Source: an uncultured virus (IMG/VR IMGVR_UViG_3300035670_000116)
Taxonomy: Duplodnaviria > Heunggongvirae > Uroviricota > Caudoviricetes
DNA length: 64,000 bases
IMG/VR virus record: IMGVR_UViG_3300035670_000116
Reading direction: 5' to 3' (one strand)
The position numbers and the translations under genes were made by a program. Shown in pieces: positions 1 to 64,000 of this stretch (position 1 is its first letter; the number at the start of each line of letters is the position of its first letter). The notes under the pieces were generated by a model. It ran no database searches, was not told where the DNA came from, and worked only from the letters and a program-made list of their open reading frames with translations.

Positions 1-43
1 GCTGATAATCGCACCTATACTGAGAACACCCAAGGAGTCGGAA

Positions 44-238
44 ATGGCCCTATCGAATCAGGTGAAGGAGTCGGTGAGTCAGGCGAAGGATTCGCTTCGT
101 GACGCACTGGCTTTTGCAGCACGGGCCGAGCATCCGGTTACCATCAGTATGATTTCCGACATCCTCTCCAGGCTTGATTCCCTGGAGCATGTGGACGAGA
201 TCATGGAGCAGTTTGGTGCCCGAGCAGCTCAAAAGTAA
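44..238 (+). CDS. hypothetical helical protein, 64 aa
   Basis: AAGGAG ribosome-binding site upstream of ATG; plausible amphipathic sequence. Confidence 0.65.
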   Translation: MALSNQVKESVSQAKDSLRDALAFAARAEHPVTISMISDILSRLDSLEHVDEIMEQFGARAAQK

Positions 239-384
239 ATTTAGGCAGCCGACCGAACAAGAACGGCTAGAAGAATACTTCTGGCAGCTGGAGCGCATGA
301 TCCCCAATCCCCCAAGGGACTGGGCTAAAGCTGCTCGTCCGTGTAAGTGGGCTAAAATATTAGAAGAAAAGAAAAACAATCCTG

Positions 385-669
385 ATGGCTCAGGACAATA
401 GTAAATATTCAAAACCTGAGTTACGCGAGCGAATCAAAGATCGTGTGATGGCTGGTTCCAAGGGCGGCAAGCCAGGGCAGTGGAGCGCACGCAAGGCCCA
501 GCTTGTTGCTCAAGAATATGAAAAAGCAGGTGGGGGATATAAGGGAGGTAAGGGAGAGAAGCAGAAGTCCCTGGAGAAATGGGGGAAAGAGAAGTGGATG
601 ACCAAAGATGAATATGAAAAGCGCAGTAAAGCTAAAGCTGCTGCCAAGAAGTACAAGGACTCTAAGTAA
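385..669 (+). CDS. Lys-rich DUF5872-like protein, N-terminal half
   Basis: KYSKPELRERIK...GGKPGQWSARKAQL..EYEKAGGGY motif. Confidence 0.75.
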   Translation: MAQDNSKYSKPELRERIKDRVMAGSKGGKPGQWSARKAQLVAQEYEKAGGGYKGGKGEKQKSLEKWGKEKWMTKDEYEKRSKAKAAAKKYKDSK

Positions 670-875
670 TGGCAGACCGGGCTATACAGAATGGATATAC
701 AAAGCGGTACCTACCAGAATCCGCCTGGGCCTCCCTGTCTAAAGAAGAACGGCAGGAGACAGATCAGAAGAAACGCTCTGGCAGCCGAAAAGGTAAACAG
801 TTTGTAAAGAACACAGAAGCAGCAGAAAAAGCAGGCCGCGCCGCCCGTGCAGCCAAGCGCTATAAAGATAAGTAA
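669..875 (+). CDS. basic protein matching the C-terminal half of DUF5872-type proteins
   Basis: TKRYLPESAWASLS...KGKQFVKNT motif; TAATG stop/start overlap with upstream ORF. Confidence 0.7.
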   Translation: MADRAIQNGYTKRYLPESAWASLSKEERQETDQKKRSGSRKGKQFVKNTEAAEKAGRAARAAKRYKDK

Positions 876-910
876 GCACCTTTATAATCAGAGAAGAAAT
901 ATTTCTAACC

Positions 911-1087
911 ATGGCTGAAGGTAAAAAGTTTGTCCCTGGCAAAGGGATGGTTCCCGCTGGTAAAGCTGCTGGAAAGAAAGAAGCAATGCCTCCTAAAAAG
1001 GGTGAGGCTGCTGGTAAAAAAGGCGAAGGCGCAGCCAAGAAGGGTGCAGCCGGTGCCAAAAAAGCAATGCCCCCCAAGAAAAAGTAA
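911..1087 (+). CDS. 58-aa Lys/Ala/Gly-rich histone-like peptide (not in ORF track)
   Basis: Read by eye: MAEGKKFVPGKGMVPAGKAAGKKEAMPPKK...KKAMPPKKK; TATAAT at 883-888. Confidence 0.7.
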   Translation: MAEGKKFVPGKGMVPAGKAAGKKEAMPPKKGEAAGKKGEGAAKKGAAGAKKAMPPKKK

Positions 1088-1150
1088 TTGTCAACGAACT
1101 TCTAATTTGCTCCTAATTTGAAATAGATTAGGAGTTCATTAGGAGTTCAG

Positions 1151-1822
1151 ATGACCACCCTTGTCGCAAACGTGCCCCCCGTCAAGGTCTGGGTGCGGCG
1201 TGAGTACTTGCGTGACCTGCGTGATGGCCACGGGGAATACACCCCCGGCTATTGGGTTACCTGCAAGTCGCTCACTGGCCGCGCCCTTTACTTTGAGACG
1301 TACCTAACGGAGTACGGTGCGCTGTACGACAAGCTGCCCATCAGTGCGTTCTTGTCCTGGGATCCCGACTACCCGGACAAACCTGTGGCACCCACACCAG
1401 ATCTACCCCTAACTGACCTGCAGTTCTGGAATGGTTTTGATCACGGGCTTACGGTCATTGAAAAGAACTTGATCTTCAATATGAGTTTTGAAGTCCTGAC
1501 ACGAAGTGCAGGTGTAATGAAGGGCACATATCTATTTACGGTCGACAATTACCATCCTCATAGAAACGAACCCGACTTTTACTTTGCGGAGTTTCCAGAT
1601 GAGCACAAATCCCATAACATCGTGGCTCTGGACAACGGTCAAATTGGTGCTTATCCCAATAACCGTTGTCGCATGTGCGATCCATCACTGACCAACCACG
1701 ACCTCAAAACGCCTGACTTTAAGGTATCCACCCGTTACTTTGATGTAGAACATGCACCAAAGTGGGGCCGCCTTGGTGAACAGGATGATTACTTTTGGAA
1801 AACTCCAAATGAATCGGTATAA
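1151..1822 (+). CDS. conserved aquatic-phage protein of unknown function, 223 aa
   Basis: AGGAG RBS; LVANVPPVKVWVRREYL, GALYDKLPISAF and DNGQIGAYPNNR motifs recalled from cyanophage proteins. Confidence 0.8.
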   Translation: MTTLVANVPPVKVWVRREYLRDLRDGHGEYTPGYWVTCKSLTGRALYFETYLTEYGALYDKLPISAFLSWDPDYPDKPVAPTPDLPLTDLQFWNGFDHGLTVIEKNLIFNMSFEVLTRSAGVMKGTYLFTVDNYHPHRNEPDFYFAEFPDEHKSHNIVALDNGQIGAYPNNRCRMCDPSLTNHDLKTPDFKVSTRYFDVEHAPKWGRLGEQDDYFWKTPNESV

Positions 1823-1832
1823 TAATTAAGTT

Positions 1833-1900
1833 CCCGCTCTGCGTTAGCATCGGGCAGCAACACCCCCTATGCCTCTCAACGATGCACAAACCTGGGGGTC
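1833..1900 (+). ncRNA. two tandem hairpins leading the tRNA cluster (candidate small RNA)
   Basis: CCCG..TGC/GCA..CGGG and ACCCCC..TGC/GCA..GGGGGT stems downstream of TATAAT 1818-1823; no ORF. Confidence 0.4.
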
Positions 1901-1903
1901 ACT

Positions 1904-1975
1904 GGGTCGGTAGTCCATTGGTAAGGACAGGGCGACAAGCCACACTGACAGCTGGTTCGATTCCAGCACGACCCA
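1904..1975 (+). ncRNA. tRNA-like RNA with non-canonical anticodon arm
   Basis: Acceptor GGGTCG/CGACCC, D-arm GTCC/GGAC, T-arm GCTGG-TTCGATT-CCAGC; anticodon region only GGC-GACAA-GCC. Confidence 0.65.
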
Positions 1976-2130
1976 TCGGTACTCGTCAGGCAGACAGCCT
2001 GGAAGGAGGCCGAAGAGGGTACAACAAGGAACGTTGTATTAAATGAAGAGTCCCCTACGCTGCATCGTAAATTAGCGAAACTTGCTTCAGCATAAGTCGC
2101 CTAGTCGCTAATCGTAGGCAGATACTCTCG
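1976..2130 (+). ncRNA. multi-stem structured RNA candidate(s)
   Basis: Stems AGGC/GCCT, GAGGGT/ACTCTC, TACAAC/GTTGTA, CCTACG/CGTAGG, ATTAGCGA/TCGCTAAT; non-coding, between tRNA-like element and tRNA-Pro. Confidence 0.5.
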
Positions 2131-2138
2131 CCCTGCTA

Positions 2139-2212
2139 CGGGGATTAGCGCAGTTTGGTAGCGCATCTGCTTTGGGAGCAGAGGGCCGCAGGTTCAAATC
2201 CTGCATCTCCGA
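2139..2212 (+). tRNA. trnP: tRNA-Pro(TGG), CCA not encoded
   Basis: Full cloverleaf: CGGGGAT/ATCTCCG, anticodon arm TCTGC-TTTGGGA-GCAGA, T-loop TTCAAAT. Confidence 0.95.
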
Positions 2213-2265
2213 TATAACGAAATCGAATAAAAGAGTTATATTAATTACACGAATAAAAGTTATGG

Positions 2266-2520
2266 ATGGCTTGGGCCGACGCCAAGAAGCGCATCGATAA
2301 GAATCGAAAGAAGTTGCTGGAGTACAAGCAGACTCTGCAATGCCAGAAGTGTGGACTTGATGATCACCGCGTCCTAGAGTTTCACCACGTTGGCGACAAA
2401 GATAACAACATCTCCAATATGGTCAACCACGGTTATTCCTGGAAACGTGTGGAGGATGAGATTAGCAAGTGCATCCCACTCTGCTGCAACTGCCATCGCC
2501 TGGAGCACTGGTCAGATTAG
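2266..2520 (+). CDS. HNH endonuclease
   Basis: CQKC...LEFHH...KCIPLCCNCHRLEH; directly after a tRNA. Confidence 0.85.
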   Translation: MAWADAKKRIDKNRKKLLEYKQTLQCQKCGLDDHRVLEFHHVGDKDNNISNMVNHGYSWKRVEDEISKCIPLCCNCHRLEHWSD

Positions 2521-2762
2521 TTCTGATGAAACAAATGTTCCATGATGCAACCGTATAGTTGCGTCTTCATATCAGCAAGAATGCGGACTTCATCACAATC
2601 TGTTTCATCAGGCGGCCACTGTTCGTGCGCATTTTTGACTACTTGATACAGCAGCCTGACCGTTCGCATGTCCATTTGCATGGTGCATGCGGGCTTGAAG
2701 TCCATCAATTGGACCTCAGCGTCGCCTTGATAAACCAAGCAGCCTTGAAGGCTTGGCCGCAC
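2517..2762 (-). CDS. small conserved picocyanobacteria/cyanophage-type protein (start probably near 2705)
   Basis: VRLLYQVV...EQWP...LADMKTQLYGCIMEHLF pattern. Confidence 0.55.
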   Translation of the reverse strand: MRPSLQGCLVYQGDAEVQLMDFKPACTMQMDMRTVRLLYQVVKNAHEQWPPDETDCDEVRILADMKTQLYGCIMEHLFHQN

Positions 2763-3256
2763 AGCTCAGCCATGTAGTTCTGAATGTCGATGGCACCCAC
2801 CTTGGCGGCAATGGGCTCCAGCTTTTTGGTCTTCATTCCCAGCTCCTCCAGGTTCTTGTAGTACACAGCGAGCATGTCGTTACCTTTGTAGCTGGTAACA
2901 TGCTGGATACCAGGACCTGCATCAGCCAAGCCACGAGCGCACATTGGCAGCAGGTAGTCCATGGATCGGATGAACTCACCTAAGGTATCGAACTGTTCGA
3001 CATGAGCCTCGTACTGGTCTTTAAGGAACCCATGCACCCCGAGGAAGTTCGACCCCTCGTAGTTCAGGTGAATGAGATGGGATTGTGTTTGAAGTTCCTT
3101 GAGGTAGGAACAAAGGGAGATGCACTGCTGAATGAAGGCCCCGACATCACCATTCTTTGATTTACCAGGAGCTTTGGGCTTATCCTGGGGCTGAGGAGCA
3201 GCTTGAGTCGGAGGGGCTTGAGGGGCAGGAGCCGTTTGAGGACCAGGGGTATACAT
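2705..3256 (-). CDS. dps: Dps/ferritin-like protein with Pro/Gln-rich N-terminal extension
   Basis: HLIHLNYEGSNFLGVHGFLKDQYE....FDTLGEFIR matches Dps HxxHWNVxGxxFxxLH...DxxAERI. Confidence 0.8.
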   Translation of the reverse strand: MYTPGPQTAPAPQAPPTQAAPQPQDKPKAPGKSKNGDVGAFIQQCISLCSYLKELQTQSHLIHLNYEGSNFLGVHGFLKDQYEAHVEQFDTLGEFIRSMDYLLPMCARGLADAGPGIQHVTSYKGNDMLAVYYKNLEELGMKTKKLEPIAAKVGAIDIQNYMAELCGQAFKAAWFIKATLRSN

Positions 3257-3282
3257 GATGTTCAGCCAATAGTTCTAGTTTA

Positions 3283-4602
3283 TCAAGAAACAACTTCTTC
3301 CCAGTTGAGTGCTGCAACTACATCAGCACCTGCGTTATCAGTTGCGGTAACAACTGTCAGCTCAACAAAAGTTGCAGTAAAGGAATTACGCTCCAGCTGG
3401 TATTTAAAGAGATCTTCTTTATTTAATTCAGCAACAGTAGATCCTTGGTTAGATCCAATTGAGTAGCCCTCACCAAGAATGCGACCTGACCCTTGAGTAA
3501 ACCCAGTGGCAGTTAAGTTGTATTCAACCGCCGACCCACTCCCTGGATCAACCCAAGAACCACCTGTTGTAGTACCACCTGCAATCAAACGCCAGTTATA
3601 CAGTGCGTTGTTAGTTGTCCCGACGAGAGATAGACCAGCCAATACCACGGCTGCATCAGGCTTGGTCGACTTAAGACGAATAGAAGCAATGGGATAATAA
3701 GTGCCAGTTGCCGTCAGATCATATTTAAGGCTTGGGTCATGACCTGCGGCACCGCCAATGCCGCGCAGCTCGTAACCACCTTCGGAGATAACAGTAGAAC
3801 AAATTTGTTTTAGTGTGGCCCCACTTGCAGTGGTGCCCAAGTTTTCAATTTCATACCGCAACGGAAGAGTTGCAGTGGTCATATAAGTTGCGTTCTCGAT
3901 ATTGGCGTGGTGGAATGAATGGCAGTGTACGAATTGCCCATCAATAACAAACCCTGCACGTACCGTACCAACACCCAGCCACTCCACATCAAACCAAGAG
4001 ATCTGTGCTTTGGTTGGATCCAAAGTAAAGCCAGACTTTCCAGTACCATCCAGCTTGTCAATATTCCAACCGCTTTGTTGAATACGGGTATCAACAATAC
4101 TGCCACTGACGCTTGACCGCTTAACAAAGTATGGGCTTTCTGTACCGCTGACTTCAAAGTAGAGACCATTACCAGAAGAGAAATAACCAACACGTTGCCG
4201 GAGGTTGGCCTGCCCTGGCGCCATGACAAAAGTATTCATAACCTCCAGGGATTTACCTGGTTGGTATGGAAACACTTTTTTTGTTTCCCTGTACACCTTG
4301 GCACCAGACGTTGTGTCAACATTGAGATCAATTAAACCGCCACTGGTGTTAAAGGCGTAAGTACCACCAGTTCCTGTTGCCGTATTCCAGCTGGCGTTTT
4401 CTCCGTAACGATGGCTGGAATCAAAAATGGTATATGGATCAGAAGTTCTTAATCTTCCAAACGCATCACCAGCAGTTGTAGCAGGTTGGATTGCAATTGA
4501 TTGACCGCTTATCGTGATTACTTCTAAAGGCTGCCCACTGCACGTTTGTACCTTATAGGTATGAAACAATTCATGGTTCACTGGATCTCTGTACAACGTC
4601 AT
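3283..4602 (-). CDS. putative virion structural protein, beta-rich, 439 aa
   Basis: DAFGRLRTSDPYTIFDS, YQPGKS, EWLGVGTVRAGF motifs; Gly/Thr/Ser-rich. Confidence 0.7.
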   Translation of the reverse strand: MTLYRDPVNHELFHTYKVQTCSGQPLEVITISGQSIAIQPATTAGDAFGRLRTSDPYTIFDSSHRYGENASWNTATGTGGTYAFNTSGGLIDLNVDTTSGAKVYRETKKVFPYQPGKSLEVMNTFVMAPGQANLRQRVGYFSSGNGLYFEVSGTESPYFVKRSSVSGSIVDTRIQQSGWNIDKLDGTGKSGFTLDPTKAQISWFDVEWLGVGTVRAGFVIDGQFVHCHSFHHANIENATYMTTATLPLRYEIENLGTTASGATLKQICSTVISEGGYELRGIGGAAGHDPSLKYDLTATGTYYPIASIRLKSTKPDAAVVLAGLSLVGTTNNALYNWRLIAGGTTTGGSWVDPGSGSAVEYNLTATGFTQGSGRILGEGYSIGSNQGSTVAELNKEDLFKYQLERNSFTATFVELTVVTATDNAGADVVAALNWEEVVS

Positions 4603-4670
4603 GATCTGTGGGCGTTTTCTCTATTATCTCATTCGTTTATAATTGAAGGAAAGAAATAGATTTAAAAGAA

Positions 4671-5156
4671 GTGGCTGACCCTATCAATAGCGATCTTGTA
4701 TCGTTTATCAACCAGGGCTTCAAACCAGGCGACCTGGATAGGGTTGGCCGTACGCTGCGTGCTGAGATCCTGGAGCGCGTTGACCAGGTTGCCAATGTGT
4801 CCGGCAACGCAGGCACGATCTCCGGCAATGTAGCAACTTTATCTGGCCAGGTTGCTTCTCTTTCTGGCAGCGTTGCAACGATCTCTGGCAACCTCAACAC
4901 CCTGTCTGGCAACACCTACAGCAAGACAGAAACTGATACACTGCTTTCTGGTAAAGCAGACCTGTCTGGTGCTACGTTTACCGGTGCGGTTACCGTTTCT
5001 GCTGCAGCCACTGTATCTGGTGTATTTACTGCAACCAGTGGTGTGTTTATCACCAACCTGATTGATGCTTTGGATGACACTGCGGCTCAAGCAAGTGGCG
5101 TTGCAGTGGGTGAGCTTTATCGCACAGCTTCTGTTGTTAAGGTTCGGGTTGCTTGA
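4671..5156 (+). CDS. short fibre-like virion protein with heptad repeats
   Basis: (I/L)SGxVAT heptads, YSKTETDTLLSGKADLSGATFTG fibre motif; GTG start; TATAAT 4638-4643. Confidence 0.7.
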   Translation: MADPINSDLVSFINQGFKPGDLDRVGRTLRAEILERVDQVANVSGNAGTISGNVATLSGQVASLSGSVATISGNLNTLSGNTYSKTETDTLLSGKADLSGATFTGAVTVSAAATVSGVFTATSGVFITNLIDALDDTAAQASGVAVGELYRTASVVKVRVA

Positions 5157-5359
5157 TCCCAGCCATCAATTAAATGGCCGTAATCCCTAGGCTCAGTCAC
5201 AGGGACTTGTGTTGATTTGCACACATCACACGTCCCCATGTGATAGGTAGCGCAGTGTTGTTTAGGAGCGATGGCACCGATCTGGTACCACCGCCCATAC
5301 TTTGTACCGCAAGGATCACAGATCCAGGTGGGATACTCAAGCTTCTTCTTTCGTGCCAC
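5117..5359 (-). CDS. small zinc-finger protein
   Basis: WICDPCG...HMGTCDVC...VTEPRDYG. Confidence 0.65.
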   Translation of the reverse strand: MARKKKLEYPTWICDPCGTKYGRWYQIGAIAPKQHCATYHMGTCDVCKSTQVPVTEPRDYGHLIDGWDQATRTLTTEAVR

Positions 5360-5708
5360 TGATCAGGTCCAGAAAACTTTTGGCCTTATCGTACTCACCT
5401 TTGGTGTAGTTGTAATTATCAGTTGCCGCCTTTAACAAAGCTTCAAACAGCTGGCGACCAGAGAGATCACAACTGAACTCAGCCAAAGTGTCAGCAAAAT
5501 ACTCAGTTGCTTTCTTAAAGGACAACTGCTCAGCTTCACTTACAAGTCGGTCAACAGCATTGCTGGTGTCATGGAGCTGCTCACGACTGTCTTTGGTAGC
5601 CATAGGTTCGGTCATGGAAGCAACGAGTTGGTGTTCACGATACCACTTCTGCCAATTATGAATGGCATCCATGGGTGTGTCATCCTGCCAAACGTGAGTG
5701 TTTTCCAT
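5337..5708 (-). CDS. hypothetical protein, 123 aa
   Basis: Tiles with neighbouring leftward ORFs. Confidence 0.65.
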   Translation of the reverse strand: MENTHVWQDDTPMDAIHNWQKWYREHQLVASMTEPMATKDSREQLHDTSNAVDRLVSEAEQLSFKKATEYFADTLAEFSCDLSGRQLFEALLKAATDNYNYTKGEYDKAKSFLDLISGTKEEA

Positions 5709-5712
5709 AAGT

Positions 5713-5743
5713 AAAAAGGACGCCCCACTAGTGTGGGACGCCC
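5713..5743 (-). terminator. rho-independent terminator
   Basis: GGGCGTCCCAC-ACTA-GTGGGGCGTCC then TTTTT on minus strand. Confidence 0.75.
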
Positions 5744-5759
5744 TAGAAGTTTTGTGTGT

Positions 5760-6083
5760 TTAGTGTAAACCTTCAGAAATAAAGGTGGGTTGTAGTTCTC
5801 CAGCCTCTACTCGTCTGATGGCTTCTTGCATTTCAAACCATCGATCCCTCATGGCATAACCGGCTTCCCTGATACAGAAATCCTGCCAGAGACCAGTGTA
5901 CCGCGAGCAAAGGGGATGGGAAGGATCCTGGCGACCAGAGCATTGGTACATGTGTTCCATAAAGATCACACGTTTTTCTTGCTCCTTCAGGTCCCAGTCG
6001 GTCAGGTTATTCATTGTGAGCGATTGAAGTGACGGAAGTGAAGACGCCAACCACATCAGGGCTGGCCTCAAAGAGTAGCTCAT
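5760..6083 (-). CDS. hypothetical cyanophage-type protein (start probably near 6014)
   Basis: MEHMYQCSGR..HP...YTGLWQ motif. Confidence 0.6.
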   Translation of the reverse strand: MSYSLRPALMWLASSLPSLQSLTMNNLTDWDLKEQEKRVIFMEHMYQCSGRQDPSHPLCSRYTGLWQDFCIREAGYAMRDRWFEMQEAIRRVEAGELQPTFISEGLH

Positions 6084-6204
6084 CTAGCTCGTCTTGGAGC
6101 GCCGCTGCAACTTGTGTTGGTGTTTTCCCAACAAACGGGTCGTAATCCACTTCCAGGTCTACCGCAAAAGATACGGTCAACTTGGGCACAGCAATCGGGT
6201 CCAT
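6007..6204 (-). CDS. hypothetical acidic protein
   Basis: Tiles in operon. Confidence 0.55.
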   Translation of the reverse strand: MDPIAVPKLTVSFAVDLEVDYDPFVGKTPTQVAAALQDELDELLFEASPDVVGVFTSVTSIAHNE

Positions 6205-6229
6205 TGAAGAATATAAAGACCTGTTTAGA

Positions 6230-6742
6230 TTAGCAGTAAATTAAATCTGCTTCCATCAGATCTTCTTTTACAAACTCAAAGTGTTTCTCTTCTTGAAAAT
6301 AAATTGAAAACACATAGCGCGGCCCACCAAGGTTGGCCACGCAATGCTCGATCTGATTATTAAATAAGTAGAAAGTTCTTGGTTGATAACGCAGCTCGAT
6401 CACGTCTTTATTGTGGTCATCAGCCTGGTACCCAAACAAGGTATGGCTTGGGTGATCCAAGTTGATCTGCATATTGATACACGACTGGCGGTAAGCATCC
6501 ACATGCCAGTCATAAAACGTAAAGGGCGGGATCCTCAGAAGTCCCAGCCGCTCAATGGGCCACACCTGGTCAACCGCAGCCAATGCTGGTTCCGCATCAA
6601 TCCAGCTGGGTTTGATCTGAATGCAGTCAAATCCAAAATGCTTTTGCCAGCCCAAAGGAGTTTGGACTAGCTCTTGCAAGTATTTAAATAAGGGGCCAGA
6701 TTTTGTTTTAAGTGGAGCGTAACAATCTTCTGGCAGAATCAT
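6230..6742 (-). CDS. 2OG-Fe(II) oxygenase/cupin-like protein
   Basis: HxD (WHVD) plus distal His (YLFNNQIEHCV) and Arg. Confidence 0.7.
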   Translation of the reverse strand: MILPEDCYAPLKTKSGPLFKYLQELVQTPLGWQKHFGFDCIQIKPSWIDAEPALAAVDQVWPIERLGLLRIPPFTFYDWHVDAYRQSCINMQINLDHPSHTLFGYQADDHNKDVIELRYQPRTFYLFNNQIEHCVANLGGPRYVFSIYFQEEKHFEFVKEDLMEADLIYC

Positions 6743-7002
6743 TGGTTGTTGATGAGGCGTTCTAATGAGTGAGCTTGATGTTGTTGATAAAACCCAAGCC
6801 GCTCTTGGATTACATTGTAATAGTTGATTGCACCATCTACCATTTCTTCTGCTGTCATTTGAGATGCCAAGTTCTCATTTGAAAGCATCGCAGCAGTCAA
6901 CATTGTGACGCCCCATTCTTGCTTGCTGCCAACAATGGCAGACAAAGGAGTCCCATCATGCGTGAACCCAGCCAATAGTTTGGAAACGTTCCCGTCAATC
7001 AT
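6739..7002 (-). CDS. hypothetical protein
   Basis: 4-nt overlap with downstream gene. Confidence 0.6.
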   Translation of the reverse strand: MIDGNVSKLLAGFTHDGTPLSAIVGSKQEWGVTMLTAAMLSNENLASQMTAEEMVDGAINYYNVIQERLGFYQQHQAHSLERLINNQ

Positions 7003-7038
7003 GGGACTCTTTTGCGTATCTATTTATTGTATGGCCGG

Positions 7039-7461
7039 TTATTTATCAGCCCGCATCATGTAATACCAATAGGCACGGGCAGCGTTCTGGTGGAAACGTT
7101 TACCTTGGAGCAGCTTCAGCTTCTTGTATTCAAGATCCTCAGCATTACCTGCTTGGTACGGGGGCACCTGGTCACCGTCATACAGCATGGAAGTTTCCAG
7201 CTCGTTGATCTGCAGTTGTAAGTTGCAGTCATCAACGGCGTGGTTATGGCAGCTCATTTTGATGTGAGCATCTTCCAGATCCACTGGGGGTTCCAGCTTC
7301 TCATAAAACTTCTCCCAGATGTTCGGGTGCTTCCACGGCAACCAAACCTTTATCCACTCCTGGTTCACCGAAGATTCGTTTGGTGCGGATGCTGTATTCC
7401 TGGAAGACTTTGACTCCATGAGGGAGGGGCTGACCGGTTTTGTACGCGTTGCGGATGGCAT
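7039..7461 (-). CDS. hypothetical protein (start uncertain, overlaps Gp157 3' end)
   Basis: Fills the gap to 7002; protein-like C-terminal half. Confidence 0.5.
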   Translation of the reverse strand: MPSATRTKPVSPSLMESKSSRNTASAPNESSVNQEWIKVWLPWKHPNIWEKFYEKLEPPVDLEDAHIKMSCHNHAVDDCNLQLQINELETSMLYDGDQVPPYQAGNAEDLEYKKLKLLQGKRFHQNAARAYWYYMMRADK

Positions 7462-8008
7462 CTAGATTCGGAATGATTTCAGTTTTAGTTTTGGGTTCGA
7501 TCTTCTCTTCGAGGATCTCTCCACTCATAGAACGTACCACGGTTTGTTTGGTTGTGGTGACTTCTTGCTCCATGCAGAAGTTTTGACGTTCTTCTGGATC
7601 CCAGCTATCCAGTTCAGATGAGATTTCAACGGTGAAGTCACGCTTTTTGACCAGTACAAACTGGTAGTTGCGCCCCGTTATTTTGTTTTCATCTCTAGGC
7701 AAAGCACGTCTGAGCCAACTCAGCAGCCCTTTCAATCCACGGAGTTGGGACTCGTGATGGCGCTTGGCTTGGGCCAGAAGCTCTGATTCTTTCTTGATGT
7801 GCTCAAGAGCTTGCTCATGGGATTCCATGGCGTAGTGGATACGATCCACCTTTTCAGAGCGTAAGGAAGCACAGGCTTCCAACTCAGCACGCGCCAAGTC
7901 CTGGGACTCAGGAGTGAGGAGAGGAAGAGAGCGCTCCAGGGCACCATAGTGGTCGTAAAGCTGAATGATGTTGAGATCTCTCAGCTTAGTTTGTGTGGCT
8001 TGGGCCAT
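7301..8008 (-). CDS. siphovirus Gp157-like protein
   Basis: Coiled coil with EKVDRIHY, ending PNLDAIRNAYKTGQPLPHGVK. Confidence 0.7.
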   Translation of the reverse strand: MAQATQTKLRDLNIIQLYDHYGALERSLPLLTPESQDLARAELEACASLRSEKVDRIHYAMESHEQALEHIKKESELLAQAKRHHESQLRGLKGLLSWLRRALPRDENKITGRNYQFVLVKKRDFTVEISSELDSWDPEERQNFCMEQEVTTTKQTVVRSMSGEILEEKIEPKTKTEIIPNLDAIRNAYKTGQPLPHGVKVFQEYSIRTKRIFGEPGVDKGLVAVEAPEHLGEVL

Positions 8009-8010
8009 GA

Positions 8011-8130
8011 TCAGATGGTGTTGAAATGGGATTGAAATTTGTTGAGTGCATAGGCCAGCAGCGCTGCGGCTGCTGTCCAAAGTAAATCTTTCAGTACAGG
8101 AAGTACAGAAGAAATAAGTGCTTCAAACAT
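8011..8130 (-). CDS. 39-aa single-TM peptide (not in ORF track)
   Basis: MFEALISSVLPVLKDLLWTAAAALLAYALNKFQSHFNTI; follows pseudoknot copy 1. Confidence 0.55.
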   Translation of the reverse strand: MFEALISSVLPVLKDLLWTAAAALLAYALNKFQSHFNTI

Positions 8131-8153
8131 GATTTGATTTGAGATGAAATAGC

Positions 8154-8180
8154 GGTCAGTTTAGCGTCGTGACCAGGACG
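8154..8180 (-). promoter_or_regulatory. repeated leader pseudoknot, copy 1
   Basis: CGTC-CTGGTCAC-GACG-CTAAA-CTGACC. Confidence 0.7.
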
Positions 8181-8198
8181 TTGCCCTTGCAAGCAGGG

Positions 8199-8435
8199 CT
8201 AGTCTACCGGATCTGTCAAGTCCTGATCCCAGTCAGGCATGTCCTCACCCAAGGCGTCAGCACAAGCAGCACGAAGGGCACCAATCACAAATGACTTTTG
8301 CCCTTCCTCGCCCCAGCTATTCCAAAGTTCTAGATCAGGATCGGTATCGTCCCATTCGATGTGAATGGTACAGGTACCGTCTTCCTCATCAATCACCTCG
8401 ATCTTTAGCTTTTCTGTCCAGTTCGTGTTCGACAT
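8199..8435 (-). CDS. acidic hypothetical cyanophage-type protein
   Basis: IEVIDEEDGTCTIHIEWDDTDP motif. Confidence 0.6.
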   Translation of the reverse strand: MSNTNWTEKLKIEVIDEEDGTCTIHIEWDDTDPDLELWNSWGEEGQKSFVIGALRAACADALGEDMPDWDQDLTDPVD

Positions 8436-8637
8436 GGCCGATCAATACATTTTGTGCATAATCTTCATGGTGCATCCTAAGGTCTGCAGCTAACTTTACA
8501 AGCTCCCAGTGAGTGTCCTCTGGAATCTCAAGGTCATAGCGTTTGTAGTCAGTCATGAAATTAGTGATTGGTTGGGTTGCTAGTTGACGAGCGTACTCCA
8601 TGATGTCCTGATCAACCTCAATGATCTTTGAGTTCAT
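8389..8637 (-). CDS. hypothetical protein, possible ribbon-helix-helix
   Basis: RYDLEIPEDTHWELVKLAA. Confidence 0.5.
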   Translation of the reverse strand: MNSKIIEVDQDIMEYARQLATQPITNFMTDYKRYDLEIPEDTHWELVKLAADLRMHHEDYAQNVLIGHVEHELDRKAKDRGD

Positions 8638-9572
8638 TTCTTAACGGCTGAGTGGAGTTGAGGAAGGGCTGTCCCTGGGAAAGGAACGTACCCCGCTTCC
8701 ATCATGTTAAAGAAAAGATCCCAGGCGTCATGCTGGGTAAACACCTCTTTTGGTTTGTAGGTACGCCAGTGGGTCAGTGGCGCCTGTGCTCCAGACTTGG
8801 TATGCAGTAGAACAAAACGCCCATCACTGGTGGCATCAGCAGGTGGTGCGTACCACCAGGCCACACACTTATCAGGAGTACCACTGGGGCTGGCGTTCCG
8901 TGCTTCCGTGCGTTTGCACAGCAGCTCACGGTACTTCTGCACCCAAGTCAGGTGGATGCACCAGGGTCTGAATCCCTTGATTTCTTGTTGGAACAAAGCC
9001 ACATTGTTGAGCTGACGCTGAAAGGACCCGCATGAACACCAAGGTTCAGATGCCGGAGCGGTGCCTTCGTCTTCCACCAGCTCACCGTCCAAATTAACGG
9101 GCCGATCTGGAAGCCGCATCCCGTCCGGCGCAACCAAATGGCCAAGGTCCGTTTGGTCAGATTGCAGGAGGGCGGTGAGTTTTGCTGGATCTGATAGGTG
9201 TATAAATTTGTCGGCCCAGTGCTTTTGAAGCTGAGCGTTCGGGGTGATGTGTCCGAGGGAGTGTCCATAGGTCCAGCCTTTGTAGATGATGTAGGAGTTG
9301 TAACGCCACATGCTGGGTCCCCTGTAGTCAGGTCCCAGGTAAGCAAAGAAATCTTTTAGGCGTGTGGTGTAATCGTGGAAGGCGTATTGAATTAACGCCC
9401 GGTTGTAAGTTTGCTCACTACCATCGCGGCGCACCACAAGGCAAGAATCATCTCGCAGATAAACGCCGGCGACATCGGTATCGTCAAAGTCCTTGAACGC
9501 ACGCCTGAGGTTTGTCCGCGTGTAAATGCACGCTTGTGCCGTGTTGAGTTCCTGTTGGGTTTGGGTTGACAT
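8634..9572 (-). CDS. SWIM zinc-finger protein, 312 aa
   Basis: WCSCGSF...WCIHL (CxC...CxH). Confidence 0.7.
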   Translation of the reverse strand: MSTQTQQELNTAQACIYTRTNLRRAFKDFDDTDVAGVYLRDDSCLVVRRDGSEQTYNRALIQYAFHDYTTRLKDFFAYLGPDYRGPSMWRYNSYIIYKGWTYGHSLGHITPNAQLQKHWADKFIHLSDPAKLTALLQSDQTDLGHLVAPDGMRLPDRPVNLDGELVEDEGTAPASEPWCSCGSFQRQLNNVALFQQEIKGFRPWCIHLTWVQKYRELLCKRTEARNASPSGTPDKCVAWWYAPPADATSDGRFVLLHTKSGAQAPLTHWRTYKPKEVFTQHDAWDLFFNMMEAGYVPFPGTALPQLHSAVKK

Positions 9573-9596
9573 GAGTTGAATTGGGTTGAGTTGAGA

Positions 9597-9836
9597 TCAG
9601 ATGAAGAGGTCCTGGTGCGGATCCTCTTTCTTCTTGGTTGATTCTGCATTGGAGTAAGCGCTCTTTGCAATACGGTAAGTGGCATAAGCAAGAGCACCCC
9701 ATGCAACGGGATTGCCTACCACCGCAAGGATACCAGCTCCCACCATGCCAAAGGTGCCAGCTGTAACAATTGCCGCTTTTTCTTTAGGATTCATTTGTTT
9801 TACTAGAATTAAAATGAATTGTTCAGTGGTGTACAT
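9597..9836 (-). CDS. small membrane protein
   Basis: Gly/Ala-rich hydrophobic stretch AAIVTAGTFGMVGAGILAVVG. Confidence 0.55.
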   Translation of the reverse strand: MYTTEQFILILVKQMNPKEKAAIVTAGTFGMVGAGILAVVGNPVAWGALAYATYRIAKSAYSNAESTKKKEDPHQDLFI

Positions 9837-10094
9837 ATGGAAATTAAGTACGTCCCACTTAGTCAGTTCCAGATTGAACCCTCCATGGAGGATAAGTTCT
9901 GGGAAGAAAAGATCAAAAGGTCAATAGAAGAATGTAATTCGGTAAGTACATTGAAAGAAATGGCGACCCTGCTTGCGCGGATCGCCACTCAACGTCAAGG
10001 TGTGATTCGTGGGTTGGTTCAAGACATGTTCATCTTCAACAATGTTGCAGTTGAACAAGAAGACTTGACCAACCCAGAGATCAAATCAGAGTGA
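9837..10094 (+). CDS. divergent NblA-like phycobilisome degradation adaptor
   Basis: PSMEDKF..EKIKRSIEE....TLKEMATLLARIATQRQGVIRGL fits the NblA helix-loop-helix pattern. Confidence 0.5.
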   Translation: MEIKYVPLSQFQIEPSMEDKFWEEKIKRSIEECNSVSTLKEMATLLARIATQRQGVIRGLVQDMFIFNNVAVEQEDLTNPEIKSE

Positions 10095-11198
10095 GTCATC
10101 CTCACCAGTCATCTCATCCCGAGCGGGAAGAGCTTTGACATCGACAGGATCTGTGGTGCGAGACACAGGAAGAATCTCAACACCAGGCTTGATGCCATAG
10201 GCACCACCCAGTTTGTCAGCATCCTGCTTGGCATGGATGTTGATGTAATCATTGAACAGTTCCTGGAACTTCCAAGTGGACTCACGATCCTCATCAGGAA
10301 TCGAGAGTTTGTTCAGTGATTCGATTGCGTCTTCCTGAGTGCTGTAATCAGGGATATCAAAAGATTCGATTGCGCAGATTTCAACGTTGTTGGCTCCACG
10401 CATCTCATTGGCAAGTACCGGAGCAAATACGGTAGTGGCGTAGAACTTTTCATTGAAGCTCAGGGGTACTTCTGCATCCAGTGCTTTGCTCAGGCACTTG
10501 GACATTTCCTTTTCGTACAGACGTACCTTCTCAGATACATCAGTACCATTCAATCCCTTCAGGGTCAGTACCATCGGGATCTTGTGAGCACGCTTGTTCT
10601 CCTGGGTCAGGATGTACACAAGGTATTTGGTACGCACGCTATAACGGCGCTTGTACATCTCACCTTTGCTGTTGGCAAGGTCGGCTGCAACCTTGTCATC
10701 ATCAAACAATGCCTTGACCTCAGGGTTCTCAAAGGTGCCAATGGTCTGGCGCATACCGCTGGTTTCTTCCACCATCAGGGGAGAACGCAGCAGAATCTGG
10801 AGGCGAGGCTCAGTGAAATTCAGACCTTCCTCAATGGAGGTATTGGGCGCCATGCCAAAGGTCTGCTTGTAATTCCAAATGACGGAACCCTTGGCAAAGT
10901 CAGATTCTTCTGCAGTCCAGCCGCAGGTATCCAAGTCGGACTTACGCACGAACCAACCACGAACTTTGGATTTGTTCAGCGGTTGGATGGTCACCAGGTT
11001 CTGGTAGCCAGAGACAAACTCCTTGGACTGGAACATCTTGAAAGATTCCAGGCCACGGGTAGCAAGGGCCGAGGTTTTCTTCACAGTCATTTTGTTAATG
11101 GGTTTCAGAGAAGGGGCAGAGTCAGAGGCAGAGTCAAAGGAAGACTCGAGTTCTTCCATCCAGGAATCACTCATCATGTCAGTCGGAGTGGCAGTCAT
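10086..11198 (-). CDS. 370-aa replication/recombination-module protein, DUF5895-like
   Basis: KYLVYILTQENKRAHKIPMVLTLKG motif; acidic tail; near SSB. Confidence 0.6.
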   Translation of the reverse strand: MTATPTDMMSDSWMEELESSFDSASDSAPSLKPINKMTVKKTSALATRGLESFKMFQSKEFVSGYQNLVTIQPLNKSKVRGWFVRKSDLDTCGWTAEESDFAKGSVIWNYKQTFGMAPNTSIEEGLNFTEPRLQILLRSPLMVEETSGMRQTIGTFENPEVKALFDDDKVAADLANSKGEMYKRRYSVRTKYLVYILTQENKRAHKIPMVLTLKGLNGTDVSEKVRLYEKEMSKCLSKALDAEVPLSFNEKFYATTVFAPVLANEMRGANNVEICAIESFDIPDYSTQEDAIESLNKLSIPDEDRESTWKFQELFNDYINIHAKQDADKLGGAYGIKPGVEILPVSRTTDPVDVKALPARDEMTGEDDSL

Positions 11199-11220
11199 GG
11201 TGTTGTCTGAGTTGGGACAC

Positions 11221-11247
11221 GGGTGCTTTTAACGTCATCCCAGGACG
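11221..11247 (-). promoter_or_regulatory. repeated leader pseudoknot, copy 2 (weakest)
   Basis: CGTC-CTGGGAT-GACG-TTAAAA-GCACCC. Confidence 0.55.
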
Positions 11248-11537
11248 GTTTCAGAGTCTACCTCCTCGGAATCTGGCGCTTGTGCCTTTTGCTTTTTTTC
11301 TTCACATTGGAAGTACTCGTCAGCAATGTCACGCATGCATCCGTAAATCACATCATCGTAATGACCGCAGCCACGCAAGAAATCAACGATGTGACGGATA
11401 ATGTTATCCGCAAACACTTCAGTAAATGTTGCTAGGTTTTGGCTATTGCCATCCTGGTGCAACAAATAGAAAGTGTCATGAGGAAGTTCTTCATTAACTG
11501 GAAGAATGAAATCAAATCCAACCTTTTCTTTTTCCAT
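11235..11537 (-). CDS. hypothetical protein
   Basis: IIRHIVDFLRGCGH motif; coupled to SSB stop. Confidence 0.6.
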   Translation of the reverse strand: MEKEKVGFDFILPVNEELPHDTFYLLHQDGNSQNLATFTEVFADNIIRHIVDFLRGCGHYDDVIYGCMRDIADEYFQCEEKKQKAQAPDSEEVDSETVLG

Positions 11538-12343
11538 TAGAAAGGTGCCTCCTCAAGTTCAGGTGCGGATCCGTACTGGCCAGGTAACTCTGGCAGGCCT
11601 GCATTTACAGACCAAGGATCACTCTCTTCTTCCGATCCACGCCCGCCCCACAGAGGAGCTGCGGAATCAGAAGACAGTGTGGTCGATGGTTTGATTTCTT
11701 GTGGTGCAGAAGATTGATTAGCTTTTGGAGCCAAGGTCATTGACACCAGCTGAATCTTGGTCTGACTCTTCTTCTCACCAGTGGCGTTATCTTTCCAGGA
11801 GTCAGTAACAAGCCTGCCCTGGATCGTAAGACCAGTTCCTTTACGTGTGAAGTTAACCAAGAGTTCAGCATTGTTTAATTTATCTTCTGCCGTATTGATG
11901 GCATAGAAGTTAAACAGATCAGCTTGGTTGCGACCGGTGTTAACAGACAGAGTCTGGTTACAGATCATCAACCCACTCTCGGTGGTTTTGAAGGCGCGTG
12001 CGTCATCCGTAGCAATGTCTTTAACGCAACGGCCGCTGAGGATGACGGTGTTAAGCATCGGGAACTGATCGTTGACTTGTACAACAGTGCCGCCATGGAG
12101 CGAGTGCGTTCTGCTGTCAATGTCGAAACGTAGCTTGGCGCCGTGAACGTAGATGTAGTTTCCTTTTTTAAGGCGAGCAAATCGCTCTGCGTTTTTTCCA
12201 TAGATGTTGAGATCAAGTTGGGTTTGAGCTTTGTTACCCACGGGCGGCAGGATAACCGTGCAGCGCATGGCAGTTGATGATGCTGAGGTAAAAACCTCAC
12301 GCGGATCTTCGGACAGATACGCGTAGACAGAAGCAAAGTTCAT
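11537..12343 (-). CDS. ssb: single-stranded DNA-binding protein with two OB folds
   Basis: LNTVILSGR, KGTGLTIQGRLVTDSWKD; N-terminal OB-like repeat; tail EEAPF. Confidence 0.85.
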   Translation of the reverse strand: MNFASVYAYLSEDPREVFTSASSTAMRCTVILPPVGNKAQTQLDLNIYGKNAERFARLKKGNYIYVHGAKLRFDIDSRTHSLHGGTVVQVNDQFPMLNTVILSGRCVKDIATDDARAFKTTESGLMICNQTLSVNTGRNQADLFNFYAINTAEDKLNNAELLVNFTRKGTGLTIQGRLVTDSWKDNATGEKKSQTKIQLVSMTLAPKANQSSAPQEIKPSTTLSSDSAAPLWGGRGSEEESDPWSVNAGLPELPGQYGSAPELEEAPF

Positions 12344-12363
12344 GAGTTCAGAAGTTAGGTGAA

Positions 12364-12390
12364 AGGCAGTTTAACGTCATACCTGGGACG
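12364..12390 (-). promoter_or_regulatory. repeated leader pseudoknot, copy 3 (upstream of ssb)
   Basis: CGTC-CCAGGTAT-GACG-TTAAA-CTGCCT. Confidence 0.7.
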
Positions 12391-12395
12391 TGGCA

Positions 12396-14255
12396 TTAGT
12401 GAGTTTCTGCCCAGGTCTTACCAACCCTGGAATCGCCATCGATCTTACACCGAAATCCAAAGAACTCCTGTGCCTGCGGGAACGCACGCAAGGCTTGCTC
12501 CTGGACCACGGGTGTTAGATCTTTGGGACACGACAGTTGGATTTCATCATGAATCATGGCGTGTTGAATCCAATTGCGCTCGTGAACTAAACCAAGTTCA
12601 GTCAAATTGTTATGTAAGTTAATGACAACTTGTTTCATAATCAGGGCGCCTGCAGCTTGCAGAAGCAAATTCAATCCCTTAAATTCAGATCTACAAAACA
12701 AAGCGCGTTGATCTAAACCCCGCAAAAATCCACGGGATTGAATTGTGGATGCGATGTTTTCCTTCAAAGATTTAAGAGCTGGCACACCCCGCATGAATCC
12801 ATTAATTGCAGAACTTCCCAGTTGACGCAGAACTTCTGGATCTTTTTCATTCGGGTTAATGATAGTGCCTGCTTTAATAGCGCCACATCCATAGAGCATT
12901 CCATACAGCAGACGTTTGCTTACGTCCCTATTATCTACACCAAACTGTTGTTGGTTGTAGATATGGATATCAATGGATTCATCTGTTACCAGACGGGCGT
13001 ACTCACCATCATCCCAGATGGCCAGGTATCCAGCAAGGCAACGTAACTCAAGAGCTTTAGCATCGACCCCAATAAGGTCCCAACCATAAGGAGCGTGGAA
13101 AAGGTTGCGACATTCCTTTCCATACGGGGAGTAAGCTGCTGGGACCTGACCCATATTTGGATTGCGGTGTGCGCAGCGCCCGCTAATGCAACCGTTAGTA
13201 ACCAGATCCCCATGCATACAGAGATCATTGTTGTTGACAAGCTTGAGCCAAGCGTTGTTTCCATCTGCAATTTGACCAAGACGTTTCTTGACCAGCATGT
13301 ATTCAGCTAGGGGTCCGGCTTCGGGGTAGGGCAGAGCCGCGAGTATATCGTCATCAAGTATTGGATTTCCTTTTTCCGTTGTCTTGTCAGGCGTCCACCC
13401 GTACTTTTGTTTAAGTCGGTCTGCAATTTGAGTACGAGATCCCGGATTGAATTCCTCAAAGCGAACCTTCGTAAAGGGCTGACCTTTAACATAACCACGA
13501 GTTTTGTTGTTGACCTTAGGGATAAACGTTTCCTCATGCCGTATCGGCGGAAACAATTCCTTCAACTGGTCCTCCAGTTCCTTTTGCTTTGCTCTAAGGT
13601 CATCCACAAGATCAAGGCATGCATCAACATCAAAAGGAAAACCTGCTCGCACTTGTCGGTTAATTGCCAAGGCAAAGCCATGCTCCAGCTTGAGCGCTGG
13701 TTCCGGATACCTTTGTTGTGTAATGAACCGCCAGAGTTTGAGGGTGACCTGAACATCCTGGACGCAGTAGTCCAACATCTCCTGAGAATATTGGGAGAAG
13801 TCCTTGAACTCGATCTTATGATCGGCCAAGCGCCATCCCCAGGCCTCAAGAGATGCGGTGCCACGCCGCTTCGCTGGAACTTGCGGATATTGTTCACTGT
13901 CCAATTCCTCCAAAACTTCTTTGGGCCAGATCAATCTGGTGCAAACAAGCGTGTCGATAATGCGGCATTTGCAGGCAAATGAATGTAGTTTTTGTAGAAC
14001 TGGAATGTCATAAAAGATTATGTTGTGGCCAATGAGTACATCAGCGGTTGCCAAATGAGCAAGAGCAGCATCAATAAGATCAGGCCCGTAAGTAAAAGTT
14101 TCTGCTCGTGTGATGTCATAAAGAACAATGCAGAAAACTTGAGTGGCTTGATCGTAGAGCCCATTGGTTTCAATGTCAAAGATCAGCCATGTTTCATTTT
14201 CTGAAACGGGCTTCATCTTGAATTGAGAGTTCTTCACCGGCAAGAGCTTTGTCAT
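12396..14255 (-). CDS. polA: T7-like family A DNA polymerase with 3'-5' exonuclease (start may be 14216)
   Basis: FDIETNG, GHNIIFYD, YCVQDV; motif A DAKALELR, motif B RDVSKRLLYGMLYG, motif C IHDE. Confidence 0.95.
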   Translation of the reverse strand: MTKLLPVKNSQFKMKPVSENETWLIFDIETNGLYDQATQVFCIVLYDITRAETFTYGPDLIDAALAHLATADVLIGHNIIFYDIPVLQKLHSFACKCRIIDTLVCTRLIWPKEVLEELDSEQYPQVPAKRRGTASLEAWGWRLADHKIEFKDFSQYSQEMLDYCVQDVQVTLKLWRFITQQRYPEPALKLEHGFALAINRQVRAGFPFDVDACLDLVDDLRAKQKELEDQLKELFPPIRHEETFIPKVNNKTRGYVKGQPFTKVRFEEFNPGSRTQIADRLKQKYGWTPDKTTEKGNPILDDDILAALPYPEAGPLAEYMLVKKRLGQIADGNNAWLKLVNNNDLCMHGDLVTNGCISGRCAHRNPNMGQVPAAYSPYGKECRNLFHAPYGWDLIGVDAKALELRCLAGYLAIWDDGEYARLVTDESIDIHIYNQQQFGVDNRDVSKRLLYGMLYGCGAIKAGTIINPNEKDPEVLRQLGSSAINGFMRGVPALKSLKENIASTIQSRGFLRGLDQRALFCRSEFKGLNLLLQAAGALIMKQVVINLHNNLTELGLVHERNWIQHAMIHDEIQLSCPKDLTPVVQEQALRAFPQAQEFFGFRCKIDGDSRVGKTWAETH

Positions 14256-14460
14256 TGTTGTTAATCCACGCCAAGATTGATTGAGCCCCCGCCCTGTATG
14301 GGTGAGAGAAAATCGTATTGAGAGCTACCTCTGAATCTAACGGAATTAACAGGAATTGCTTGTTGTGAGGACAGGCAGTAATGGCGTACGGCCTGCCCTC
14401 TTTCCATGTAGCGATGACGTAAGACATGCAGGAAATGAAAGACGGACAGATGATATCCAA
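14194..14460 (-). CDS. hypothetical protein
   Basis: Tiles upstream of polymerase. Confidence 0.5.
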   Translation of the reverse strand: MDIICPSFISCMSYVIATWKEGRPYAITACPHNKQFLLIPLDSEVALNTIFSHPYRAGAQSILAWINNNDKALAGEELSIQDEARFRK

Positions 14461-14492
14461 TCCGTCAAGACTTGCAAGTTGTTTTACGTTAT

Positions 14493-15308
14493 TTACTGAT
14501 TTGATTTGCCGTATCCCACAAATCCACCTTCCTTCTTACGTTGAGAAATGGCCTTGCTTGCATCAGAGCCAGCACGCTGGGAGCCATGCACCAGAAGTGC
14601 AAACGGCTTGTCACCCAAACAGTGACTGTCATCATGATCAATCTCAAGGCCCATCTCAGCGGCCTGATCCTCTGTGTACACAACGTGTGCCACACGCTGA
14701 AACACATCGGGATGCTTGGGGATCAAGTAATCGAGTGTTCCACCAAAGGATGCAGTGAGATAGAAGTTAGGTGGAATGCAATCCTTGAGTGCAAGCCACA
14801 TGCCCAGTGATTTGGTGTAGGCATAGAACTTCTGCTCGGGTCTGGTTTGTGCAACCATGAACCAAGCCTTCATGTAGTTCTCAGTCCAAAAGTCACCTGA
14901 CTCATGGACACGAATGAGTTTCTTAGGTGGCTGCATCAACAGGGATAGATCGATCAGATCCCTGACCAGCACGGCCTGGTTCCCATTGGAGTAAATGGTT
15001 TCACGCAACAGATCCCAGTTGTACCAACGGGCGTCCCTTACGTTGGGCCTGACTTCTGCCATGGCAGCAAAGCACCTGAAGTCATGCTCTGTTGTGACGC
15101 CTGTGTACTGAGGCAGATCAGTAATGGCACCAGTGGTGCGATCTGCAAATGTTTTGCACACACCAGCATGAGGACATGAGTATCCAGCTGGCAGTGAGAA
15201 GATCAAACGATTCTTGAGCTTACCGTTACCGGTAGAAAACTTAAGGACTTTCATGAGCTGAATTGAATTGAATTGATAAGCGTAGCTTATGGGTAAGTTT
15301 AGGGACAT
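14493..15308 (-). CDS. GP88-family protein (start probably 15254)
   Basis: FSLPAGYSCP..C...CFA, IRVHESGDF, FYAYTK. Confidence 0.75.
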   Translation of the reverse strand: MSLNLPISYAYQFNSIQLMKVLKFSTGNGKLKNRLIFSLPAGYSCPHAGVCKTFADRTTGAITDLPQYTGVTTEHDFRCFAAMAEVRPNVRDARWYNWDLLRETIYSNGNQAVLVRDLIDLSLLMQPPKKLIRVHESGDFWTENYMKAWFMVAQTRPEQKFYAYTKSLGMWLALKDCIPPNFYLTASFGGTLDYLIPKHPDVFQRVAHVVYTEDQAAEMGLEIDHDDSHCLGDKPFALLVHGSQRAGSDASKAISQRKKEGGFVGYGKSNQ

Positions 15309-15508
15309 TCCAGGTCCATCAATACTTTTGAGAAGAGGCCGGGGATCCTGTACACAGATTTTAAGTAAGGGTCGGCCCTTACTCCCCAGCTTGCTTCATC
15401 GTTGACGTAACATCGCAGCTTCCACCCTGCGATATCAATGGCATCCGTGCTGAAACGGAATCCTTTAAAACAAACTCGTGGCCACGAGTGGTCTGCAGAA
15501 CCGAACAA
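15299..15508 (-). CDS. hypothetical protein
   Basis: Fills the gap; weak support. Confidence 0.4.
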   Translation of the reverse strand: MFGSADHSWPRVCFKGFRFSTDAIDIAGWKLRCYVNDEASWGVRADPYLKSVYRIPGLFSKVLMDLECP

Positions 15509-15569
15509 AGATTAACACATTTGTTACGGAATGAACGACATCAATTGAATGTCTGATCATATACTTTCC

Positions 15570-15583
15570 GTATCAATGGCTAC
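15570..15583 (+). promoter_or_regulatory. NtcA box GTA-N8-TAC
   Basis: GTATCAATGGCTAC just downstream of -10-like TATACT (15560-15565). Confidence 0.6.
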
Positions 15584-15590
15584 AGGACCA

Positions 15591-15743
15591 ATGACATTAA
15601 CCTATCGTGGCTGCAAGTACAGCCAAGAAGATCAAGCCCAAGCAGACCGTGCGTGGTGGAACGTGGCTCACCGGCCTTGGCTTGTGCTGACGTATCGTAA
15701 CGTGTGCTACTTCCCGTTCCTGACCGGAGGCCAGATCAAATGA
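15591..15743 (+). CDS. DUF4278-type cyanobacterial small protein
   Basis: LTYRGCKY and LTYRNVCY motifs; AGGA RBS. Confidence 0.7.
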   Translation: MTLTYRGCKYSQEDQAQADRAWWNVAHRPWLVLTYRNVCYFPFLTGGQIK

Positions 15744-15856
15744 AACCAGCACTGATCGTTTACTTGGTAAACACCAAAAAGAAATTGGCACGCAAGGAAG
15801 TTGAATCCAAGCATGCCATCAAGGAACTAAAAAAACAATACGCCGCGACCTTCTGA
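15740..15856 (+). CDS. 38-aa basic peptide coupled to DUF4278 gene (not in ORF track)
   Basis: ATGA overlap; MKPALIVYLVNTKKKLARKEVESKHAIKELKKQYAATF. Confidence 0.5.
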   Translation: MKPALIVYLVNTKKKLARKEVESKHAIKELKKQYAATF

Positions 15857-16105
15857 TCGCCACTCCGCCAAAGGATCCCCAGATTCTTCTGGGGGTTTTC
15901 TGTATGGAGGCATCAGATCTCCGTTAACATCAATGATGCCAGCTTCAATTAAGAAGTAGCGTGCAGCTTCTGGATCCTCATATTTCTTAATGAGGTTGTC
16001 AATCTGTTGAGCACACAGCCTGTCCGATGACAGGGAATTGTTCGCAGAAGATTTCTTTGATTCGTTCTGCGATTTGTCTGTGTTCGAGTTGAGTTCCTGG
16101 GTCAC
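15827..16105 (-). CDS. hypothetical protein
   Basis: ARYFLIEAGIIDVNGDLMPPY motif. Confidence 0.55.
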   Translation of the reverse strand: MTQELNSNTDKSQNESKKSSANNSLSSDRLCAQQIDNLIKKYEDPEAARYFLIEAGIIDVNGDLMPPYRKPPEESGDPLAEWRSEGRGVLFF

Positions 16106-16679
16106 AGCGAAGTTGTAAGTAATGGATCCATGAACGAAGTGTACCGTTCATGTAGAGACGGGTCTGTGTCGAAAGAGGCAGTATTGATCTGGCGCATTCC
16201 TTTGCCACACCACTGCTAAGCATCTCTCGATACAGGTGTTCGGCGTCCTCGTACAGCTGGCTAATGCGACGATAGTAGCCGGAGATAACATCAGAAGATA
16301 AGTCGTCAATACTATTCTGACGGTTTTTGTAATCTTGGCGACGAAGATGAGGAATAACAGCTGAACCCAACTCTCCTGTATCTGCATAACGCTGGCTGAA
16401 TTCTTGAAATGAGAACGAGCGATGCCTCAAGATTTGAGGTGAGATGGCACGAGTTGTTTCAATCTCAACGCACATGTTTCCCATTTCAAATGGGGACCAG
16501 TGTTTGTTATTGATGAGATACCGCAACAACCGTGGAGCTGTATCCATGTTGTCTTGATTGTTTGGGGCAGAGACCCGAGCCATCTTGACAATCATCTCTT
16601 CTGCGTTGGGCGTTGCCCAAATTAGTTTTACATCCATGGTCATTTGCAGTGTAGGAAGTAATGATACTTTGCACCCCAA
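15999..16679 (-). CDS. thyX: flavin-dependent thymidylate synthase (start near 16637-16643)
   Basis: HWSPFE, QILRHRSFSFQEFSQRY, KECARSILP. Confidence 0.95.
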   Translation of the reverse strand: MGCKVSLLPTLQMTMDVKLIWATPNAEEMIVKMARVSAPNNQDNMDTAPRLLRYLINNKHWSPFEMGNMCVEIETTRAISPQILRHRSFSFQEFSQRYADTGELGSAVIPHLRRQDYKNRQNSIDDLSSDVISGYYRRISQLYEDAEHLYREMLSSGVAKECARSILPLSTQTRLYMNGTLRSWIHYLQLRCDPGTQLEHRQIAERIKEIFCEQFPVIGQAVCSTD

Positions 16680-16852
16680 GGATCTGTATATTGAACAACA
16701 TCACATCCTTGATATTGATCAACAACTTTAAACTTTTCTTCCTGAGTATCAGGAGATTGAAAGATCATCGCAAGAATAATGAGAATGAAAGCTGAGATAG
16801 CAAGGCCCCAAAGGGTTCCTTGAAGAAGCATCCGTGTACGTACATCCATCAT
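16640..16852 (-). CDS. small membrane-anchored protein
   Basis: TM helix plus FKVVDQYQGCDVVQY motif. Confidence 0.65.
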   Translation of the reverse strand: MMDVRTRMLLQGTLWGLAISAFILIILAMIFQSPDTQEEKFKVVDQYQGCDVVQYTDPWGAKYHYFLHCK

Positions 16853-17160
16853 TCCCCCGGTACCAATACGTTCTTCATCATGGTAGTTAGATCACGCTCG
16901 TGGCAGATACGCATTTGTGCGTGTTCAGTTGGAGTTTGCAAATGATCCCATAGGATACGTAACATCTTTTGTTTGGAACCACGGGTTGTAATCTTTTCGC
17001 TAAAGCCAACCACAGTTCCATAACGTTGGCTGCGGTACTGAGCAATACGCTCCCTTACCTCAGCACGTACCGTCATCAAGCCATGGGTCTTGGGACGTTC
17101 AGCAACACGATCACCAATGTTGTAGGTCTGTTTGGTTTTCATTGTTCGTACCAGTTGCAA
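16849..17160 (-). CDS. hypothetical protein, SH3-like
   Basis: YNIGDRVAE...RYGTVV...ILWD. Confidence 0.55.
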   Translation of the reverse strand: MQLVRTMKTKQTYNIGDRVAERPKTHGLMTVRAEVRERIAQYRSQRYGTVVGFSEKITTRGSKQKMLRILWDHLQTPTEHAQMRICHERDLTTMMKNVLVPGE

Positions 17161-17498
17161 TCGGATGAATCAGGAGTGTCATATTCAGGGAAGTCATAAG
17201 AGCAACAAGTGCCCTTGATGTTGTGTTTGCAATCATCACACAACGACTTGGCCTGAGGTTCTGTAATTGAAACTGTTTCTGCGTTTAACAATTTGTAAAA
17301 CTGTGAAACAAGAAACAGATTGCGCTTTGCTTCTTCAAAGAAATCAGCAGTGACTTCATGAGTTGTAAAGCGTGATCCGCAGTGATCGCATTGTTTACGA
17401 CGACGCGTAGAAAAATGTGATTGCCTGCTTTCGATAACACGCAAGCCAGGTTGCTTGCAGTTAGGACATTCAGGAAGAAGAGTCTTCTGAAACGCCAT
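17139..17498 (-). CDS. NrdR-like zinc ribbon protein lacking the ATP cone
   Basis: CPNC...RVIESR...RRRKQCDHCGSRFTTHE; extra C-terminal Cys cluster. Confidence 0.75.
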   Translation of the reverse strand: MAFQKTLLPECPNCKQPGLRVIESRQSHFSTRRRKQCDHCGSRFTTHEVTADFFEEAKRNLFLVSQFYKLLNAETVSITEPQAKSLCDDCKHNIKGTCCSYDFPEYDTPDSSDCNWYEQ

Positions 17499-17950
17499 CA
17501 GTCGGGATCAATTGAACAAGGTGAGTTATCGCTACTGGTTTGTTGTTCTTCAGCCTCTCGCTTCTCCTTGGGCACAGGAATCTTGTCCAGCTGCAATGAA
17601 TCCAGAATGTACAAAGTTGACTCTTCACCTTTGATGCGGAACATATCTGGAATTATCTCCATTGGATTTTGGAGATAGTAATCAATCAGATACAGTTCAC
17701 ACATCTTGAACATGGTTTCCATTGGCAGTTCATCAACGATGTTTGCCACAGCAGCCTCAAGGACTGCAGGCCAGGTATGCCTAGGAACCATGTCACAAAC
17801 CTTAAGGACAAGATCCATGTCAACCTCTGCAGGTTGCGGGATTTCCTCTTGTTCTAATACATCTTCATAAGCTTGAGGCAGTTGATCTTCCATTGTTTCC
17901 GGATTGAGTTTCATAAGAAAGAGCCCCCGCTTACGCAGGGGCCTGAACAT
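17498..17950 (-). CDS. acidic hypothetical protein
   Basis: Coupled to downstream gene. Confidence 0.6.
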   Translation of the reverse strand: MFRPLRKRGLFLMKLNPETMEDQLPQAYEDVLEQEEIPQPAEVDMDLVLKVCDMVPRHTWPAVLEAAVANIVDELPMETMFKMCELYLIDYYLQNPMEIIPDMFRIKGEESTLYILDSLQLDKIPVPKEKREAEEQQTSSDNSPCSIDPD

Positions 17951-17962
17951 TCCGGACTGATA

Positions 17963-18325
17963 TTAGGCAGGTTGAGCGCTGGTGTCTACCACCTGCTCCA
18001 TCAATCCTGATTCTTTGAGACGATCCAGCATGCCGCACATGATGGTGGCATGGGCATGGGTCTGTTCCATGAACATCTTGGCTCGCTCTGCGGACATGGT
18101 ATGGACACGTCCACAGGGTTCCACATACTTCCAGCTGCCATCAGGCTGGGGATCACCCTGGAGGGCAAGACGCTCTGAGTTTCGAACGTACCGTAGTTCG
18201 AGGTTGTGATAGTCCTTAAGACCGTCAGCCGCTGTCCAGGTTGCTCCAATGTTGTACCTCTGATCTTCATCAGAGTAAGCGTGGAACTCAGGGATGAGAT
18301 GGCGGAATGCAGAAAGGAATTCCAT
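17963..18325 (-). CDS. hypothetical protein
   Basis: Start reassigned downstream of tRNA-Leu. Confidence 0.65.
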   Translation of the reverse strand: MEFLSAFRHLIPEFHAYSDEDQRYNIGATWTAADGLKDYHNLELRYVRNSERLALQGDPQPDGSWKYVEPCGRVHTMSAERAKMFMEQTHAHATIMCGMLDRLKESGLMEQVVDTSAQPA

Positions 18326-18348
18326 TGTTGTAATGAATTGAAGTGTGT

Positions 18349-18424
18349 TGGTACCCGAGGTGAGATTCGAACTCACGCTGGAGCGATTTTAAGTCGCTTG
18401 CCTCTTCCGCTGGGCTACTCGGGC
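18349..18424 (-). tRNA. trnL: tRNA-Leu(TAA) with short variable loop, CCA encoded
   Basis: GCCCGAG/CTCGGGT-ACCA, anticodon arm AGCGA-CTTAAAA-TCGCT, T-arm GTGAG-TTCGAAT-CTCAC. Confidence 0.9.
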
Positions 18425-18633
18425 TTACCTGGACTTACCTCAACATCAATTGATGCCGCGTGCCAGGTATGGTCATGGGGCAATGGCTCAGTGCCATACT
18501 CCCATGTGTCGTAGTCTTCTTCGTTGCGTGGATCTTCTTCGATCAACACATAATGTGGTGAGTTGTCGTGGATGAAATCTCCGATGTTTGCCATGGCCAT
18601 AGCAAGTAATTGATCATCGGTGTAATCAGTCAT
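18415..18633 (-). CDS. acidic hypothetical protein
   Basis: EDYDTWEYGTEPLPHD. Confidence 0.6.
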   Translation of the reverse strand: MTDYTDDQLLAMAMANIGDFIHDNSPHYVLIEEDPRNEEDYDTWEYGTEPLPHDHTWHAASIDVEVSPGKPE

Positions 18634-18688
18634 AGTTAAAGACCAGCCCTAGTATCGAGGCTAAGGCTGGTCAGCTTGGGCTCGGCCG

Positions 18689-20395
18689 TCAGGACTTTAG
18701 CGCAGAATCCCGTTGTTGCAACGCAATACGGAATGCTTGCGTGTACTCATCTTTGGTCTGATCCGAGAGCGCTGAGTTAGACAAGCCACGGATTTGTTCG
18801 ACGGACATCATTCCATTTGACACCTTGAGCTGGATGGTGAACTGAGGTTTGCCATCAATCATGCACAGCACAATGAAGTGCTGTTTCTTGCGTACGCCTT
18901 CTGCGTAGCCTGAGGCAGAGCCAACGCAATTGCGTACGGCCTGACCCCAGAGAGCAAGCTGATGGGTGTCATAGGGTTGGAAGAATGTCCAAGTCTGCTG
19001 GTCCTGCTGTACCTTGATAGGTTCAGGAAACAGATCTTGAGGCAAACCCTCGTTGGGATTAGTGATCTTCCAGGATTCTGCTTGAACATAATCGTGGAAG
19101 TCAGCAATGCGCCAACGCTTGGGAGGCTCAAGAGTTTCCTTGTTATCAAGGATGCGGCACAGCATAGATACGGTGTCATTCCAATCACTGAAGTGATGGA
19201 CATGGCAATTAAGATCAGAATTCCAGTTGTATCTGTTTTGAGATGCATCTTGGTTCTCATGAAACTTGGCAAGCATGCCAAAGAATGAACCAACAGGCAT
19301 ATGTTCACGCAGCCATGCAGCTGCTTTATCAGAACTGAAGTTCCTGAACCTGGTAGCCAGAAGCTCAAACATGTGTTTTTGGTAATAGTCCACAGGGCAA
19401 TCAGGCCAGATGCGTTGAACATGTAGGATGTTTTCGGCCAGCATCATGATGCGTCTGACACCACATTTAACTTCGCGTTGATACTTACATTCAGGATTGT
19501 TGTAAGCATTGATGGATGCTTGCAGTTCTACTTGCATCCATTTACGGAAGTGTGGAGTGTCAAGGATTGGCTTAGTTTTGTACAGATATCTCAGCTCATG
19601 AGTCCAGTTGATATAACTGAGGTTATCGTTTGCAGCTTTAGCAACAGCAAACAGATTATCGATTGTTAGTTCCCAGCCAGATTGCTGATTTTCTGGAATG
19701 TATTTGTGAGGTATCTCGACTGCTTTCCAGATTTCATCACATTGCATACGTGCAAAGATCTCACGAGAATCTTCCCAGGTGGGAATGGTTTCCTGCAGTG
19801 CTGCACGAAATTCTTCTACAGCTGGAGCAATGTCACGAGCTTTGTCGTAATAAGAAGCAAGATGGTTGGCACGCCATTTTTGACGTGTATATCCATCCTG
19901 TACATCCTCTTTAGTTACCAGCTTGGTGTACACATAAAATGTGCTGCGTCCTACTTGGACCGGCGTCGATTGATCAAGCTTGTCAATAATCGAGCGATCA
20001 ATAACTTTACGCGCAGCAGCCGTATCCTTAAACGCAGCTGCAAAACCATACACGTAATCTTCACCTTTCGGCGGAAGCCATGCTGCATACCAGCATTGCT
20101 CATAGTGATAAAGGATGGCTTTTGTAACGAGGCGAGCCTGCGGAGTTGCAACATCCACAGGCGTAGTAAATTTCTGGAAACGGTACCGAGCTGTATTCCC
20201 ATTGATGTTATCGATTGCATCTTGCTGTAACGATTCTCGTACAACTGAATGAGGAATCAAATGGGGGATGTTACCCAGCGGGTACTTAGATTTCTTGGTG
20301 GGTTTGTTTTCACGTTGTTGGCGAGCCAGTGCTTTGAGCTGGGGGTCATACGCCAACAGTTCAGTTTGTAGGTTCGAGGGAAGTTGGAATTGCAT
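18689..20395 (-). CDS. PcfJ-like domain protein, 568 aa
   Basis: DFHDYV...LALWGQAVRNCVGS..Y...FTIQL...EQIRGLSN. Confidence 0.75.
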   Translation of the reverse strand: MQFQLPSNLQTELLAYDPQLKALARQQRENKPTKKSKYPLGNIPHLIPHSVVRESLQQDAIDNINGNTARYRFQKFTTPVDVATPQARLVTKAILYHYEQCWYAAWLPPKGEDYVYGFAAAFKDTAAARKVIDRSIIDKLDQSTPVQVGRSTFYVYTKLVTKEDVQDGYTRQKWRANHLASYYDKARDIAPAVEEFRAALQETIPTWEDSREIFARMQCDEIWKAVEIPHKYIPENQQSGWELTIDNLFAVAKAANDNLSYINWTHELRYLYKTKPILDTPHFRKWMQVELQASINAYNNPECKYQREVKCGVRRIMMLAENILHVQRIWPDCPVDYYQKHMFELLATRFRNFSSDKAAAWLREHMPVGSFFGMLAKFHENQDASQNRYNWNSDLNCHVHHFSDWNDTVSMLCRILDNKETLEPPKRWRIADFHDYVQAESWKITNPNEGLPQDLFPEPIKVQQDQQTWTFFQPYDTHQLALWGQAVRNCVGSASGYAEGVRKKQHFIVLCMIDGKPQFTIQLKVSNGMMSVEQIRGLSNSALSDQTKDEYTQAFRIALQQRDSALKS

Positions 20396-20425
20396 GGTGA
20401 GTTCGGAGTTGAGTTCGTAGTAAGT

Positions 20426-20452
20426 GAGCAGTTTAGTGTCATGCTCAGGACA
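20426..20452 (-). promoter_or_regulatory. repeated leader pseudoknot, copy 4
   Basis: TGTC-CTGAGCAT-GACA-CTAAA-CTGCTC. Confidence 0.7.
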
Positions 20453-20457
20453 GTTGG

Positions 20458-20691
20458 TTAGCGAATAGATTTCAACTGATCAAGAAGTTCTTCATCAGTT
20501 TCATCTTCATCCCACTCATCTGCAAGGATTGCAGAATGAGAATCATCGATTGCCTGATCAAACGCATATGCTTGAGCAGGTGATATAAACACTGGTAGAT
20601 GTTTAGCAAACCCAATGCAAAGATAAACTCTGCCCTTGGGTCCACGAACAACGATGTACCAACGTTTGAATTCAATTGAGAAACCAATCAT
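20458..20691 (-). CDS. hypothetical early protein
   Basis: Tiles with 4-nt overlap. Confidence 0.55.
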   Translation of the reverse strand: MIGFSIEFKRWYIVVRGPKGRVYLCIGFAKHLPVFISPAQAYAFDQAIDDSHSAILADEWDEDETDEELLDQLKSIR

Positions 20692-20948
20692 GGATCTAAA
20701 TCCCAGTCGGATGTGTCGACCAGTTGCCAGTCAAGGTCGAGTGAATCAAGATAGCTACAGAAGCCATCTTCATCAACAGGGACTTGTTCATCGTCAGCCA
20801 GTTGGAAACAAGCTGTACACAATGCTGGAGCCCATTCTTCAGGTTCGAAACGTGTCGCCCGATATAACAGGCGCATGTCTTCAACCACTGCTGTAACTGT
20901 GACATTGGTTCCATCAATTGAGGTGTCTTCAATAGCTAGTACGGACAT
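20688..20948 (-). CDS. acidic hypothetical early protein
   Basis: VTAVVEDM...ATRFEPEEWAPALC. Confidence 0.65.
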   Translation of the reverse strand: MSVLAIEDTSIDGTNVTVTAVVEDMRLLYRATRFEPEEWAPALCTACFQLADDEQVPVDEDGFCSYLDSLDLDWQLVDTSDWDLDP

Positions 20949-21148
20949 TAGAAATCCTCCACGTAGCTGTAATCAGGAGTAATTGAACACCGATACTTGA
21001 TCCAATGACGGGCAGTGGTGTATTCACCATAGAACCGATCATTGTCAAGTACGTTTGCAATAGCACGTTCTCTTGCGCAGTTAGCAAGATTAATACGATC
21101 AAAGATTGTGAGACAGTCAGAAGTTGCGGCCATTGAATTAAATTGCAA
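20948..21148 (-). CDS. hypothetical early protein (start may be 21133)
   Basis: Coupled to downstream gene; follows pseudoknot copy 5. Confidence 0.55.
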   Translation of the reverse strand: MQFNSMAATSDCLTIFDRINLANCARERAIANVLDNDRFYGEYTTARHWIKYRCSITPDYSYVEDF

Positions 21149-21156
21149 TGTGATGT

Positions 21157-21183
21157 GAGCAGTTTAACGTCATACTCAGGACG
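21157..21183 (-). promoter_or_regulatory. repeated leader pseudoknot, copy 5
   Basis: CGTC-CTGAGTAT-GACG-TTAAA-CTGCTC. Confidence 0.7.
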
Positions 21184-21188
21184 GATCT

Positions 21189-21389
21189 TCACAGAATCTT
21201 AATATTTCGCTTACTTAATCCTGTACCAGGAATTGATACAGATCCATGCACACCTGATTGGCGTGCGTTGAAAGTCAGTTGGAATGGTCCAAGCTGAAAC
21301 GATTTGGTGTAACTTTTGACGCCGTGTTCAGTGATGTTGAAACCGGCAATGGTTTTGTCGAAGTTAAACGATGATTTCTTCTGAGTCAT
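21189..21389 (-). CDS. DUF4236-like small basic protein
   Basis: KSFQLGPFQLTFN...SVSIPGTGLS. Confidence 0.65.
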   Translation of the reverse strand: MTQKKSSFNFDKTIAGFNITEHGVKSYTKSFQLGPFQLTFNARQSGVHGSVSIPGTGLSKRNIKIL

Positions 21390-21655
21390 GATTCTTCAAG
21401 AGCATCACGAATAAATTGAAGTTGAGATTTACTCATTAACCTGGCAAAATCATTGCGAGCTTCTATAAAAGATAAAAGCTCTAATGCACGTTCTTTGGTT
21501 GATTTAGGTCTTCGATATTCTTTAAGCCTGCGAACTAAACCTTCACGTTGAAACTTTGTTCCACAAGATTTATCTCGAAGAATAAAATTACAACATTCAG
21601 TTAGTTCTTCAAGTCGAATATCGTCAATGAGTTTGTCAATGCTTGATTGAGTCAT
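21386..21655 (-). CDS. hypothetical protein, AT-rich
   Basis: Intact ORF with AT-rich codons. Confidence 0.55.
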   Translation of the reverse strand: MTQSSIDKLIDDIRLEELTECCNFILRDKSCGTKFQREGLVRRLKEYRRPKSTKERALELLSFIEARNDFARLMSKSQLQFIRDALEES

Positions 21656-21722
21656 CAGTCAAGGATCTTGAGTGTGATTAAAGTAAAACAAATCATTGCA
21701 ACAACAATGATTAATGCTTCAG

Positions 21723-21974
21723 TCATTTGAGTTCATCCGGTAGTAAAGCTTGGGTATCTTCTTCGTTCATGTTGGTCATGACGAAGGCTTCTCCATCAGG
21801 TGAAATAAATCCACCTACGAAACCCATACCGTACTTATCTGCAGACTCACGCATCTTGGCAGTGAGCTGCATGAAGGCAAGCTTTTGGGAATCAACTGAG
21901 TTGGGAATGGATGGTTTGTTGGTTGACATGAGTTGAGATGAGGGAAGGTGAGTGGAGTCTACCAGGCATGTCAA
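21723..21974 (-). CDS. hypothetical early protein
   Basis: GMGFVGGFISPDGE. Confidence 0.6.
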   Translation of the reverse strand: MTCLVDSTHLPSSQLMSTNKPSIPNSVDSQKLAFMQLTAKMRESADKYGMGFVGGFISPDGEAFVMTNMNEEDTQALLPDELK

Positions 21975-22088
21975 GGCATGACTACTGGTAGATGAATGAG
22001 TACTCTTTATCTAATAATAGGTTTCCTCCTGGTACTCCCTTGCGGGGGTCTGGGGGGAAACCTGGGTCAGATACCAGCCAAGCTCGGA

Positions 22089-22373
22089 TCACCTGTGCAT
22101 CTCTTGATGTTGTTTCCATGCAGCAGTATGCATTTCATCAAGAGTGATAGGAGGTTCCTCAGGTTCATTAGGAGTAGGGTCATAATCGATACGCTCTTCA
22201 AGCATGGCGATTACTTCTTCAACAACACTGTCATCACCTGGAACCAGATGCTGACAAGTACATGAACGCTTGGCTTCTCTTTCAAGGACAGCCTTGAGTA
22301 GGTCCACAGCTTCTTGCAGTTTGTGGTATTCGTTTGATTTCCAGTCGATCTCTGGATACTTGGAGTAAGGCAT
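22089..22373 (-). CDS. hypothetical early protein
   Basis: IDYDPTP..EPPITLDEMH motif; TCAA-rich leader. Confidence 0.65.
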   Translation of the reverse strand: MPYSKYPEIDWKSNEYHKLQEAVDLLKAVLEREAKRSCTCQHLVPGDDSVVEEVIAMLEERIDYDPTPNEPEEPPITLDEMHTAAWKQHQEMHR

Positions 22374-22448
22374 AAGTTGAATTGGGGTTGAGTGATAAGC
22401 AGAGCCCTGTATTTATCAGGGAATCCGCTACGGATATATAAGCTGAGC

Positions 22449-22700
22449 TTATGTGTTGGTTGGTTCTTTGATGATCCAACCTGTGTAGTGATTGGTGCTT
22501 CGATCAACAGATACCAACTTGTACTGTTCAAGCTTTTCCAGTGCGTTGAGGTATTGCTCAAGCCTGGTAGCTTGCATGTTAATTCTTGGCACGAAACATG
22601 GATTGTGGCCATGCTTCCTGCGGTGTGCCAAGTAATAGTTGTACAAGTTACGTTGGTTGATCGTTAGCGCTGGCATTTGATTCTGCAACTGCGTTGACAT
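22449..22700 (-). CDS. hypothetical protein, possible winged helix
   Basis: LTINQRNLY...YLNALEKLEQYKLV. Confidence 0.55.
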   Translation of the reverse strand: MSTQLQNQMPALTINQRNLYNYYLAHRRKHGHNPCFVPRINMQATRLEQYLNALEKLEQYKLVSVDRSTNHYTGWIIKEPTNT

Positions 22701-23036
22701 TTACATCAAGCCGAGAATCCTAAGCCAGCTGTCGGGATGGTCTGGTTCAACTTCGTCTTCACCTGGCGTGAAGCAGATGCTGTCGAACGACCACTCCTCG
22801 ATTTCCTCGTTGGTTGGGATGTCGTACCAGCCTTCGAGTTCCTTGTCTTCGCAGACGGGCTTCCAGTAGCAGCGCAGGACACCACGCTTGTTTCTGTAGA
22901 CAGAACCTGTGGTTGGGGCTCCAGATTTCTCTGGGTCCCAGTTGATATCTGCTTGGAACTGCTCCTGGCCTTCTTCTTCGGAGAAGGGGATGTAGCCAAA
23001 GGTGCCTGCGATTTCTTCTGTGATGGGGTGAAGCAT
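22701..23036 (-). CDS. hypothetical early protein
   Basis: EVEPDHPDSWLRILGLM terminus. Confidence 0.65.
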   Translation of the reverse strand: MLHPITEEIAGTFGYIPFSEEEGQEQFQADINWDPEKSGAPTTGSVYRNKRGVLRCYWKPVCEDKELEGWYDIPTNEEIEEWSFDSICFTPGEDEVEPDHPDSWLRILGLM

Positions 23037-23300
23037 GAGATGAACTCCGTGATGAGGATTGAAATGATTGCGAGGATAACAATGATGATGTCTGGTTCTT
23101 GATTAGCTTTCGTCATCGTATTCCTCAGCATTGATTACTTGGAATCCAATGAACGCACCATCACGTTCGATGAGCGTCCATTCGGATTGATTTGATTCAC
23201 GCATGGCTTGCTCTTGTTCATAGGCCATGTCAGCCATGGCATCTAGCAAGTCAGCGTTGTAGTTGTTGTCCATGGTTTGAATTGAATTGATAAAAGGAAT

Positions 23301-23327
23301 GAGCAGTTTAACGTCATACTCAGGACG
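23301..23327 (-). promoter_or_regulatory. repeated leader pseudoknot, copy 6
   Basis: Identical to copy 5. Confidence 0.7.
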
Positions 23328-23366
23328 TGGGTGATACCACCCCAGATTTGAGTAGTGCCAGATAGA

Positions 23367-23792
23367 TTACTTCACATCCTTCCAAGCAAGCCCACGGGCA
23401 ATGTTGGAGATAGTGCATCCACTGACACCAAACTTACGTCCGATGACGTTGTAGAAATTCGTAACCGAACCACAGGACCTGCGCATGTCACCATCAGAAA
23501 GAATCATGCGAATCTCTTTGACAGATTGCGCATTCAACTTGGATGGGCCATCCCAAGTCCTGAAGTTACGCTTGGGCTTTCTCTTGATCGCTTCCAGTGA
23601 ATAACCTGGTCCTTTAACAGCCATTAGCTGTGGTGCTGGCTGTTGGTCCGGGGCTGGGGGGACAGCCTTGATAGGAAAGCCAAGTGTCACTGAAGTACCG
23701 TCTTTGAGAACGGAGATGGTGACACGGCTATCCCTGGTAATCACTGAGATGTGATCTGGGTTCTTGATGTCGAGTTGACTGAGGGCTTCCAT
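23367..23792 (-). CDS. HTH DNA-binding protein
   Basis: SKLNAQSVKEIR...IGRKFGVSGCTISNIARGLAWK, like the HTH tail of phage HNH proteins. Confidence 0.7.
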   Translation of the reverse strand: MEALSQLDIKNPDHISVITRDSRVTISVLKDGTSVTLGFPIKAVPPAPDQQPAPQLMAVKGPGYSLEAIKRKPKRNFRTWDGPSKLNAQSVKEIRMILSDGDMRRSCGSVTNFYNVIGRKFGVSGCTISNIARGLAWKDVK

Positions 23793-23888
23793 GAGGTGAG
23801 TTGGTAAGCAAATAGAGGGTAGCTAGTCCCTGCAGAAGTGCAAGTACTAGCTGTGGTGTGCGTACTGCCTGTGCCACTGCAGCTGGTG

Positions 23889-24236
23889 CTACCGAAGGTA
23901 AAGGTAGGAACCAGCCCAGTCAGCATTCTTGATGCAAGTCTCAAATGAGACATCGTCAAGAAGGTTGTAACGCGCATGTTTAGCCGGAGCCTTCCAGCTT
24001 GCAGGCTTGAAGACAGCACCTGATTGCTTGCTGATGAATGCGTGGACAGAGGTACCGGAATCACGCTGAACAATCTTGTAATACTTGGTACCAGGCAAGA
24101 TGTCGAACGTGATATCCCGTGGACTTGCGTACTGGTAATCTTTGGTGTACGCAGCGTAGTTGTCCACCAGTGCATTGATCAGCCTGTCGATGCGAGCAAG
24201 GAGGATCTCCTGGTGCTCGCGAAGGTTAGTTGTCAT
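23889..24236 (-). CDS. conserved phage early protein
   Basis: KYYKI..SVHAFI..GAVFKPASWKAPAKHARYNL...WAGSYLY. Confidence 0.75.
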   Translation of the reverse strand: MTTNLREHQEILLARIDRLINALVDNYAAYTKDYQYASPRDITFDILPGTKYYKIVQRDSGTSVHAFISKQSGAVFKPASWKAPAKHARYNLLDDVSFETCIKNADWAGSYLYLR

Positions 24237-24421
24237 TTGGTCTGTTGGATTGTGTTGGGTTGGATGTTGGTGATGTCGACGCCCATCGCTGCACCAACGG
24301 TGATTGCACCCATGCCAATGCACAGGATTGCAACCAAGAAGTTAGCTACGGGCGTCTCACCTGTCTCATATGAGTCCAGATGTATGTACTTGTTGATGCC
24401 AAGTTTCACGATCTGTTTCAT
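24233..24421 (-). CDS. small membrane protein
   Basis: TM FLVAILCIGMGAITVGAAMGV. Confidence 0.55.
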   Translation of the reverse strand: MKQIVKLGINKYIHLDSYETGETPVANFLVAILCIGMGAITVGAAMGVDITNIQPNTIQQTK

Positions 24422-24448
24422 GGTTGAGCTGAGGGTAAATGGAATAAA

Positions 24449-24555
24449 AAAATACGAACACGTCCGGATCAATATGTTAAATAAACAATTAAAATACGAA
24501 CACGTCCGTTAAAGATACGAACGTGTCCGTAAATGTCCGTACGTTGTCCGTACGT
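24449..24555. repeat. iteron-like direct repeats in AT-rich intergenic DNA
   Basis: AAAATACGAACACGTCCG x2, ATACGAACGTGTCCG, TGTCCGTACGT x2. Confidence 0.7.
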
Positions 24556-24983
24556 CAGAAGGGAATCTCCTCCAGGGTAGGCTGAGCAGCGCCTGTGGTC
24601 TCAGTCTTGGGTGCAGGCTTACGACCAAACTCGTAATCCTTCACGATCAACTGGACCTCAGGACGCTTGAGCACCTGGAGATTACCGTCGTCATCCATGT
24701 ACGTGGTACGGATGCCGTTGAGTCGGCCATAGACCCGCAACTCTTGACCGACAACGAAATTGCCGTTGGAGTATGCGGTGTTGAGGCCGTTGTTGTTGGT
24801 GAAAGTGAGCGTGATGCTGAGCATGGAGTTCACGTTGTGAATCATCTTCACACCGATGAACTGGCTGTTGTCCTCTTCGTTGGTGAATTGCTTGATGAAA
24901 GCAATCCGACCTTGGAACTGGACTTGAGCCGAGTCAGCATACTGCTTAAGATCAGCAGTGTCAGCAACAGGTGTAGTAGCCAT
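24555..24983 (-). CDS. second, divergent SSB-like OB-fold protein
   Basis: QVQFQGRI...VGQELRVYGRL; tail EEIPF. Confidence 0.6.
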   Translation of the reverse strand: MATTPVADTADLKQYADSAQVQFQGRIAFIKQFTNEEDNSQFIGVKMIHNVNSMLSITLTFTNNNGLNTAYSNGNFVVGQELRVYGRLNGIRTTYMDDDGNLQVLKRPEVQLIVKDYEFGRKPAPKTETTGAAQPTLEEIPF

Positions 24984-24987
24984 GAGA

Positions 24988-25072
24988 TTGAGTTGAATTG
25001 AATTAAAGTACAGGATGTAGAGTCCTGCAGTAAACCCACTCACCCTATGGATGAGAAGGGTTAAATGCAGAA
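24988..25072 (-). repeat. leader module copy A: long hairpin plus 49-nt repeat
   Basis: 24988-25036 matches 25330-25378 with one mismatch; hairpin 25023-25072. Confidence 0.75.
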
Positions 25073-25073
25073 A

Positions 25074-25316
25074 TCAATCCATCATGTGTTCTTGTTCCCA
25101 TTTGAGAAGAGCACGGTTGAGATCAACCTTCTTCTCGAGAACAACACAGAATGGAATTAAATCCTGGAACTGAACCATCCCGTCTTGCCATTGGTAAAAG
25201 ATTTCAAGCGCTCGTTGCCTTGCGCTTTCGATCTCTTGATCAATAACAGGTGCATCTCGACGAGCGAGAAGCCGGGCGTCTTGGATCAGAAGACGTTCAA
25301 CACTTGCAGGAGACAT
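25074..25316 (-). CDS. hypothetical early protein
   Basis: Start reassigned downstream of leader module B. Confidence 0.6.
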   Translation of the reverse strand: MSPASVERLLIQDARLLARRDAPVIDQEIESARQRALEIFYQWQDGMVQFQDLIPFCVVLEKKVDLNRALLKWEQEHMMD

Positions 25317-25329
25317 AGTCCTAGTTGGG

Positions 25330-25439
25330 TTGAGTTGAATTGAATTGAAGTACAGGATGTAGAGTCCTGCAGTAAACCTACCGTCGATACGAATTCGTAT
25401 CAATACGAATCCATACCAACGGAAAGGTTAAGTGCAGAA
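25330..25439 (-). repeat. leader module copy B: long hairpin plus 49-nt repeat
   Basis: Hairpin 25365-25439 with about 20 contiguous pairs including G-U. Confidence 0.75.
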
Positions 25440-25444
25440 GTCAA

Positions 25445-25648
25445 CTACCTTAGCTCTGCAGTTTTGATGCAATAGTACTGATCACCAAGGAACCCTTGGA
25501 CGTAGATCAGATTGTGGTGTGGCCTGTCATTGCATGTCCGCTGGTAATGAGTGTTCAGCATCTTCTGCCCGAATACGGACAGCAGCATGCCGATACCAGT
25601 GCCCATAACAATGGCCACAACTGAATGAGCAAAGTAACGGTCAGTCAT
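25445..25648 (-). CDS. small membrane-anchored protein
   Basis: TM then C...FLGDQYYCI. Confidence 0.6.
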   Translation of the reverse strand: MTDRYFAHSVVAIVMGTGIGMLLSVFGQKMLNTHYQRTCNDRPHHNLIYVQGFLGDQYYCIKTAELR

Positions 25649-25877
25649 GGTAATCAGGAAGTTCAATGTGATCGCAGCTGTAGCAGTATGAATAGAACTC
25701 TCTCATCTCTGAGTACAGTTCTTTCACACCACTGGGGATACCGTGGCCGAGAGTACGTGTCTCGATGTCGATCCACTTCTCTGTGATGCCACGGTGCTGG
25801 AAGTGAAGCTGATCTGATGTGCCGCCGTACCACACAATGCGGGTACGGTCGTCGCACTCTGGTTGATAGGTCAGCAT
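25641..25877 (-). CDS. hypothetical early protein
   Basis: Tiles in early operon. Confidence 0.55.
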   Translation of the reverse strand: MLTYQPECDDRTRIVWYGGTSDQLHFQHRGITEKWIDIETRTLGHGIPSGVKELYSEMREFYSYCYSCDHIELPDYHD

Positions 25878-25887
25878 TCTTGGGACC

Positions 25888-26043
25888 TCACTGTTGTACA
25901 GGATGAATGGTAGGCATGATTGCGTTGGCCAGCTTGATGCGACCAACAGTGATCATGGCCTTGATGTTCTCCTTGCTCTTGTCATTCTCCAACGCCTTGG
26001 CGGCGTTGATGAATTGATTTGCAATTGACTTACGGATTGACAT
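25888..26043 (-). CDS. first ORF of the leftward early array
   Basis: MSIRKSIANQF...IKLANAIMP. Confidence 0.55.
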   Translation of the reverse strand: MSIRKSIANQFINAAKALENDKSKENIKAMITVGRIKLANAIMPTIHPVQQ

Positions 26044-26455
26044 GATGAAGTTCGTGTGAAGGTTGACAAGCGAGATGAATCTCACTCAATTAAATCCACT
26101 GTTTGGCTCTTGACAGATTCCAAGCTAATGCTTTGATACGCATTACTTGGTCACTGTTCTATACCGCAGCTCCTCGGCGCGGGGGCGAAACCTAATTTCA
26201 GGCGCGATAAGAGTTCGTATCACGGCTAAATTTAGGGTAGAAATGTGTGGATTCAGTAACATTTCAGTCAAACAAAAATGAATGGCCCCGCCCTTCTTTT
26301 TTTTCTACCCATATCGCAAGTCGCGTGGCGGGTGGGAGAACAGTCAGGTAATTTTGTACCCTATTAGGCCTGTATAGGAGGCCCCCTTTGCACAAAAATA
26401 GGTTTTGTTGCGCAATTTTGTAATTATTTTCCCTAATTAGCCCAAAAATTTGCAC

Positions 26456-26483
26456 AAAAAAGCCGGGGCATTAAGCTCCGGCG
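26456..26483 (-). terminator. rho-independent terminator
   Basis: GCCGGAGC-TTAAT-GCCCCGGC then TTTTTT. Confidence 0.65.
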
Positions 26484-26506
26484 TTTGCGTTGGATCAGGT
26501 TAAGGC

Positions 26507-26731
26507 TTATTCCTGGGTCGATGCACCCTTTTTACGCTTATAAGCCAACGTTGCACGCGCTGCTTTGGTAAATGCTTCCTCATCTGGAAGCTCATATGCC
26601 AAATTTATCTTTGCTTCGCCAATAAAACTGCGTACGTCACCAGAATCGGCACCGCTTGCAGCCATTTCCATGGCCTTATTTTTGATCGCCTCTAACGCTT
26701 CGACCCGTTTTTGGCGTGTGCCAGCGTCCAT
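26507..26731 (-). CDS. hypothetical helical protein
   Basis: Intact ORF followed by a terminator. Confidence 0.65.
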   Translation of the reverse strand: MDAGTRQKRVEALEAIKNKAMEMAASGADSGDVRSFIGEAKINLAYELPDEEAFTKAARATLAYKRKKGASTQE

Positions 26732-26830
26732 ATGGAGCTAAAACCTGATCAATTACAAATATACAGCCAGTATTCCTTAAGTTACAAGCAATAGAATGTG
26801 AAGAGGTAAAAATACGGGCAATAAACGTAA

Positions 26831-28849
26831 ATGGCGATCTCTCAAGCCGACTTTTACGCCTTTAGTCAGGCCACTGGTGCTCCAGTGCCCGATGATCCGG
26901 AAGCACGAGCCAGAATTGCGCCTCAAGTGATGGAATGGCGGCGTAATCAGCTCAAGCAACCGAAGGAAGAGGGTGGGATCGTCGACACGTTGGGTAAAAT
27001 TGCGCTCGGTGCTGGTGCATTGGCGGCAGGTATCGCAGGATACCGTGCATTGCGTGGCAGACAGGCCGTAAGCCCGGTGAACGTGGCGGTGCAGGAGGAA
27101 GTGGTCAGACGTGCAGCCCAACCCGTGCCGCAGCTCAGAGGTGTCACCCAGCAGCTCGGGGCAGAAACCGCGCGGCCGCCCATTCCCCGGCCTCCCACCC
27201 AACCTCAACCTTCAGCAGCACCTCCTCTTGGTAAACGTAATTTGACCGGTGGGGGAGTATTTGGTTACTTACCGGCTGCAGAAGAGGAATTTACTGCTTA
27301 TCGCCCGGATCCTAGGGAGATGGTGACTCGGCAGGTGGCAGATGCCCGCCGTCAAGCAGCAACTGAGCAACTCTTGCAAGCAGCTGAGGCTCGCCGTGGT
27401 TCTTACCAACCGGAATTACCGGGTGTCAAAGGAACCTTGATGGCATTGCGTTCTCCTGCCGGAGTTGCGGCAGAAGAAGCAGGCGAATTGGTTGCACGGG
27501 CGGAATCTCGCCCATTAGCTGCAGCACCGGCGCAAATGAATTTGTTTGCGTACGTGAAACAAGCGGCAGAACCAGAAGGTGACGTTGTCGACCGGTTGCT
27601 TACCGAATACAACCAACTTGTTGAACGCCAAGCGCGGACTGATCAACGCGTACGTTCTTCCGTTCGTGAATATCAAATGCAGTTGCAAGGAAAAGCACTT
27701 CGCATCATGGATGAGTTGCGCGGTGACTCCTTAACGGAACAACATCAAGTTAAACGTGCGTTTAACGTTGATCAAGCCATCAATGCTCTGGATTCTGGCG
27801 AAGATCAAGCCACTGGTCGCGTTCGGCAGCAACTTCAACGCAACGAAGACGTAAACCTAGGCGCAATCGACAGCCTGGAGGACAGCACCAACAATATTGA
27901 CGTTGTCGCATCCATGACACCGGATGGTGTTCCGGTTGATCAGGCTGAGTCTGCTGGTCGCATTGGTCCTGTTACTGCTCAAGAGCAACTTGAGATGGCA
28001 AAGCAGGAAATGATGACCCGTCGTCAGCAATTAGAAGGAGCTGGCCTGCGTCCTGGTACGGTGCGGTTTGAACGGGCACTTGCAGAACCATTCCGTACTT
28101 CTGCAATGACTCGAGTCACCGGAACCGGCGGGATCGAGACTGCACTTCCCCAAGGCCCCATTCGTCAGACGGTCCAAGCCGTTAGTGCGTCGGAAGCACT
28201 GCCTGAACGTGCGTTAACCAACGTCGGCCCTGAAGCTCAGATTACTTCTACCGCAGCTGGCACCGCAATTCGTGGCGCATCCCCCAGCTATCAAGAAGTT
28301 CCGGCCAAAGAAGAACTCCGTCAACTTTTCGGTACAGCCGATCCCCTGGTCCCTGGCGCACCTGATGAGTTAGCCATTGATCTCCCTGGCCGTTCTCGTG
28401 TTCGCGGCATACTTCCCGACATTGAACCTGAGCAACGTTCGAAGCAGGAAATCGTTTACGGAATTCTGGACCGGCCCGCAACTCCTGAACCGGCAGGCGG
28501 TAGTCCTGGCATTGGAGCTTATGGGATTGAACGCAGCTATGTCCCTGGCGCCATGAGCAAAGCAACTGGTCAGTACAGCGAAGCTGCTACTCGCCAGCCA
28601 TCTTATGTGCCTGCTTGGCTTCAGAAGAGAGAAACGCCACAGACCGGGTTTGGTTCCTTGAGTACCGAACAACTTCTTTCGGGTGCCGAGAAAACTCCTT
28701 CGCCTAGAATTCGTGAAGCCTTTGAAGGCGAGATCGCACGTCGCGAAACTGCCAAGCAAAGCCTAGATGTTTCAGAAGCAATGCGTCGGGCTAGAATCGA
28801 AGGACGTGATCCTCAGTCGGTGCTGCGTACTTTAGGTTTTAACGTTTAA
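26831..28849 (+). CDS. 672-aa low-complexity protein, putative internal virion protein
   Basis: A/Q/E/R/P-rich; hydrophobic LGAGALAAGIAG near N-terminus; TAGAAT upstream. Confidence 0.7.
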   Translation: MAISQADFYAFSQATGAPVPDDPEARARIAPQVMEWRRNQLKQPKEEGGIVDTLGKIALGAGALAAGIAGYRALRGRQAVSPVNVAVQEEVVRRAAQPVPQLRGVTQQLGAETARPPIPRPPTQPQPSAAPPLGKRNLTGGGVFGYLPAAEEEFTAYRPDPREMVTRQVADARRQAATEQLLQAAEARRGSYQPELPGVKGTLMALRSPAGVAAEEAGELVARAESRPLAAAPAQMNLFAYVKQAAEPEGDVVDRLLTEYNQLVERQARTDQRVRSSVREYQMQLQGKALRIMDELRGDSLTEQHQVKRAFNVDQAINALDSGEDQATGRVRQQLQRNEDVNLGAIDSLEDSTNNIDVVASMTPDGVPVDQAESAGRIGPVTAQEQLEMAKQEMMTRRQQLEGAGLRPGTVRFERALAEPFRTSAMTRVTGTGGIETALPQGPIRQTVQAVSASEALPERALTNVGPEAQITSTAAGTAIRGASPSYQEVPAKEELRQLFGTADPLVPGAPDELAIDLPGRSRVRGILPDIEPEQRSKQEIVYGILDRPATPEPAGGSPGIGAYGIERSYVPGAMSKATGQYSEAATRQPSYVPAWLQKRETPQTGFGSLSTEQLLSGAEKTPSPRIREAFEGEIARRETAKQSLDVSEAMRRARIEGRDPQSVLRTLGFNV

Positions 28850-28851
28850 TC

Positions 28852-29073
28852 ATGGCTGAAGAAAAGAAGAAAAAAGAAAAGAAGTGGATTCAAGGCATGG
28901 ATATGAAGGAAGGTGCCTTCACTGCCAAAGCCAAGAAGAAAGGTATTACCACTGCTCAGCTTCAGGAGAACGTTCTTTCTAATCCTGATAAGTACGACGA
29001 GAAGACTGTAAAGCAGGCTCGGCTTCGTCAGACGTTGGTAGGATTACACAAGAAGAAAAAATCTAAAGGCTAA
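28852..29073 (+). CDS. small Lys-rich protein
   Basis: KWIQ...KEGAFTAKAKK...KQARL motif. Confidence 0.7.
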   Translation: MAEEKKKKEKKWIQGMDMKEGAFTAKAKKKGITTAQLQENVLSNPDKYDEKTVKQARLRQTLVGLHKKKKSKG

Positions 29074-29702
29074 TGGCCAAAGATCATAGGCTTGACCTTG
29101 GGCGGTACGTTACGAACCCGTTTAACAATCAAGGTAAGCTTCGTTCCAATTTAGATTTTGACGAACTGTTCCGTTCGAAGCCGGACACAGGCGAATATCC
29201 CTGGAACCCATCACGCTTCAAAGAGACGGACCTCTTGAAGCGGATGATGACGCGAAAGCGTACATTAAACCCAGATCTGAACTTTGTTTCGAACTCTCCG
29301 TTTTTTGGAACAAATACAGATGACGCCGTAAGTTATGAACTGTTTGAAGGCCTGGGACGATTCAACCGTCCTATGGAGTATGACTTCAATGAAGGTCGTC
29401 CTATAACAGATCAACGCCCGCAGGATCAACCTGACTTTAATCCGGTGTGGGTTGAAGCTTATCGTTTGAGCCCAACGATGCGTCCGGATAAAGCTGCCAA
29501 GAACCCGATGCCTCGCATGAAGAACCCTGATCCCAATGGGTATCTGATGTCGGTGGCGGAGCAAAGGGTAGAAGATGAAGTTGAGAACAAGATGTCTATC
29601 GCTCAGTTGCTGGACAAGAGCGGGGTGATGAAACCGGTCGAGGTGAAGAAGGAAGAAAAAGAAGGAGAAATCATTGAACAGGAAGTTATCAAAAATACGT
29701 AA
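29073..29702 (+). CDS. hypothetical late protein
   Basis: TAATG coupling. Confidence 0.7.
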   Translation: MAKDHRLDLGRYVTNPFNNQGKLRSNLDFDELFRSKPDTGEYPWNPSRFKETDLLKRMMTRKRTLNPDLNFVSNSPFFGTNTDDAVSYELFEGLGRFNRPMEYDFNEGRPITDQRPQDQPDFNPVWVEAYRLSPTMRPDKAAKNPMPRMKNPDPNGYLMSVAEQRVEDEVENKMSIAQLLDKSGVMKPVEVKKEEKEGEIIEQEVIKNT

Positions 29703-29732
29703 ATCTATAATGATTAAAAGGCTGTAAATAAA

Positions 29733-30353
29733 ATGAGGTTTGCGGGGCAAGCACTGCAGCGAATACTTGGCTCCCGCATGGGTCAGGCCATGATGGGGCC
29801 TGCTACAAAAGAAGCAGTTAAAGCGTCGATTCCTGGGTCTGTAATTACAACTGGACTTACGGCACTCTCTGGCGGAGGCCTTGGGCCATCACTTGCAACC
29901 GGTGCGTTAGATATTGGTTTGTCAACTGTTGGCGCCCGCCTTGCAGGCAAAGTGACACCTGAGATGCTCTCCAGGCTTACGGGCAAACGCGCTGCCAATG
30001 TTCTTGCTGGTGCAAAACCAGGTGAGATGTCGACTCTCCAGAACATTGCCATGGGTGCTGGCAGTATTGGTTCCACAATGCTCACCGCACCCTTGGTGGC
30101 TGGTTCTCAAATTTCCAGCTTGTCGCAAGATCAGCTCCAGCAGATTTTGGCTGAACCTGTGGTTATGGATCAAACCTTGACGGCTGAGCAGCAACTACTG
30201 CAACGGGACATGATCAACCGTTTGCAAGGCGAGGCTTTATCTCCTGGCACCATGTTCCAGATGCAAGGCATTGAGTCCACGCTTGGCCGGGGCATGAGTG
30301 TTGCTCCTCAACTTGATCCTTATGGAATCATGCGCGGAGGTGCCCTGCGATGA
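29733..30353 (+). CDS. glycine-zipper protein, putative ejection protein
   Basis: G/A/L-rich hydrophobic helices. Confidence 0.65.
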   Translation: MRFAGQALQRILGSRMGQAMMGPATKEAVKASIPGSVITTGLTALSGGGLGPSLATGALDIGLSTVGARLAGKVTPEMLSRLTGKRAANVLAGAKPGEMSTLQNIAMGAGSIGSTMLTAPLVAGSQISSLSQDQLQQILAEPVVMDQTLTAEQQLLQRDMINRLQGEALSPGTMFQMQGIESTLGRGMSVAPQLDPYGIMRGGALR

Positions 30354-31300
30354 ACTTCCAAATCAAAAATATCCTTGAAGATTTAAAAACTGGCGTTAAA
30401 AAAGCCGACATTGCTCAACAACGCAGTGCCACTGGGGGTTTGGGTTATGGTCAAAGTATTTTAGATCCTCGCTTCCGTCAGCAGATTGGAATGCTTGGTG
30501 TTAGCGCAAAACAGACACCTGCCCAGTTTGTTGGTGCGTATGCTTCTCGCCTTTTGGTTGATGCTGCAAACGACGGTTCACGTACTTATTGGTGGCGTTA
30601 TAACCATCCGCTTGCTGTCGCACAAAAAGGTGTTGAGTACGGTGTACGTGGCATTAGTTCTCCAACTGCGCGTGCTGCTGCTGCACTTGGCATCGCGGCC
30701 CCGGCCATCTCTGCAGCTGGTACTTATGACTTGTTAAATCCTGGGGAAATGTTTCGTCCCAAGGGGTATGCACAAAGTTATGCCGAAGTTGGTTCAGAAG
30801 ATCGCAGGGAAACAGCCCAACCTGCACAAGAACTTGTTGAACGCTTCTTTATGGGCCGCACTGGCACCCCCTTAAAATATGAAACTGCCAAACAAGATAT
30901 TCCTAGCTTGACTCCACAGCGCTATGCAAATTATCAAAATTTCTTGTACAACGAACGTGGTTTGCTTGATTTAGGCATTGTTAAAGGAACCATGGAAAAT
31001 CTTCAAGGTGTTCCTGAAGTGCGTGCTTTAGGTTTTCCGGTAACTTTACCAATGGCAGGCGGTTTTATTGCTGGTTCTGTTGCGGCTCGTGAAGCCATGA
31101 TTCAAAGCAGAACCAAAACACCAGCCGGAAAAGTTGTTACTAAAATGTATGATCCCAGACAGCGTGCAATTCGTGGAGGTATTGCAGGCACATTAGGTTC
31201 TATAGCTGGTGTTACTGTTGGCAATCTTGTAAATACAGTAATTGCAGCAGCCAATCGTCCGCAACTTCCTACAACACAAGAGTATCAGCAAGGTATGTAG
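30350..31300 (+). CDS. membrane-active putative ejection protein
   Basis: Several GxxxG hydrophobic segments. Confidence 0.65.
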   Translation: MNFQIKNILEDLKTGVKKADIAQQRSATGGLGYGQSILDPRFRQQIGMLGVSAKQTPAQFVGAYASRLLVDAANDGSRTYWWRYNHPLAVAQKGVEYGVRGISSPTARAAAALGIAAPAISAAGTYDLLNPGEMFRPKGYAQSYAEVGSEDRRETAQPAQELVERFFMGRTGTPLKYETAKQDIPSLTPQRYANYQNFLYNERGLLDLGIVKGTMENLQGVPEVRALGFPVTLPMAGGFIAGSVAAREAMIQSRTKTPAGKVVTKMYDPRQRAIRGGIAGTLGSIAGVTVGNLVNTVIAAANRPQLPTTQEYQQGM

Positions 31301-31344
31301 GCTGATAAAATTAAAACATCTAGAAACATAGGTTCGTTTTAGAT

Positions 31345-32154
31345 ATGGCTTACGTCGGTTACCCAGCTGGGTCTGCACAAGCTCCTCAGTCGGGTATGCC
31401 CGGCGGAGCACTTGCCACCCTTGGTGCTCCTGGTGTTGGTGGTCAAATGCCCCAAGATCCTCGTGCCTTCCAAGAGTTACTGAACAAATTAAAATCTGCC
31501 GGCGTCAATGTTGGCGAAGCAGTTGCAAGCGATAAAGGTAGGCTTGTTGCTGGCCTTGGTATTCCGACTGCTTACGGTCTGGGCAGCATGGCCCAGGGCG
31601 ACATCACCCGTGGTATTGGTGAAATCGGTGGTGGCGTCGTTGGCGCTGGTTTGGTTGGCGGTATTGCTAGCGGCCTTGAAAAAGGTGGCACCCGTGGCAA
31701 ACTGGCCGGTGCTCTCGTTCGTGCTGGCGGTGGTCTCATTGGTGGCGGCGTCGGCGGTGGAATTGCTGGCGGCGTGGCTAATGCTGCTACTGGCGCTGTT
31801 CAAGCCATCACTGGTCAACGCAAGGAAGAAGGTAAGTCTGGCTTGACTGGCGGTGGTGTTGGTCTTTCCAACCTCACTGGTGAGCAACGCCAGATTGCTG
31901 AATTGATGCGTCTGGCTAGTGTCAACATTCCTGTTGAGCAAGCCCAGGCCATGCTGCCGATTGCAAATCAGATGAAGGATGCTGATATGCAACGTCAGAT
32001 GCAACTGAACCAACAGCTGGGTCAATTGACTGGTGCTCTGAACCGTCAGCAGTACGCCTTCCAGCTTGCAGGTGGTGCTCAGGCCCAAGCCGGTGAGAAC
32101 TTGCGGACCATGATGACCAGCAATCCTTACGCTTCGTCCACCTTCCGGTATTGA
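31345..32154 (+). CDS. very Gly-rich DNA-pilot-like protein
   Basis: Long glycine zippers then Gln-rich helix. Confidence 0.7.
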   Translation: MAYVGYPAGSAQAPQSGMPGGALATLGAPGVGGQMPQDPRAFQELLNKLKSAGVNVGEAVASDKGRLVAGLGIPTAYGLGSMAQGDITRGIGEIGGGVVGAGLVGGIASGLEKGGTRGKLAGALVRAGGGLIGGGVGGGIAGGVANAATGAVQAITGQRKEEGKSGLTGGGVGLSNLTGEQRQIAELMRLASVNIPVEQAQAMLPIANQMKDADMQRQMQLNQQLGQLTGALNRQQYAFQLAGGAQAQAGENLRTMMTSNPYASSTFRY

Positions 32155-32157
32155 TCC

Positions 32158-32691
32158 ATGGCTTTCAATCAAGCCTCTGTAACCCCTGGTCGGCTCGGGA
32201 TGAACCCGTTTGCTGGTATGACACCAGCATCTAGTTTCGGCCAGGCGGATCCATCGATGTTTGGTAATGCCTTAAATCAATGGCGGCAAGCAACTCAAGG
32301 GATGAGTGACGAAGAGAAAAAACTTTTTGGTCCTCAGTTGATGCAGAGCTTGTTTCCAACTGCTGACACCCAGCTGGTTACAGGTTTGATGGATATGTAT
32401 AAAAAGCAGATGTCTCCTGAAGAGCAGGAGCGTCAACTTGAGCTGGCTGATAAATACCAAACGCGTAAAGGCTGGAAATCGGCAATGTTTAATACCCTGA
32501 CTTCAGGCTTGGACAACCTGACGAAAGGTATTGCAATGTCCTTTAATCCTTACGGGACTCCAGAAGCTGCACGTTATTCAGCTGACATGATTGCAACCGC
32601 TGGTGATCGAATGGCTAATGCTTATTCGGCTGTTCGTACTCCAATGAATATCCCAGCTGTTACTCCCCCCGGCGCAATTTCATATTTTTAA
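32158..32691 (+). CDS. putative ejection protein
   Basis: M/Q/A-rich helical; in the same cluster. Confidence 0.65.
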   Translation: MAFNQASVTPGRLGMNPFAGMTPASSFGQADPSMFGNALNQWRQATQGMSDEEKKLFGPQLMQSLFPTADTQLVTGLMDMYKKQMSPEEQERQLELADKYQTRKGWKSAMFNTLTSGLDNLTKGIAMSFNPYGTPEAARYSADMIATAGDRMANAYSAVRTPMNIPAVTPPGAISYF

Positions 32692-32725
32692 ATCTTCTAA
32701 TTTAGAATACTTAAAAGGATGAAAG

Positions 32726-33463
32726 ATGGCCTTTGGATCCAATCCAGCAGATTATCTTTCTTCAGCAACAACAGGTGGTGGCATGGCCTTTGATTGGGGA
32801 AGTTTTGCTGGCGGTGGTTTAGGCGCTATTGGCGGTATCGTCGGTGGCATCTTCCAAGGTCAAGCCCAAGAGCGTGCTGCAGCTTACATGCGTAATGCAG
32901 CTAATATTGCGTCGCTTGGTTCCACGTACGGTACGGCAATGGCCATGGGCCAGAACCGCCTGGATCGTGGTTATCGCCAGATTGCAGACCTATATAACAT
33001 GAAGGCCGCGCAAGATGCGCGTACTGATAATTACGTTTATGGGATGAATGCATTCTTGACTCAGAATCAGGGTGCAATTCAGCGTGATCTTATTGGCAGT
33101 GCCGCCAGGATGCGTGAGGGTATTGCCGGTAAATCCATGGATGCACTTAATTCTGTCATTGATACCAGCAATCAATTGCGGATGGCAGATAATGCGTTTG
33201 CCAATACCAGCTTGCTGAACACTCAAAATCAACAGTTGGCTGAGCGTGCTGGTAAATTCCGTGCATTCTTTGAAGCACCAATGGCTACGGCGGAAGAAGG
33301 TCGCCGCCAGCGTCAAGCAATTGGTATTTCTCTTTCTCCAGAAGCTCTTGAACTTTCTCGCAGGCAACGCGAAGGACGTATTAAAGAAGCGGTTGCAATC
33401 AATCGTGGCGTCCTGGATAAGATGTTTGGTAATTACTCTGCAGGTTTTGGGCCTTATGGGTAA
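32726..33463 (+). CDS. DNA-pilot-like protein
   Basis: GGGLGAIGGIVGGIFQG then A/Q/R helix. Confidence 0.7.
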   Translation: MAFGSNPADYLSSATTGGGMAFDWGSFAGGGLGAIGGIVGGIFQGQAQERAAAYMRNAANIASLGSTYGTAMAMGQNRLDRGYRQIADLYNMKAAQDARTDNYVYGMNAFLTQNQGAIQRDLIGSAARMREGIAGKSMDALNSVIDTSNQLRMADNAFANTSLLNTQNQQLAERAGKFRAFFEAPMATAEEGRRQRQAIGISLSPEALELSRRQREGRIKEAVAINRGVLDKMFGNYSAGFGPYG

Positions 33464-33505
33464 GGCTCAAGTTAGAATACAATCAATTCCTGGTAAGCAT
33501 TAGAT

Positions 33506-34639
33506 ATGGGCGGCGGTGGTGCTCCTCCGGATAATTCAGCTCAAGTAGCGCAGACTCAGAAAGAGATTCGCGAACAAGAGCTGAAATTTGAGCGTGAAGA
33601 AGCGGCACGTCAAGAAGCGTTCCGTAATGCTCAGATGGCTGAGCAACGCTTGGCTAATGAACGTCGTTATACCTTAGATCTCAAAGCTGATCAACGTGCT
33701 GACGTTGCTGCATCGTTTAACCAATCGATGGCGCAACAACAGCTTGCGTTCCAGCAACAGGCTCATTCTCAGCTGTATGGGTTACAGCAAGAACAACTTA
33801 AGTACGCTGAAGCTGATAAGCAGTTTTATCGCGATAGATCCAGCAGAGAAGAACAACGCATTCTTGCCAGAGAGCAAGCTGAGGCAGCTAAAGAAGCTGC
33901 TAGAGAAGCCAGTGCAGCCGCTGGTTATGATCCCTTCAAATCATCGATTGAAAGCCAGCTGCGTGGCGGTTTAATCAACTTCCAACAAGCTCAGGACTAC
34001 TTGCGTGAGTACACCACCAAGTACGACCTGTTCGGCAAGGAGGGTGATGTCAACCAGTTCGCCAAACTGTACTCGGAAGAGATTGCGCCCCAGCGATTCC
34101 AAACCGGGTTGGGTGCAGCGTATGAAGAGATCCTGGGCCGTAAAGCAACCGAAGAAGAAAAAGCTGCAGGCCTGGAGCGCTTTAAAGGCGGTTACTATCA
34201 GACCGTTAACGACCTTAAAGAATCTCTTTACAAGGGTCAGGAGTACCAGAAGAAATTCAACCGCAGCTACCTGGATTCCTATTACGACACCATGTATGGT
34301 GACGAAATCAAGGATGCAGAGGGTGTTGGTACCGGCAAGCGAACCTTCAAGTTTGATAAGAACCTGCTTCCAACCTATGGAGCAGATCTTGCGGAGCGCA
34401 CCAAAGTTACCCTTCCTTCTTTCCAAGACCAGTTTGAAGGGACTCCTGCAGAGCTGGAGCAACAGCTTCAGAACGTTCGCGACTCCCGTCAGTTCTTGTA
34501 CAGCGCTGGCCTGACCAATCTTCAAGGTGAGATTGATAAGGAAACTCAGAAGCTCAAGAACGAAGGTGCCAAGGAAGTTCAAAAGATTGCCGCTCAGGGC
34601 GATATTTACAAGTCCTTGGTTAGCGCGTTTAGTTTCTAG
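33506..34639 (+). CDS. coiled-coil virion protein, 377 aa
   Basis: MGGGG N-terminus, Q/E/A-rich coiled coil. Confidence 0.7.
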   Translation: MGGGGAPPDNSAQVAQTQKEIREQELKFEREEAARQEAFRNAQMAEQRLANERRYTLDLKADQRADVAASFNQSMAQQQLAFQQQAHSQLYGLQQEQLKYAEADKQFYRDRSSREEQRILAREQAEAAKEAAREASAAAGYDPFKSSIESQLRGGLINFQQAQDYLREYTTKYDLFGKEGDVNQFAKLYSEEIAPQRFQTGLGAAYEEILGRKATEEEKAAGLERFKGGYYQTVNDLKESLYKGQEYQKKFNRSYLDSYYDTMYGDEIKDAEGVGTGKRTFKFDKNLLPTYGADLAERTKVTLPSFQDQFEGTPAELEQQLQNVRDSRQFLYSAGLTNLQGEIDKETQKLKNEGAKEVQKIAAQGDIYKSLVSAFSF

Positions 34640-34681
34640 GAAAATATCTCCTATAATTAGTTCATTAGTTATGGAACTGTC

Positions 34682-34849
34682 ATGACTGTTGCTGGTAACA
34701 CCACCGACGACTACTTTGATATCAATAAGTTCGAAGAACTGTTGAATCGCCTGGAAGCCTCCAAGCAGCGCCAACAGCGCCAGAAGAGCGTTGAAGGCCG
34801 TCGCGACATCTTTGCTACCGGTCTTGCCGGTATGATGAGCAACTTCTGA
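34682..34849 (+). CDS. 55-aa helical peptide (not in ORF track)
   Basis: MTVAGNTTDDYFDINKFEELLNRLEASKQ...; TATAAT 34652; C-ending codons. Confidence 0.7.
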   Translation: MTVAGNTTDDYFDINKFEELLNRLEASKQRQQRQKSVEGRRDIFATGLAGMMSNF

Positions 34850-34863
34850 TTTGAGTTATTAGA

Positions 34864-35088
34864 ATGGCTACCACGGTTTCCGGTGATATCACGGATACTT
34901 ACAACACAGATGACTGGTTTGATATTGACAAATATCGCCAGGCAGCTGGTGTAGCCTACGAATTCTCAAAGAAAAAAGCAGAAGATGTCGGAGAGCAAGA
35001 GCGCAAAACTATCGGTTATGCCAGCGAAGAAAAGCGGCGTGACGAAGAGCGCGATTATCAACAGGCCCAACGAGCTTATCGATATTGA
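34864..35088 (+). CDS. 74-aa protein sharing a DD(W/Y)FDI motif with the upstream peptide
   Basis: TDDWFDIDKY. Confidence 0.65.
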   Translation: MATTVSGDITDTYNTDDWFDIDKYRQAAGVAYEFSKKKAEDVGEQERKTIGYASEEKRRDEERDYQQAQRAYRY

Positions 35089-35575
35089 GGTCTTCGACCA
35101 GTGGGTCGATAATCTCGATTCTTCTGTTCAAGAATCCTTCTGCTCTTTTGCTAAAGATAATAATTCTGTAATCGAGTGCTTTCTGTATGCCCGTTTCCTT
35201 GGGTATACCGGAAGCATTGTTGCATGCGACCTTTGGGTTAACAGCAATTACAAGAAGGTTGATCACCGCAAAACCCTCTTGTACGAGATTGATGAGATGC
35301 AAGAAGACATTCGCAAGCTAAGAGAAGCTGTGGAGCAGGGTGTCGTCAAGCGTGATGCAGGTGTGGCACGTACTGCCAGCATGCAAAAAGAATTGCGCGG
35401 TGCAATTGCTCAAATCGAACAGTTCACATCAGCCAGGGATCGTAAAGGTCTTCTGATGGCTGGCGCTGACCGTGCCATTCGTGAGTTGATGTTTATCTTC
35501 AAGGACGACCCAATTGAAGGTCCCTTGCAGGAAGCATCGATGAGTGTATGGGCTAGAATGCAACTAGAAGAGTAA
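34985..35575 (+). CDS. helical protein, possible terminase small subunit (start uncertain)
   Basis: Only ordinary-complexity small ORF upstream of TerL; function inferred. Confidence 0.5.
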   Translation: MSESKSAKLSVMPAKKSGVTKSAIINRPNELIDIEVFDQWVDNLDSSVQESFCSFAKDNNSVIECFLYARFLGYTGSIVACDLWVNSNYKKVDHRKTLLYEIDEMQEDIRKLREAVEQGVVKRDAGVARTASMQKELRGAIAQIEQFTSARDRKGLLMAGADRAIRELMFIFKDDPIEGPLQEASMSVWARMQLEE

Positions 35576-35615
35576 AGTTACTCCGTCTAAAATATTATTT
35601 AACGAATAAAGCGAA

Positions 35616-36068
35616 ATGGGCGCCCAAACGCAGAATCCACGCTTAGCCGGTAGTGCAGCTGCTCGCATGAGGGCCGCCCAAGCTCCTCGGCCTGAAACCG
35701 GCAAGGCTTCAATGTTCCCGAACGAAGTCCCTGGTCCCGCTATTCCGCCTCCGACTGGTGCAGAGGAGATGGCTTATCAGCGCCAAGAAATTACCCGTGA
35801 GCGTGATCGCACTGGTCGCCGGGCAGAGATCTTCCGTGACCTTCAGCGTGGCGCTGCAGAACGTGGGATTACTGCTGAGACAACTCCAGGCGGTGCTGTA
35901 GAGCGTGGTGCTGGGGTCTTTGGTGCTGCGTTTGGTGGTGCCGGTCGTGGACAAGGTTTGCGTTCAGGTATTCAATTTGGACCTGGTCGTACTACCAGAA
36001 TGCCTGATGTTGGTACTCCTGAGTATCAACAGATGATTGATAGAGTGCGTGGTCTTCAAAATCGCTGA
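35616..36068 (+). CDS. low-complexity putative internal virion protein
   Basis: G/A/R/P-rich. Confidence 0.65.
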   Translation: MGAQTQNPRLAGSAAARMRAAQAPRPETGKASMFPNEVPGPAIPPPTGAEEMAYQRQEITRERDRTGRRAEIFRDLQRGAAERGITAETTPGGAVERGAGVFGAAFGGAGRGQGLRSGIQFGPGRTTRMPDVGTPEYQQMIDRVRGLQNR

Positions 36069-36087
36069 GTAATTAAGGAGAAAACCA

Positions 36088-36918
36088 ATGGGTGGCGCAA
36101 ATCCAAATCAAGCACCTGGTCCTACCAATCCTGCTCTTTACGAAATAGGAGATAAGTTTAATTACGGTGGCGCTGATAATGATCGGCGCAAAATTGAGAT
36201 GGAGATGGAACAAGAAAGGCAACGTGAATTTGAGCTGCGGCGTCAACGTGAATATGAACTTGCAAAAGCACGGGAAGCAGAAGCAAGAGCGCGAGGACAG
36301 GCTGGGGCACCTGTTTCCGCGCCTCCTGCTTATACCAGTCGTCCAATTACTCCTCCAGGTGTAAGTGATACCCCTGGTGTCCCTGGCACTGGACGCTCTC
36401 CTTTCGCTAATCGTCCTGTTCGTTCTCAACAAGATAATCGGATTGAGTTGGAAAGGGCTGCTCAGGCGCGTGCGCAGCAAATGGCCATGCTTGAAAGGCG
36501 GATGGCTGATGCTAAAGAACAAGAAATGCGTCTTCGCGAAGAAGCCGAACGCAATCGTTCAACTCGTGGTATGGAAGGTAATGCTGCTTTAGAAGCAGAG
36601 CAGCGCTTACGTGAACAGCAAGAACAAGAATTTAATCGTCGTCTTCAAGAAGCCACACGGCAAGGTCAGCAGATGTCACGACAGCCGGGACGCCGTGGAG
36701 CCGCAGCTGCCCAACGCCAAGCCGAAATGGTTGGTGAGTTTGAACGCGCTCGCGGCCAAGGTAAAAATTACGATATTTCTCAATTTGAAGCACGTTTTGG
36801 CCCACAAGCTCAAGCAGGTATTACAGCTCCTGCACCTGGTGAAGAAGGTCCAATGGGGATCGTTTCTTACCAAGAGTTGCTTGATCGTCTGAAGCGTTAT
36901 CAATCAGGAGGAGTTTGA
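36088..36918 (+). CDS. charged helical low-complexity protein
   Basis: AAGGAG RBS; E/R/Q-rich. Confidence 0.7.
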   Translation: MGGANPNQAPGPTNPALYEIGDKFNYGGADNDRRKIEMEMEQERQREFELRRQREYELAKAREAEARARGQAGAPVSAPPAYTSRPITPPGVSDTPGVPGTGRSPFANRPVRSQQDNRIELERAAQARAQQMAMLERRMADAKEQEMRLREEAERNRSTRGMEGNAALEAEQRLREQQEQEFNRRLQEATRQGQQMSRQPGRRGAAAAQRQAEMVGEFERARGQGKNYDISQFEARFGPQAQAGITAPAPGEEGPMGIVSYQELLDRLKRYQSGGV

Positions 36919-36919
36919 T

Positions 36920-37078
36920 ATGCCCAAAGGTAAAATGCCACCTGAACTTCTTGAGCATTTCAAGAAAAAAGAAGCCAAGAAGGAAGATGGCTCTGAGATG
37001 TCCGACAAGGAAAAACGTCGGGCAGCTTTAGATAAAGCGCGTAAGTACCAAGAGCAGAAACGTCGGAAGGAAAAGTGA
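36920..37078 (+). CDS. 52-aa Lys-rich peptide (not in ORF track)
   Basis: AGGAGG RBS; MPKGKMPPELLEHFKKK... Confidence 0.7.
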   Translation: MPKGKMPPELLEHFKKKEAKKEDGSEMSDKEKRRAALDKARKYQEQKRRKEK

Positions 37079-37079
37079 T

Positions 37080-37367
37080 ATGGGAGCCCGTAGGATGCCA
37101 TCTTCTGGTGCTGGCGCCGCTTTAAATCAGAAAGAAATGCTGCGGGTTAAAGACTATACCCAAAAGCTTCGTTCTCGTTACAACACGCAAAACGAAGAAC
37201 TGTTTCAGACCATGATGAATACTGGCCAGAAACCTTACTTCTCTCCTTATGAGCCTGAAGCGTTGACTGCTTCCATGAGCAACCAACAAACTTCACAGCC
37301 CAACAACTTTGCTCCCCTTGGAGCATTTAACCCTCTGAGCATGTTCGATCAAAACAGGTTTGGATAA
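37080..37367 (+). CDS. hypothetical late protein
   Basis: Tiles in operon. Confidence 0.6.
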   Translation: MGARRMPSSGAGAALNQKEMLRVKDYTQKLRSRYNTQNEELFQTMMNTGQKPYFSPYEPEALTASMSNQQTSQPNNFAPLGAFNPLSMFDQNRFG

Positions 37368-38714
37368 ATGGCCGTAAACGAGAATCTATACAACTGGATG
37401 TTTAAAACGTATGGCATTAAGCCTGCGGAGTGGTATCGGAATAATCCAAACGCTAAGCCTGGAGCTAACCCTTTTCTTCCTAAGGGCGCTTACGTTCCTA
37501 AAGCTCAGAAACAACAACCAACCGGTCTCCGTGGCGAAACTCTAGCTAGTGTTTCCCCTGATATTGAAACGCGTTCTATTGTTGAACCAGCTCCACAAGC
37601 AGCCTCTGCTAATTTATTTCAACAATATCTCAATCGTTTAACTCCTGAACAACGTAAAGAGATTGAATCGGAACAATTAAGCGAAGAAGATAAACGTGAA
37701 ATTGGTTTATATGGCGAAGCAAAGCGTCAGTACGAAGCGCAAGCAAAACCTGCGCCTCAGTTTCCTGGCGTTGAATTTCCTTCAGCAAAACTAGGACCCA
37801 ATATTGCATATATGCCTAATTATGGGCAATATGGGGGATATTTTTCCAGGGAAAATTTAGGATACAACTTAAGCAGTAATTTATACAGTCGTTATCAAAA
37901 AGAATTAGATAAATATCCGGTTCCCGATGATGTTATGACCATTGGCGCGGTTGCTTTACGCAATAACCCTGAGGCTGCTGCTATGGGTTATTCAGGTAAT
38001 AGCCCGGATACTCTTGCAAGATTAAAGGCGTACGACGATGCAATGGCAGCCAGGGAAAATATCTTCCAAACAATTTATAAAGATCCATTGGCTAATGCAA
38101 AGTATAAAAGCACTGCAGATGCACCTTCGCGAGCTGCTTATAGACAACAGTTAATTGAAATGGGTTTTGAAATTCCCTTGGAACAAAACTATACATATTT
38201 TGAAAGAGCCGCTACTCCCGAAGATTATGAAGTTCAGCAATATGGCTTGGAAAATGTTGGAAGAGAAGATTATCGTCGACAACGCCAAAGCGCCGCTATT
38301 CAAAAAAATATTGAGATTTTAAAACAACAAGCAGCCGCAGGAAACCAGGCTTCTCAGGAAGCCTTGCGCAAAATTGCTCCTCAAGAGAAAGGTCCTAGGG
38401 GAGAAGAAACTCTTAAAGAAAGAGGACCCCGTGGTGAAACTATGGGAGATATTGCATCAATTCTGCCTCCCGCTATGACGCAAGGGGAGTTATATAGGGA
38501 TATCCAATCAAGAAGTGGAGCAAAACCTGGTACAAAAGAATACGGTGAATTGCGTGATTTGCAGAAAGAGTGGATTCAACGTCAAAAGTTAAAGGGTGCA
38601 GAAGCACCTGCTTTTGATGAGCAGAAGGCTCGCGTCGCAACAAGAGCTGCTGATGAATATCGACAGCGCCAAGCTCAAACAGAAGATCCGTTTAGGTCTG
38701 GTGCTTTCGGTTAG
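37368..38714 (+). CDS. 448-aa low-complexity protein, AT-rich codons
   Basis: G(L/P)RGE motif three times; Q/A/E/Y-rich. Confidence 0.7.
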   Translation: MAVNENLYNWMFKTYGIKPAEWYRNNPNAKPGANPFLPKGAYVPKAQKQQPTGLRGETLASVSPDIETRSIVEPAPQAASANLFQQYLNRLTPEQRKEIESEQLSEEDKREIGLYGEAKRQYEAQAKPAPQFPGVEFPSAKLGPNIAYMPNYGQYGGYFSRENLGYNLSSNLYSRYQKELDKYPVPDDVMTIGAVALRNNPEAAAMGYSGNSPDTLARLKAYDDAMAARENIFQTIYKDPLANAKYKSTADAPSRAAYRQQLIEMGFEIPLEQNYTYFERAATPEDYEVQQYGLENVGREDYRRQRQSAAIQKNIEILKQQAAAGNQASQEALRKIAPQEKGPRGEETLKERGPRGETMGDIASILPPAMTQGELYRDIQSRSGAKPGTKEYGELRDLQKEWIQRQKLKGAEAPAFDEQKARVATRAADEYRQRQAQTEDPFRSGAFG

Positions 38715-38741
38715 TATTTAGTAATACTCTGAAGCAAAGCT

Positions 38742-40271
38742 GTGCCTTCATATGTTCATCTTGCGTATCGCCGCAATGCAAAAGCTGCTGCGCAGAAGTA
38801 CAACGTTAAGCCACAGAAGAATTTAGAAGCTGTTGAGCGTGCTCGCGAGGATTTCAGCTACTTCTGCGAGTTCATGGATGAGAAGAAAAAACCTGCCAAA
38901 CACCACCTGGACTGGCACCGCCATTTCATCACAAACGAAGACAGCAACTGCCTGATCAAAATTGCTGGCCCCAATATTGACCTCCTTGCACCACGAGGTT
39001 CAGCCAAAAGTACGGTCCTTGGTTTGTTGACAGCATGGGCCATCGGCATTCACGCCCAGGCCAAGCTTCCTCTCCAGATTCTTTATCTGTCGTACACCGT
39101 TGATATTGCACGCTCCAAGTCGGCAACCATCAAGCGCATCATTGAAAGCAAACGGTATCAGGAAGTCTTCCCTACCGTACGCCTCCTGAAGAACGTTACC
39201 AGCAATGAATACTGGTCTATTGATCACAAGTTTGCTGGTATTGATGTAACAGGTGACGAACAGTTCACCCTCTGCGCTGCAGGTCTTAAGGGTTCGGTGA
39301 CTTCAAAACGTTCGCACCTGGTCATGATTGATGACGCCATCAAATCAGCTGCGGACATCTCTAACCCTGACATCCGAAAGATGATGCAGGACAACTGGAA
39401 CGCGGTGATTGCTCCCACCATGTTTGAGGGTGGACGTGCGATCTGTTTGGGAACACGTTTCCGGCATGACGACATTCATGCCACGACCTTCAACGAACAG
39501 AACAACTGGATGCAAATTGTTCTTTCCGCTATTCAGACAGACCCCAAAACGGGTGATGAAGAATCCTATTGGCCAGAGATGTGGTCACTGGATTACCTGA
39601 AGGAAAAGAAACGGCAAGCTCCCATTGCTTTTTCGTTCCAGTACATGAACCAGGTCGTCAGACAGAATGAACTGTCTCTGGCACCTGAACTAATTGTTAA
39701 AGCGGAGATTGCAACAGAGTTTGACACGCTTGGTGTTGGTGTTGACTTGTCCGCTGGCGTCAAGGAAAAGAACGATTACACCGTGATGATCTTGGGTGGT
39801 CGCATCGGAGATCGTATTCACATTATTGATTACAGGCGTATTCGGGTCATGGGCAACCTTGAAAAGCTGGATGCCATGAAAGAGTTGCTTAACGATTGGT
39901 CAGTGATTGGCAAGGATGACAACGGTAACTATTTCCCAACCTATTCCACTTGTGACATCTGGTCAGAAGCCGTTCAGTACCAAGCATCCCTGGAAGCAGA
40001 CTTCAAACGAGTTTGTTTAAATAACGAAGGTCTGTATAACCTCATTTGGCATCCTGTCAAAGGGTTCCGTGCAGACAAGTTGGCACGGTTTAGGGGAATC
40101 ATCGGGATGTTTGAAGACCGAAAGATCATCTTCAACCGTTTCCGAAACTTCACAAATCTCTTCGAGGAACTCACGAATTTCGGCGTCAGTAGCCATGACG
40201 ACTGTGTGGATGCGTTGGTTTGGCTCGTAACTGGATTGGCAAGGAAAGGACAACTCCATCTTGATTTCTAA
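38742..40271 (+). CDS. terL: terminase large subunit
   Basis: Walker A APRGSAKST, Walker B VMIDD, GTRFRHDD, nuclease GVDLS...NDYT...HDDCVDA. Confidence 0.93.
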   Translation: MPSYVHLAYRRNAKAAAQKYNVKPQKNLEAVERAREDFSYFCEFMDEKKKPAKHHLDWHRHFITNEDSNCLIKIAGPNIDLLAPRGSAKSTVLGLLTAWAIGIHAQAKLPLQILYLSYTVDIARSKSATIKRIIESKRYQEVFPTVRLLKNVTSNEYWSIDHKFAGIDVTGDEQFTLCAAGLKGSVTSKRSHLVMIDDAIKSAADISNPDIRKMMQDNWNAVIAPTMFEGGRAICLGTRFRHDDIHATTFNEQNNWMQIVLSAIQTDPKTGDEESYWPEMWSLDYLKEKKRQAPIAFSFQYMNQVVRQNELSLAPELIVKAEIATEFDTLGVGVDLSAGVKEKNDYTVMILGGRIGDRIHIIDYRRIRVMGNLEKLDAMKELLNDWSVIGKDDNGNYFPTYSTCDIWSEAVQYQASLEADFKRVCLNNEGLYNLIWHPVKGFRADKLARFRGIIGMFEDRKIIFNRFRNFTNLFEELTNFGVSSHDDCVDALVWLVTGLARKGQLHLDF

Positions 40272-40304
40272 AATTAGAATTAGAAAAAAGCAAGTCAAGA
40301 AATC

Positions 40305-40598
40305 GTGGGTCCCGAATACATCGCTCTAGCTCTTACAGCTATTGCTTCCGCAGTGAGCGGTGGCACTTGGGTCGCAAACAAAATTTTAAGCAGGCAAAGC
40401 CAAGACATCCAGCAGGCTTTTAATTACACCAATTCACAAAAAAGAAGGATTGACATTTTGGAAGACCAAATCAATCGGATGCCTTTGGACTACGTGTTGA
40501 AGGTGGACTTCTTAAGAGAGATCCAAGAAATGCACGACAACTTTCGCGAAATTAATAATAAGCTTGATAAGCTTATGGAAAAGCTTTTGACAAAATGA
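40305..40598 (+). CDS. TM-anchored coiled-coil protein, possibly lysis-related
   Basis: N-terminal TM; PLDYVLKVDF...INNKLDKL. Confidence 0.6.
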   Translation: MGPEYIALALTAIASAVSGGTWVANKILSRQSQDIQQAFNYTNSQKRRIDILEDQINRMPLDYVLKVDFLREIQEMHDNFREINNKLDKLMEKLLTK

Positions 40599-40780
40599 GC
40601 TACATCCTTGAAGTTGAAGAAGACGAAAACGGTGAGCAGTTCCTCACTTTCCCCGAAGATCTTCTAGAAGAAATGGGATGGCGCGAAGGAGACATCCTGA
40701 ATTGGGATGTCCAAGGCGACGGCATTATTCTTACCAAGGTTGCTGATCCTTCCTTGTACGAAGTAGAAGAAGACGAGTAA
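40595..40780 (+). CDS. AbrB/MazE-like DNA-binding domain protein
   Basis: LTFPEDLLEEMGWREGDILNW...IILTK. Confidence 0.7.
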   Translation: MSYILEVEEDENGEQFLTFPEDLLEEMGWREGDILNWDVQGDGIILTKVADPSLYEVEEDE

Positions 40781-40806
40781 AATAAAAAAATTGAGATAAG
40801 AGTTAC

Positions 40807-41364
40807 ATGTTAAGAACTGATGGCGGATATGGAGTTCCAGGTATGCCTGGCAATGGTGCTGTTGCCGGTGGCTTTAATGTAATGGCAATGCCTTCTATTC
40901 TTCGCAGGATGCTTGCTCCTGCTCCTGCACAACGGCCGCCTGTCAGGTTTGACCCAAACGATTCCAATATTCGTTTTAGATCTAAAAATCCAACAGAAGC
41001 ACCTCGCCTTAGAGATCAATTTATTTTGTTTGATCCGCGCTCCGGTGTAGCCAACAATCCGTCGCCAGGCGGTTCTCCTTATTCCGAGCTTCCTAAGGAT
41101 TATCTGGAACAGCGTAATCCCTTTGGGACTCCTCCAGCCCCTACTCAACAACCTGGTCAGCCCACTGCTCCTGTTCAGCTTGAGCTGCCTTTGGCGATGG
41201 GTAGCAGCAACTTTCCCAACGCACTCCCTGGTGCGCCTGGAAATGCAGCCGGTATGTTGATGGCTCAACTTCCAGGTGGAGAGCAAGGTCCTGCTCAAGG
41301 TCCCAATACTCCAGTTAAGTTCTATCCTGGGCTTGGTTACGCACCTTATGTTCAGCGTGGATGA
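40807..41364 (+). CDS. Pro/Gly-rich disordered protein
   Basis: Low complexity; TAAAAT upstream. Confidence 0.6.
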   Translation: MLRTDGGYGVPGMPGNGAVAGGFNVMAMPSILRRMLAPAPAQRPPVRFDPNDSNIRFRSKNPTEAPRLRDQFILFDPRSGVANNPSPGGSPYSELPKDYLEQRNPFGTPPAPTQQPGQPTAPVQLELPLAMGSSNFPNALPGAPGNAAGMLMAQLPGGEQGPAQGPNTPVKFYPGLGYAPYVQRG

Positions 41365-41507
41365 TGAAAACAAAGAAGCTGATCAAACGAGCACTCAAGC
41401 ATCCAGAGCTTTACACTCCCGCTGAGTTGACTTTTTTTGGTCGGTGGCTTTTTAACAAGAAGCAGGAAAAGAAAGCTGCTAAGATCAAAAAACATAAGGA
41501 GCAATAG
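41361..41507 (+). CDS. 48-aa Lys-rich peptide (not in ORF track)
   Basis: KKLIKRALKHPELYTPAEL motif; ATGA overlap. Confidence 0.6.
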   Translation: MMKTKKLIKRALKHPELYTPAELTFFGRWLFNKKQEKKAAKIKKHKEQ

Positions 41508-41511
41508 GTGA

Positions 41512-43860
41512 ATGGCTACTAGCTCTAACGCCAGACTTCAGGAAATCATCAACGCATATATCGAAAAAGACGGTAATGCTGTTGTTGATACCAGCGTTGT
41601 AGCCTCTCACCTGGCTCAGATGAAGTTGTTCGGCATCCGTCAGGGTGTTGAGTTTTTCCCTGGTCAAGATAACTTTGGCAACCAGCGCAAAGATTTTATC
41701 GACCGGGTAATCAAGTACAACCAGCTGGATACACGCCTGGATTCCATCTGGGATTACTTCCTGTGTGATGGTAAAGGCTTGTTCTATATCAGGCCAACCA
41801 AGCAGAATTACAGACTTTATTACTTCCGGGAGCACGAGTACCGCACGTTCTACAACGTGGACGGCGAGTTGGAAGAAGTCATCATCATCTACAGCTACAA
41901 GGTTCGCCGTGGATTTGGTTTCGGTGACAACATCAATGTCACCAACGTAACCGGTAATGCAATTACCGCCGACCAGGGCGCCAAACGTTATATCAAACTT
42001 TCGATTAAAGCCAAGGAAATCGAGGAAACACACTCAGAAGGCGAGATGTCTTTTGAGATGCCCTCCTTTGCGTCTCCTGGCAAAACCAAAACTTTTAAAA
42101 ATTCCCTCGGTTTTATTCCGTGTGTTGAGATCTTCAATAACCCCAAGGGATTTTCAATGGAAGGTTTTGGCGAATTTGACGCCTTAGCCAACCATATCGT
42201 CACGCATGACGAGCTGGTCCGCACCATGCGGAAGAACGTTACTTTCTTTGGTAATCCCACCCTTCTTTCATCTCGTCCCAAGACGGATTTGATGGAGGCC
42301 GGCACTGATGGAAACGTTCAGCGTCCATCGATTGCCGCTAACTCAGGCTTTGGCAGCTTGAGTGCGTACAGCAGATCTACCTTCAAACAAGATCCGATTA
42401 CCCGTGGAGTTGATGGTCAGATTCGTGTTCCACGGGTGATTGCAAACCTGGAGCCCAATGACCGTGTCGGCTATATCGTCCCTGATGCTATCACCGGAGA
42501 TCAAAACGCTTTTGCTCGCCAATATCGGGAAGAAATTCGTACTGCTCTTGGCGGCGTGGATGAGCTGTCGATTTCTGCTGGTGTTACTGCTACTGAATAC
42601 AAATCCCTATTTGGGCGGGTCGCTGCGACATCTAAGAAAAAAGCGAATGCCATTTATACCCACGGCATCTGTCGTTGCCTGGAACTAATTATCTTCCAAG
42701 AGGAACGAATGTTCCGGGAAACTTTGGCCGCAGCCGCTGGCATCGAAAAACCAGTGGAACCGTCTGAAGGTGCTGCTCAGGAAGAACTTGATTTGTATGA
42801 AGCTGCTTTAGAAGGCTTTAATAATCAAATCAAACAATTAATGATGGCATCTGTTCAAACCCAGCAAATTCCTCCGGGAGTTACTGGTTTGATCCCAGAT
42901 GGAGACGTAACCATGCTTTGGCGTTGGTTAGGTCCTGTTTACGAAGATTCGACGCAAGATATTCTGAACAACTCCATTGTTGTTCGAAATTTGCAAGAAT
43001 TAGGTGTTGATAGCATTGAAGCACTGAAATACCTCTTTCCGTCAAAAACGGATGAGGAACGGGCCGAGATGTTATCTGGGTTCCCGTTCAGGATGGTGAA
43101 CGAATTACAGAGTGCATACTCTCAGTTCGCTCGCTTAGTGGGGGGCATGATGCAGACCCCTCACCCGCAATCACCGGATCTACCGATGGCTGCGGATCCC
43201 AGACTGGATTTAACTCCATATCTGTATCGAACCCTCGAGGCCTTACAAAAGGAGATGAGTTATGCAGGACGCTACCGTCCAATCGATCCCACAGACGAGC
43301 CAACCGTCGCCCGCAGCGGTAGCTCCAAGCAGCTACGTGGTGGCAGCACCACAGGTGCAATCGGCGCCGGTGCCGTACCAGGTGGGTACCAGCTTCCCCC
43401 AAGCAGTGCCCCAGGGGAGCCCCAGCTACCAATCCGCCCCGTCTCAGTACGCCCCCCAATCCCCATCGGTCCAGGGGGTGGAATCGACCTCCAATCCGTG
43501 GGAATCGGCGTTCAACAAGGTGGTGAACCTTCTGAGCGCACCAGTTCAATCCCCGTTCCAGGGTCAACAGTCGGCACCGACGACCTATACCCCGGCCAAC
43601 TACGGGTTGACCAGCCCCCAAGCTACGCCACAATCGGCTCCGCCGACCTCATATCCCAGCCAGGCATCCTCGCCCAGCTATTCCCAAACCTCCTCGACTC
43701 CATCCTTGGAGCAAATCGCGGATTACGTGGGGATGAGTCAGGACAGCCGTCAGGTGATGGACGCGTTCGGGATCGAAGCTCCGGCAATCCTGAACAACTA
43801 CGCTCTCCAGCTGGAAACAATGCTGGACAGCGCCGTCGCGTGGGGAAATCGCGCAAGTGA
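41512..43860 (+). CDS. portal protein with long C-terminal extension overlapping the scaffold gene
   Basis: Position between TerL and capsid; NSLGFIPCVEIFN and helical pattern typical of SPP1-type portals. Confidence 0.75.
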   Translation: MATSSNARLQEIINAYIEKDGNAVVDTSVVASHLAQMKLFGIRQGVEFFPGQDNFGNQRKDFIDRVIKYNQLDTRLDSIWDYFLCDGKGLFYIRPTKQNYRLYYFREHEYRTFYNVDGELEEVIIIYSYKVRRGFGFGDNINVTNVTGNAITADQGAKRYIKLSIKAKEIEETHSEGEMSFEMPSFASPGKTKTFKNSLGFIPCVEIFNNPKGFSMEGFGEFDALANHIVTHDELVRTMRKNVTFFGNPTLLSSRPKTDLMEAGTDGNVQRPSIAANSGFGSLSAYSRSTFKQDPITRGVDGQIRVPRVIANLEPNDRVGYIVPDAITGDQNAFARQYREEIRTALGGVDELSISAGVTATEYKSLFGRVAATSKKKANAIYTHGICRCLELIIFQEERMFRETLAAAAGIEKPVEPSEGAAQEELDLYEAALEGFNNQIKQLMMASVQTQQIPPGVTGLIPDGDVTMLWRWLGPVYEDSTQDILNNSIVVRNLQELGVDSIEALKYLFPSKTDEERAEMLSGFPFRMVNELQSAYSQFARLVGGMMQTPHPQSPDLPMAADPRLDLTPYLYRTLEALQKEMSYAGRYRPIDPTDEPTVARSGSSKQLRGGSTTGAIGAGAVPGGYQLPPSSAPGEPQLPIRPVSVRPPIPIGPGGGIDLQSVGIGVQQGGEPSERTSSIPVPGSTVGTDDLYPGQLRVDQPPSYATIGSADLISQPGILAQLFPNLLDSILGANRGLRGDESGQPSGDGRVRDRSSGNPEQLRSPAGNNAGQRRRVGKSRK

Positions 43861-44224
43861 AACGATTCAGAACTACGCGCAGTTCGCAGTAAACGAGCAT
43901 CAAGAAAATCTCGCTTACAACGAAATCCTGACCAACCCCGACGTTCTCAGTGATTACACGCTGAAGTTCTTCGGTCCGGAAGGTCCCTATCCCGTTTATG
44001 AAAACGAGGCCCAATTGGAAACCCCTGGTTACCCCACTCAGCAGATCATGCAGCCTGAACTGGGCCAAATGCCCGCTCCTCCTGCAGCCGCTGCTCCTCA
44101 GCAACCCGGTAACTTCTGGGGCGACTTCAACGACATGATGGCTCGTGATCCCCAGAATGCCTGGCGCGTTCTGAACCAGGCTCAGCCTCAAGTTGTTGCG
44201 AACAAACTGTTCGTAATGGAGTGA
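43262..44224 (+). CDS. putative capsid scaffolding protein
   Basis: AAGGAG RBS; P/Q/S-rich N-terminus, acidic helical C-terminus; directly upstream of capsid. Confidence 0.7.
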   Translation: MQDATVQSIPQTSQPSPAAVAPSSYVVAAPQVQSAPVPYQVGTSFPQAVPQGSPSYQSAPSQYAPQSPSVQGVESTSNPWESAFNKVVNLLSAPVQSPFQGQQSAPTTYTPANYGLTSPQATPQSAPPTSYPSQASSPSYSQTSSTPSLEQIADYVGMSQDSRQVMDAFGIEAPAILNNYALQLETMLDSAVAWGNRASETIQNYAQFAVNEHQENLAYNEILTNPDVLSDYTLKFFGPEGPYPVYENEAQLETPGYPTQQIMQPELGQMPAPPAAAAPQQPGNFWGDFNDMMARDPQNAWRVLNQAQPQVVANKLFVME

Positions 44225-44344
44225 TAGTTAGCCGGTGATTAAATAAATTACCGGCTGCTAAAATTTGTGTTAGATAAGACATATAAATGTCTGAATCTTT
44301 CACCCGATAAACTACCTTCCTGAGACTCTGGAGGATAACACAAA

Positions 44345-45508
44345 GTGTTCATTGATAACGATTTTCCAAAAATCTTAGGTGCGGAACTTTATCGTCCGCA
44401 CCCTGCCTATATTGCCGAAATGGCTGTGGAGCCTGTGGTTGTCCACGACTTCACCCGTCAGCCTGGTCAAACCGTTCAGCTGGACCGCTATAAGTTCTGG
44501 GGTACCCCTGGTACTAAGGACAGCCGTGAGCGCGTGTCCGACCAGACCATCGGTACTGCCAACAGCCGGAACATCACGAAGGAGAAGGTCCTGGTGGTGC
44601 TCAAAGAGTACACCGGTCCTGCAGATCCGGGTGATCCGACTCAGCCCAGCACCTTCAAGATTGCTCGTGAAACCCTGATTACCGCCCAGCGTCTGCTGCT
44701 GGACACCGGTAACCTGAACATGTTCCACCAGAGCATCGGTTCGCTGACCCTGCTCGACGACTACCGCCGCTGGCGCGACCGCGTGTTCATTGATGAACTC
44801 GCCAAAGCCGAAGCCAACGGTGCCGCTTCTACCACCCAGGGTGGCTACTACTTCCCTGGTGGCAAGACCAAGAACTCTTCCGGTCAAATCACCTACAGCA
44901 GCGCTGAGTACACCGCTGATCTCCAGCAGTTCTCGGTTCGCACTGACCTGCTGACCATTGTTAAGGACCTGCGCAAGCGCAACGTTCCGACTTTCTCTGA
45001 CGGTCTGTATCGTTGCATCTGCGATCCCACCTTCATGATGCATCTGCGTCGTGATCCTGACTTCCGTGAGATCGCTCGTTACGCTGGTAACCCTGGCCAA
45101 GGCATGTACATGGGCAACCCCATGATGCCTAACAACGCCAGCTTCTACATGGGTCCCCAAGCTGGTCAGGGATACTTCCTGGCTGGTGAGCCCGTGATGC
45201 CTACTGGCGTCCAGTTCGAAGGTGTGAAGTTCTTCGAGTCGACCAACTTCCCGACCAAGAATGTTTCGGCTTCCTTCACGGGTGCTGCCCCTTATGCCAA
45301 CCAAGAGGTTGCTCAGGGTTACTTCTTCGGTCCTCAGGCTGTTGGCGTGGGTATCGGCGGCCCGAACGCCCAGGTGCTCATCAACAACAACGACGACTTC
45401 AGCCGTTTCATCATCCTGATCTGGCAACTGTACGCTGGCTTCGAAATCCTGAACAAGGACTTCGTCACCACTGCTTACAGCTTCGTGTCCGATGATGGCA
45501 CTGTCTGA
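44345..45508 (+). CDS. major capsid protein
   Basis: GGAGGA RBS, very strong codon bias, DFTRQPGQTVQLDRY E-loop-like motif, 387 aa. Confidence 0.85.
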   Translation: MFIDNDFPKILGAELYRPHPAYIAEMAVEPVVVHDFTRQPGQTVQLDRYKFWGTPGTKDSRERVSDQTIGTANSRNITKEKVLVVLKEYTGPADPGDPTQPSTFKIARETLITAQRLLLDTGNLNMFHQSIGSLTLLDDYRRWRDRVFIDELAKAEANGAASTTQGGYYFPGGKTKNSSGQITYSSAEYTADLQQFSVRTDLLTIVKDLRKRNVPTFSDGLYRCICDPTFMMHLRRDPDFREIARYAGNPGQGMYMGNPMMPNNASFYMGPQAGQGYFLAGEPVMPTGVQFEGVKFFESTNFPTKNVSASFTGAAPYANQEVAQGYFFGPQAVGVGIGGPNAQVLINNNDDFSRFIILIWQLYAGFEILNKDFVTTAYSFVSDDGTV

Positions 45509-45543
45509 TAATTAAGCAACATACAAAACATAGGGAAAGATAA

Positions 45544-46341
45544 ATGACCTATTTGTCCGCTAAGAAAATCTACCCAGGTAACTGGGCAGAACCCCTGAAC
45601 GGTTGGTACAAGAACATTGATACCAACGACGACGGCACCAACAATGCCTCGAAGGGTGGTCCTACTTCGGTGCTGGCCATTCCTGGCTATCGCTATTTTC
45701 AGCAGCGCGGTTACCACGCTGTCTCCAGTGCCTCTGGTACTGCCATCACCGCTACTGGCGACGTGATCGTTCCTTCCCCTTACCGGAATGACGACACCCG
45801 TCCTGACATCACCGGCATGGTGATCTCTGGTGATGCAACCCTCCCCGCCTATATCTACCGCGCCACTGTCTCGGTGGCTTCCGGTTGGGGCGACGGTCGT
45901 GTGGCCTCTGGTGTGTACGCTGCTACCGGCAACGTGATCACCTTCTGCCGCAGCAACTCCAACGCTCCTGTCTCCGTCTCTGGCGATGGTGAAGCTGTTG
46001 CTCAGGCCAACCTGACCTCCACCGTTTCTGGTTCCCAGGGCGGCGAGATCTTCTTTGCTGGTGGTACCGCTGCTTACAGCGCCAACCCCCTGCTGACCGC
46101 TACCGGCACCGTGGGTGCAGGCAAGATCTACAAGGAAGTGACCGCCAGCACCACCTTCAAGGTGTTTGCTCGTGAGACCACGACCGCTACTGCTACCTCT
46201 GGTGGCTGGTACATCTCTAGCGATGATGCCAACGCTGGTCGTAAAGGTTACTTCGTTGTTGAAGTGTGCTACATCCAACCGGATACTGCCGCTGGCTACG
46301 AAGATATCGACGGTTACCTCATTGGCCGCACGGTTAGCTGA
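45544..46341 (+). CDS. abundant structural protein (decoration or spike)
   Basis: Codon bias like capsid; T/A/G/S-rich beta sequence. Confidence 0.7.
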   Translation: MTYLSAKKIYPGNWAEPLNGWYKNIDTNDDGTNNASKGGPTSVLAIPGYRYFQQRGYHAVSSASGTAITATGDVIVPSPYRNDDTRPDITGMVISGDATLPAYIYRATVSVASGWGDGRVASGVYAATGNVITFCRSNSNAPVSVSGDGEAVAQANLTSTVSGSQGGEIFFAGGTAAYSANPLLTATGTVGAGKIYKEVTASTTFKVFARETTTATATSGGWYISSDDANAGRKGYFVVEVCYIQPDTAAGYEDIDGYLIGRTVS

Positions 46342-46376
46342 TTGAGTTAAACTAGGACCAGATAAACTCTGGTCCT

Positions 46377-46805
46377 ATGTCTACTACTGCCGAAATGCTT
46401 TACCAGCACAAAAAAACAGGTGCGCGTGTAAAGATCGTTAGCGAGTGGGATAACGGAGATTGGTTCATGGTTGAAGACCAGGACGGTCGCGTTTATACCG
46501 CTTACAAGTCTGAACTTGTACCTGACGAATCGGCAACCAAAAAGGTAAAAACTCTTCAGATTAAAGATAAGGCTGCACAAGAGGAACCCCGCTCATTTCC
46601 TCCGGAAACGCGGTTGAACATCAATTCGGCCACTGCCCAGATGATCGCTGATCACATTAAGGGTATTGGTTTGAAGACTGCCCGAGAAATCAAAGACCTT
46701 CAGATGTCCTTATCGGGTGAGAGGTTCAACAACTTAGAGCAGCTCAGGCAGATCAAACGTGTTGATTGGGACGCCGTACTGGCAGCTGATTTGATCAGAG
46801 TTTAA
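46377..46805 (+). CDS. helix-hairpin-helix (ComEA-like) DNA-binding protein
   Basis: RLNINSAT...IKGIGLKTAREI...FNNLEQLRQIKRV. Confidence 0.75.
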   Translation: MSTTAEMLYQHKKTGARVKIVSEWDNGDWFMVEDQDGRVYTAYKSELVPDESATKKVKTLQIKDKAAQEEPRSFPPETRLNINSATAQMIADHIKGIGLKTAREIKDLQMSLSGERFNNLEQLRQIKRVDWDAVLAADLIRV

Positions 46806-46823
46806 TTACGTTCAACGCTCATA

Positions 46824-46849
46824 AGCCCCTGGGAAACCAGGGGTTTTTT
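46824..46849 (+). terminator. rho-independent terminator ending the capsid operon
   Basis: CCCCTGG-GAAA-CCAGGGG-TTTTTT. Confidence 0.85.
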
Positions 46850-46876
46850 CGTTTTACAATAAAAAGAAAAAGATAG

Positions 46877-47623
46877 ATGGCAGGTCCAGCTCTATATAAG
46901 GGTAAGGTTGGCTCCACTGGTGTTTCCACCGGTCCCCATGCGCATTTCACCCTTACCAAAGACGGAAAGGAAATTCCTCTTTCGATTGCGCGTAAAGATA
47001 TTGGCCAGTATTTACAGTTTCGCCTGCCAGGCAAGGAAGAGTGGCAGTCTGTTTATAGCCCAGAAAACCAAGGCTTCAGACTAAATCCTGGAACCCAAAT
47101 AACAAGCCCTATGGGGAAAAGGACTGCGCCAACAGCTGGTGCATCTACATATCATCGGGGTGAAGATTACGCATTTCCAGAAGGAACCTCTCTCCGTTTT
47201 CTTGGACAGGGTTCAGTTTCCACCCATGCAGGCATGGGAAATGCCGGGAACGTTTCCGTATTACGTACCGGTCCTTACGAGCTTCAAACGTTTCACCTGA
47301 GTGAACTTCCCCAAGCTGCAACCACACGCAAAAGTGATGCAAGTTTTGGTGGAGATTCGGCAACTTCTCAAGCTTTGGCCCAGGCTTTTGTCGAAAATGA
47401 AATTGCAAATAAAACTCAGCAAGGCCAATTGATTGATGCTTTGATCAATGTCCTTGGTGAAAAAGAAAAACCCAAAACTCTCATGGAGCAAATGAAGGAA
47501 GGGTTGATTGGTGGGATGATGCAACAGGTGTTAACTCCCAAAAATTTCCTTGCGCAGTTCGCTGGCGATGATCCATATCTTCAGGGTCAACGCTATGCCA
47601 CAAACCAATTCTTTGGGCTGTGA
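46877..47623 (+). CDS. circularly permuted M23 peptidase
   Basis: GSTGVSTGPHAHF precedes ITSPMG...HRGED...FHLS. Confidence 0.75.
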   Translation: MAGPALYKGKVGSTGVSTGPHAHFTLTKDGKEIPLSIARKDIGQYLQFRLPGKEEWQSVYSPENQGFRLNPGTQITSPMGKRTAPTAGASTYHRGEDYAFPEGTSLRFLGQGSVSTHAGMGNAGNVSVLRTGPYELQTFHLSELPQAATTRKSDASFGGDSATSQALAQAFVENEIANKTQQGQLIDALINVLGEKEKPKTLMEQMKEGLIGGMMQQVLTPKNFLAQFAGDDPYLQGQRYATNQFFGL

Positions 47624-47666
47624 TTGATTTTCTGCAACTATAATTAATTAATGCTGGAAGGTAGAA

Positions 47667-48128
47667 GTGCAATTATCTGACTTCGATAAAAGTAGGGTCA
47701 GGTATCACCTGGGTTACTTCACGGTTTCCGTTCCTGCGGGCGATTATGCTCGTTTGGAAGAAGCCCTGAATACAGTCCCGGACTCATATTTTTACGACAA
47801 GATTGTTATTCAAATTGGTCGTTGTGATACGGCTGAAAAGAAAACAGAAGTTGCAACTTCTCCATCTACCCGACTGGAAAGTATTGCTGGCGACGTTGAT
47901 CGTACGATTCGTTCCAGTAATGCCAAAGAAGCGTTAAAGGTTTGGGATGAGATTTATCTCTACGAAACCAACCGTTTGGCAAATATCTTGTACGTACCCA
48001 ACTACAAGGATCCTTTCCAGGCTCGGTATCGGTATGAGCGCTCAGGTGCGGAATTTATTCAGGCTTTACCTGGCCCAGCTGATACTGCAGTGGGTTCTCG
48101 TATTTATCTTCATCAGGTTTGGCGATAA
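47667..48128 (+). CDS. structural protein, possible head-tail adaptor
   Basis: LSDFDKSRVRYHLGY N-terminus; position. Confidence 0.55.
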   Translation: MQLSDFDKSRVRYHLGYFTVSVPAGDYARLEEALNTVPDSYFYDKIVIQIGRCDTAEKKTEVATSPSTRLESIAGDVDRTIRSSNAKEALKVWDEIYLYETNRLANILYVPNYKDPFQARYRYERSGAEFIQALPGPADTAVGSRIYLHQVWR

Positions 48129-49486
48129 TGGGTAAACTATTTCAACAGCTGCTTCAACAAGCCGGTCGTCGCGCTCAGGCACAGGTAGCCCCGGCAGCTC
48201 GAGGTTTTGCAAACACTGTTGTTGCACCTATTGTTCGCTCTGCAGGCGTTGTAGATGATGCTGTAGTGCGTCCTGCATCTGCTTTTGGACAGAGAATCCT
48301 TAATCAACGTGGACGCGGTAATATCGTTCCAAACTTTTCGGGCAGCCAGCTGGTACAACAGGCTGTTGGTAGTTTTACGCCGCGTGTTCCTTTTGGAAAT
48401 ACTCCTTTTCGTGGGGATGCAGTTCAACGATTTATGCAGGAGTTTGGAGGTGTAGTAACCCCTGGTGTTACGCGTACTGCAGCTTCATTGCGTCCTGGGC
48501 CAACGGCGGCCGCTTTTCCCCTGGATGATGCGTTAACTCGTTTAGGTGGACAAGCGCGTTATCTTCAACGCCAGGCACAAACCGGCCTTGAAACAAGTAT
48601 CGGACAGGTTGGCGGTATTTATAAAAACCTTCAGGGGATTGGACCAACAGCTTTAAATCCTTTAGCTACACGTACGCCAACAACTTTACTTGGAAGAGCG
48701 GGTAAATTCATTAATCCACTTAATCCAACCAACGCTGTTGGCTATTTAACCGGGGGCCTTATCTCCACTTTCTTGCCTGAGAATGATCCCAATCGCGGCA
48801 ATGCTGAAATTTTTGCCTACACACCCGGTGGGTTAATTCCAAAAATTGCGGCAACAACCATTTTTGGAGCAACTCCCGCTGGTGTTTCTGACGAAAAAGA
48901 AGCTGAGTTAATTCGTCAATCAAACGCCTTGCGCCAAATTGGTCAAAACTATAAAGTCAACGGTATTGAATATGACGTTAAAACTGGACGTGCTATAAAT
49001 CCTCCAGTGAATACGCTTGTTCCTGCCCGTAGTTTTGGTGGTGGCAATTCTCCGCCACCTCCTCCTGCCTTACCTGCTTCTCCAGGCTCAAGGCAGCAAG
49101 CCGGACAACAGACCCCTGTTATTTCAGACGTTCCAGTTGGTGGAGCGTTTGCGGGAGGCCCTACTTACCAGGGCGCAGGCGTGTCTAACGGGGCCGGTGT
49201 TCCCGCATTACGCCAAAATGTTCAAAACCGCGCACTCTCTCAAGAAGTACTTAATGCTGCTCAGCAGTACTCTGCTCCTACAGGTATCCCCCTTTCTTCC
49301 TTCTATGAGGGCCAGCAGCAACTGGGTAGGAGAATGCAGCAGACTGGAGAGTTGCAGCGTCAACTGACAGAATTAGGTGGTGCAACTGGGATGACGCCGG
49401 AAGCCCTGATGCAGTGGGCACAAGCGAATCCTGGTCTTGCTTACCGCGAACTCCAAAGGCTCCAGCGCAGGAGAGGCGGCCAATGA
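48119..49486 (+). CDS. low-complexity putative internal virion protein, 455 aa
   Basis: G/A/Q/P-rich; coupled to lysozyme. Confidence 0.65.
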   Translation: MAIMGKLFQQLLQQAGRRAQAQVAPAARGFANTVVAPIVRSAGVVDDAVVRPASAFGQRILNQRGRGNIVPNFSGSQLVQQAVGSFTPRVPFGNTPFRGDAVQRFMQEFGGVVTPGVTRTAASLRPGPTAAAFPLDDALTRLGGQARYLQRQAQTGLETSIGQVGGIYKNLQGIGPTALNPLATRTPTTLLGRAGKFINPLNPTNAVGYLTGGLISTFLPENDPNRGNAEIFAYTPGGLIPKIAATTIFGATPAGVSDEKEAELIRQSNALRQIGQNYKVNGIEYDVKTGRAINPPVNTLVPARSFGGGNSPPPPPALPASPGSRQQAGQQTPVISDVPVGGAFAGGPTYQGAGVSNGAGVPALRQNVQNRALSQEVLNAAQQYSAPTGIPLSSFYEGQQQLGRRMQQTGELQRQLTELGGATGMTPEALMQWAQANPGLAYRELQRLQRRRGGQ

Positions 49487-50178
49487 ATGAACGTCAGTTT
49501 CTAGAAAAGTTCCGCAGTACTCCTGAGGGTCAACGTCTTCTAAAAACCATTCGGTTTGCAGAAGGTACCGCTGGTCTGGAAGGTTACCGAACCATGTTTG
49601 GTGGCGGCACTTTCTCTGATTTGAGCCGACATCCAGACCGCGTTATCCGCAGTGGTGGTTACGCAAGTGCTGCCGCAGGTGCTTATCAGTTTCTCCCTGG
49701 AACATGGCAGAGACAAGCTTCTCGTCTTGGCCTGAAGCGCTTCGGTGAAACAGAACAGGACATTGCTGCTTTAGCCTTGGCTCGTAATCGCCTGATGGAT
49801 ATTGGTGGCTTGGAAACCGTCCGCAAGGAAGGTCTGAGCAAGCGTGTTGCTGCAGCACTGGCACCGGAGTGGGCATCCTTCCCAACCGAAACAGGACGCA
49901 GCTATTACGGACAACCTGTTAAATCCCTGGAAGCACTCCAGCGTTATTACGGTTCAGCTCCGGTTTCTGCGCCTGCTCCTACGCAATCTGTTGCAGCGGC
50001 TTCAGCCACTCCTCAGATTTCCACAGAAGCATTGACGACTGCCCTTCGCAAGAAGAGAGCAACATCATTGCTTGATACTGTGAAAGCTGGCCTGCTTGAA
50101 GGATTGATTCAACAATCTCTTCAAGGAACTCCTTCAATTCTGGGGATGCCAGCAGTATTCCCGTTCGGAGGTCTTTAA
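49483..50178 (+). CDS. lambda-type lysozyme/transglycosylase (GH104-like), probably virion-associated
   Basis: IRFAEGT...SAAAGAYQFLPGTW...LAPEWASFP; ATGA overlap fixes start. Confidence 0.85.
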   Translation: MNERQFLEKFRSTPEGQRLLKTIRFAEGTAGLEGYRTMFGGGTFSDLSRHPDRVIRSGGYASAAAGAYQFLPGTWQRQASRLGLKRFGETEQDIAALALARNRLMDIGGLETVRKEGLSKRVAAALAPEWASFPTETGRSYYGQPVKSLEALQRYYGSAPVSAPAPTQSVAAASATPQISTEALTTALRKKRATSLLDTVKAGLLEGLIQQSLQGTPSILGMPAVFPFGGL

Positions 50179-50180
50179 TC

Positions 50181-50423
50181 ATGGCGTACTCTGATTACTC
50201 TGATAAATACCTTCCGGGGGAGTATTTGCGTGCAAAGTTTGGTTCAGGAGTTTTTCGCTTCGTACCAGATACGCAAACCACCATGGACAGTGAATCATTT
50301 CAGCGGTTCCTCAATCTTCAGAGGAACCCTGAAAGTTTATTCTCAGAAGCCGTGAAATATCCGAAAGGATTCACGGATTACATGAATTTCATGCAGGAGT
50401 TTGGCTTGACTCCAAGGGCGTGA
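50181..50423 (+). CDS. hypothetical protein
   Basis: Tiles in operon. Confidence 0.6.
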   Translation: MAYSDYSDKYLPGEYLRAKFGSGVFRFVPDTQTTMDSESFQRFLNLQRNPESLFSEAVKYPKGFTDYMNFMQEFGLTPRA

Positions 50424-50460
50424 TACTCCCTTATAATGATTAAAAAGGTAAAGTAAAAAC

Positions 50461-51240
50461 GTGGCAAGTACGAGTACAAACAAGCAGCCCTTACTGGTTG
50501 ACCGCCCGTTGTTTGATTCCGTGCGCGTCACGACTCAGACCGTTGGCAGCCAAGCTGGTAACACCATCTTTGTGCAGGGTGGCCAAGCTCCTTCCATCCT
50601 GGTGGACATGGATGCGGCCCTGGAAGAGGACAATAATAATGGCGGCGTGATTGATTCGATCACGATCACGCGTAACGATTACTACCGTGACGCAGATTAC
50701 GTTGTTTCCAGTGGCACTTCTGGAACCGTTATTTCGCTCACCAGTGGTCAAGTTGTCTTGATCTTTACCACCGGCGTATTGGGTACTCCGGCTGCCAGTG
50801 GTTTTGGTTACTACACATACACCGGTGCTACTACACTGACCGGTGTTAATACCGATCTTCTTTACTCTGGTGGTACGTCGAGCGGCTTTACCTACAACGG
50901 TGTCAACTACGGTTACCAGCCAGAAGTAACTTTCGTGTTCTACCACACCCGTGGTACGACCACTCCTATCCCTGCTTCTGGCGATTACAAAGTTCTGTTT
51001 GCTAAGCAGGTCCCAGCCAACACCCAGCGTGTTGATTGCTCTGATGTAATGCCTGAGCTTGCAGCTCCTACTGTTTCCGCTGGCGACATCACTGGCCTTA
51101 GCAACGGTGTCCCCCTCCGCAACCGTGGCATTTACCTGGAGCGTGGTGACCGTATTTACGTTGGCGTGTTCGCAGACGGCCCCAACGTTTCTGGTTACAC
51201 CCCTGGTGCCCACATCCTTGCTCAAGGCGGATTTTTCTAA
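50461..51240 (+). CDS. beta-rich structural protein
   Basis: T/G/S/Y-rich, ends AQGGFF; biased codons. Confidence 0.7.
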   Translation: MASTSTNKQPLLVDRPLFDSVRVTTQTVGSQAGNTIFVQGGQAPSILVDMDAALEEDNNNGGVIDSITITRNDYYRDADYVVSSGTSGTVISLTSGQVVLIFTTGVLGTPAASGFGYYTYTGATTLTGVNTDLLYSGGTSSGFTYNGVNYGYQPEVTFVFYHTRGTTTPIPASGDYKVLFAKQVPANTQRVDCSDVMPELAAPTVSAGDITGLSNGVPLRNRGIYLERGDRIYVGVFADGPNVSGYTPGAHILAQGGFF

Positions 51241-51243
51241 ACC

Positions 51244-52806
51244 ATGGCCAAAAAGAGTGGAAGCTCTTTTGGGAATTTCAATAAGGCCGAAGTTTTTGAT
51301 CCTCGGCCTGTAAAACCGATCACGACTGAATTTTCCAGGGGTTCGGTTCCAGACTCGATTTACTCTGTGAACAGGGAGTCAGCCTGGTCCCGCTGGCGTC
51401 GTGGTTACGAAATTGCAACAGCCTGCTTCTACGACAACTCATACGACTATCCTTTCATCTACAAAGTCCCCGTTCCAGCCGGCACCCCCTCCACTGGCGG
51501 CAACCAACCCACGATTCCAGGTGTCTTTAAAGGTTTTCCGACAAAGAACAAAGAATTTGGTATGCACTGGGCTGGCGTACGCGTGGCTGGCAGTTTACGG
51601 TTTGATAATGTTCTCGATAGCACTGGTGTGCGTGCTTCTATTTCTTCTGTCACTGAAGACGCTAATTTCTGGTACGTCCAATTAGCAGGAACCTGGAGCG
51701 TTGCCAACCCTCTTCCGCCTCCGCTTTACGTCGCTCTCCCAGGTGTTCCAGGGGGATTAAAAGCAATTAACGGAGAGATCCTGGAGGACAGGATCATTAC
51801 TCCTGGTGGTGTACCCATCGATAGGGATACGATTGATCCAACAACCCAAAAGCGGTATGGGTACGTTTCTGCCGTACTTGCAGATACGGATCCGTTCAAT
51901 GGAATCCTGAAGATTCGAAAGTCAGGTTCTGTCGAAGCAACACCAGACCGTGCCCTGGTCACACCTGCGACACGCCCACCGAATGTGGGACGTTTCTTCA
52001 TGACGGGCACCAGATATTGCTGTTCTTGTCAAGATTTCAACCGACGTGAGTACGGATTTATTAGTTCGCTTAACAAGGTTTCCGACTCGTTAAAGAACAA
52101 ATTTCCGCGTACGAATGTTGCATCATTGAAACCAGGTCGTTATGAAATCATCACCCTGAAAGGGCAGGTGGATAACAATGCAATGACCAGTGCCCAAGAA
52201 AATAGGGACATGCAGATTATTGCCCCAGCTCCTCAGTATGGGGTGCCTCCGACAGTCACACCAACAAGCTCTATAAAACCCGGTTCTGCTAGGGATAATC
52301 CAGGCGTGTTCCGCGACTTTGGTGCGATGTACATTCGCAATACCTCGGATCCCTCTCTTCCAGGTTCAAGATCAGAAGGTATGCCCAGTTATGCGGACTA
52401 CTCTGCTGCTGGCAACGTCATCACATCGTTGACGGACACCTGGACCCCACTACTGGATGAGATGCGTTACTGCAAACACATCTATGCCATGAAGTACGAA
52501 GAAGGTGTGTTTCCTCCTGAGCCTTCCGACTTTCCTGTGGGCATTGAAAGCATGGCAGCGTGGGAGCAGAAGTTGGTTGAAGAGACCGAGAAAGATCAAA
52601 CGGAAGCCAAAGCTGCGAACTTACAACGCCGCTCCCTGTCGACCATGGATGTTCCTCCTTACAACTGCCAGGCGCCGATGATGATGCCGATGATGCAGAA
52701 GCTTTTCAATATCCCATCTACTTTTGTAAAGATGGCCGGTTTTACAATGATCGATAAAAACGGAGGCACTTACATCCCAGCTTCCGGCGAACGACCAGCT
52801 GTTTAG
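51244..52806 (+). CDS. 520-aa protein with split SWIM-like zinc finger
   Basis: YCCSCQDF and YCKHIYA far apart. Confidence 0.65.
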   Translation: MAKKSGSSFGNFNKAEVFDPRPVKPITTEFSRGSVPDSIYSVNRESAWSRWRRGYEIATACFYDNSYDYPFIYKVPVPAGTPSTGGNQPTIPGVFKGFPTKNKEFGMHWAGVRVAGSLRFDNVLDSTGVRASISSVTEDANFWYVQLAGTWSVANPLPPPLYVALPGVPGGLKAINGEILEDRIITPGGVPIDRDTIDPTTQKRYGYVSAVLADTDPFNGILKIRKSGSVEATPDRALVTPATRPPNVGRFFMTGTRYCCSCQDFNRREYGFISSLNKVSDSLKNKFPRTNVASLKPGRYEIITLKGQVDNNAMTSAQENRDMQIIAPAPQYGVPPTVTPTSSIKPGSARDNPGVFRDFGAMYIRNTSDPSLPGSRSEGMPSYADYSAAGNVITSLTDTWTPLLDEMRYCKHIYAMKYEEGVFPPEPSDFPVGIESMAAWEQKLVEETEKDQTEAKAANLQRRSLSTMDVPPYNCQAPMMMPMMQKLFNIPSTFVKMAGFTMIDKNGGTYIPASGERPAV

Positions 52807-52808
52807 TT

Positions 52809-53030
52809 ATGACAAACTTTGGAGACGTTGTTTCAACCAACTTCATTTACTCCCAAGAGCAGATTGATGGGAGGATTTATGGCGATAGCGAAATTCAATA
52901 CAGTGGCATCCCAACTGTGTACCACGCAGGTGATGTAGTACATTTGCCCTACCAATCAGGTGAGCTTTCGACCATCGAAGCGATTGGCCTTGCCTGGGCA
53001 GCGTTTGCAAGTGGAATCGGTCCAGAGTAA
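52809..53030 (+). CDS. hypothetical structural protein
   Basis: Tiles in operon. Confidence 0.6.
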   Translation: MTNFGDVVSTNFIYSQEQIDGRIYGDSEIQYSGIPTVYHAGDVVHLPYQSGELSTIEAIGLAWAAFASGIGPE

Positions 53031-53138
53031 CATAATGTAAACTTATGGTAACCCTACAGGGTTTATTAAGAAATCCTTTACCCCTTGCGACCTGGTACCC
53101 CTGATGTTTAGCTTCGGGTTATCCAGTTCATCTCAGCT

Positions 53139-53561
53139 ATGTCTCAGTCACTGCCTGTGGACCAGCGGATTGTAGATGAGTTCTTCCAGCTGGCGTCTCA
53201 ACGTAAGACAAAGAATGTTGCGTGGCTTTACGGAATGGTTGCCACGTATGGCCTAAAGCCAAATGAGTTGTGTGGTTTTGAGTGGGGTCCAGATGATACG
53301 ATTCACGTCCCCAGCAAGAAACGCCCTGTCCGCCCACTGCACAATCAGTGGGTTTTGCTTTTTGGCCTAAAAGAAAAACGGCCCCACGTTATGCGGAGCC
53401 GTTGGGAGTCTCTTTCCGTATCCCTGTACCACGCCATTGCTTATCAGGAAGTTCGTTTGAACATCACTGACCTACTCCTGGCGCACCGCATCCGAAAGAA
53501 CTACGCTCGTTCCTTCAAACAGAAACCGCCATCTTCCCTTGCTTTTGCAGGTGCTTCCTGA
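53139..53561 (+). CDS. truncated, catalytically degenerate tyrosine-recombinase-derived protein
   Basis: WLYGMVATYGLKPNEL and RPVRPLHNQWVLLFGL resemble cyanobacterial integrase motifs. Confidence 0.65.
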   Translation: MSQSLPVDQRIVDEFFQLASQRKTKNVAWLYGMVATYGLKPNELCGFEWGPDDTIHVPSKKRPVRPLHNQWVLLFGLKEKRPHVMRSRWESLSVSLYHAIAYQEVRLNITDLLLAHRIRKNYARSFKQKPPSSLAFAGAS

Positions 53562-53733
53562 CGGCACGCACGTTCCAGCGATAGGTGTCGCGAGAGCGGG
53601 TTTCGGGGAAGGCAGCAAAGTGCGGACCCAGCTTCAGAGTGCCGTCGTCGCGGTACTTGAAGAGTGTCTTGCGGTCAATGCCAAGCATGGCTTCCGCTTT
53701 GTGGACGGGGAACCAACCACAGGTTCGAGACAT
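53515..53733 (-). CDS. excisionase/MerR-like HTH protein
   Basis: KAEAMLGIDRKTLFKYR...LKLGPHF...YRWNV. Confidence 0.7.
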   Translation of the reverse strand: MSRTCGWFPVHKAEAMLGIDRKTLFKYRDDGTLKLGPHFAAFPETRSRDTYRWNVRAVRKHLQKQGKMAVSV

Positions 53734-53870
53734 GGCGTAAGAAAACGCGGACCTTCGTACGGTATCAACCCATGTACACAGGTCAAGGTTCTTTAGGAAA
53801 CATTTGGTTTTCTGTTGTGGTTCGATACAAATGAGGCGAAATTAAAATAAGGTAACGGCAACTAAAGAGT

Positions 53871-54239
53871 ATGTTCAACTGTGAGCAGGAGCCCCTCTCC
53901 CTACTCATTGAATTAACTCCCAAGTTAGCGAAGAAACGTTATCGACAGTCAATCTACGAAGCCTGGAATCACAAATGTGCTTATTGCAAGGCAGACGCAA
54001 CGAGCCTTGATCACATCATTCCTCGTTTCAAGTCAGGCTCCAGCAACCGCAACAACCTGGTACCCGCATGCCGCAGTTGTAATTCAAACAAAGCAAGTTA
54101 CAAGATGGAAGAGTGGTATACCAAACAGGAATTCTATGATGAGGTCCAGATGGAAAAGATCTGTTGCTGGATGACGCAAGAAGTCATTGATATTTTCCAA
54201 TACACAAGTCCGGGTTTCCAACCAGGGTTTGCGGTTTAA
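53871..54239 (+). CDS. HNH endonuclease
   Basis: CAYC...LDHIIP...NLVPACRSCNSNK. Confidence 0.9.
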   Translation: MFNCEQEPLSLLIELTPKLAKKRYRQSIYEAWNHKCAYCKADATSLDHIIPRFKSGSSNRNNLVPACRSCNSNKASYKMEEWYTKQEFYDEVQMEKICCWMTQEVIDIFQYTSPGFQPGFAV

Positions 54240-54284
54240 TCCTTGGTAAGATAAAGAAAAATCGATTTGTTATAAGGTAGCAGC

Positions 54285-57200
54285 ATGCCACTTAAAAGCA
54301 TGGTTGGCTTTGATGATTCTCCGGGGGCATCGGGATCATTTGGGCTTGTCAATGATTATGCTGCTGCCAAAGCTCAAGGTTTTTCTGATGCCGATATTCG
54401 TTTTTATTTAGAGAATCAATATAAAGGAGTAATCAACCAAGGGATGTTGAGCAAGCTTCAGGATTCTTCCTGGGGCGTGATTCCGTTCGATGCGTTTGGA
54501 TCTGAAGAAGTTGATAAAAATAATCCCTATCAATTTCAAAATCCTTCGCCTCCACAGGTTCAATACACTAGCGGCGGTGGAATTCGTTATAACGCAAAAA
54601 CTAAAACTTGGAGTGTCGGTCAAGAAAAAACAGATTACAGAACTAATTACCCTACCAATGCGCCAACAAACCGCAAGACAGATTATCCGACGAATTTAAA
54701 CTCAAACAATCCATTACCTAATTTTTTACCAACAGATTTACCAATTAATCTGTCAACGACTTTAAAAACAGATCACAAAACTGATTACAGAACTGATTTT
54801 CCAACAAACTTAACCAAGCAAGTTACCAAATACAGAAATGCCTGGAATCCCAGAGGAGGTAGCTATCGGACCTCGTACAAAGAAACGGTTGATGACACCG
54901 ATGCAAATAATGCAAACCGTCAAAAGAACGAAGAAAACGCTCGCTTAAACGAACAAAATCGAAACCTAAATGCTACTAACGCACGTTTAAATGTAGAAAA
55001 CGCTGCTACAAATACTCGTAACTATGAAACCAACTTAAGGAACTCACAACAAAACCTGGAGATTCAAAAAGAAAGGAATCGTATTACAGAACTTAATACA
55101 AAAAATGCAAATATCAATTCTCAAAATACTCAGCTGAACAATACAAACCGTCAGCTAAATTATGAGGCGCGTCGTTTAAACGAAAACAACGCACAATTAA
55201 ATCAAGAAAATACTCAGATTAACCGCGAAAATACAGCGTTAAATAATCTGTACAGCAAAACTGTCAGTATTGCTTCTTCTACTAGGGGTGGGGATTACGT
55301 CAATCAACGTGATCAGATCACTTACGATTCCCTGCTCCAAGCTGGGATGAGTCTCAGTGACGCCAAGCAGGCTATTGGTAACATCCTGCCGCAGTTCAAA
55401 CTGTTTTATCAAACGGAAAAGCTTGTTCCATGGGATAGCTCCCTTGGAGCACAACCCCCCTATGGTACGTTCGACCCTCTTTACTACAGAGGACAAAATC
55501 CAACTGTAGATGCTGCTTGGCAGCGAGCAGTTGCTATCGATGATATTGACATTACAGAACGGTATGGTCAAAACAATTACTTTTGGCAGCATTACACCAA
55601 TATTGGCAGGTCTCAAGGTCTGCGGGGTAATAAAGAAGAAGATTTGGTTGCCGCTCAAAGATATGTAGAAGAAGCTTTAACAGATCAAGAAATTCAAACA
55701 ATTCGAGATCTGCAGCTTGGTGTTGACACCGACACAATTACGCAGCGTTTGTTGAATGTTCCCGAGGTCTCCAATGAATGGACTAAAGCTCGCCAAGGAG
55801 ATTCTTACTGGAAGCAGCTTGCAAAAGAAAAATATTTGGACGTAAATAAGCCCGAGGAATTTGCTGTTCTTTTCCGTTTGTCTGAACGACCGGAAGATAA
55901 ACAAATTATTTTGACCTACAACATCAATGCTGGTAGCGGCATTACTGAATTAGAGGATGCAATTAACACTGCGATCAACACTAAGAAAACTGTTGAGATT
56001 AAAAAGTTTGCCGCGTTGAACCAGACGATCTTGAAGGATGCCATCGCTGAAATGAAGAAACAGCGTGGCCGCCAGGAAATGATGGAGTTCTTCCGGGGCT
56101 TTGAGGGCTTTACAGAAGTCATGGATATCAACCAAGAGATTGCTAATTCAATTCTTGGAGATACCGGGGTAGGCGGTATTTTGTCGATTACCTCCGGAAA
56201 GAAAGGAGAAGAAAGTCTGCTCAACTCTCTTCAAAATGTCACCGGCATGCGCAACAATGTTGTGTATAACTGGCAACAATGGTTTGATCAATCAATTAAA
56301 GAAAAGTACGGCATTGATTACTCCTTGTTTGAACCCCTGGAAGAAAAACGAGACATCATTAACGCGTTCCTTGACGCAACAGAGAAAGCTTACGATCCCA
56401 GTAAAAGCGAGTTCAGTTCTAAATTCTTGAATGAAGCCGGGTTTGATAGCACCCAATCTCTTCTTGATTTCTTAGGTAAACAAGGGCCAGAAGGTCAGAC
56501 AATTCTTACTGCTATCCAGGGTGATCCAGGGGATAGTTCAAAGTTGACTCTGCAACCTATCTTGTCACGCTTGGAAGCGGACATCAAAACCATGGATGAA
56601 AGCAAGAACCGTGGTCTTGCGCTTGCCTACAGCACCGGTGCGGATACCGGGATGATGAATATTGAAGCTCAATACGCAAGAAATTACATCGATGAGTACT
56701 TGATTCCTCGATTCAATACGTCCAAATCTATGGACGAATTTATTGAAATGCTTGATGTTCAACAAAACGAACGCAACCCATTTGAGATCACAGATATTGA
56801 TCGCACTCTGAAGAAGTTGGGTGAACTGCAAAGCCAGGTTTACCTTGATCAAGTAAAGCAGCAGGGTCCCAGGGGATTTGATCCCAACTTCTATTTCAAC
56901 CCAACGGGAGATCGCAGCCGTGCTACTCAGTATGCCAATCAAAAGAAAACGGTCGAAGAAGATTGGGAAGCCGCAAAGAATGATGATCCTTACTGGGCCG
57001 CACAAGTTTATCGCTTTGGTATTGATGTAAACAACAAAGCAGCATTTGCACGAATGCACTTTGAAGTCAAAGGTCAAGGCAAAGGGTATGACGCAGCTGA
57101 TGACATTACGAATGCCAGCAAGGTTCAGGATTTTATTTCCATGAACGTCATGCCGATATTGGAGAAGGAAGCAGATAAGGCCGAAGTGATCTTTGGTACT

Positions 57201-57866
57201 TTCATTACCCCAGAGGATTTTGCTGATGAAATGCTCCGTGGCATTGATCCCACAAAAACACCAGAGCAATGGAATGAAGTTCTCCAGCGCTTTAAAATCA
57301 CTGATTTCAAAGGCGGCTTAGACGAACTACGTAATTACATCATTGAAACCCTCCGTGGCAACTCAGCTCAAGAGATTCGAGAGCAGATTAAATTCCTAAA
57401 CGAGAAAAGAGAAAAACCAACTCAAGAAATTCTTGGTATCACTTACATTCCCAAAGAAGGCGATTACGTTCCAGGTACTCCCAAGGCAACGACTCAGCTT
57501 TATGCCATCTTCCAAAATGCTGGCTACAAAGGAACAGAAGATGAGTTTTACGAGAACATGTTCCCCGACCTGGATCGCAGCGAACAAGTTCTTCTTACCA
57601 GGGCTGGCACTGGTGAGGGCTTAAAGATGGAAGGATTTGATTTCCGTGATCCCTTTGGAACGCTAGCCAAGATGGAAGGTTTCTTCCCAGATGAAGAAGG
57701 ACTTGCCTCTTCTGATATCAGTGAAGCTACCAGATCTTCTGTTGGAGAAAGTTTTTATACAAGGTATCTTAAACTCAAAGATGAGGAAGAAACAAAGAAA
57801 GAAGTCAAAGACACTGTTACCGGCGATTCTTTCCTTTCGGAATACAAATCTCTCTTTAATCTCTAA
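54285..57866 (+). CDS. 1193-aa putative virion protein with repeats and Asn-rich coiled coil
   Basis: 4-aa T(N/D) repeats, NxxLNxxN heptads, two FDPxxY...H(Y/F)xxxG modules. Confidence 0.75.
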   Translation: MPLKSMVGFDDSPGASGSFGLVNDYAAAKAQGFSDADIRFYLENQYKGVINQGMLSKLQDSSWGVIPFDAFGSEEVDKNNPYQFQNPSPPQVQYTSGGGIRYNAKTKTWSVGQEKTDYRTNYPTNAPTNRKTDYPTNLNSNNPLPNFLPTDLPINLSTTLKTDHKTDYRTDFPTNLTKQVTKYRNAWNPRGGSYRTSYKETVDDTDANNANRQKNEENARLNEQNRNLNATNARLNVENAATNTRNYETNLRNSQQNLEIQKERNRITELNTKNANINSQNTQLNNTNRQLNYEARRLNENNAQLNQENTQINRENTALNNLYSKTVSIASSTRGGDYVNQRDQITYDSLLQAGMSLSDAKQAIGNILPQFKLFYQTEKLVPWDSSLGAQPPYGTFDPLYYRGQNPTVDAAWQRAVAIDDIDITERYGQNNYFWQHYTNIGRSQGLRGNKEEDLVAAQRYVEEALTDQEIQTIRDLQLGVDTDTITQRLLNVPEVSNEWTKARQGDSYWKQLAKEKYLDVNKPEEFAVLFRLSERPEDKQIILTYNINAGSGITELEDAINTAINTKKTVEIKKFAALNQTILKDAIAEMKKQRGRQEMMEFFRGFEGFTEVMDINQEIANSILGDTGVGGILSITSGKKGEESLLNSLQNVTGMRNNVVYNWQQWFDQSIKEKYGIDYSLFEPLEEKRDIINAFLDATEKAYDPSKSEFSSKFLNEAGFDSTQSLLDFLGKQGPEGQTILTAIQGDPGDSSKLTLQPILSRLEADIKTMDESKNRGLALAYSTGADTGMMNIEAQYARNYIDEYLIPRFNTSKSMDEFIEMLDVQQNERNPFEITDIDRTLKKLGELQSQVYLDQVKQQGPRGFDPNFYFNPTGDRSRATQYANQKKTVEEDWEAAKNDDPYWAAQVYRFGIDVNNKAAFARMHFEVKGQGKGYDAADDITNASKVQDFISMNVMPILEKEADKAEVIFGTFITPEDFADEMLRGIDPTKTPEQWNEVLQRFKITDFKGGLDELRNYIIETLRGNSAQEIREQIKFLNEKREKPTQEILGITYIPKEGDYVPGTPKATTQLYAIFQNAGYKGTEDEFYENMFPDLDRSEQVLLTRAGTGEGLKMEGFDFRDPFGTLAKMEGFFPDEEGLASSDISEATRSSVGESFYTRYLKLKDEEETKKEVKDTVTGDSFLSEYKSLFNL

Positions 57867-58165
57867 TGGCCGACAAAAGAAAGAAAGCTGCGGCGGCGGC
57901 CAAGATAGCGAAAGACAAGATGGCCTGCAACAAACCACGTCGCACTCCTGGCCACCCCACCAAATCACATGTCGTCAAAGCCTGCAAAGGCGGCGAAGAG
58001 AAGATCATTCGCTTTGGCCAGCAGGGTGTGGAAGGCGCTGGAAAAAATCCAACTACTGCCAAAGACAAAGCAAGGAAAAAGTCATATTACGCAAGACATA
58101 ATGCCCAAGATTCGAATCCCGACATAATGTCTGCCCGCTACTGGTCGCACAAGGTAAAGTGGTGA
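57866..58165 (+). CDS. basic DUF5754-like protein
   Basis: KIIRFGQQG...RKKSYYARH...SARYWS..KW. Confidence 0.7.
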   Translation: MADKRKKAAAAAKIAKDKMACNKPRRTPGHPTKSHVVKACKGGEEKIIRFGQQGVEGAGKNPTTAKDKARKKSYYARHNAQDSNPDIMSARYWSHKVKW

Positions 58166-58183
58166 CGCCAATTCATTTTCATC

Positions 58184-58309
58184 ATGGCAAAACCCAAATC
58201 ATCTGCAGCTGTCAAGATTGAGTCCAAGCCTAAGAAAACACGTCAAGGCCAAGGTCAACACAGCCTTCCCAATCACGGACGTAAAAAAACACGCGGTCAA
58301 GGTCGATAA
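58184..58309 (+). CDS. 41-aa basic peptide (not in ORF track)
   Basis: KPKKTRQGQG...GRKKTRGQGR. Confidence 0.65.
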   Translation: MAKPKSSAAVKIESKPKKTRQGQGQHSLPNHGRKKTRGQGR

Positions 58310-58357
58310 CAATCATATTTTTAAGTTGTGTAATATGGGAGTACTTGTTGTACTCCC

Positions 58358-59011
58358 ATGTCCAATCTGAAGGAGGCTGTTGCCTTAATTCGTAAGTACG
58401 AAGGCTTCAATGAAAAAGCATTTCCTTCAGATGAAGATGGAACTTACACCATCGGATACGGAACTCAGTATTATCCCGATGGTTCTCCCGTCAAACAAGG
58501 CCAGTGGTGTACCAAAGAAAAGGCCTTGGAGTATCTGGTCTCTGAAGTAAAAGCAATTAGGGGGTTGTTATCAGATCTCAAGCTCAAGCTCGACAGCTGT
58601 TCGGAGCAAGCCTTGATTTCCTTCATCCATTCAATTGGATGGAAGCCATTTCTCTACAGCAATGTGGTTGATTGCGTCCAACAAGATGATTGGGCTGGTG
58701 TTGCAGAGGAGATGACGCACTGGATTTTTGATGAAAACCATAGGGTCATTGGTGGTCTGATCGAGCGGCGGCGGGAAGAAGTTGATCTCCTTCTCCGTGA
58801 GATTGATGACAGTCCCTGGTCCTCAACTGAGGTTCTGATGAAGGCATTCCGCAATTACACAGCCGCTTCGCACCAGGTCAGAGCCATCCGCAACCTGGAA
58901 GAGAACATCAATCCTTACGTTCTGGCTGAGTTTGCCAACAGTTTCAAGGTGGATGAGGATCCCTGGCTATTAGTTGGTTCTGAAGAACTTGAATCTGTAT
59001 TTGCCAGCTAG
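58358..59011 (+). CDS. GH24 phage lysozyme (endolysin)
   Basis: IRKYEG...TIGYG...ALISF...GLIERRREE. Confidence 0.85.
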   Translation: MSNLKEAVALIRKYEGFNEKAFPSDEDGTYTIGYGTQYYPDGSPVKQGQWCTKEKALEYLVSEVKAIRGLLSDLKLKLDSCSEQALISFIHSIGWKPFLYSNVVDCVQQDDWAGVAEEMTHWIFDENHRVIGGLIERRREEVDLLLREIDDSPWSSTEVLMKAFRNYTAASHQVRAIRNLEENINPYVLAEFANSFKVDEDPWLLVGSEELESVFAS

Positions 59012-59035
59012 CATTAAAATAGTTTTATTCCGGCC

Positions 59036-59341
59036 ATGAAGGACGCAATGGAGAGATCAGTAGAACCACGGGAGTTTGAGTTACCCCTGGAACTTCAATT
59101 CTCAATGCGCAAGGCCGAAATGGTCGCCAAGGAGATGACCTGGGATGAGCTTTACTTTGCTCTCCTGAATCTCTATCACCAGCGCCTGATGGAATGGCAG
59201 GCGGTTAAGGAAATCCTGGCAGACGAAAACATCAAGCTGGACTTCGACGTACCAACTGATCTGGAACTGGAAGAGTTAGCCGCCGCCTGCGCGTTCTACG
59301 AAGACGGCGACGATGATGAGGACGAGCTTCAGCCGTTCTGA
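59036..59341 (+). CDS. nblA: NblA-like phycobilisome degradation protein with acidic tail
   Basis: ELPLELQFSMRK...EMTWDEL..ALLNLYHQRL matches NblA LSLEQQF..R..MS.EQ...L..LY.Q. Confidence 0.7.
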   Translation: MKDAMERSVEPREFELPLELQFSMRKAEMVAKEMTWDELYFALLNLYHQRLMEWQAVKEILADENIKLDFDVPTDLELEELAAACAFYEDGDDDEDELQPF

Positions 59342-59865
59342 ATTTCGTCCAGTTCAATCAAGCGATCCAGATACCACCGTGCCTTCTTCAGTGATTCTGT
59401 CCCGCCTTTATGCTTCTCACGCCAAATATACTTCATGCAGTTTGCCTTGCAGTAACCACGGAATTCTTCGTTGGTTAAAGCCGCCTCAATGGCTTCAATG
59501 CATTCAATGCCCCCATCGGTGTAATGGGACGGATGATTTACAACATCTTCCTGAATCGTTGGGCGACCCTGGATCGTAAAGACGGGATTATCGTTACTTG
59601 CCCAGGGAACTGGGCAGATCCCGTCCTTACACTCACCAAAGTCAATTACATCCGGAGATGGATCGCTTCCTACCGGCGCAAACCACGCCGTTTTAGGGAC
59701 TCCTCCTTCATCTCCTCGGTCGGTCCCTCCAGTTCCAGTACCAGAGTTTTCGGCTTCGGTTGGGCTCCCATCGCTACTCCCTCCTCCGCCGAGGGTATAT
59801 ACCCCGTCAGGCCAGAACGACCCTCCGCCAAGGACAGGTTCTGTCTCTCGTTCCCTTCTTGACAT
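59329..59865 (-). CDS. DUF3310 protein (start uncertain)
   Basis: VNHPSHYT.GGIECIEAI...GYCKANCMKYIWR..KGGTESLKKARWYL. Confidence 0.85.
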   Translation of the reverse strand: MSRRERETEPVLGGGSFWPDGVYTLGGGGSSDGSPTEAENSGTGTGGTDRGDEGGVPKTAWFAPVGSDPSPDVIDFGECKDGICPVPWASNDNPVFTIQGRPTIQEDVVNHPSHYTDGGIECIEAIEAALTNEEFRGYCKANCMKYIWREKHKGGTESLKKARWYLDRLIELDEIQNG

Positions 59866-60014
59866 GCCGCTAATCCACGGTTGTACATGTCATATAAGGG
59901 TACATCATTTTCTTCGTTTGCGAGAGGTTGACCGAAGTCTTCTTCCGTAAGACAACGGGACTTCACTTCATCTTGTACGAATGCATCGAGGAACGATGCC
60001 GCGTTGTGCATCAT
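59670..60014 (-). CDS. hypothetical protein
   Basis: DVPLYDMYNRGL; acidic. Confidence 0.6.
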   Translation of the reverse strand: MMHNAASFLDAFVQDEVKSRCLTEEDFGQPLANEENDVPLYDMYNRGLAACQEGNERQNLSLAEGRSGLTGYIPSAEEGVAMGAQPKPKTLVLELEGPTEEMKEESLKRRGLRR

Positions 60015-60050
60015 ATCAAGTACTGGGACTACTTCTTTTACAATAATACT

Positions 60051-60431
60051 ATGGCAAGATTCTTCGATCCCACTTACGATCCCAGGCAGGATTCTGGTAG
60101 CTCAGGCTCAGAAATTAGCGACCTGAATCCAGAGCGTGGTTACGATACGGACTTACGTCGTGTCGAAGAATCAGAACGTCCTGACATTGAAGCAATCAAT
60201 GATGATCAGGGGCGAATCCGTCGTTTCTTCAAGGCTGCCAAGACGGCAAATAAATACCGCCAGAAGGCTTCGATTGATGAACCCACCATTCGTGGTGAGA
60301 TCCCCAGGTCAGAAGCCGTTATTGACGGTGTAGAACTTCCCAGCCTGGGTGATGAGTACGGCACCGTTGGCAGCGTTGGTTACGCCAAGAAACCGCAACC
60401 CAAGTCAGGGACGTTCTACGGGTTCAGCTAG
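60051..60431 (+). CDS. hypothetical protein
   Basis: ATG just after TACAAT (possibly leaderless). Confidence 0.6.
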   Translation: MARFFDPTYDPRQDSGSSGSEISDLNPERGYDTDLRRVEESERPDIEAINDDQGRIRRFFKAAKTANKYRQKASIDEPTIRGEIPRSEAVIDGVELPSLGDEYGTVGSVGYAKKPQPKSGTFYGFS

Positions 60432-60640
60432 TTCCAGTTCTCGCTGAAGTCTTCTAGATCCAAGGCGTCCTGCACTTGGCCCAGCATATCCTGGAGCATG
60501 TTGAGAATCCAGTTCACGTTCTCGGCACGAAAACCGATTAGAGCACCGGCCAGTTCTTCGTTCTTCAGGAAGACTACTTGATCTTCCAGGATCTGCAGGA
60601 TGTCAATCCTTTGCTCAAGGTTTGTGCGATCCATGCTCAT
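60428..60640 (-). CDS. hypothetical helical protein
   Basis: Coupled to dcd. Confidence 0.6.
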   Translation of the reverse strand: MSMDRTNLEQRIDILQILEDQVVFLKNEELAGALIGFRAENVNWILNMLQDMLGQVQDALDLEDFSENWN

Positions 60641-61224
60641 GCCTTCGAGTAGACGACTTCTTGGGCCTGGTTCTGGTACTTACCCTTCCGATCCTGGTAC
60701 GAGACCTCACAAGGAGTGCCACGCAGGAACAAAAGTTGGATGATGCCTTCGTTGGCGTAGATGCGGTTGAACTGGCCAGTGGCGTTGCTGATCTCTAGGG
60801 TTAGGTAGCCCTCCCAACCGGCCTCTGCCGGGGTGATGTTGGCGATGATTCCAGAGCGTGCGTAACTGCTCTTGCCCATGGCAATAACGGTCACATCCTG
60901 GGGAAGCTTGAGCCTTTCTTCTGCAACCGCCAGGCAATAGCCGTAAGGGGGAAGCAGGAAATACTTACCCTTCTCGTCTTCTAACAGTGCAGATTCCGAA
61001 AGAATCTTGGGATTGAAATCCTTGGGATCCGACACACCCTCTTGGATGCGGCCAAAAATCAAGCATTGCTTGGGCGAAAGGCGGATGTCGTATCCGTATG
61101 AGCTGAGTCCATAGCTGAGAATCCGTCGCCCATCTTCTTCATTAACGAGACGATCATTGAATGGTTCGATCATCCCCTGTTCCAGGGCAAATTTCTTGAT
61201 TTCGGCGTCGCAGAGGATTCCCAT
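60637..61224 (-). CDS. dcd: dCTP deaminase
   Basis: SYGLSSYGYDIRL, GKSSYARSG, TPAEAGWEGYLTLEISN, YANEGIIQ. Confidence 0.93.
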   Translation of the reverse strand: MGILCDAEIKKFALEQGMIEPFNDRLVNEEDGRRILSYGLSSYGYDIRLSPKQCLIFGRIQEGVSDPKDFNPKILSESALLEDEKGKYFLLPPYGYCLAVAEERLKLPQDVTVIAMGKSSYARSGIIANITPAEAGWEGYLTLEISNATGQFNRIYANEGIIQLLFLRGTPCEVSYQDRKGKYQNQAQEVVYSKA

Positions 61225-61257
61225 AGATCCCAGTAATCGTCTTTAACTATACCGAAC

Positions 61258-61845
61258 TCAGTAGATAACGCGGCCAAATTGCTCGTATGTTTCAATGAAT
61301 TTCATAGTTGCTGCCGCAGAGCTTGTTTTGGGTTGCAGATATACCACAAATGAGCTGCAGGTTTTGTGCTCACCGATCCCCTCGCTGGTGTACTTGATCA
61401 GGCGTGGCACCGTCTTTAAAAAGCAGATGGGGAAGTCAAAGATTTTCTGCTCGTAACGAATCATGTCAGGACAATTGGTGAAGTAGATGGCCTGCTCTAC
61501 CTCATCCGCCAGCCACTTCTTGTAGAGCTGCCGGAACCACACAGCGTGAGACGACACCAGGGTTGGAGATGAGGCCCTGGTCATCTTCCATTTATCCAAC
61601 TTCTTATCGAAGAAGTAACAACCGCTTGGTGGAAAGAGATATACACGTCCAAACCATTGCTGGGCATTCAGTCCATCTTGTTGCGGACCAAAGAATTGCC
61701 CTGCTTGTATGTATTCCTGCGCAATTTTGGAACTGGCGGGATCAAGGTCGATACCACCCATCACAATGTTTGCCGCTTGAACAAGTTCGGTGGGCGTGAT
61801 TAGTTCAAGATCTTCACGTCTGCCCGTGACACGACGAACGGTCAT
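61258..61845 (-). CDS. phage Dam-like N6-adenine methyltransferase with altered catalytic motif
   Basis: TP...GGIDLDPASS...DGL..W.GRVYLFPPS; NPPY replaced. Confidence 0.65.
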   Translation of the reverse strand: MTVRRVTGRREDLELITPTELVQAANIVMGGIDLDPASSKIAQEYIQAGQFFGPQQDGLNAQQWFGRVYLFPPSGCYFFDKKLDKWKMTRASSPTLVSSHAVWFRQLYKKWLADEVEQAIYFTNCPDMIRYEQKIFDFPICFLKTVPRLIKYTSEGIGEHKTCSSFVVYLQPKTSSAAATMKFIETYEQFGRVIY

Positions 61846-62234
61846 GCTGCGTCCACAACCTTGTTGTAGTCTATTTCCAAATAGCGAATGCCCTGGTCAT
61901 CATTGATGATGTAACCAGCCTTCTCCTCTGGATCAATCTTTTGAGCAGCTTCCAGAATCCGGCGGAAAGTTTCAACCAGATCGTGGTTGTTATCACGCTC
62001 AAACGATTCTTTGGCGCTGTTTAGTTCTTCAAGAGTCATGTAAACAACACCCTTCTCCTGCTTAGGTTGAAAGCACATAACCCCTGGGCCTTCCGCCTGC
62101 CAAAACTTGTAGTAAAGCGAACCCATATCACCGAGAATGAAATCAACCGTCTGGTTGAGCATCTTGGCCTTGGTTTCGTCTACCTCACCCTGCAACGCAG
62201 CGTGAATCAGCTTCTCTCGACGGTTCATTTTCAA
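61842..62234 (-). CDS. hypothetical protein
   Basis: Tiles in operon. Confidence 0.65.
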   Translation of the reverse strand: MKMNRREKLIHAALQGEVDETKAKMLNQTVDFILGDMGSLYYKFWQAEGPGVMCFQPKQEKGVVYMTLEELNSAKESFERDNNHDLVETFRRILEAAQKIDPEEKAGYIINDDQGIRYLEIDYNKVVDAA

Positions 62235-62685
62235 TCAACCCCTGGCGAACAAGGGACTCTAGGAGTTTAGGAAGCGGCTTATAAATGACAACCAACTTGC
62301 CAAGATTGCCGCGTTTCTTAACAAGTTTACCGGTTTCGTCACGGAGCTTGTCAAACTCACCAGACCGAATGAGGTATTCGGCCACGCAACGCAACCTACG
62401 TTTTAAGGGTAGCTCTGCCTGGGGGAACTTACCACAAATTGTGTCTGGTTGCATATCAACGAATGCCAAACGCAAGCGGTTCGCCAAGGTCATGCCCGAA
62501 TTGGCGTCTTCTTCTTCATAATTCCGTACGTTTTCCAGGTAACGACGCAAGCATCCGTCATCGAACGATCCCGAGGGCGGAAGAAAATCCTCAACTTGCC
62601 GGAACAAAGATTCGGGCAATAGTTGCGAACAGTTCTCAACAGTAATCGCCAGCAGGTCTACTCCCTGGAAACGGTTGGGAATCAT
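62185..62685 (-). CDS. hypothetical protein, possible winged helix
   Basis: RRLRCVAEYLIRSGEF then beta hairpin. Confidence 0.6.
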   Translation of the reverse strand: MIPNRFQGVDLLAITVENCSQLLPESLFRQVEDFLPPSGSFDDGCLRRYLENVRNYEEEDANSGMTLANRLRLAFVDMQPDTICGKFPQAELPLKRRLRCVAEYLIRSGEFDKLRDETGKLVKKRGNLGKLVVIYKPLPKLLESLVRQGLIENEPSREADSRCVAG

Positions 62686-63089
62686 TCCAATTTCTCCTGC
62701 GTCGTCTGGTACTTCCTGCCATAGAAGTCAGACAGATCAATCTCTTTGTTTTTGGAAAAAGACATCACCAGTTGGTTCCAGGGAATCCGAATTACTGCTT
62801 TTTTGCCAGAGTCCGGGGCGACGTTGACGTAGTGCAACCCTTCCGTCCACCCCTTCTCAGGTTGCTTTCGGCCAACAGCAATCCAGTTCCTGATGGTTTG
62901 ATCCGACACGGCGAGCCTGCGGGCACATTCTTCAGTAGATATGTACTCATCAGCGAACGCTTGTGGATTCATACGGTCGGTTTCCTGCGTTTGATACCGG
63001 CTGTGCCACATGGAAGCCAAGATGTTTTTCACACCCTTTAACTCATGGGCAATATCTTCTAAACCCTTTCGGATTCCAAATGTTGCCAT
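62682..63089 (-). CDS. excisionase-like HTH protein
   Basis: YISTEECARRLAVSDQTIRNWI...EGLHYV. Confidence 0.75.
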   Translation of the reverse strand: MATFGIRKGLEDIAHELKGVKNILASMWHSRYQTQETDRMNPQAFADEYISTEECARRLAVSDQTIRNWIAVGRKQPEKGWTEGLHYVNVAPDSGKKAVIRIPWNQLVMSFSKNKEIDLSDFYGRKYQTTQEKLE

Positions 63090-63110
63090 CGTGTCAAACG
63101 TTTTGTTTAG

Positions 63111-63515
63111 ATGCTAGTGTGTGGGAAAACATTTTGCATCACCATGGAAGATCAGGTTCCTTCCAGTACTCCGCCGCAGTTTTCTGATTTGAAGAACCCT
63201 CCGATCCCTGGGGGGATAACACCTGAGCTTTTGGAGCAGATGAAAGCTCGTGCTCGGGAAGAAGCCATTCGGATGACCATTCTCCAACAGCAGGCTGCAG
63301 CTCAAGAGCAAGCGGACTATCCCAGCGGACAGCCAGAGGTTCCATCCAGGTTTCAGTTTCCACAACAACCTCAGGTTGTGTATGTGCGCCGGAACCTGAC
63401 GGTTGCCGAACTAATTTTGGTTTTTGCCCTGTCTTGCGGTGTAGTCACAGGGCTACAAGCAACTTGGAATTTTGTGTCCAATAACCTGCCGAGGATTGAA
63501 ATCAAAGCCCGGTGA
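63111..63515 (+). CDS. membrane protein (start probably 63144)
   Basis: P/Q-rich N-terminus, RRNLTVAELILVFALSC TM. Confidence 0.65.
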   Translation: MLVCGKTFCITMEDQVPSSTPPQFSDLKNPPIPGGITPELLEQMKARAREEAIRMTILQQQAAAQEQADYPSGQPEVPSRFQFPQQPQVVYVRRNLTVAELILVFALSCGVVTGLQATWNFVSNNLPRIEIKAR

Positions 63516-63568
63516 GGTTGAACACACTGCGACTATAATTCATTTTATAGGGTTATGTGATTTAATAG

Positions 63569-64000
63569 GTGGCTAACAGACGGATATCTGAGCTACAGGA
63601 ACTCGCAGGTCTCGACTTAGCCGATAACGACCTATTGACGGTTGTTGATACCGGCGAAGTTGACCCTGCGATTAAAAATAAGAAGCTCACAATATCCGGG
63701 ACCAAAGCGTATCTCAGCGTTTTTTACCTTCCCCGTACCGGCGGTACGATCAGTGGATCTATCAACGTTCAAGAAGACGTTGTAATTGGAAGCGGGCTTA
63801 CTGTATCTGGTGATACTTTACTTAATAACTTAAGCGTTACCAATGCGGTGACGTTTTTGAATGCTACGGTTCAAGGCAACTTGACCGTCAGTGGCAATAT
63901 CAGTGGCAATACGATTACCGGCAACGTTGGAGCCTTCACGACCCTCAATGCTGTTTCTGGTAATTTCAGTGCCCAGGTAACGGGTGGCACTTTTACGGGT
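63569..64000 (+). CDS. tail fibre protein, N-terminal part truncated by window end
   Basis: GTG start; ANRRISELQEL...YLPRTGGTISG; TATAAT 63534. Confidence 0.75.
   Translation, partial: MANRRISELQELAGLDLADNDLLTVVDTGEVDPAIKNKKLTISGTKAYLSVFYLPRTGGTISGSINVQEDVVIGSGLTVSGDTLLNNLSVTNAVTFLNATVQGNLTVSGNISGNTITGNVGAFTTLNAVSGNFSAQVTGGTFTG

What the first reader, a model, noticed from the sequence alone, without database searches (positions are those of the whole stretch)
24988..25439. Duplicated leader module: RNase III-like hairpin with built-in refolding switch
Both copies share the base TTCTGCA..TTAACC/GGTTTA.TGCAGGA but have unrelated upper stems. Copy B has about 20 contiguous pairs with several G-U, valid only on the minus strand. 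The 3' arm TGCAGGA can alternatively pair with the conserved downstream TCCTGTA. Cleavage of the long stem would therefore let the new 5' end refold into a protective hairpin just before the TCAA leader. It resembles T7 early RNase III sites plus an added switch, and the 49-nt repeats could also drive cassette exchange.
Basis: partly seen in the sequence, partly recalled or inferred. Interest (0 to 1): 0.7.

Follow-up and report, generated by a model that had tools for sequence, protein, structure and literature searches.

The report
Two-state hairpins bracketing a phage gene
Two copies of a conserved RNA signal that can fold in two alternative ways sit on either side of one small early gene of a lake cyanobacterial virus, and related viruses show that this gene comes and goes exactly at these repeats; what the RNA fold does has not been measured.

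Summary
The window is a cyanophage related to Synechococcus phage S-EIVl. On the minus (gene-sense) strand, two elements (25443-25348 and 25076-25006) share a three-arm design. A lower stem is built on or next to the upstream stop codon (arm a: arm a'). Above it sit an internal loop, a short mid stem and an unrelated upper stem. Downstream lies arm a'', which can pair with a' instead of a, followed by a G-poor leader without a Shine-Dalgarno site and the next ATG.

In 56 distinct relatives both pairings hold in 55, with 12 a' variants and compensatory changes. G-U pairs outnumber A-C mismatches 62 to 17, so the sense strand is the selected one.

The element occurs 2-5 times per genome, always in one early-gene cluster and always in sense.

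The cassette-exchange idea is supported. The closest relatives by the downstream gene lack the 80-aa gene and one repeat unit (342 bp), with the junction inside the repeat. Three other phage pairs show the same pattern.

RNase III cleavage is untested: no RNA data were available and no phage RNase III was found. I could not separate nuclease-triggered from ribosome-triggered hand-over.

This scan noted the same family earlier on three other genomes. I found no description in print.

The parts
25445..25648 (-). Upstream small gene 'I' (67 aa, hydrophobic N-terminus); its TAG stop is at 25447-25445
   Evidence: ORF lists. Homologues precede the element in L008, L011, L012, L015, L017, L021, L022, L027 and L029.
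25348..25443 (-). Copy B. Base triplet TGA 25443-25441; arm a 25439-25433; internal loop CUU; mid stem 25429-25425 with 25379-25375; 19-bp upper stem 25422-25404 with 25399-25381, holding the palindrome GATACGAATTCGTATC; arm a' 25371-25365; loop 25364-25358; arm a'' 25357-25351
   Evidence: Sequence; fold z -8.61; covariance model 63.4 bits, E 2e-16.
25317..25350 (-). Leader of gene A, with TCAA-type repeats. The only G residues are in CUAGGACU just before the ATG
   Evidence: The family's leaders hold 5.8% G against 23.6% on this strand of the window.
25074..25316 (-). Gene A (80 aa, no family match): the single-gene cassette bracketed by the two copies
   Evidence: 25 relatives found. No Pfam or PHROG hit. 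Absent from L027-L032 within 1.5 kb of gene F.
25006..25076 (-). Copy A. Gene A's TGA stop 25076-25074 forms the helix base; arm a 25072-25066; mid stem 25062-25058 with 25037-25033; upper stem 25055-25049 with 25045-25039; arm a' 25029-25023; loop 25022-25016; arm a'' 25015-25009
   Evidence: Sequence; fold z -5.15; covariance model 66.0 bits.
24984..25008 (-). Leader of gene F, with no G at all and no Shine-Dalgarno motif
24555..24983 (-). Gene F (142 aa, all-beta prediction of low confidence, function unknown). It is itself a mobile cassette in relatives
   Evidence: Structure model pLDDT 44. No PDB relative.
24988..25039 (.). Direct repeat, first copy. With 25330-25381 it forms the 52-nt, 96% identical pair that bounds the 342-bp unit missing in L027
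25330..25381 (.). Direct repeat, second copy

Best explanation
The two copies belong to a conserved family of transcribed, sense-strand elements of S-EIVl-like cyanophages. These elements fill the gap between a few consecutive small early genes.

Shown:
- (1) The RNA has two mutually exclusive folds that are both under selection. One is a long hairpin whose base includes or abuts the upstream stop codon (a:a'). The other is a short hairpin (a':a'') that forms once arm a is removed or occupied.
- (2) At the DNA level the repeats are the crossover points at which single-gene cassettes are gained or lost. In this window the cassette is gene A.

Inferred:
- The long hairpin is an intercistronic processing or decay barrier in a polycistronic early message, and it protects the 3' end of the upstream cistron.
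- When its 5' arm is cut away or digested (by a host RNase III-type cut in the internal loop, or by RNase E/J decay arriving from upstream), a' is handed to a''. The downstream cistron then begins with a 5'-terminal hairpin in front of its unstructured, Shine-Dalgarno-less leader.
- Each cassette therefore carries its own end protection, which would let genes be shuffled without losing expression.
For: Structure:
- Folding z-scores are -5.2 and -8.6 on the sense strand only.
- In 22 hand-picked seed elements the long fold has 96.1% of cells paired, with 7 of 15 pairs changed on both sides. The short fold has 97.4% paired, with 4 of 7 pairs changed on both sides. 0 of 500 shuffles reach the covariation score in either case, and slid controls give 29-57% paired.
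- In 56 distinct model hits, a:a' is at least 6/7 paired in 55 and a':a'' in 55. There are 12 a' variants. Permuting partners never reaches the observed value (0 of 2000). G-U cells number 62 and A-C cells 17.

Independent test:
- 85 matches picked only by the a'-loop-a'' pattern in IMG/VR lie inside a full element in 83 cases.
- 55 chance matches of the same pattern in prokaryote genomes give 2 weak model hits.

Placement:
- All 83 model hits are on the gene-sense strand.
- Five complete relatives have 3-5 copies each, all within 1-2.5 kb.
- The first triplet is the stop codon of a frame of at least 40 codons in 48 of 60 elements. In the other 12 the stop lies between 15 nt upstream and 2 nt inside the element start.

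Switch:
- Masking 12 nt, or truncating at a', gives the short hairpin in 59 of 60.
- The short state is a median 2.9 kcal/mol less stable.

Recombination:
- Window 25882..25325 and 25044..24500 both align to L027, overlapping at L027 1441-1501. The window therefore holds one extra repeat unit plus gene A.
- L010 versus L009 (genes D and C), L020 versus L019 and L004 versus L003 (gene F) show indels bounded by elements.

Background:
- A single RNase III cut that leaves a folded 3' end stabilises mRNA (passage in PMC6993053).
Against: - No RNA ends, cleavage or half-life data exist for any of these phages.
- No RNase III is encoded in the window or in 5 complete relatives.
- The elements punctuate only 2-5 gene junctions. 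Most other early gaps in the window carry other motifs or nothing, so this is not a general processing system for the early transcript.
- The near-universal anchoring on the stop codon is not required by a nuclease model and fits a ribosome trigger better.
- In 6 of 60 elements the short state is predicted to be at least as stable as the long one. In those the proposed double-stranded substrate would rarely form.
- The sequences are related to one another, and the seeds were picked for pairing, so the counts overstate the number of independent events.
- Co-transcription of the flanking genes is assumed, not shown.
Confidence: 0.42

Rival explanations
1. Translation-coupled switch. A ribosome terminating at the stop codon in the helix base covers the 11-nt 5' strand (stop, one nucleotide, arm a). 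This melts the lower stem and lets a' pair with a''. Upstream translation would thereby reset the structure in front of the next leader and tune downstream initiation or re-initiation.
For: - The stop codon is inside the helix base in 48 of 60 elements and within 15 nt of it in the rest.
- The stop triplet pairs with its partner, and TAA goes with TTA.
- The lower strand length (3+1+7 nt) is about what a terminating ribosome covers. That footprint figure is recalled, not tested here.
- Masking 12 nt gives the short hairpin in 59 of 60.
- The two states differ by only a median 2.9 kcal/mol.
- Leaders lack Shine-Dalgarno motifs in 48 of 55.
Against: - Neither state occludes the start codon or leader in most elements, so the effect on initiation is unclear.
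- In at least 4 elements the stop is 9-15 nt upstream, too far for a ribosome to melt arm a.
- In copy B of this window the real stop is 4 nt upstream of the retained TGA triplet.
- There are no expression data.
Confidence: 0.22
2. Primarily a DNA-level recombination module, a selfish or adaptive cassette boundary. The conserved arms exist to provide homology, or single-strand DNA hairpins, for cassette exchange. The RNA fold would be incidental or serve only as insulation.
For: - Indels are bounded by the repeats in 4 comparisons.
- Gene order around the elements is highly variable.
- The two window copies are 50 of 52 identical although orthologous elements in the nearest relatives differ. 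This is as expected after a recent crossover or a circle insertion.
- A 10-nt tandem duplication sits at the 5' edge of one element (L023).
Against: - Homology alone does not need three mutually compensating arms.
- a and a'' differ at 88 positions in total, and in 47 of them both still pair with a', often through G-U.
- G-U cells exceed A-C cells 62 to 17, and orientation is strictly sense in 83 of 83 hits. Both point to the transcript.
- No recombinase or integrase domain was found among 98 ORFs.
Confidence: 0.15
3. Transcription attenuator. The short hairpin a':a'' is a terminator and the long hairpin an anti-terminator, as in three-segment attenuators.
For: - A stand-alone 10-bp version of the same hairpin, followed by CUUUUCCUUUUCC, exists in two contigs (L084 and L092).
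- The consensus scan flags copy A's short hairpin as terminator-like.
Against: - Only 4 of 60 elements have at least 5 T in 8 nt after a''.
- Copy B is not flagged.
- The short hairpin alone is weak (median -9 kcal/mol).
Confidence: 0.07
4. Binding site for a phage regulator of translation or stability. The regulator would recognise the conserved lower stem and internal loop, or the palindromic tip.
For: - Primary sequence is conserved beyond what pairing needs (for example GGGUUUYCUGCAG).
- The palindrome GATACGAATTCGTATC recurs in 12 of 109 distinct elements. It also recurs in 7 places outside the elements, including a conserved hairpin in the upstream regulatory gap.
- All 7 ATACGAAY matches in the window lie within 24452-26220.
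Against: - Upper stems are otherwise unrelated, and most elements lack the palindrome.
- No candidate RNA-binding protein was identified.
- This reading can coexist with the other explanations.
Confidence: 0.08

Closest known systems
RNase III processing signals between the early genes of phage T7 (R0.3, R0.5, R1.1 and others)
   Same: - Irregular hairpins of about two helical turns with an internal loop.
- Placed between cistrons of early genes, in sense orientation.
- A single cut leaving a 3' hairpin is known to stabilise the upstream mRNA (passage in PMC6993053; the architecture of the T7 sites is recalled).
   Different: - No cleavage is shown here, there is no sequence relationship, and Rfam gives no match.
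- The stop codon is built into the helix.
- A third arm provides a conserved alternative fold.
- Only 2-5 copies occur, in one cluster.
- The host is a cyanobacterium whose RNase III specificity is unknown to me.
PeSLs (promoter-early stem-loops) of T4-type phages (Arbiol 2010, PMC2839356; Comeau 2014, PMC4122927)
   Same: - Repeated motifs that run from the upstream stop codon to the downstream start.
- They contain a stem-loop with G-T pairs, flank small genes of unknown function, and mark indel and replacement junctions between related phages.
- A circle-mediated exchange was proposed for them (abstracts; section 13).
   Different: - PeSLs are defined by a strong sigma-70 promoter, and they end in a Shine-Dalgarno site. 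Neither is present here.
- PeSL stem-loops act as terminators, whereas here only 4 of 60 have a U-rich tail.
- No two-state fold is described for PeSLs in the parts I read.
Three-segment alternative-pairing leaders (trp-type attenuators), recalled
   Same: A middle segment can pair with either an upstream or a downstream partner, and a ribosome's position on the upstream segment can decide which.
   Different: - Here the upstream 'leader peptide' is a full gene.
- There are no regulatory codons and no terminator tail.
- The element is intercistronic and repeated.
Intercistronic REP/BIME hairpins that stabilise upstream mRNA in enterobacteria, recalled
   Same: Repeated palindromic units just after stop codons, in operons, able to block 3' exonucleases.
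   Different: - REPs are dispersed in hundreds of copies and in both orientations.
- They lack a conserved alternative partner and a fixed leader.
- They are chromosomal, not phage-borne.
Integron attC sites, recalled
   Same: Imperfect inverted repeats with conserved lower arms and a variable central part, following each mobile single-gene cassette; they are strand-specific.
   Different: - No integrase was found.
- The internal-loop sides are not complementary R boxes.
- The element is tied to the stop and start codons of a transcribed operon.

Membership tests
T7-type RNase III processing signal | Cleaved by RNase III in vivo or in vitro | not testable with these tools
   No RNA run was listed. 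No phage RNase III was found. The host enzyme family rings in a Synechococcus elongatus control genome.
T7-type RNase III processing signal | Irregular hairpin of about 20 bp with an internal loop, lying between cistrons in sense orientation | tested here: met
   Copy A has 22 bp and copy B 34 bp, each with a 3x3 internal loop. 83 of 83 hits are in sense orientation. The elements sit between ORFs.
T7-type RNase III processing signal | Flanking genes lie on one polycistronic transcript | not tested
   This is assumed from same-strand, tightly packed genes. No promoter-like site was found inside the elements.
PeSL (T4-type phages) | Sigma-70 consensus promoter (-35 and -10) within the motif | tested here: not met
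   None of the 5 promoter-like sites in 22000-27500 lies in either copy. By eye I saw no conserved TAnnnT in relatives.
PeSL (T4-type phages) | Stable stem-loop, with the motif spanning from the stop codon to the start codon | tested here: met
PeSL (T4-type phages) | Located at insertion, deletion or replacement junctions between related phages | tested here: met
   Four comparisons.
PeSL (T4-type phages) | Shine-Dalgarno sequence at the 3' end of the motif | tested here: not met
   A GGA-type motif lies within -4 to -16 in 7 of 55 leaders; leader G content is 5.8%.
Intrinsic terminator | G+C-rich hairpin followed by a U tract | tested here: not met
   4 of 60 elements have at least 5 T in 8 nt after a''. 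Only copy A was flagged by the scan.
Integron attC / cassette array | Integron integrase nearby, and complementary R''/R' core sites | tested here: not met
   No integrase or recombinase domain among 98 ORFs. The CUU/UAC internal-loop sides do not pair.
Any Rfam family | Match to a curated covariance model | tested here: not met
   0 matches at E up to 1 in 20000-30000, both strands.
Stop-codon readthrough or SECIS-like signal | Open downstream frame continuous with the upstream ORF | tested here: not met
   16 of 48 are in frame with the next ATG, which is the chance rate. Only 7 are also free of stops.

The most novel reading that the evidence does not exclude
A recombinase-free, integron-like cassette system in lytic cyanophages. 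One transcribed element would do two jobs. As DNA it is the homology patch through which single genes are inserted or excised, possibly via small circles. As RNA it is a bistable switch operated by the terminating ribosome. The ribosome melts the stop-codon-anchored stem, a' is handed to a'', and the ribosome or its small subunit is delivered across the folded upper hairpin to the Shine-Dalgarno-less leader. This would be a bacterial counterpart of the plant pararetrovirus ribosome shunt, and it would make every cassette self-sufficient for expression wherever it lands.
Probability: 0.1. Interest if true: 0.85.

Novelty: new variant of a known kind. Interest (0 to 1): 0.62.

Why it matters
Phage early regions are full of small, fast-shuffling genes of unknown function, and how such genes stay expressible after being moved is an open question.

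Here a widespread freshwater cyanophage lineage carries a compact element with two measurable properties. It has two alternative RNA folds, both kept by compensatory change, and it sits precisely at cassette gain and loss junctions. One a' variant alone gives 85 matches in 72 IMG/VR stretches.

This offers a concrete, testable model linking mRNA end protection or translational coupling to modular genome evolution. It differs from the promoter-based PeSL solution of T4-type phages. The element could also serve as a portable insulator part for polycistronic expression in cyanobacteria.

Tried and rejected
- RNA evidence: no RNA holder was listed for window 24400-26000, so ends and expression could not be examined.
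- Whole genome: none is held for this window.
- Rfam: no match.
- Promoter inside the element: rejected.
- General intrinsic terminator: rejected, although a stand-alone terminator-like version exists elsewhere.
- Readthrough or SECIS-like fusion of gene A to gene F: copy A is in frame and open, but across the family 16 of 48 are in frame, the chance rate. Rejected.
- Phage-encoded RNase III: none among 98 window ORFs or in 5 complete relatives.
- Host-derived element: 55 matches of the core pattern in prokaryote genomes are scattered over unrelated taxa. Only 2 give weak model hits, at 23.8 and 17.1 bits.
- Function of gene F: no Pfam or PHROG hit, no PDB relative by profile, and a structure model with pLDDT 44 that I did not use. 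My early impression of an OB-fold or SSB is unsupported. A true SSB lies at 11540-12343.
- A generic three-arm scan of the window returned over a thousand chance hits and was useless. A first automatic arm parser mis-set many rows and was replaced by the covariance model.
- Literature: the S-EIV1 genome paper (ISME J 2015; PMC4542036) is not held, so I could not check whether it mentions these repeats. Searches for S-EIV1 with cyanophage and for cyanophage, intergenic, stem-loop, RNase III and early genes listed no paper whose title or abstract start describes the element.

Full report
**What the window is.** The region aligns only to Synechococcus phage S-EIVl (KJ410740; 70% identity over 22% of a 3-kb query). 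The window encodes a phage DNA polymerase, terminase and virion proteins. Genes to the left of about 26.8 kb run on the minus strand, away from a divergent gap. The finding lies 1.4-1.8 kb into this leftward run of small genes, which I take to be early genes from their position. No whole genome is held for the window.

**The observation.** On the minus strand, copy B (25443-25348) and copy A (25076-25006) share four features:
- a 7-bp lower stem UUCUGCA/UGCAGGA;
- a 3x3 internal loop;
- a 5-bp AACCY/RGGUU stem;
- a 2x1 loop.

Above these they carry unrelated upper stems: 7 bp in copy A, and 19 contiguous bp with four G-U pairs in copy B. Both fold far better than shuffled sequence on the minus strand (z -5.15 and -8.61) and poorly on the plus strand (z -1.84 and -2.73).

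Downstream of each copy, UGCAGGA-CUCUACA-UCCUGUA can form a 7-bp hairpin. A G-poor leader of TCAA-type repeats then runs to the ATG of gene A (25316) or gene F (24983). The shared 3' part is a 52-nt direct repeat, 96% identical and spaced 342 nt. Its 31-nt core occurs twice, against 0 expected. A covariance model run without filters over all 64 kb finds only these two copies (66 and 63 bits; next best 12.6).

Gene A's TGA stop is the base of copy A's helix. Copy B keeps a TGA triplet at that position, but the real stop (TAG) lies 4 nt upstream.

**Relatives.** A search with gene A found 25 IMG/VR loci. The same three-arm element lies in front of gene A in 23 of 26 assessable loci. It lies directly behind gene A in 24 of 27, plus one cut by a contig end.

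S-EIVl has the element behind gene A, with GGA/UCC changed to GAG/CUC in the short hairpin.

On 22 elements that I picked because they parsed cleanly (a bias towards pairing):
- The long fold has 96.1% of cells paired, and 7 of 15 pairs changed on both sides.
- The short fold has 97.4% of cells paired, and 4 of 7 pairs changed on both sides.
- No shuffle of 500 reaches the covariation score for either fold.
- Slid controls give 29-57% paired.

A model built on the long fold only found 83 hits in 150 kb, all in gene-sense orientation. Among 56 distinct full-length hits:
- a:a' is at least 6/7 paired in 55;
- a':a'', which is not part of the model's structure, is at least 6/7 paired in 55;
- there are 12 different a' sequences;
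- permuting partners never reaches the observed count (0 of 2000);
- G-U cells outnumber A-C cells 62 to 17, so the sense strand is the selected one.

The stop triplet pairs with a UCA or UUA just after a'. All three TAA stops face TTA.

**An independent test.** The pattern of a'-loop-a'' alone, for one a' variant, has 85 matches in 72 IMG/VR stretches. Of these, 83 lie inside a full element. The two misses are one sequence in which the same hairpin is extended to 10 bp and followed by a U-rich tail, a terminator-like stand-alone form. The same pattern has 55 scattered matches in 596 Gb of prokaryote genomes. By my rough estimate that is about what chance gives, and only 2 of them yield weak model hits. 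The element therefore belongs to this phage lineage and not to hosts.

**Placement.**
- Five complete relatives of 79-86 kb carry 3-5 copies each. All are on one strand and within 1-2.5 kb.
- In 48 of 60 distinct elements the first triplet is the stop codon of a frame of at least 40 codons. In the other 12 the stop lies between 15 nt upstream and 2 nt inside the element start.
- The leader from a'' to the ATG is 16-37 nt in 55 of 60.
- Leaders hold 5.8% G, against 23.6% on this strand of the window. A GGA-type motif is present in only 7 of 55.
- The same leader motif also precedes other ATGs in the window that have no hairpin, so the leader and the hairpin are separable modules.

**Energetics.**
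- At equilibrium the long fold dominates in both window copies (P about 0.997-0.999).
- The short state is only 3.7 kcal/mol less stable in both copies. Across 60 elements the median is 2.9 kcal/mol, the interquartile range is 1.1-4.2, and in 6 elements the short state is at least as stable.
- Masking the first 12 nt, or truncating at a', gives the short hairpin in 59 of 60.
- The design therefore needs a trigger, and once arm a is gone or occupied, a' is captured at once.

**Cassette exchange.** Gene order around the elements varies widely.
- Five different gene families, or singletons, precede element + A.
- Families F, G or B follow A + element.
- F can be present, absent or elsewhere.

Pairwise alignments place the junctions inside the elements:
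- L010 has about 530 bp (two genes) that L009 lacks. L009 1444-1482 matches both flanking elements, and the flanks are 94% and 99.4% identical.
- L020 versus L019 differ by the gene F cassette in the same way.
- L004 versus L003 also differ by the gene F cassette in the same way.

For this window, the six closest relatives by gene F (75-87% amino-acid identity) have no gene A within 1.5 kb. L027 and L029 read I-element-F. Window 25882..25325 and 25044..24500 both align to L027 and overlap at L027 1441-1501. The window thus holds exactly one extra repeat unit: gene A plus one element. L027's single element has copy B's palindromic upper stem and copy A's connection to gene F.

The two window copies are 50 of 52 identical, whereas L027's counterpart differs in the loop. 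This suggests a recent crossover or a circle-type insertion. Which direction the event took (gain or loss) is not known.

**Mechanism.** Two things are shown: a two-state sense-strand structure under selection, and crossover at the repeats. The rest is inferred.

My preferred reading (0.42) is intercistronic processing and end protection. The long hairpin blocks or receives a nuclease and caps the upstream cistron. Loss of arm a hands a' to a'', which caps the downstream cistron in front of its unstructured leader. A single cut that leaves a 3' hairpin is known to stabilise mRNA (PMC6993053, passage).

Against it:
- there are no RNA data;
- no phage RNase III was found;
- the elements occupy only a few junctions;
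- stop-codon anchoring is unexplained by a nuclease model.

The main rival (0.22) is a ribosome trigger, in which termination inside the helix base melts the lower stem.

Readings I judge less likely are a purely DNA-level module (0.15), a regulator binding site (0.08) and an attenuator (0.07; only 4 of 60 have a U-rich tail). Readthrough was rejected.

**Comparison with known systems.** The element works like a T7 RNase III signal in position and shape, but membership cannot be tested here. At the DNA level it works like a PeSL (stop-to-start motif, stem-loop, indel junctions; PMC2839356 abstract and section 13, PMC4122927 abstract). It fails two PeSL features, the sigma-70 promoter and the Shine-Dalgarno site. 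Rfam has no match.

I found no description in print, but I could not read the S-EIV1 genome paper. Earlier notes of this scan describe the same family on three other genomes, with similar readings. I treat those as leads and not as evidence.

Noticed in passing
window 8157-8168, 12367-12378, 20429-20440, 21160-21171, 23304-23315 (all minus); L001 about 3320-3290 (minus): A promoter-like motif (consensus about GTCCTGAGYATGACRYTAAACTGCTCA) sits roughly 30-60 nt upstream of five minus-strand ATGs: 5 matches against 0.88 expected. In S-EIVl the same motif occupies the I-A junction where this window has copy B. It may be a phage middle promoter.
   Followed up: partly
window 24419-24557 (minus): The gap after gene F holds three or more copies of ACGGACACGTTCGTAT-type repeats. 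They form a long hairpin followed by a U-rich tail that the scan flags as terminator-like. All 7 ATACGAAY matches of the window (2.18 expected) lie within 24452-26220, three of them in copy B's upper stem.
   Followed up: partly
window 26041-26266 (minus); L027 about 50-150, L028 about 850-950, L029 about 300-400: A 226-nt gap near the start of the leftward genes folds strongly. It holds a conserved hairpin whose tip is a variant of the palindrome GATACGAATTCGTATC. The block TGAAATGTTA...CCTAAATTTAGCCGTGATACGAA...GCCTGAAATTAGG is conserved in relatives. It could be an operator or a structured RNA.
   Followed up: partly
window 18349-18424 (minus); 1896-1975 and 2139-2212 (plus): Three tRNA genes: Leu-UAA, which sits in a gap between minus-strand genes, plus Leu-AAG and Pro-UGG.
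   Followed up: no
window 9566-9587, 15253-15274, 23272-23288 (minus): The TCAA-type leader (AATTCAAYTCAA...) also sits directly in front of other ATGs that have no hairpin element: 10 matches with up to 3 mismatches against 0.37 expected, all on the minus strand. The ATG near 15255 may be the true start of the GP88-like gene.
   Followed up: no
L084 and L092, 149-178 (plus): A stand-alone version of the a'-loop-a'' hairpin, extended to 10 bp and followed by CUUUUCCUUUUCC. It has no upstream arm a and looks like an ordinary intrinsic terminator.
   Followed up: partly
L003 and L005 1813-1892; L002 2302-2382; L004 2307-2378; L006 2461-2532: Five elements have a long leader of 72-81 nt. It contains a second conserved module with two small hairpins (ACTAGTACA..TACTAGT and ATCAACCGNNAGGTTGAT).
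   Followed up: no
L023 2213-2233: A 10-nt tandem duplication (TGACTCCTGC twice) at the 5' edge of an element. The real stop codon is in the first copy. It may be a footprint of slippage or recombination.
   Followed up: no
window 40595-40777 (plus); 17142-17498 (minus): A MazE/AbrB-type small protein lies among the structural genes, and an NrdR-like zinc-ribbon protein among the replication genes.
   Followed up: no
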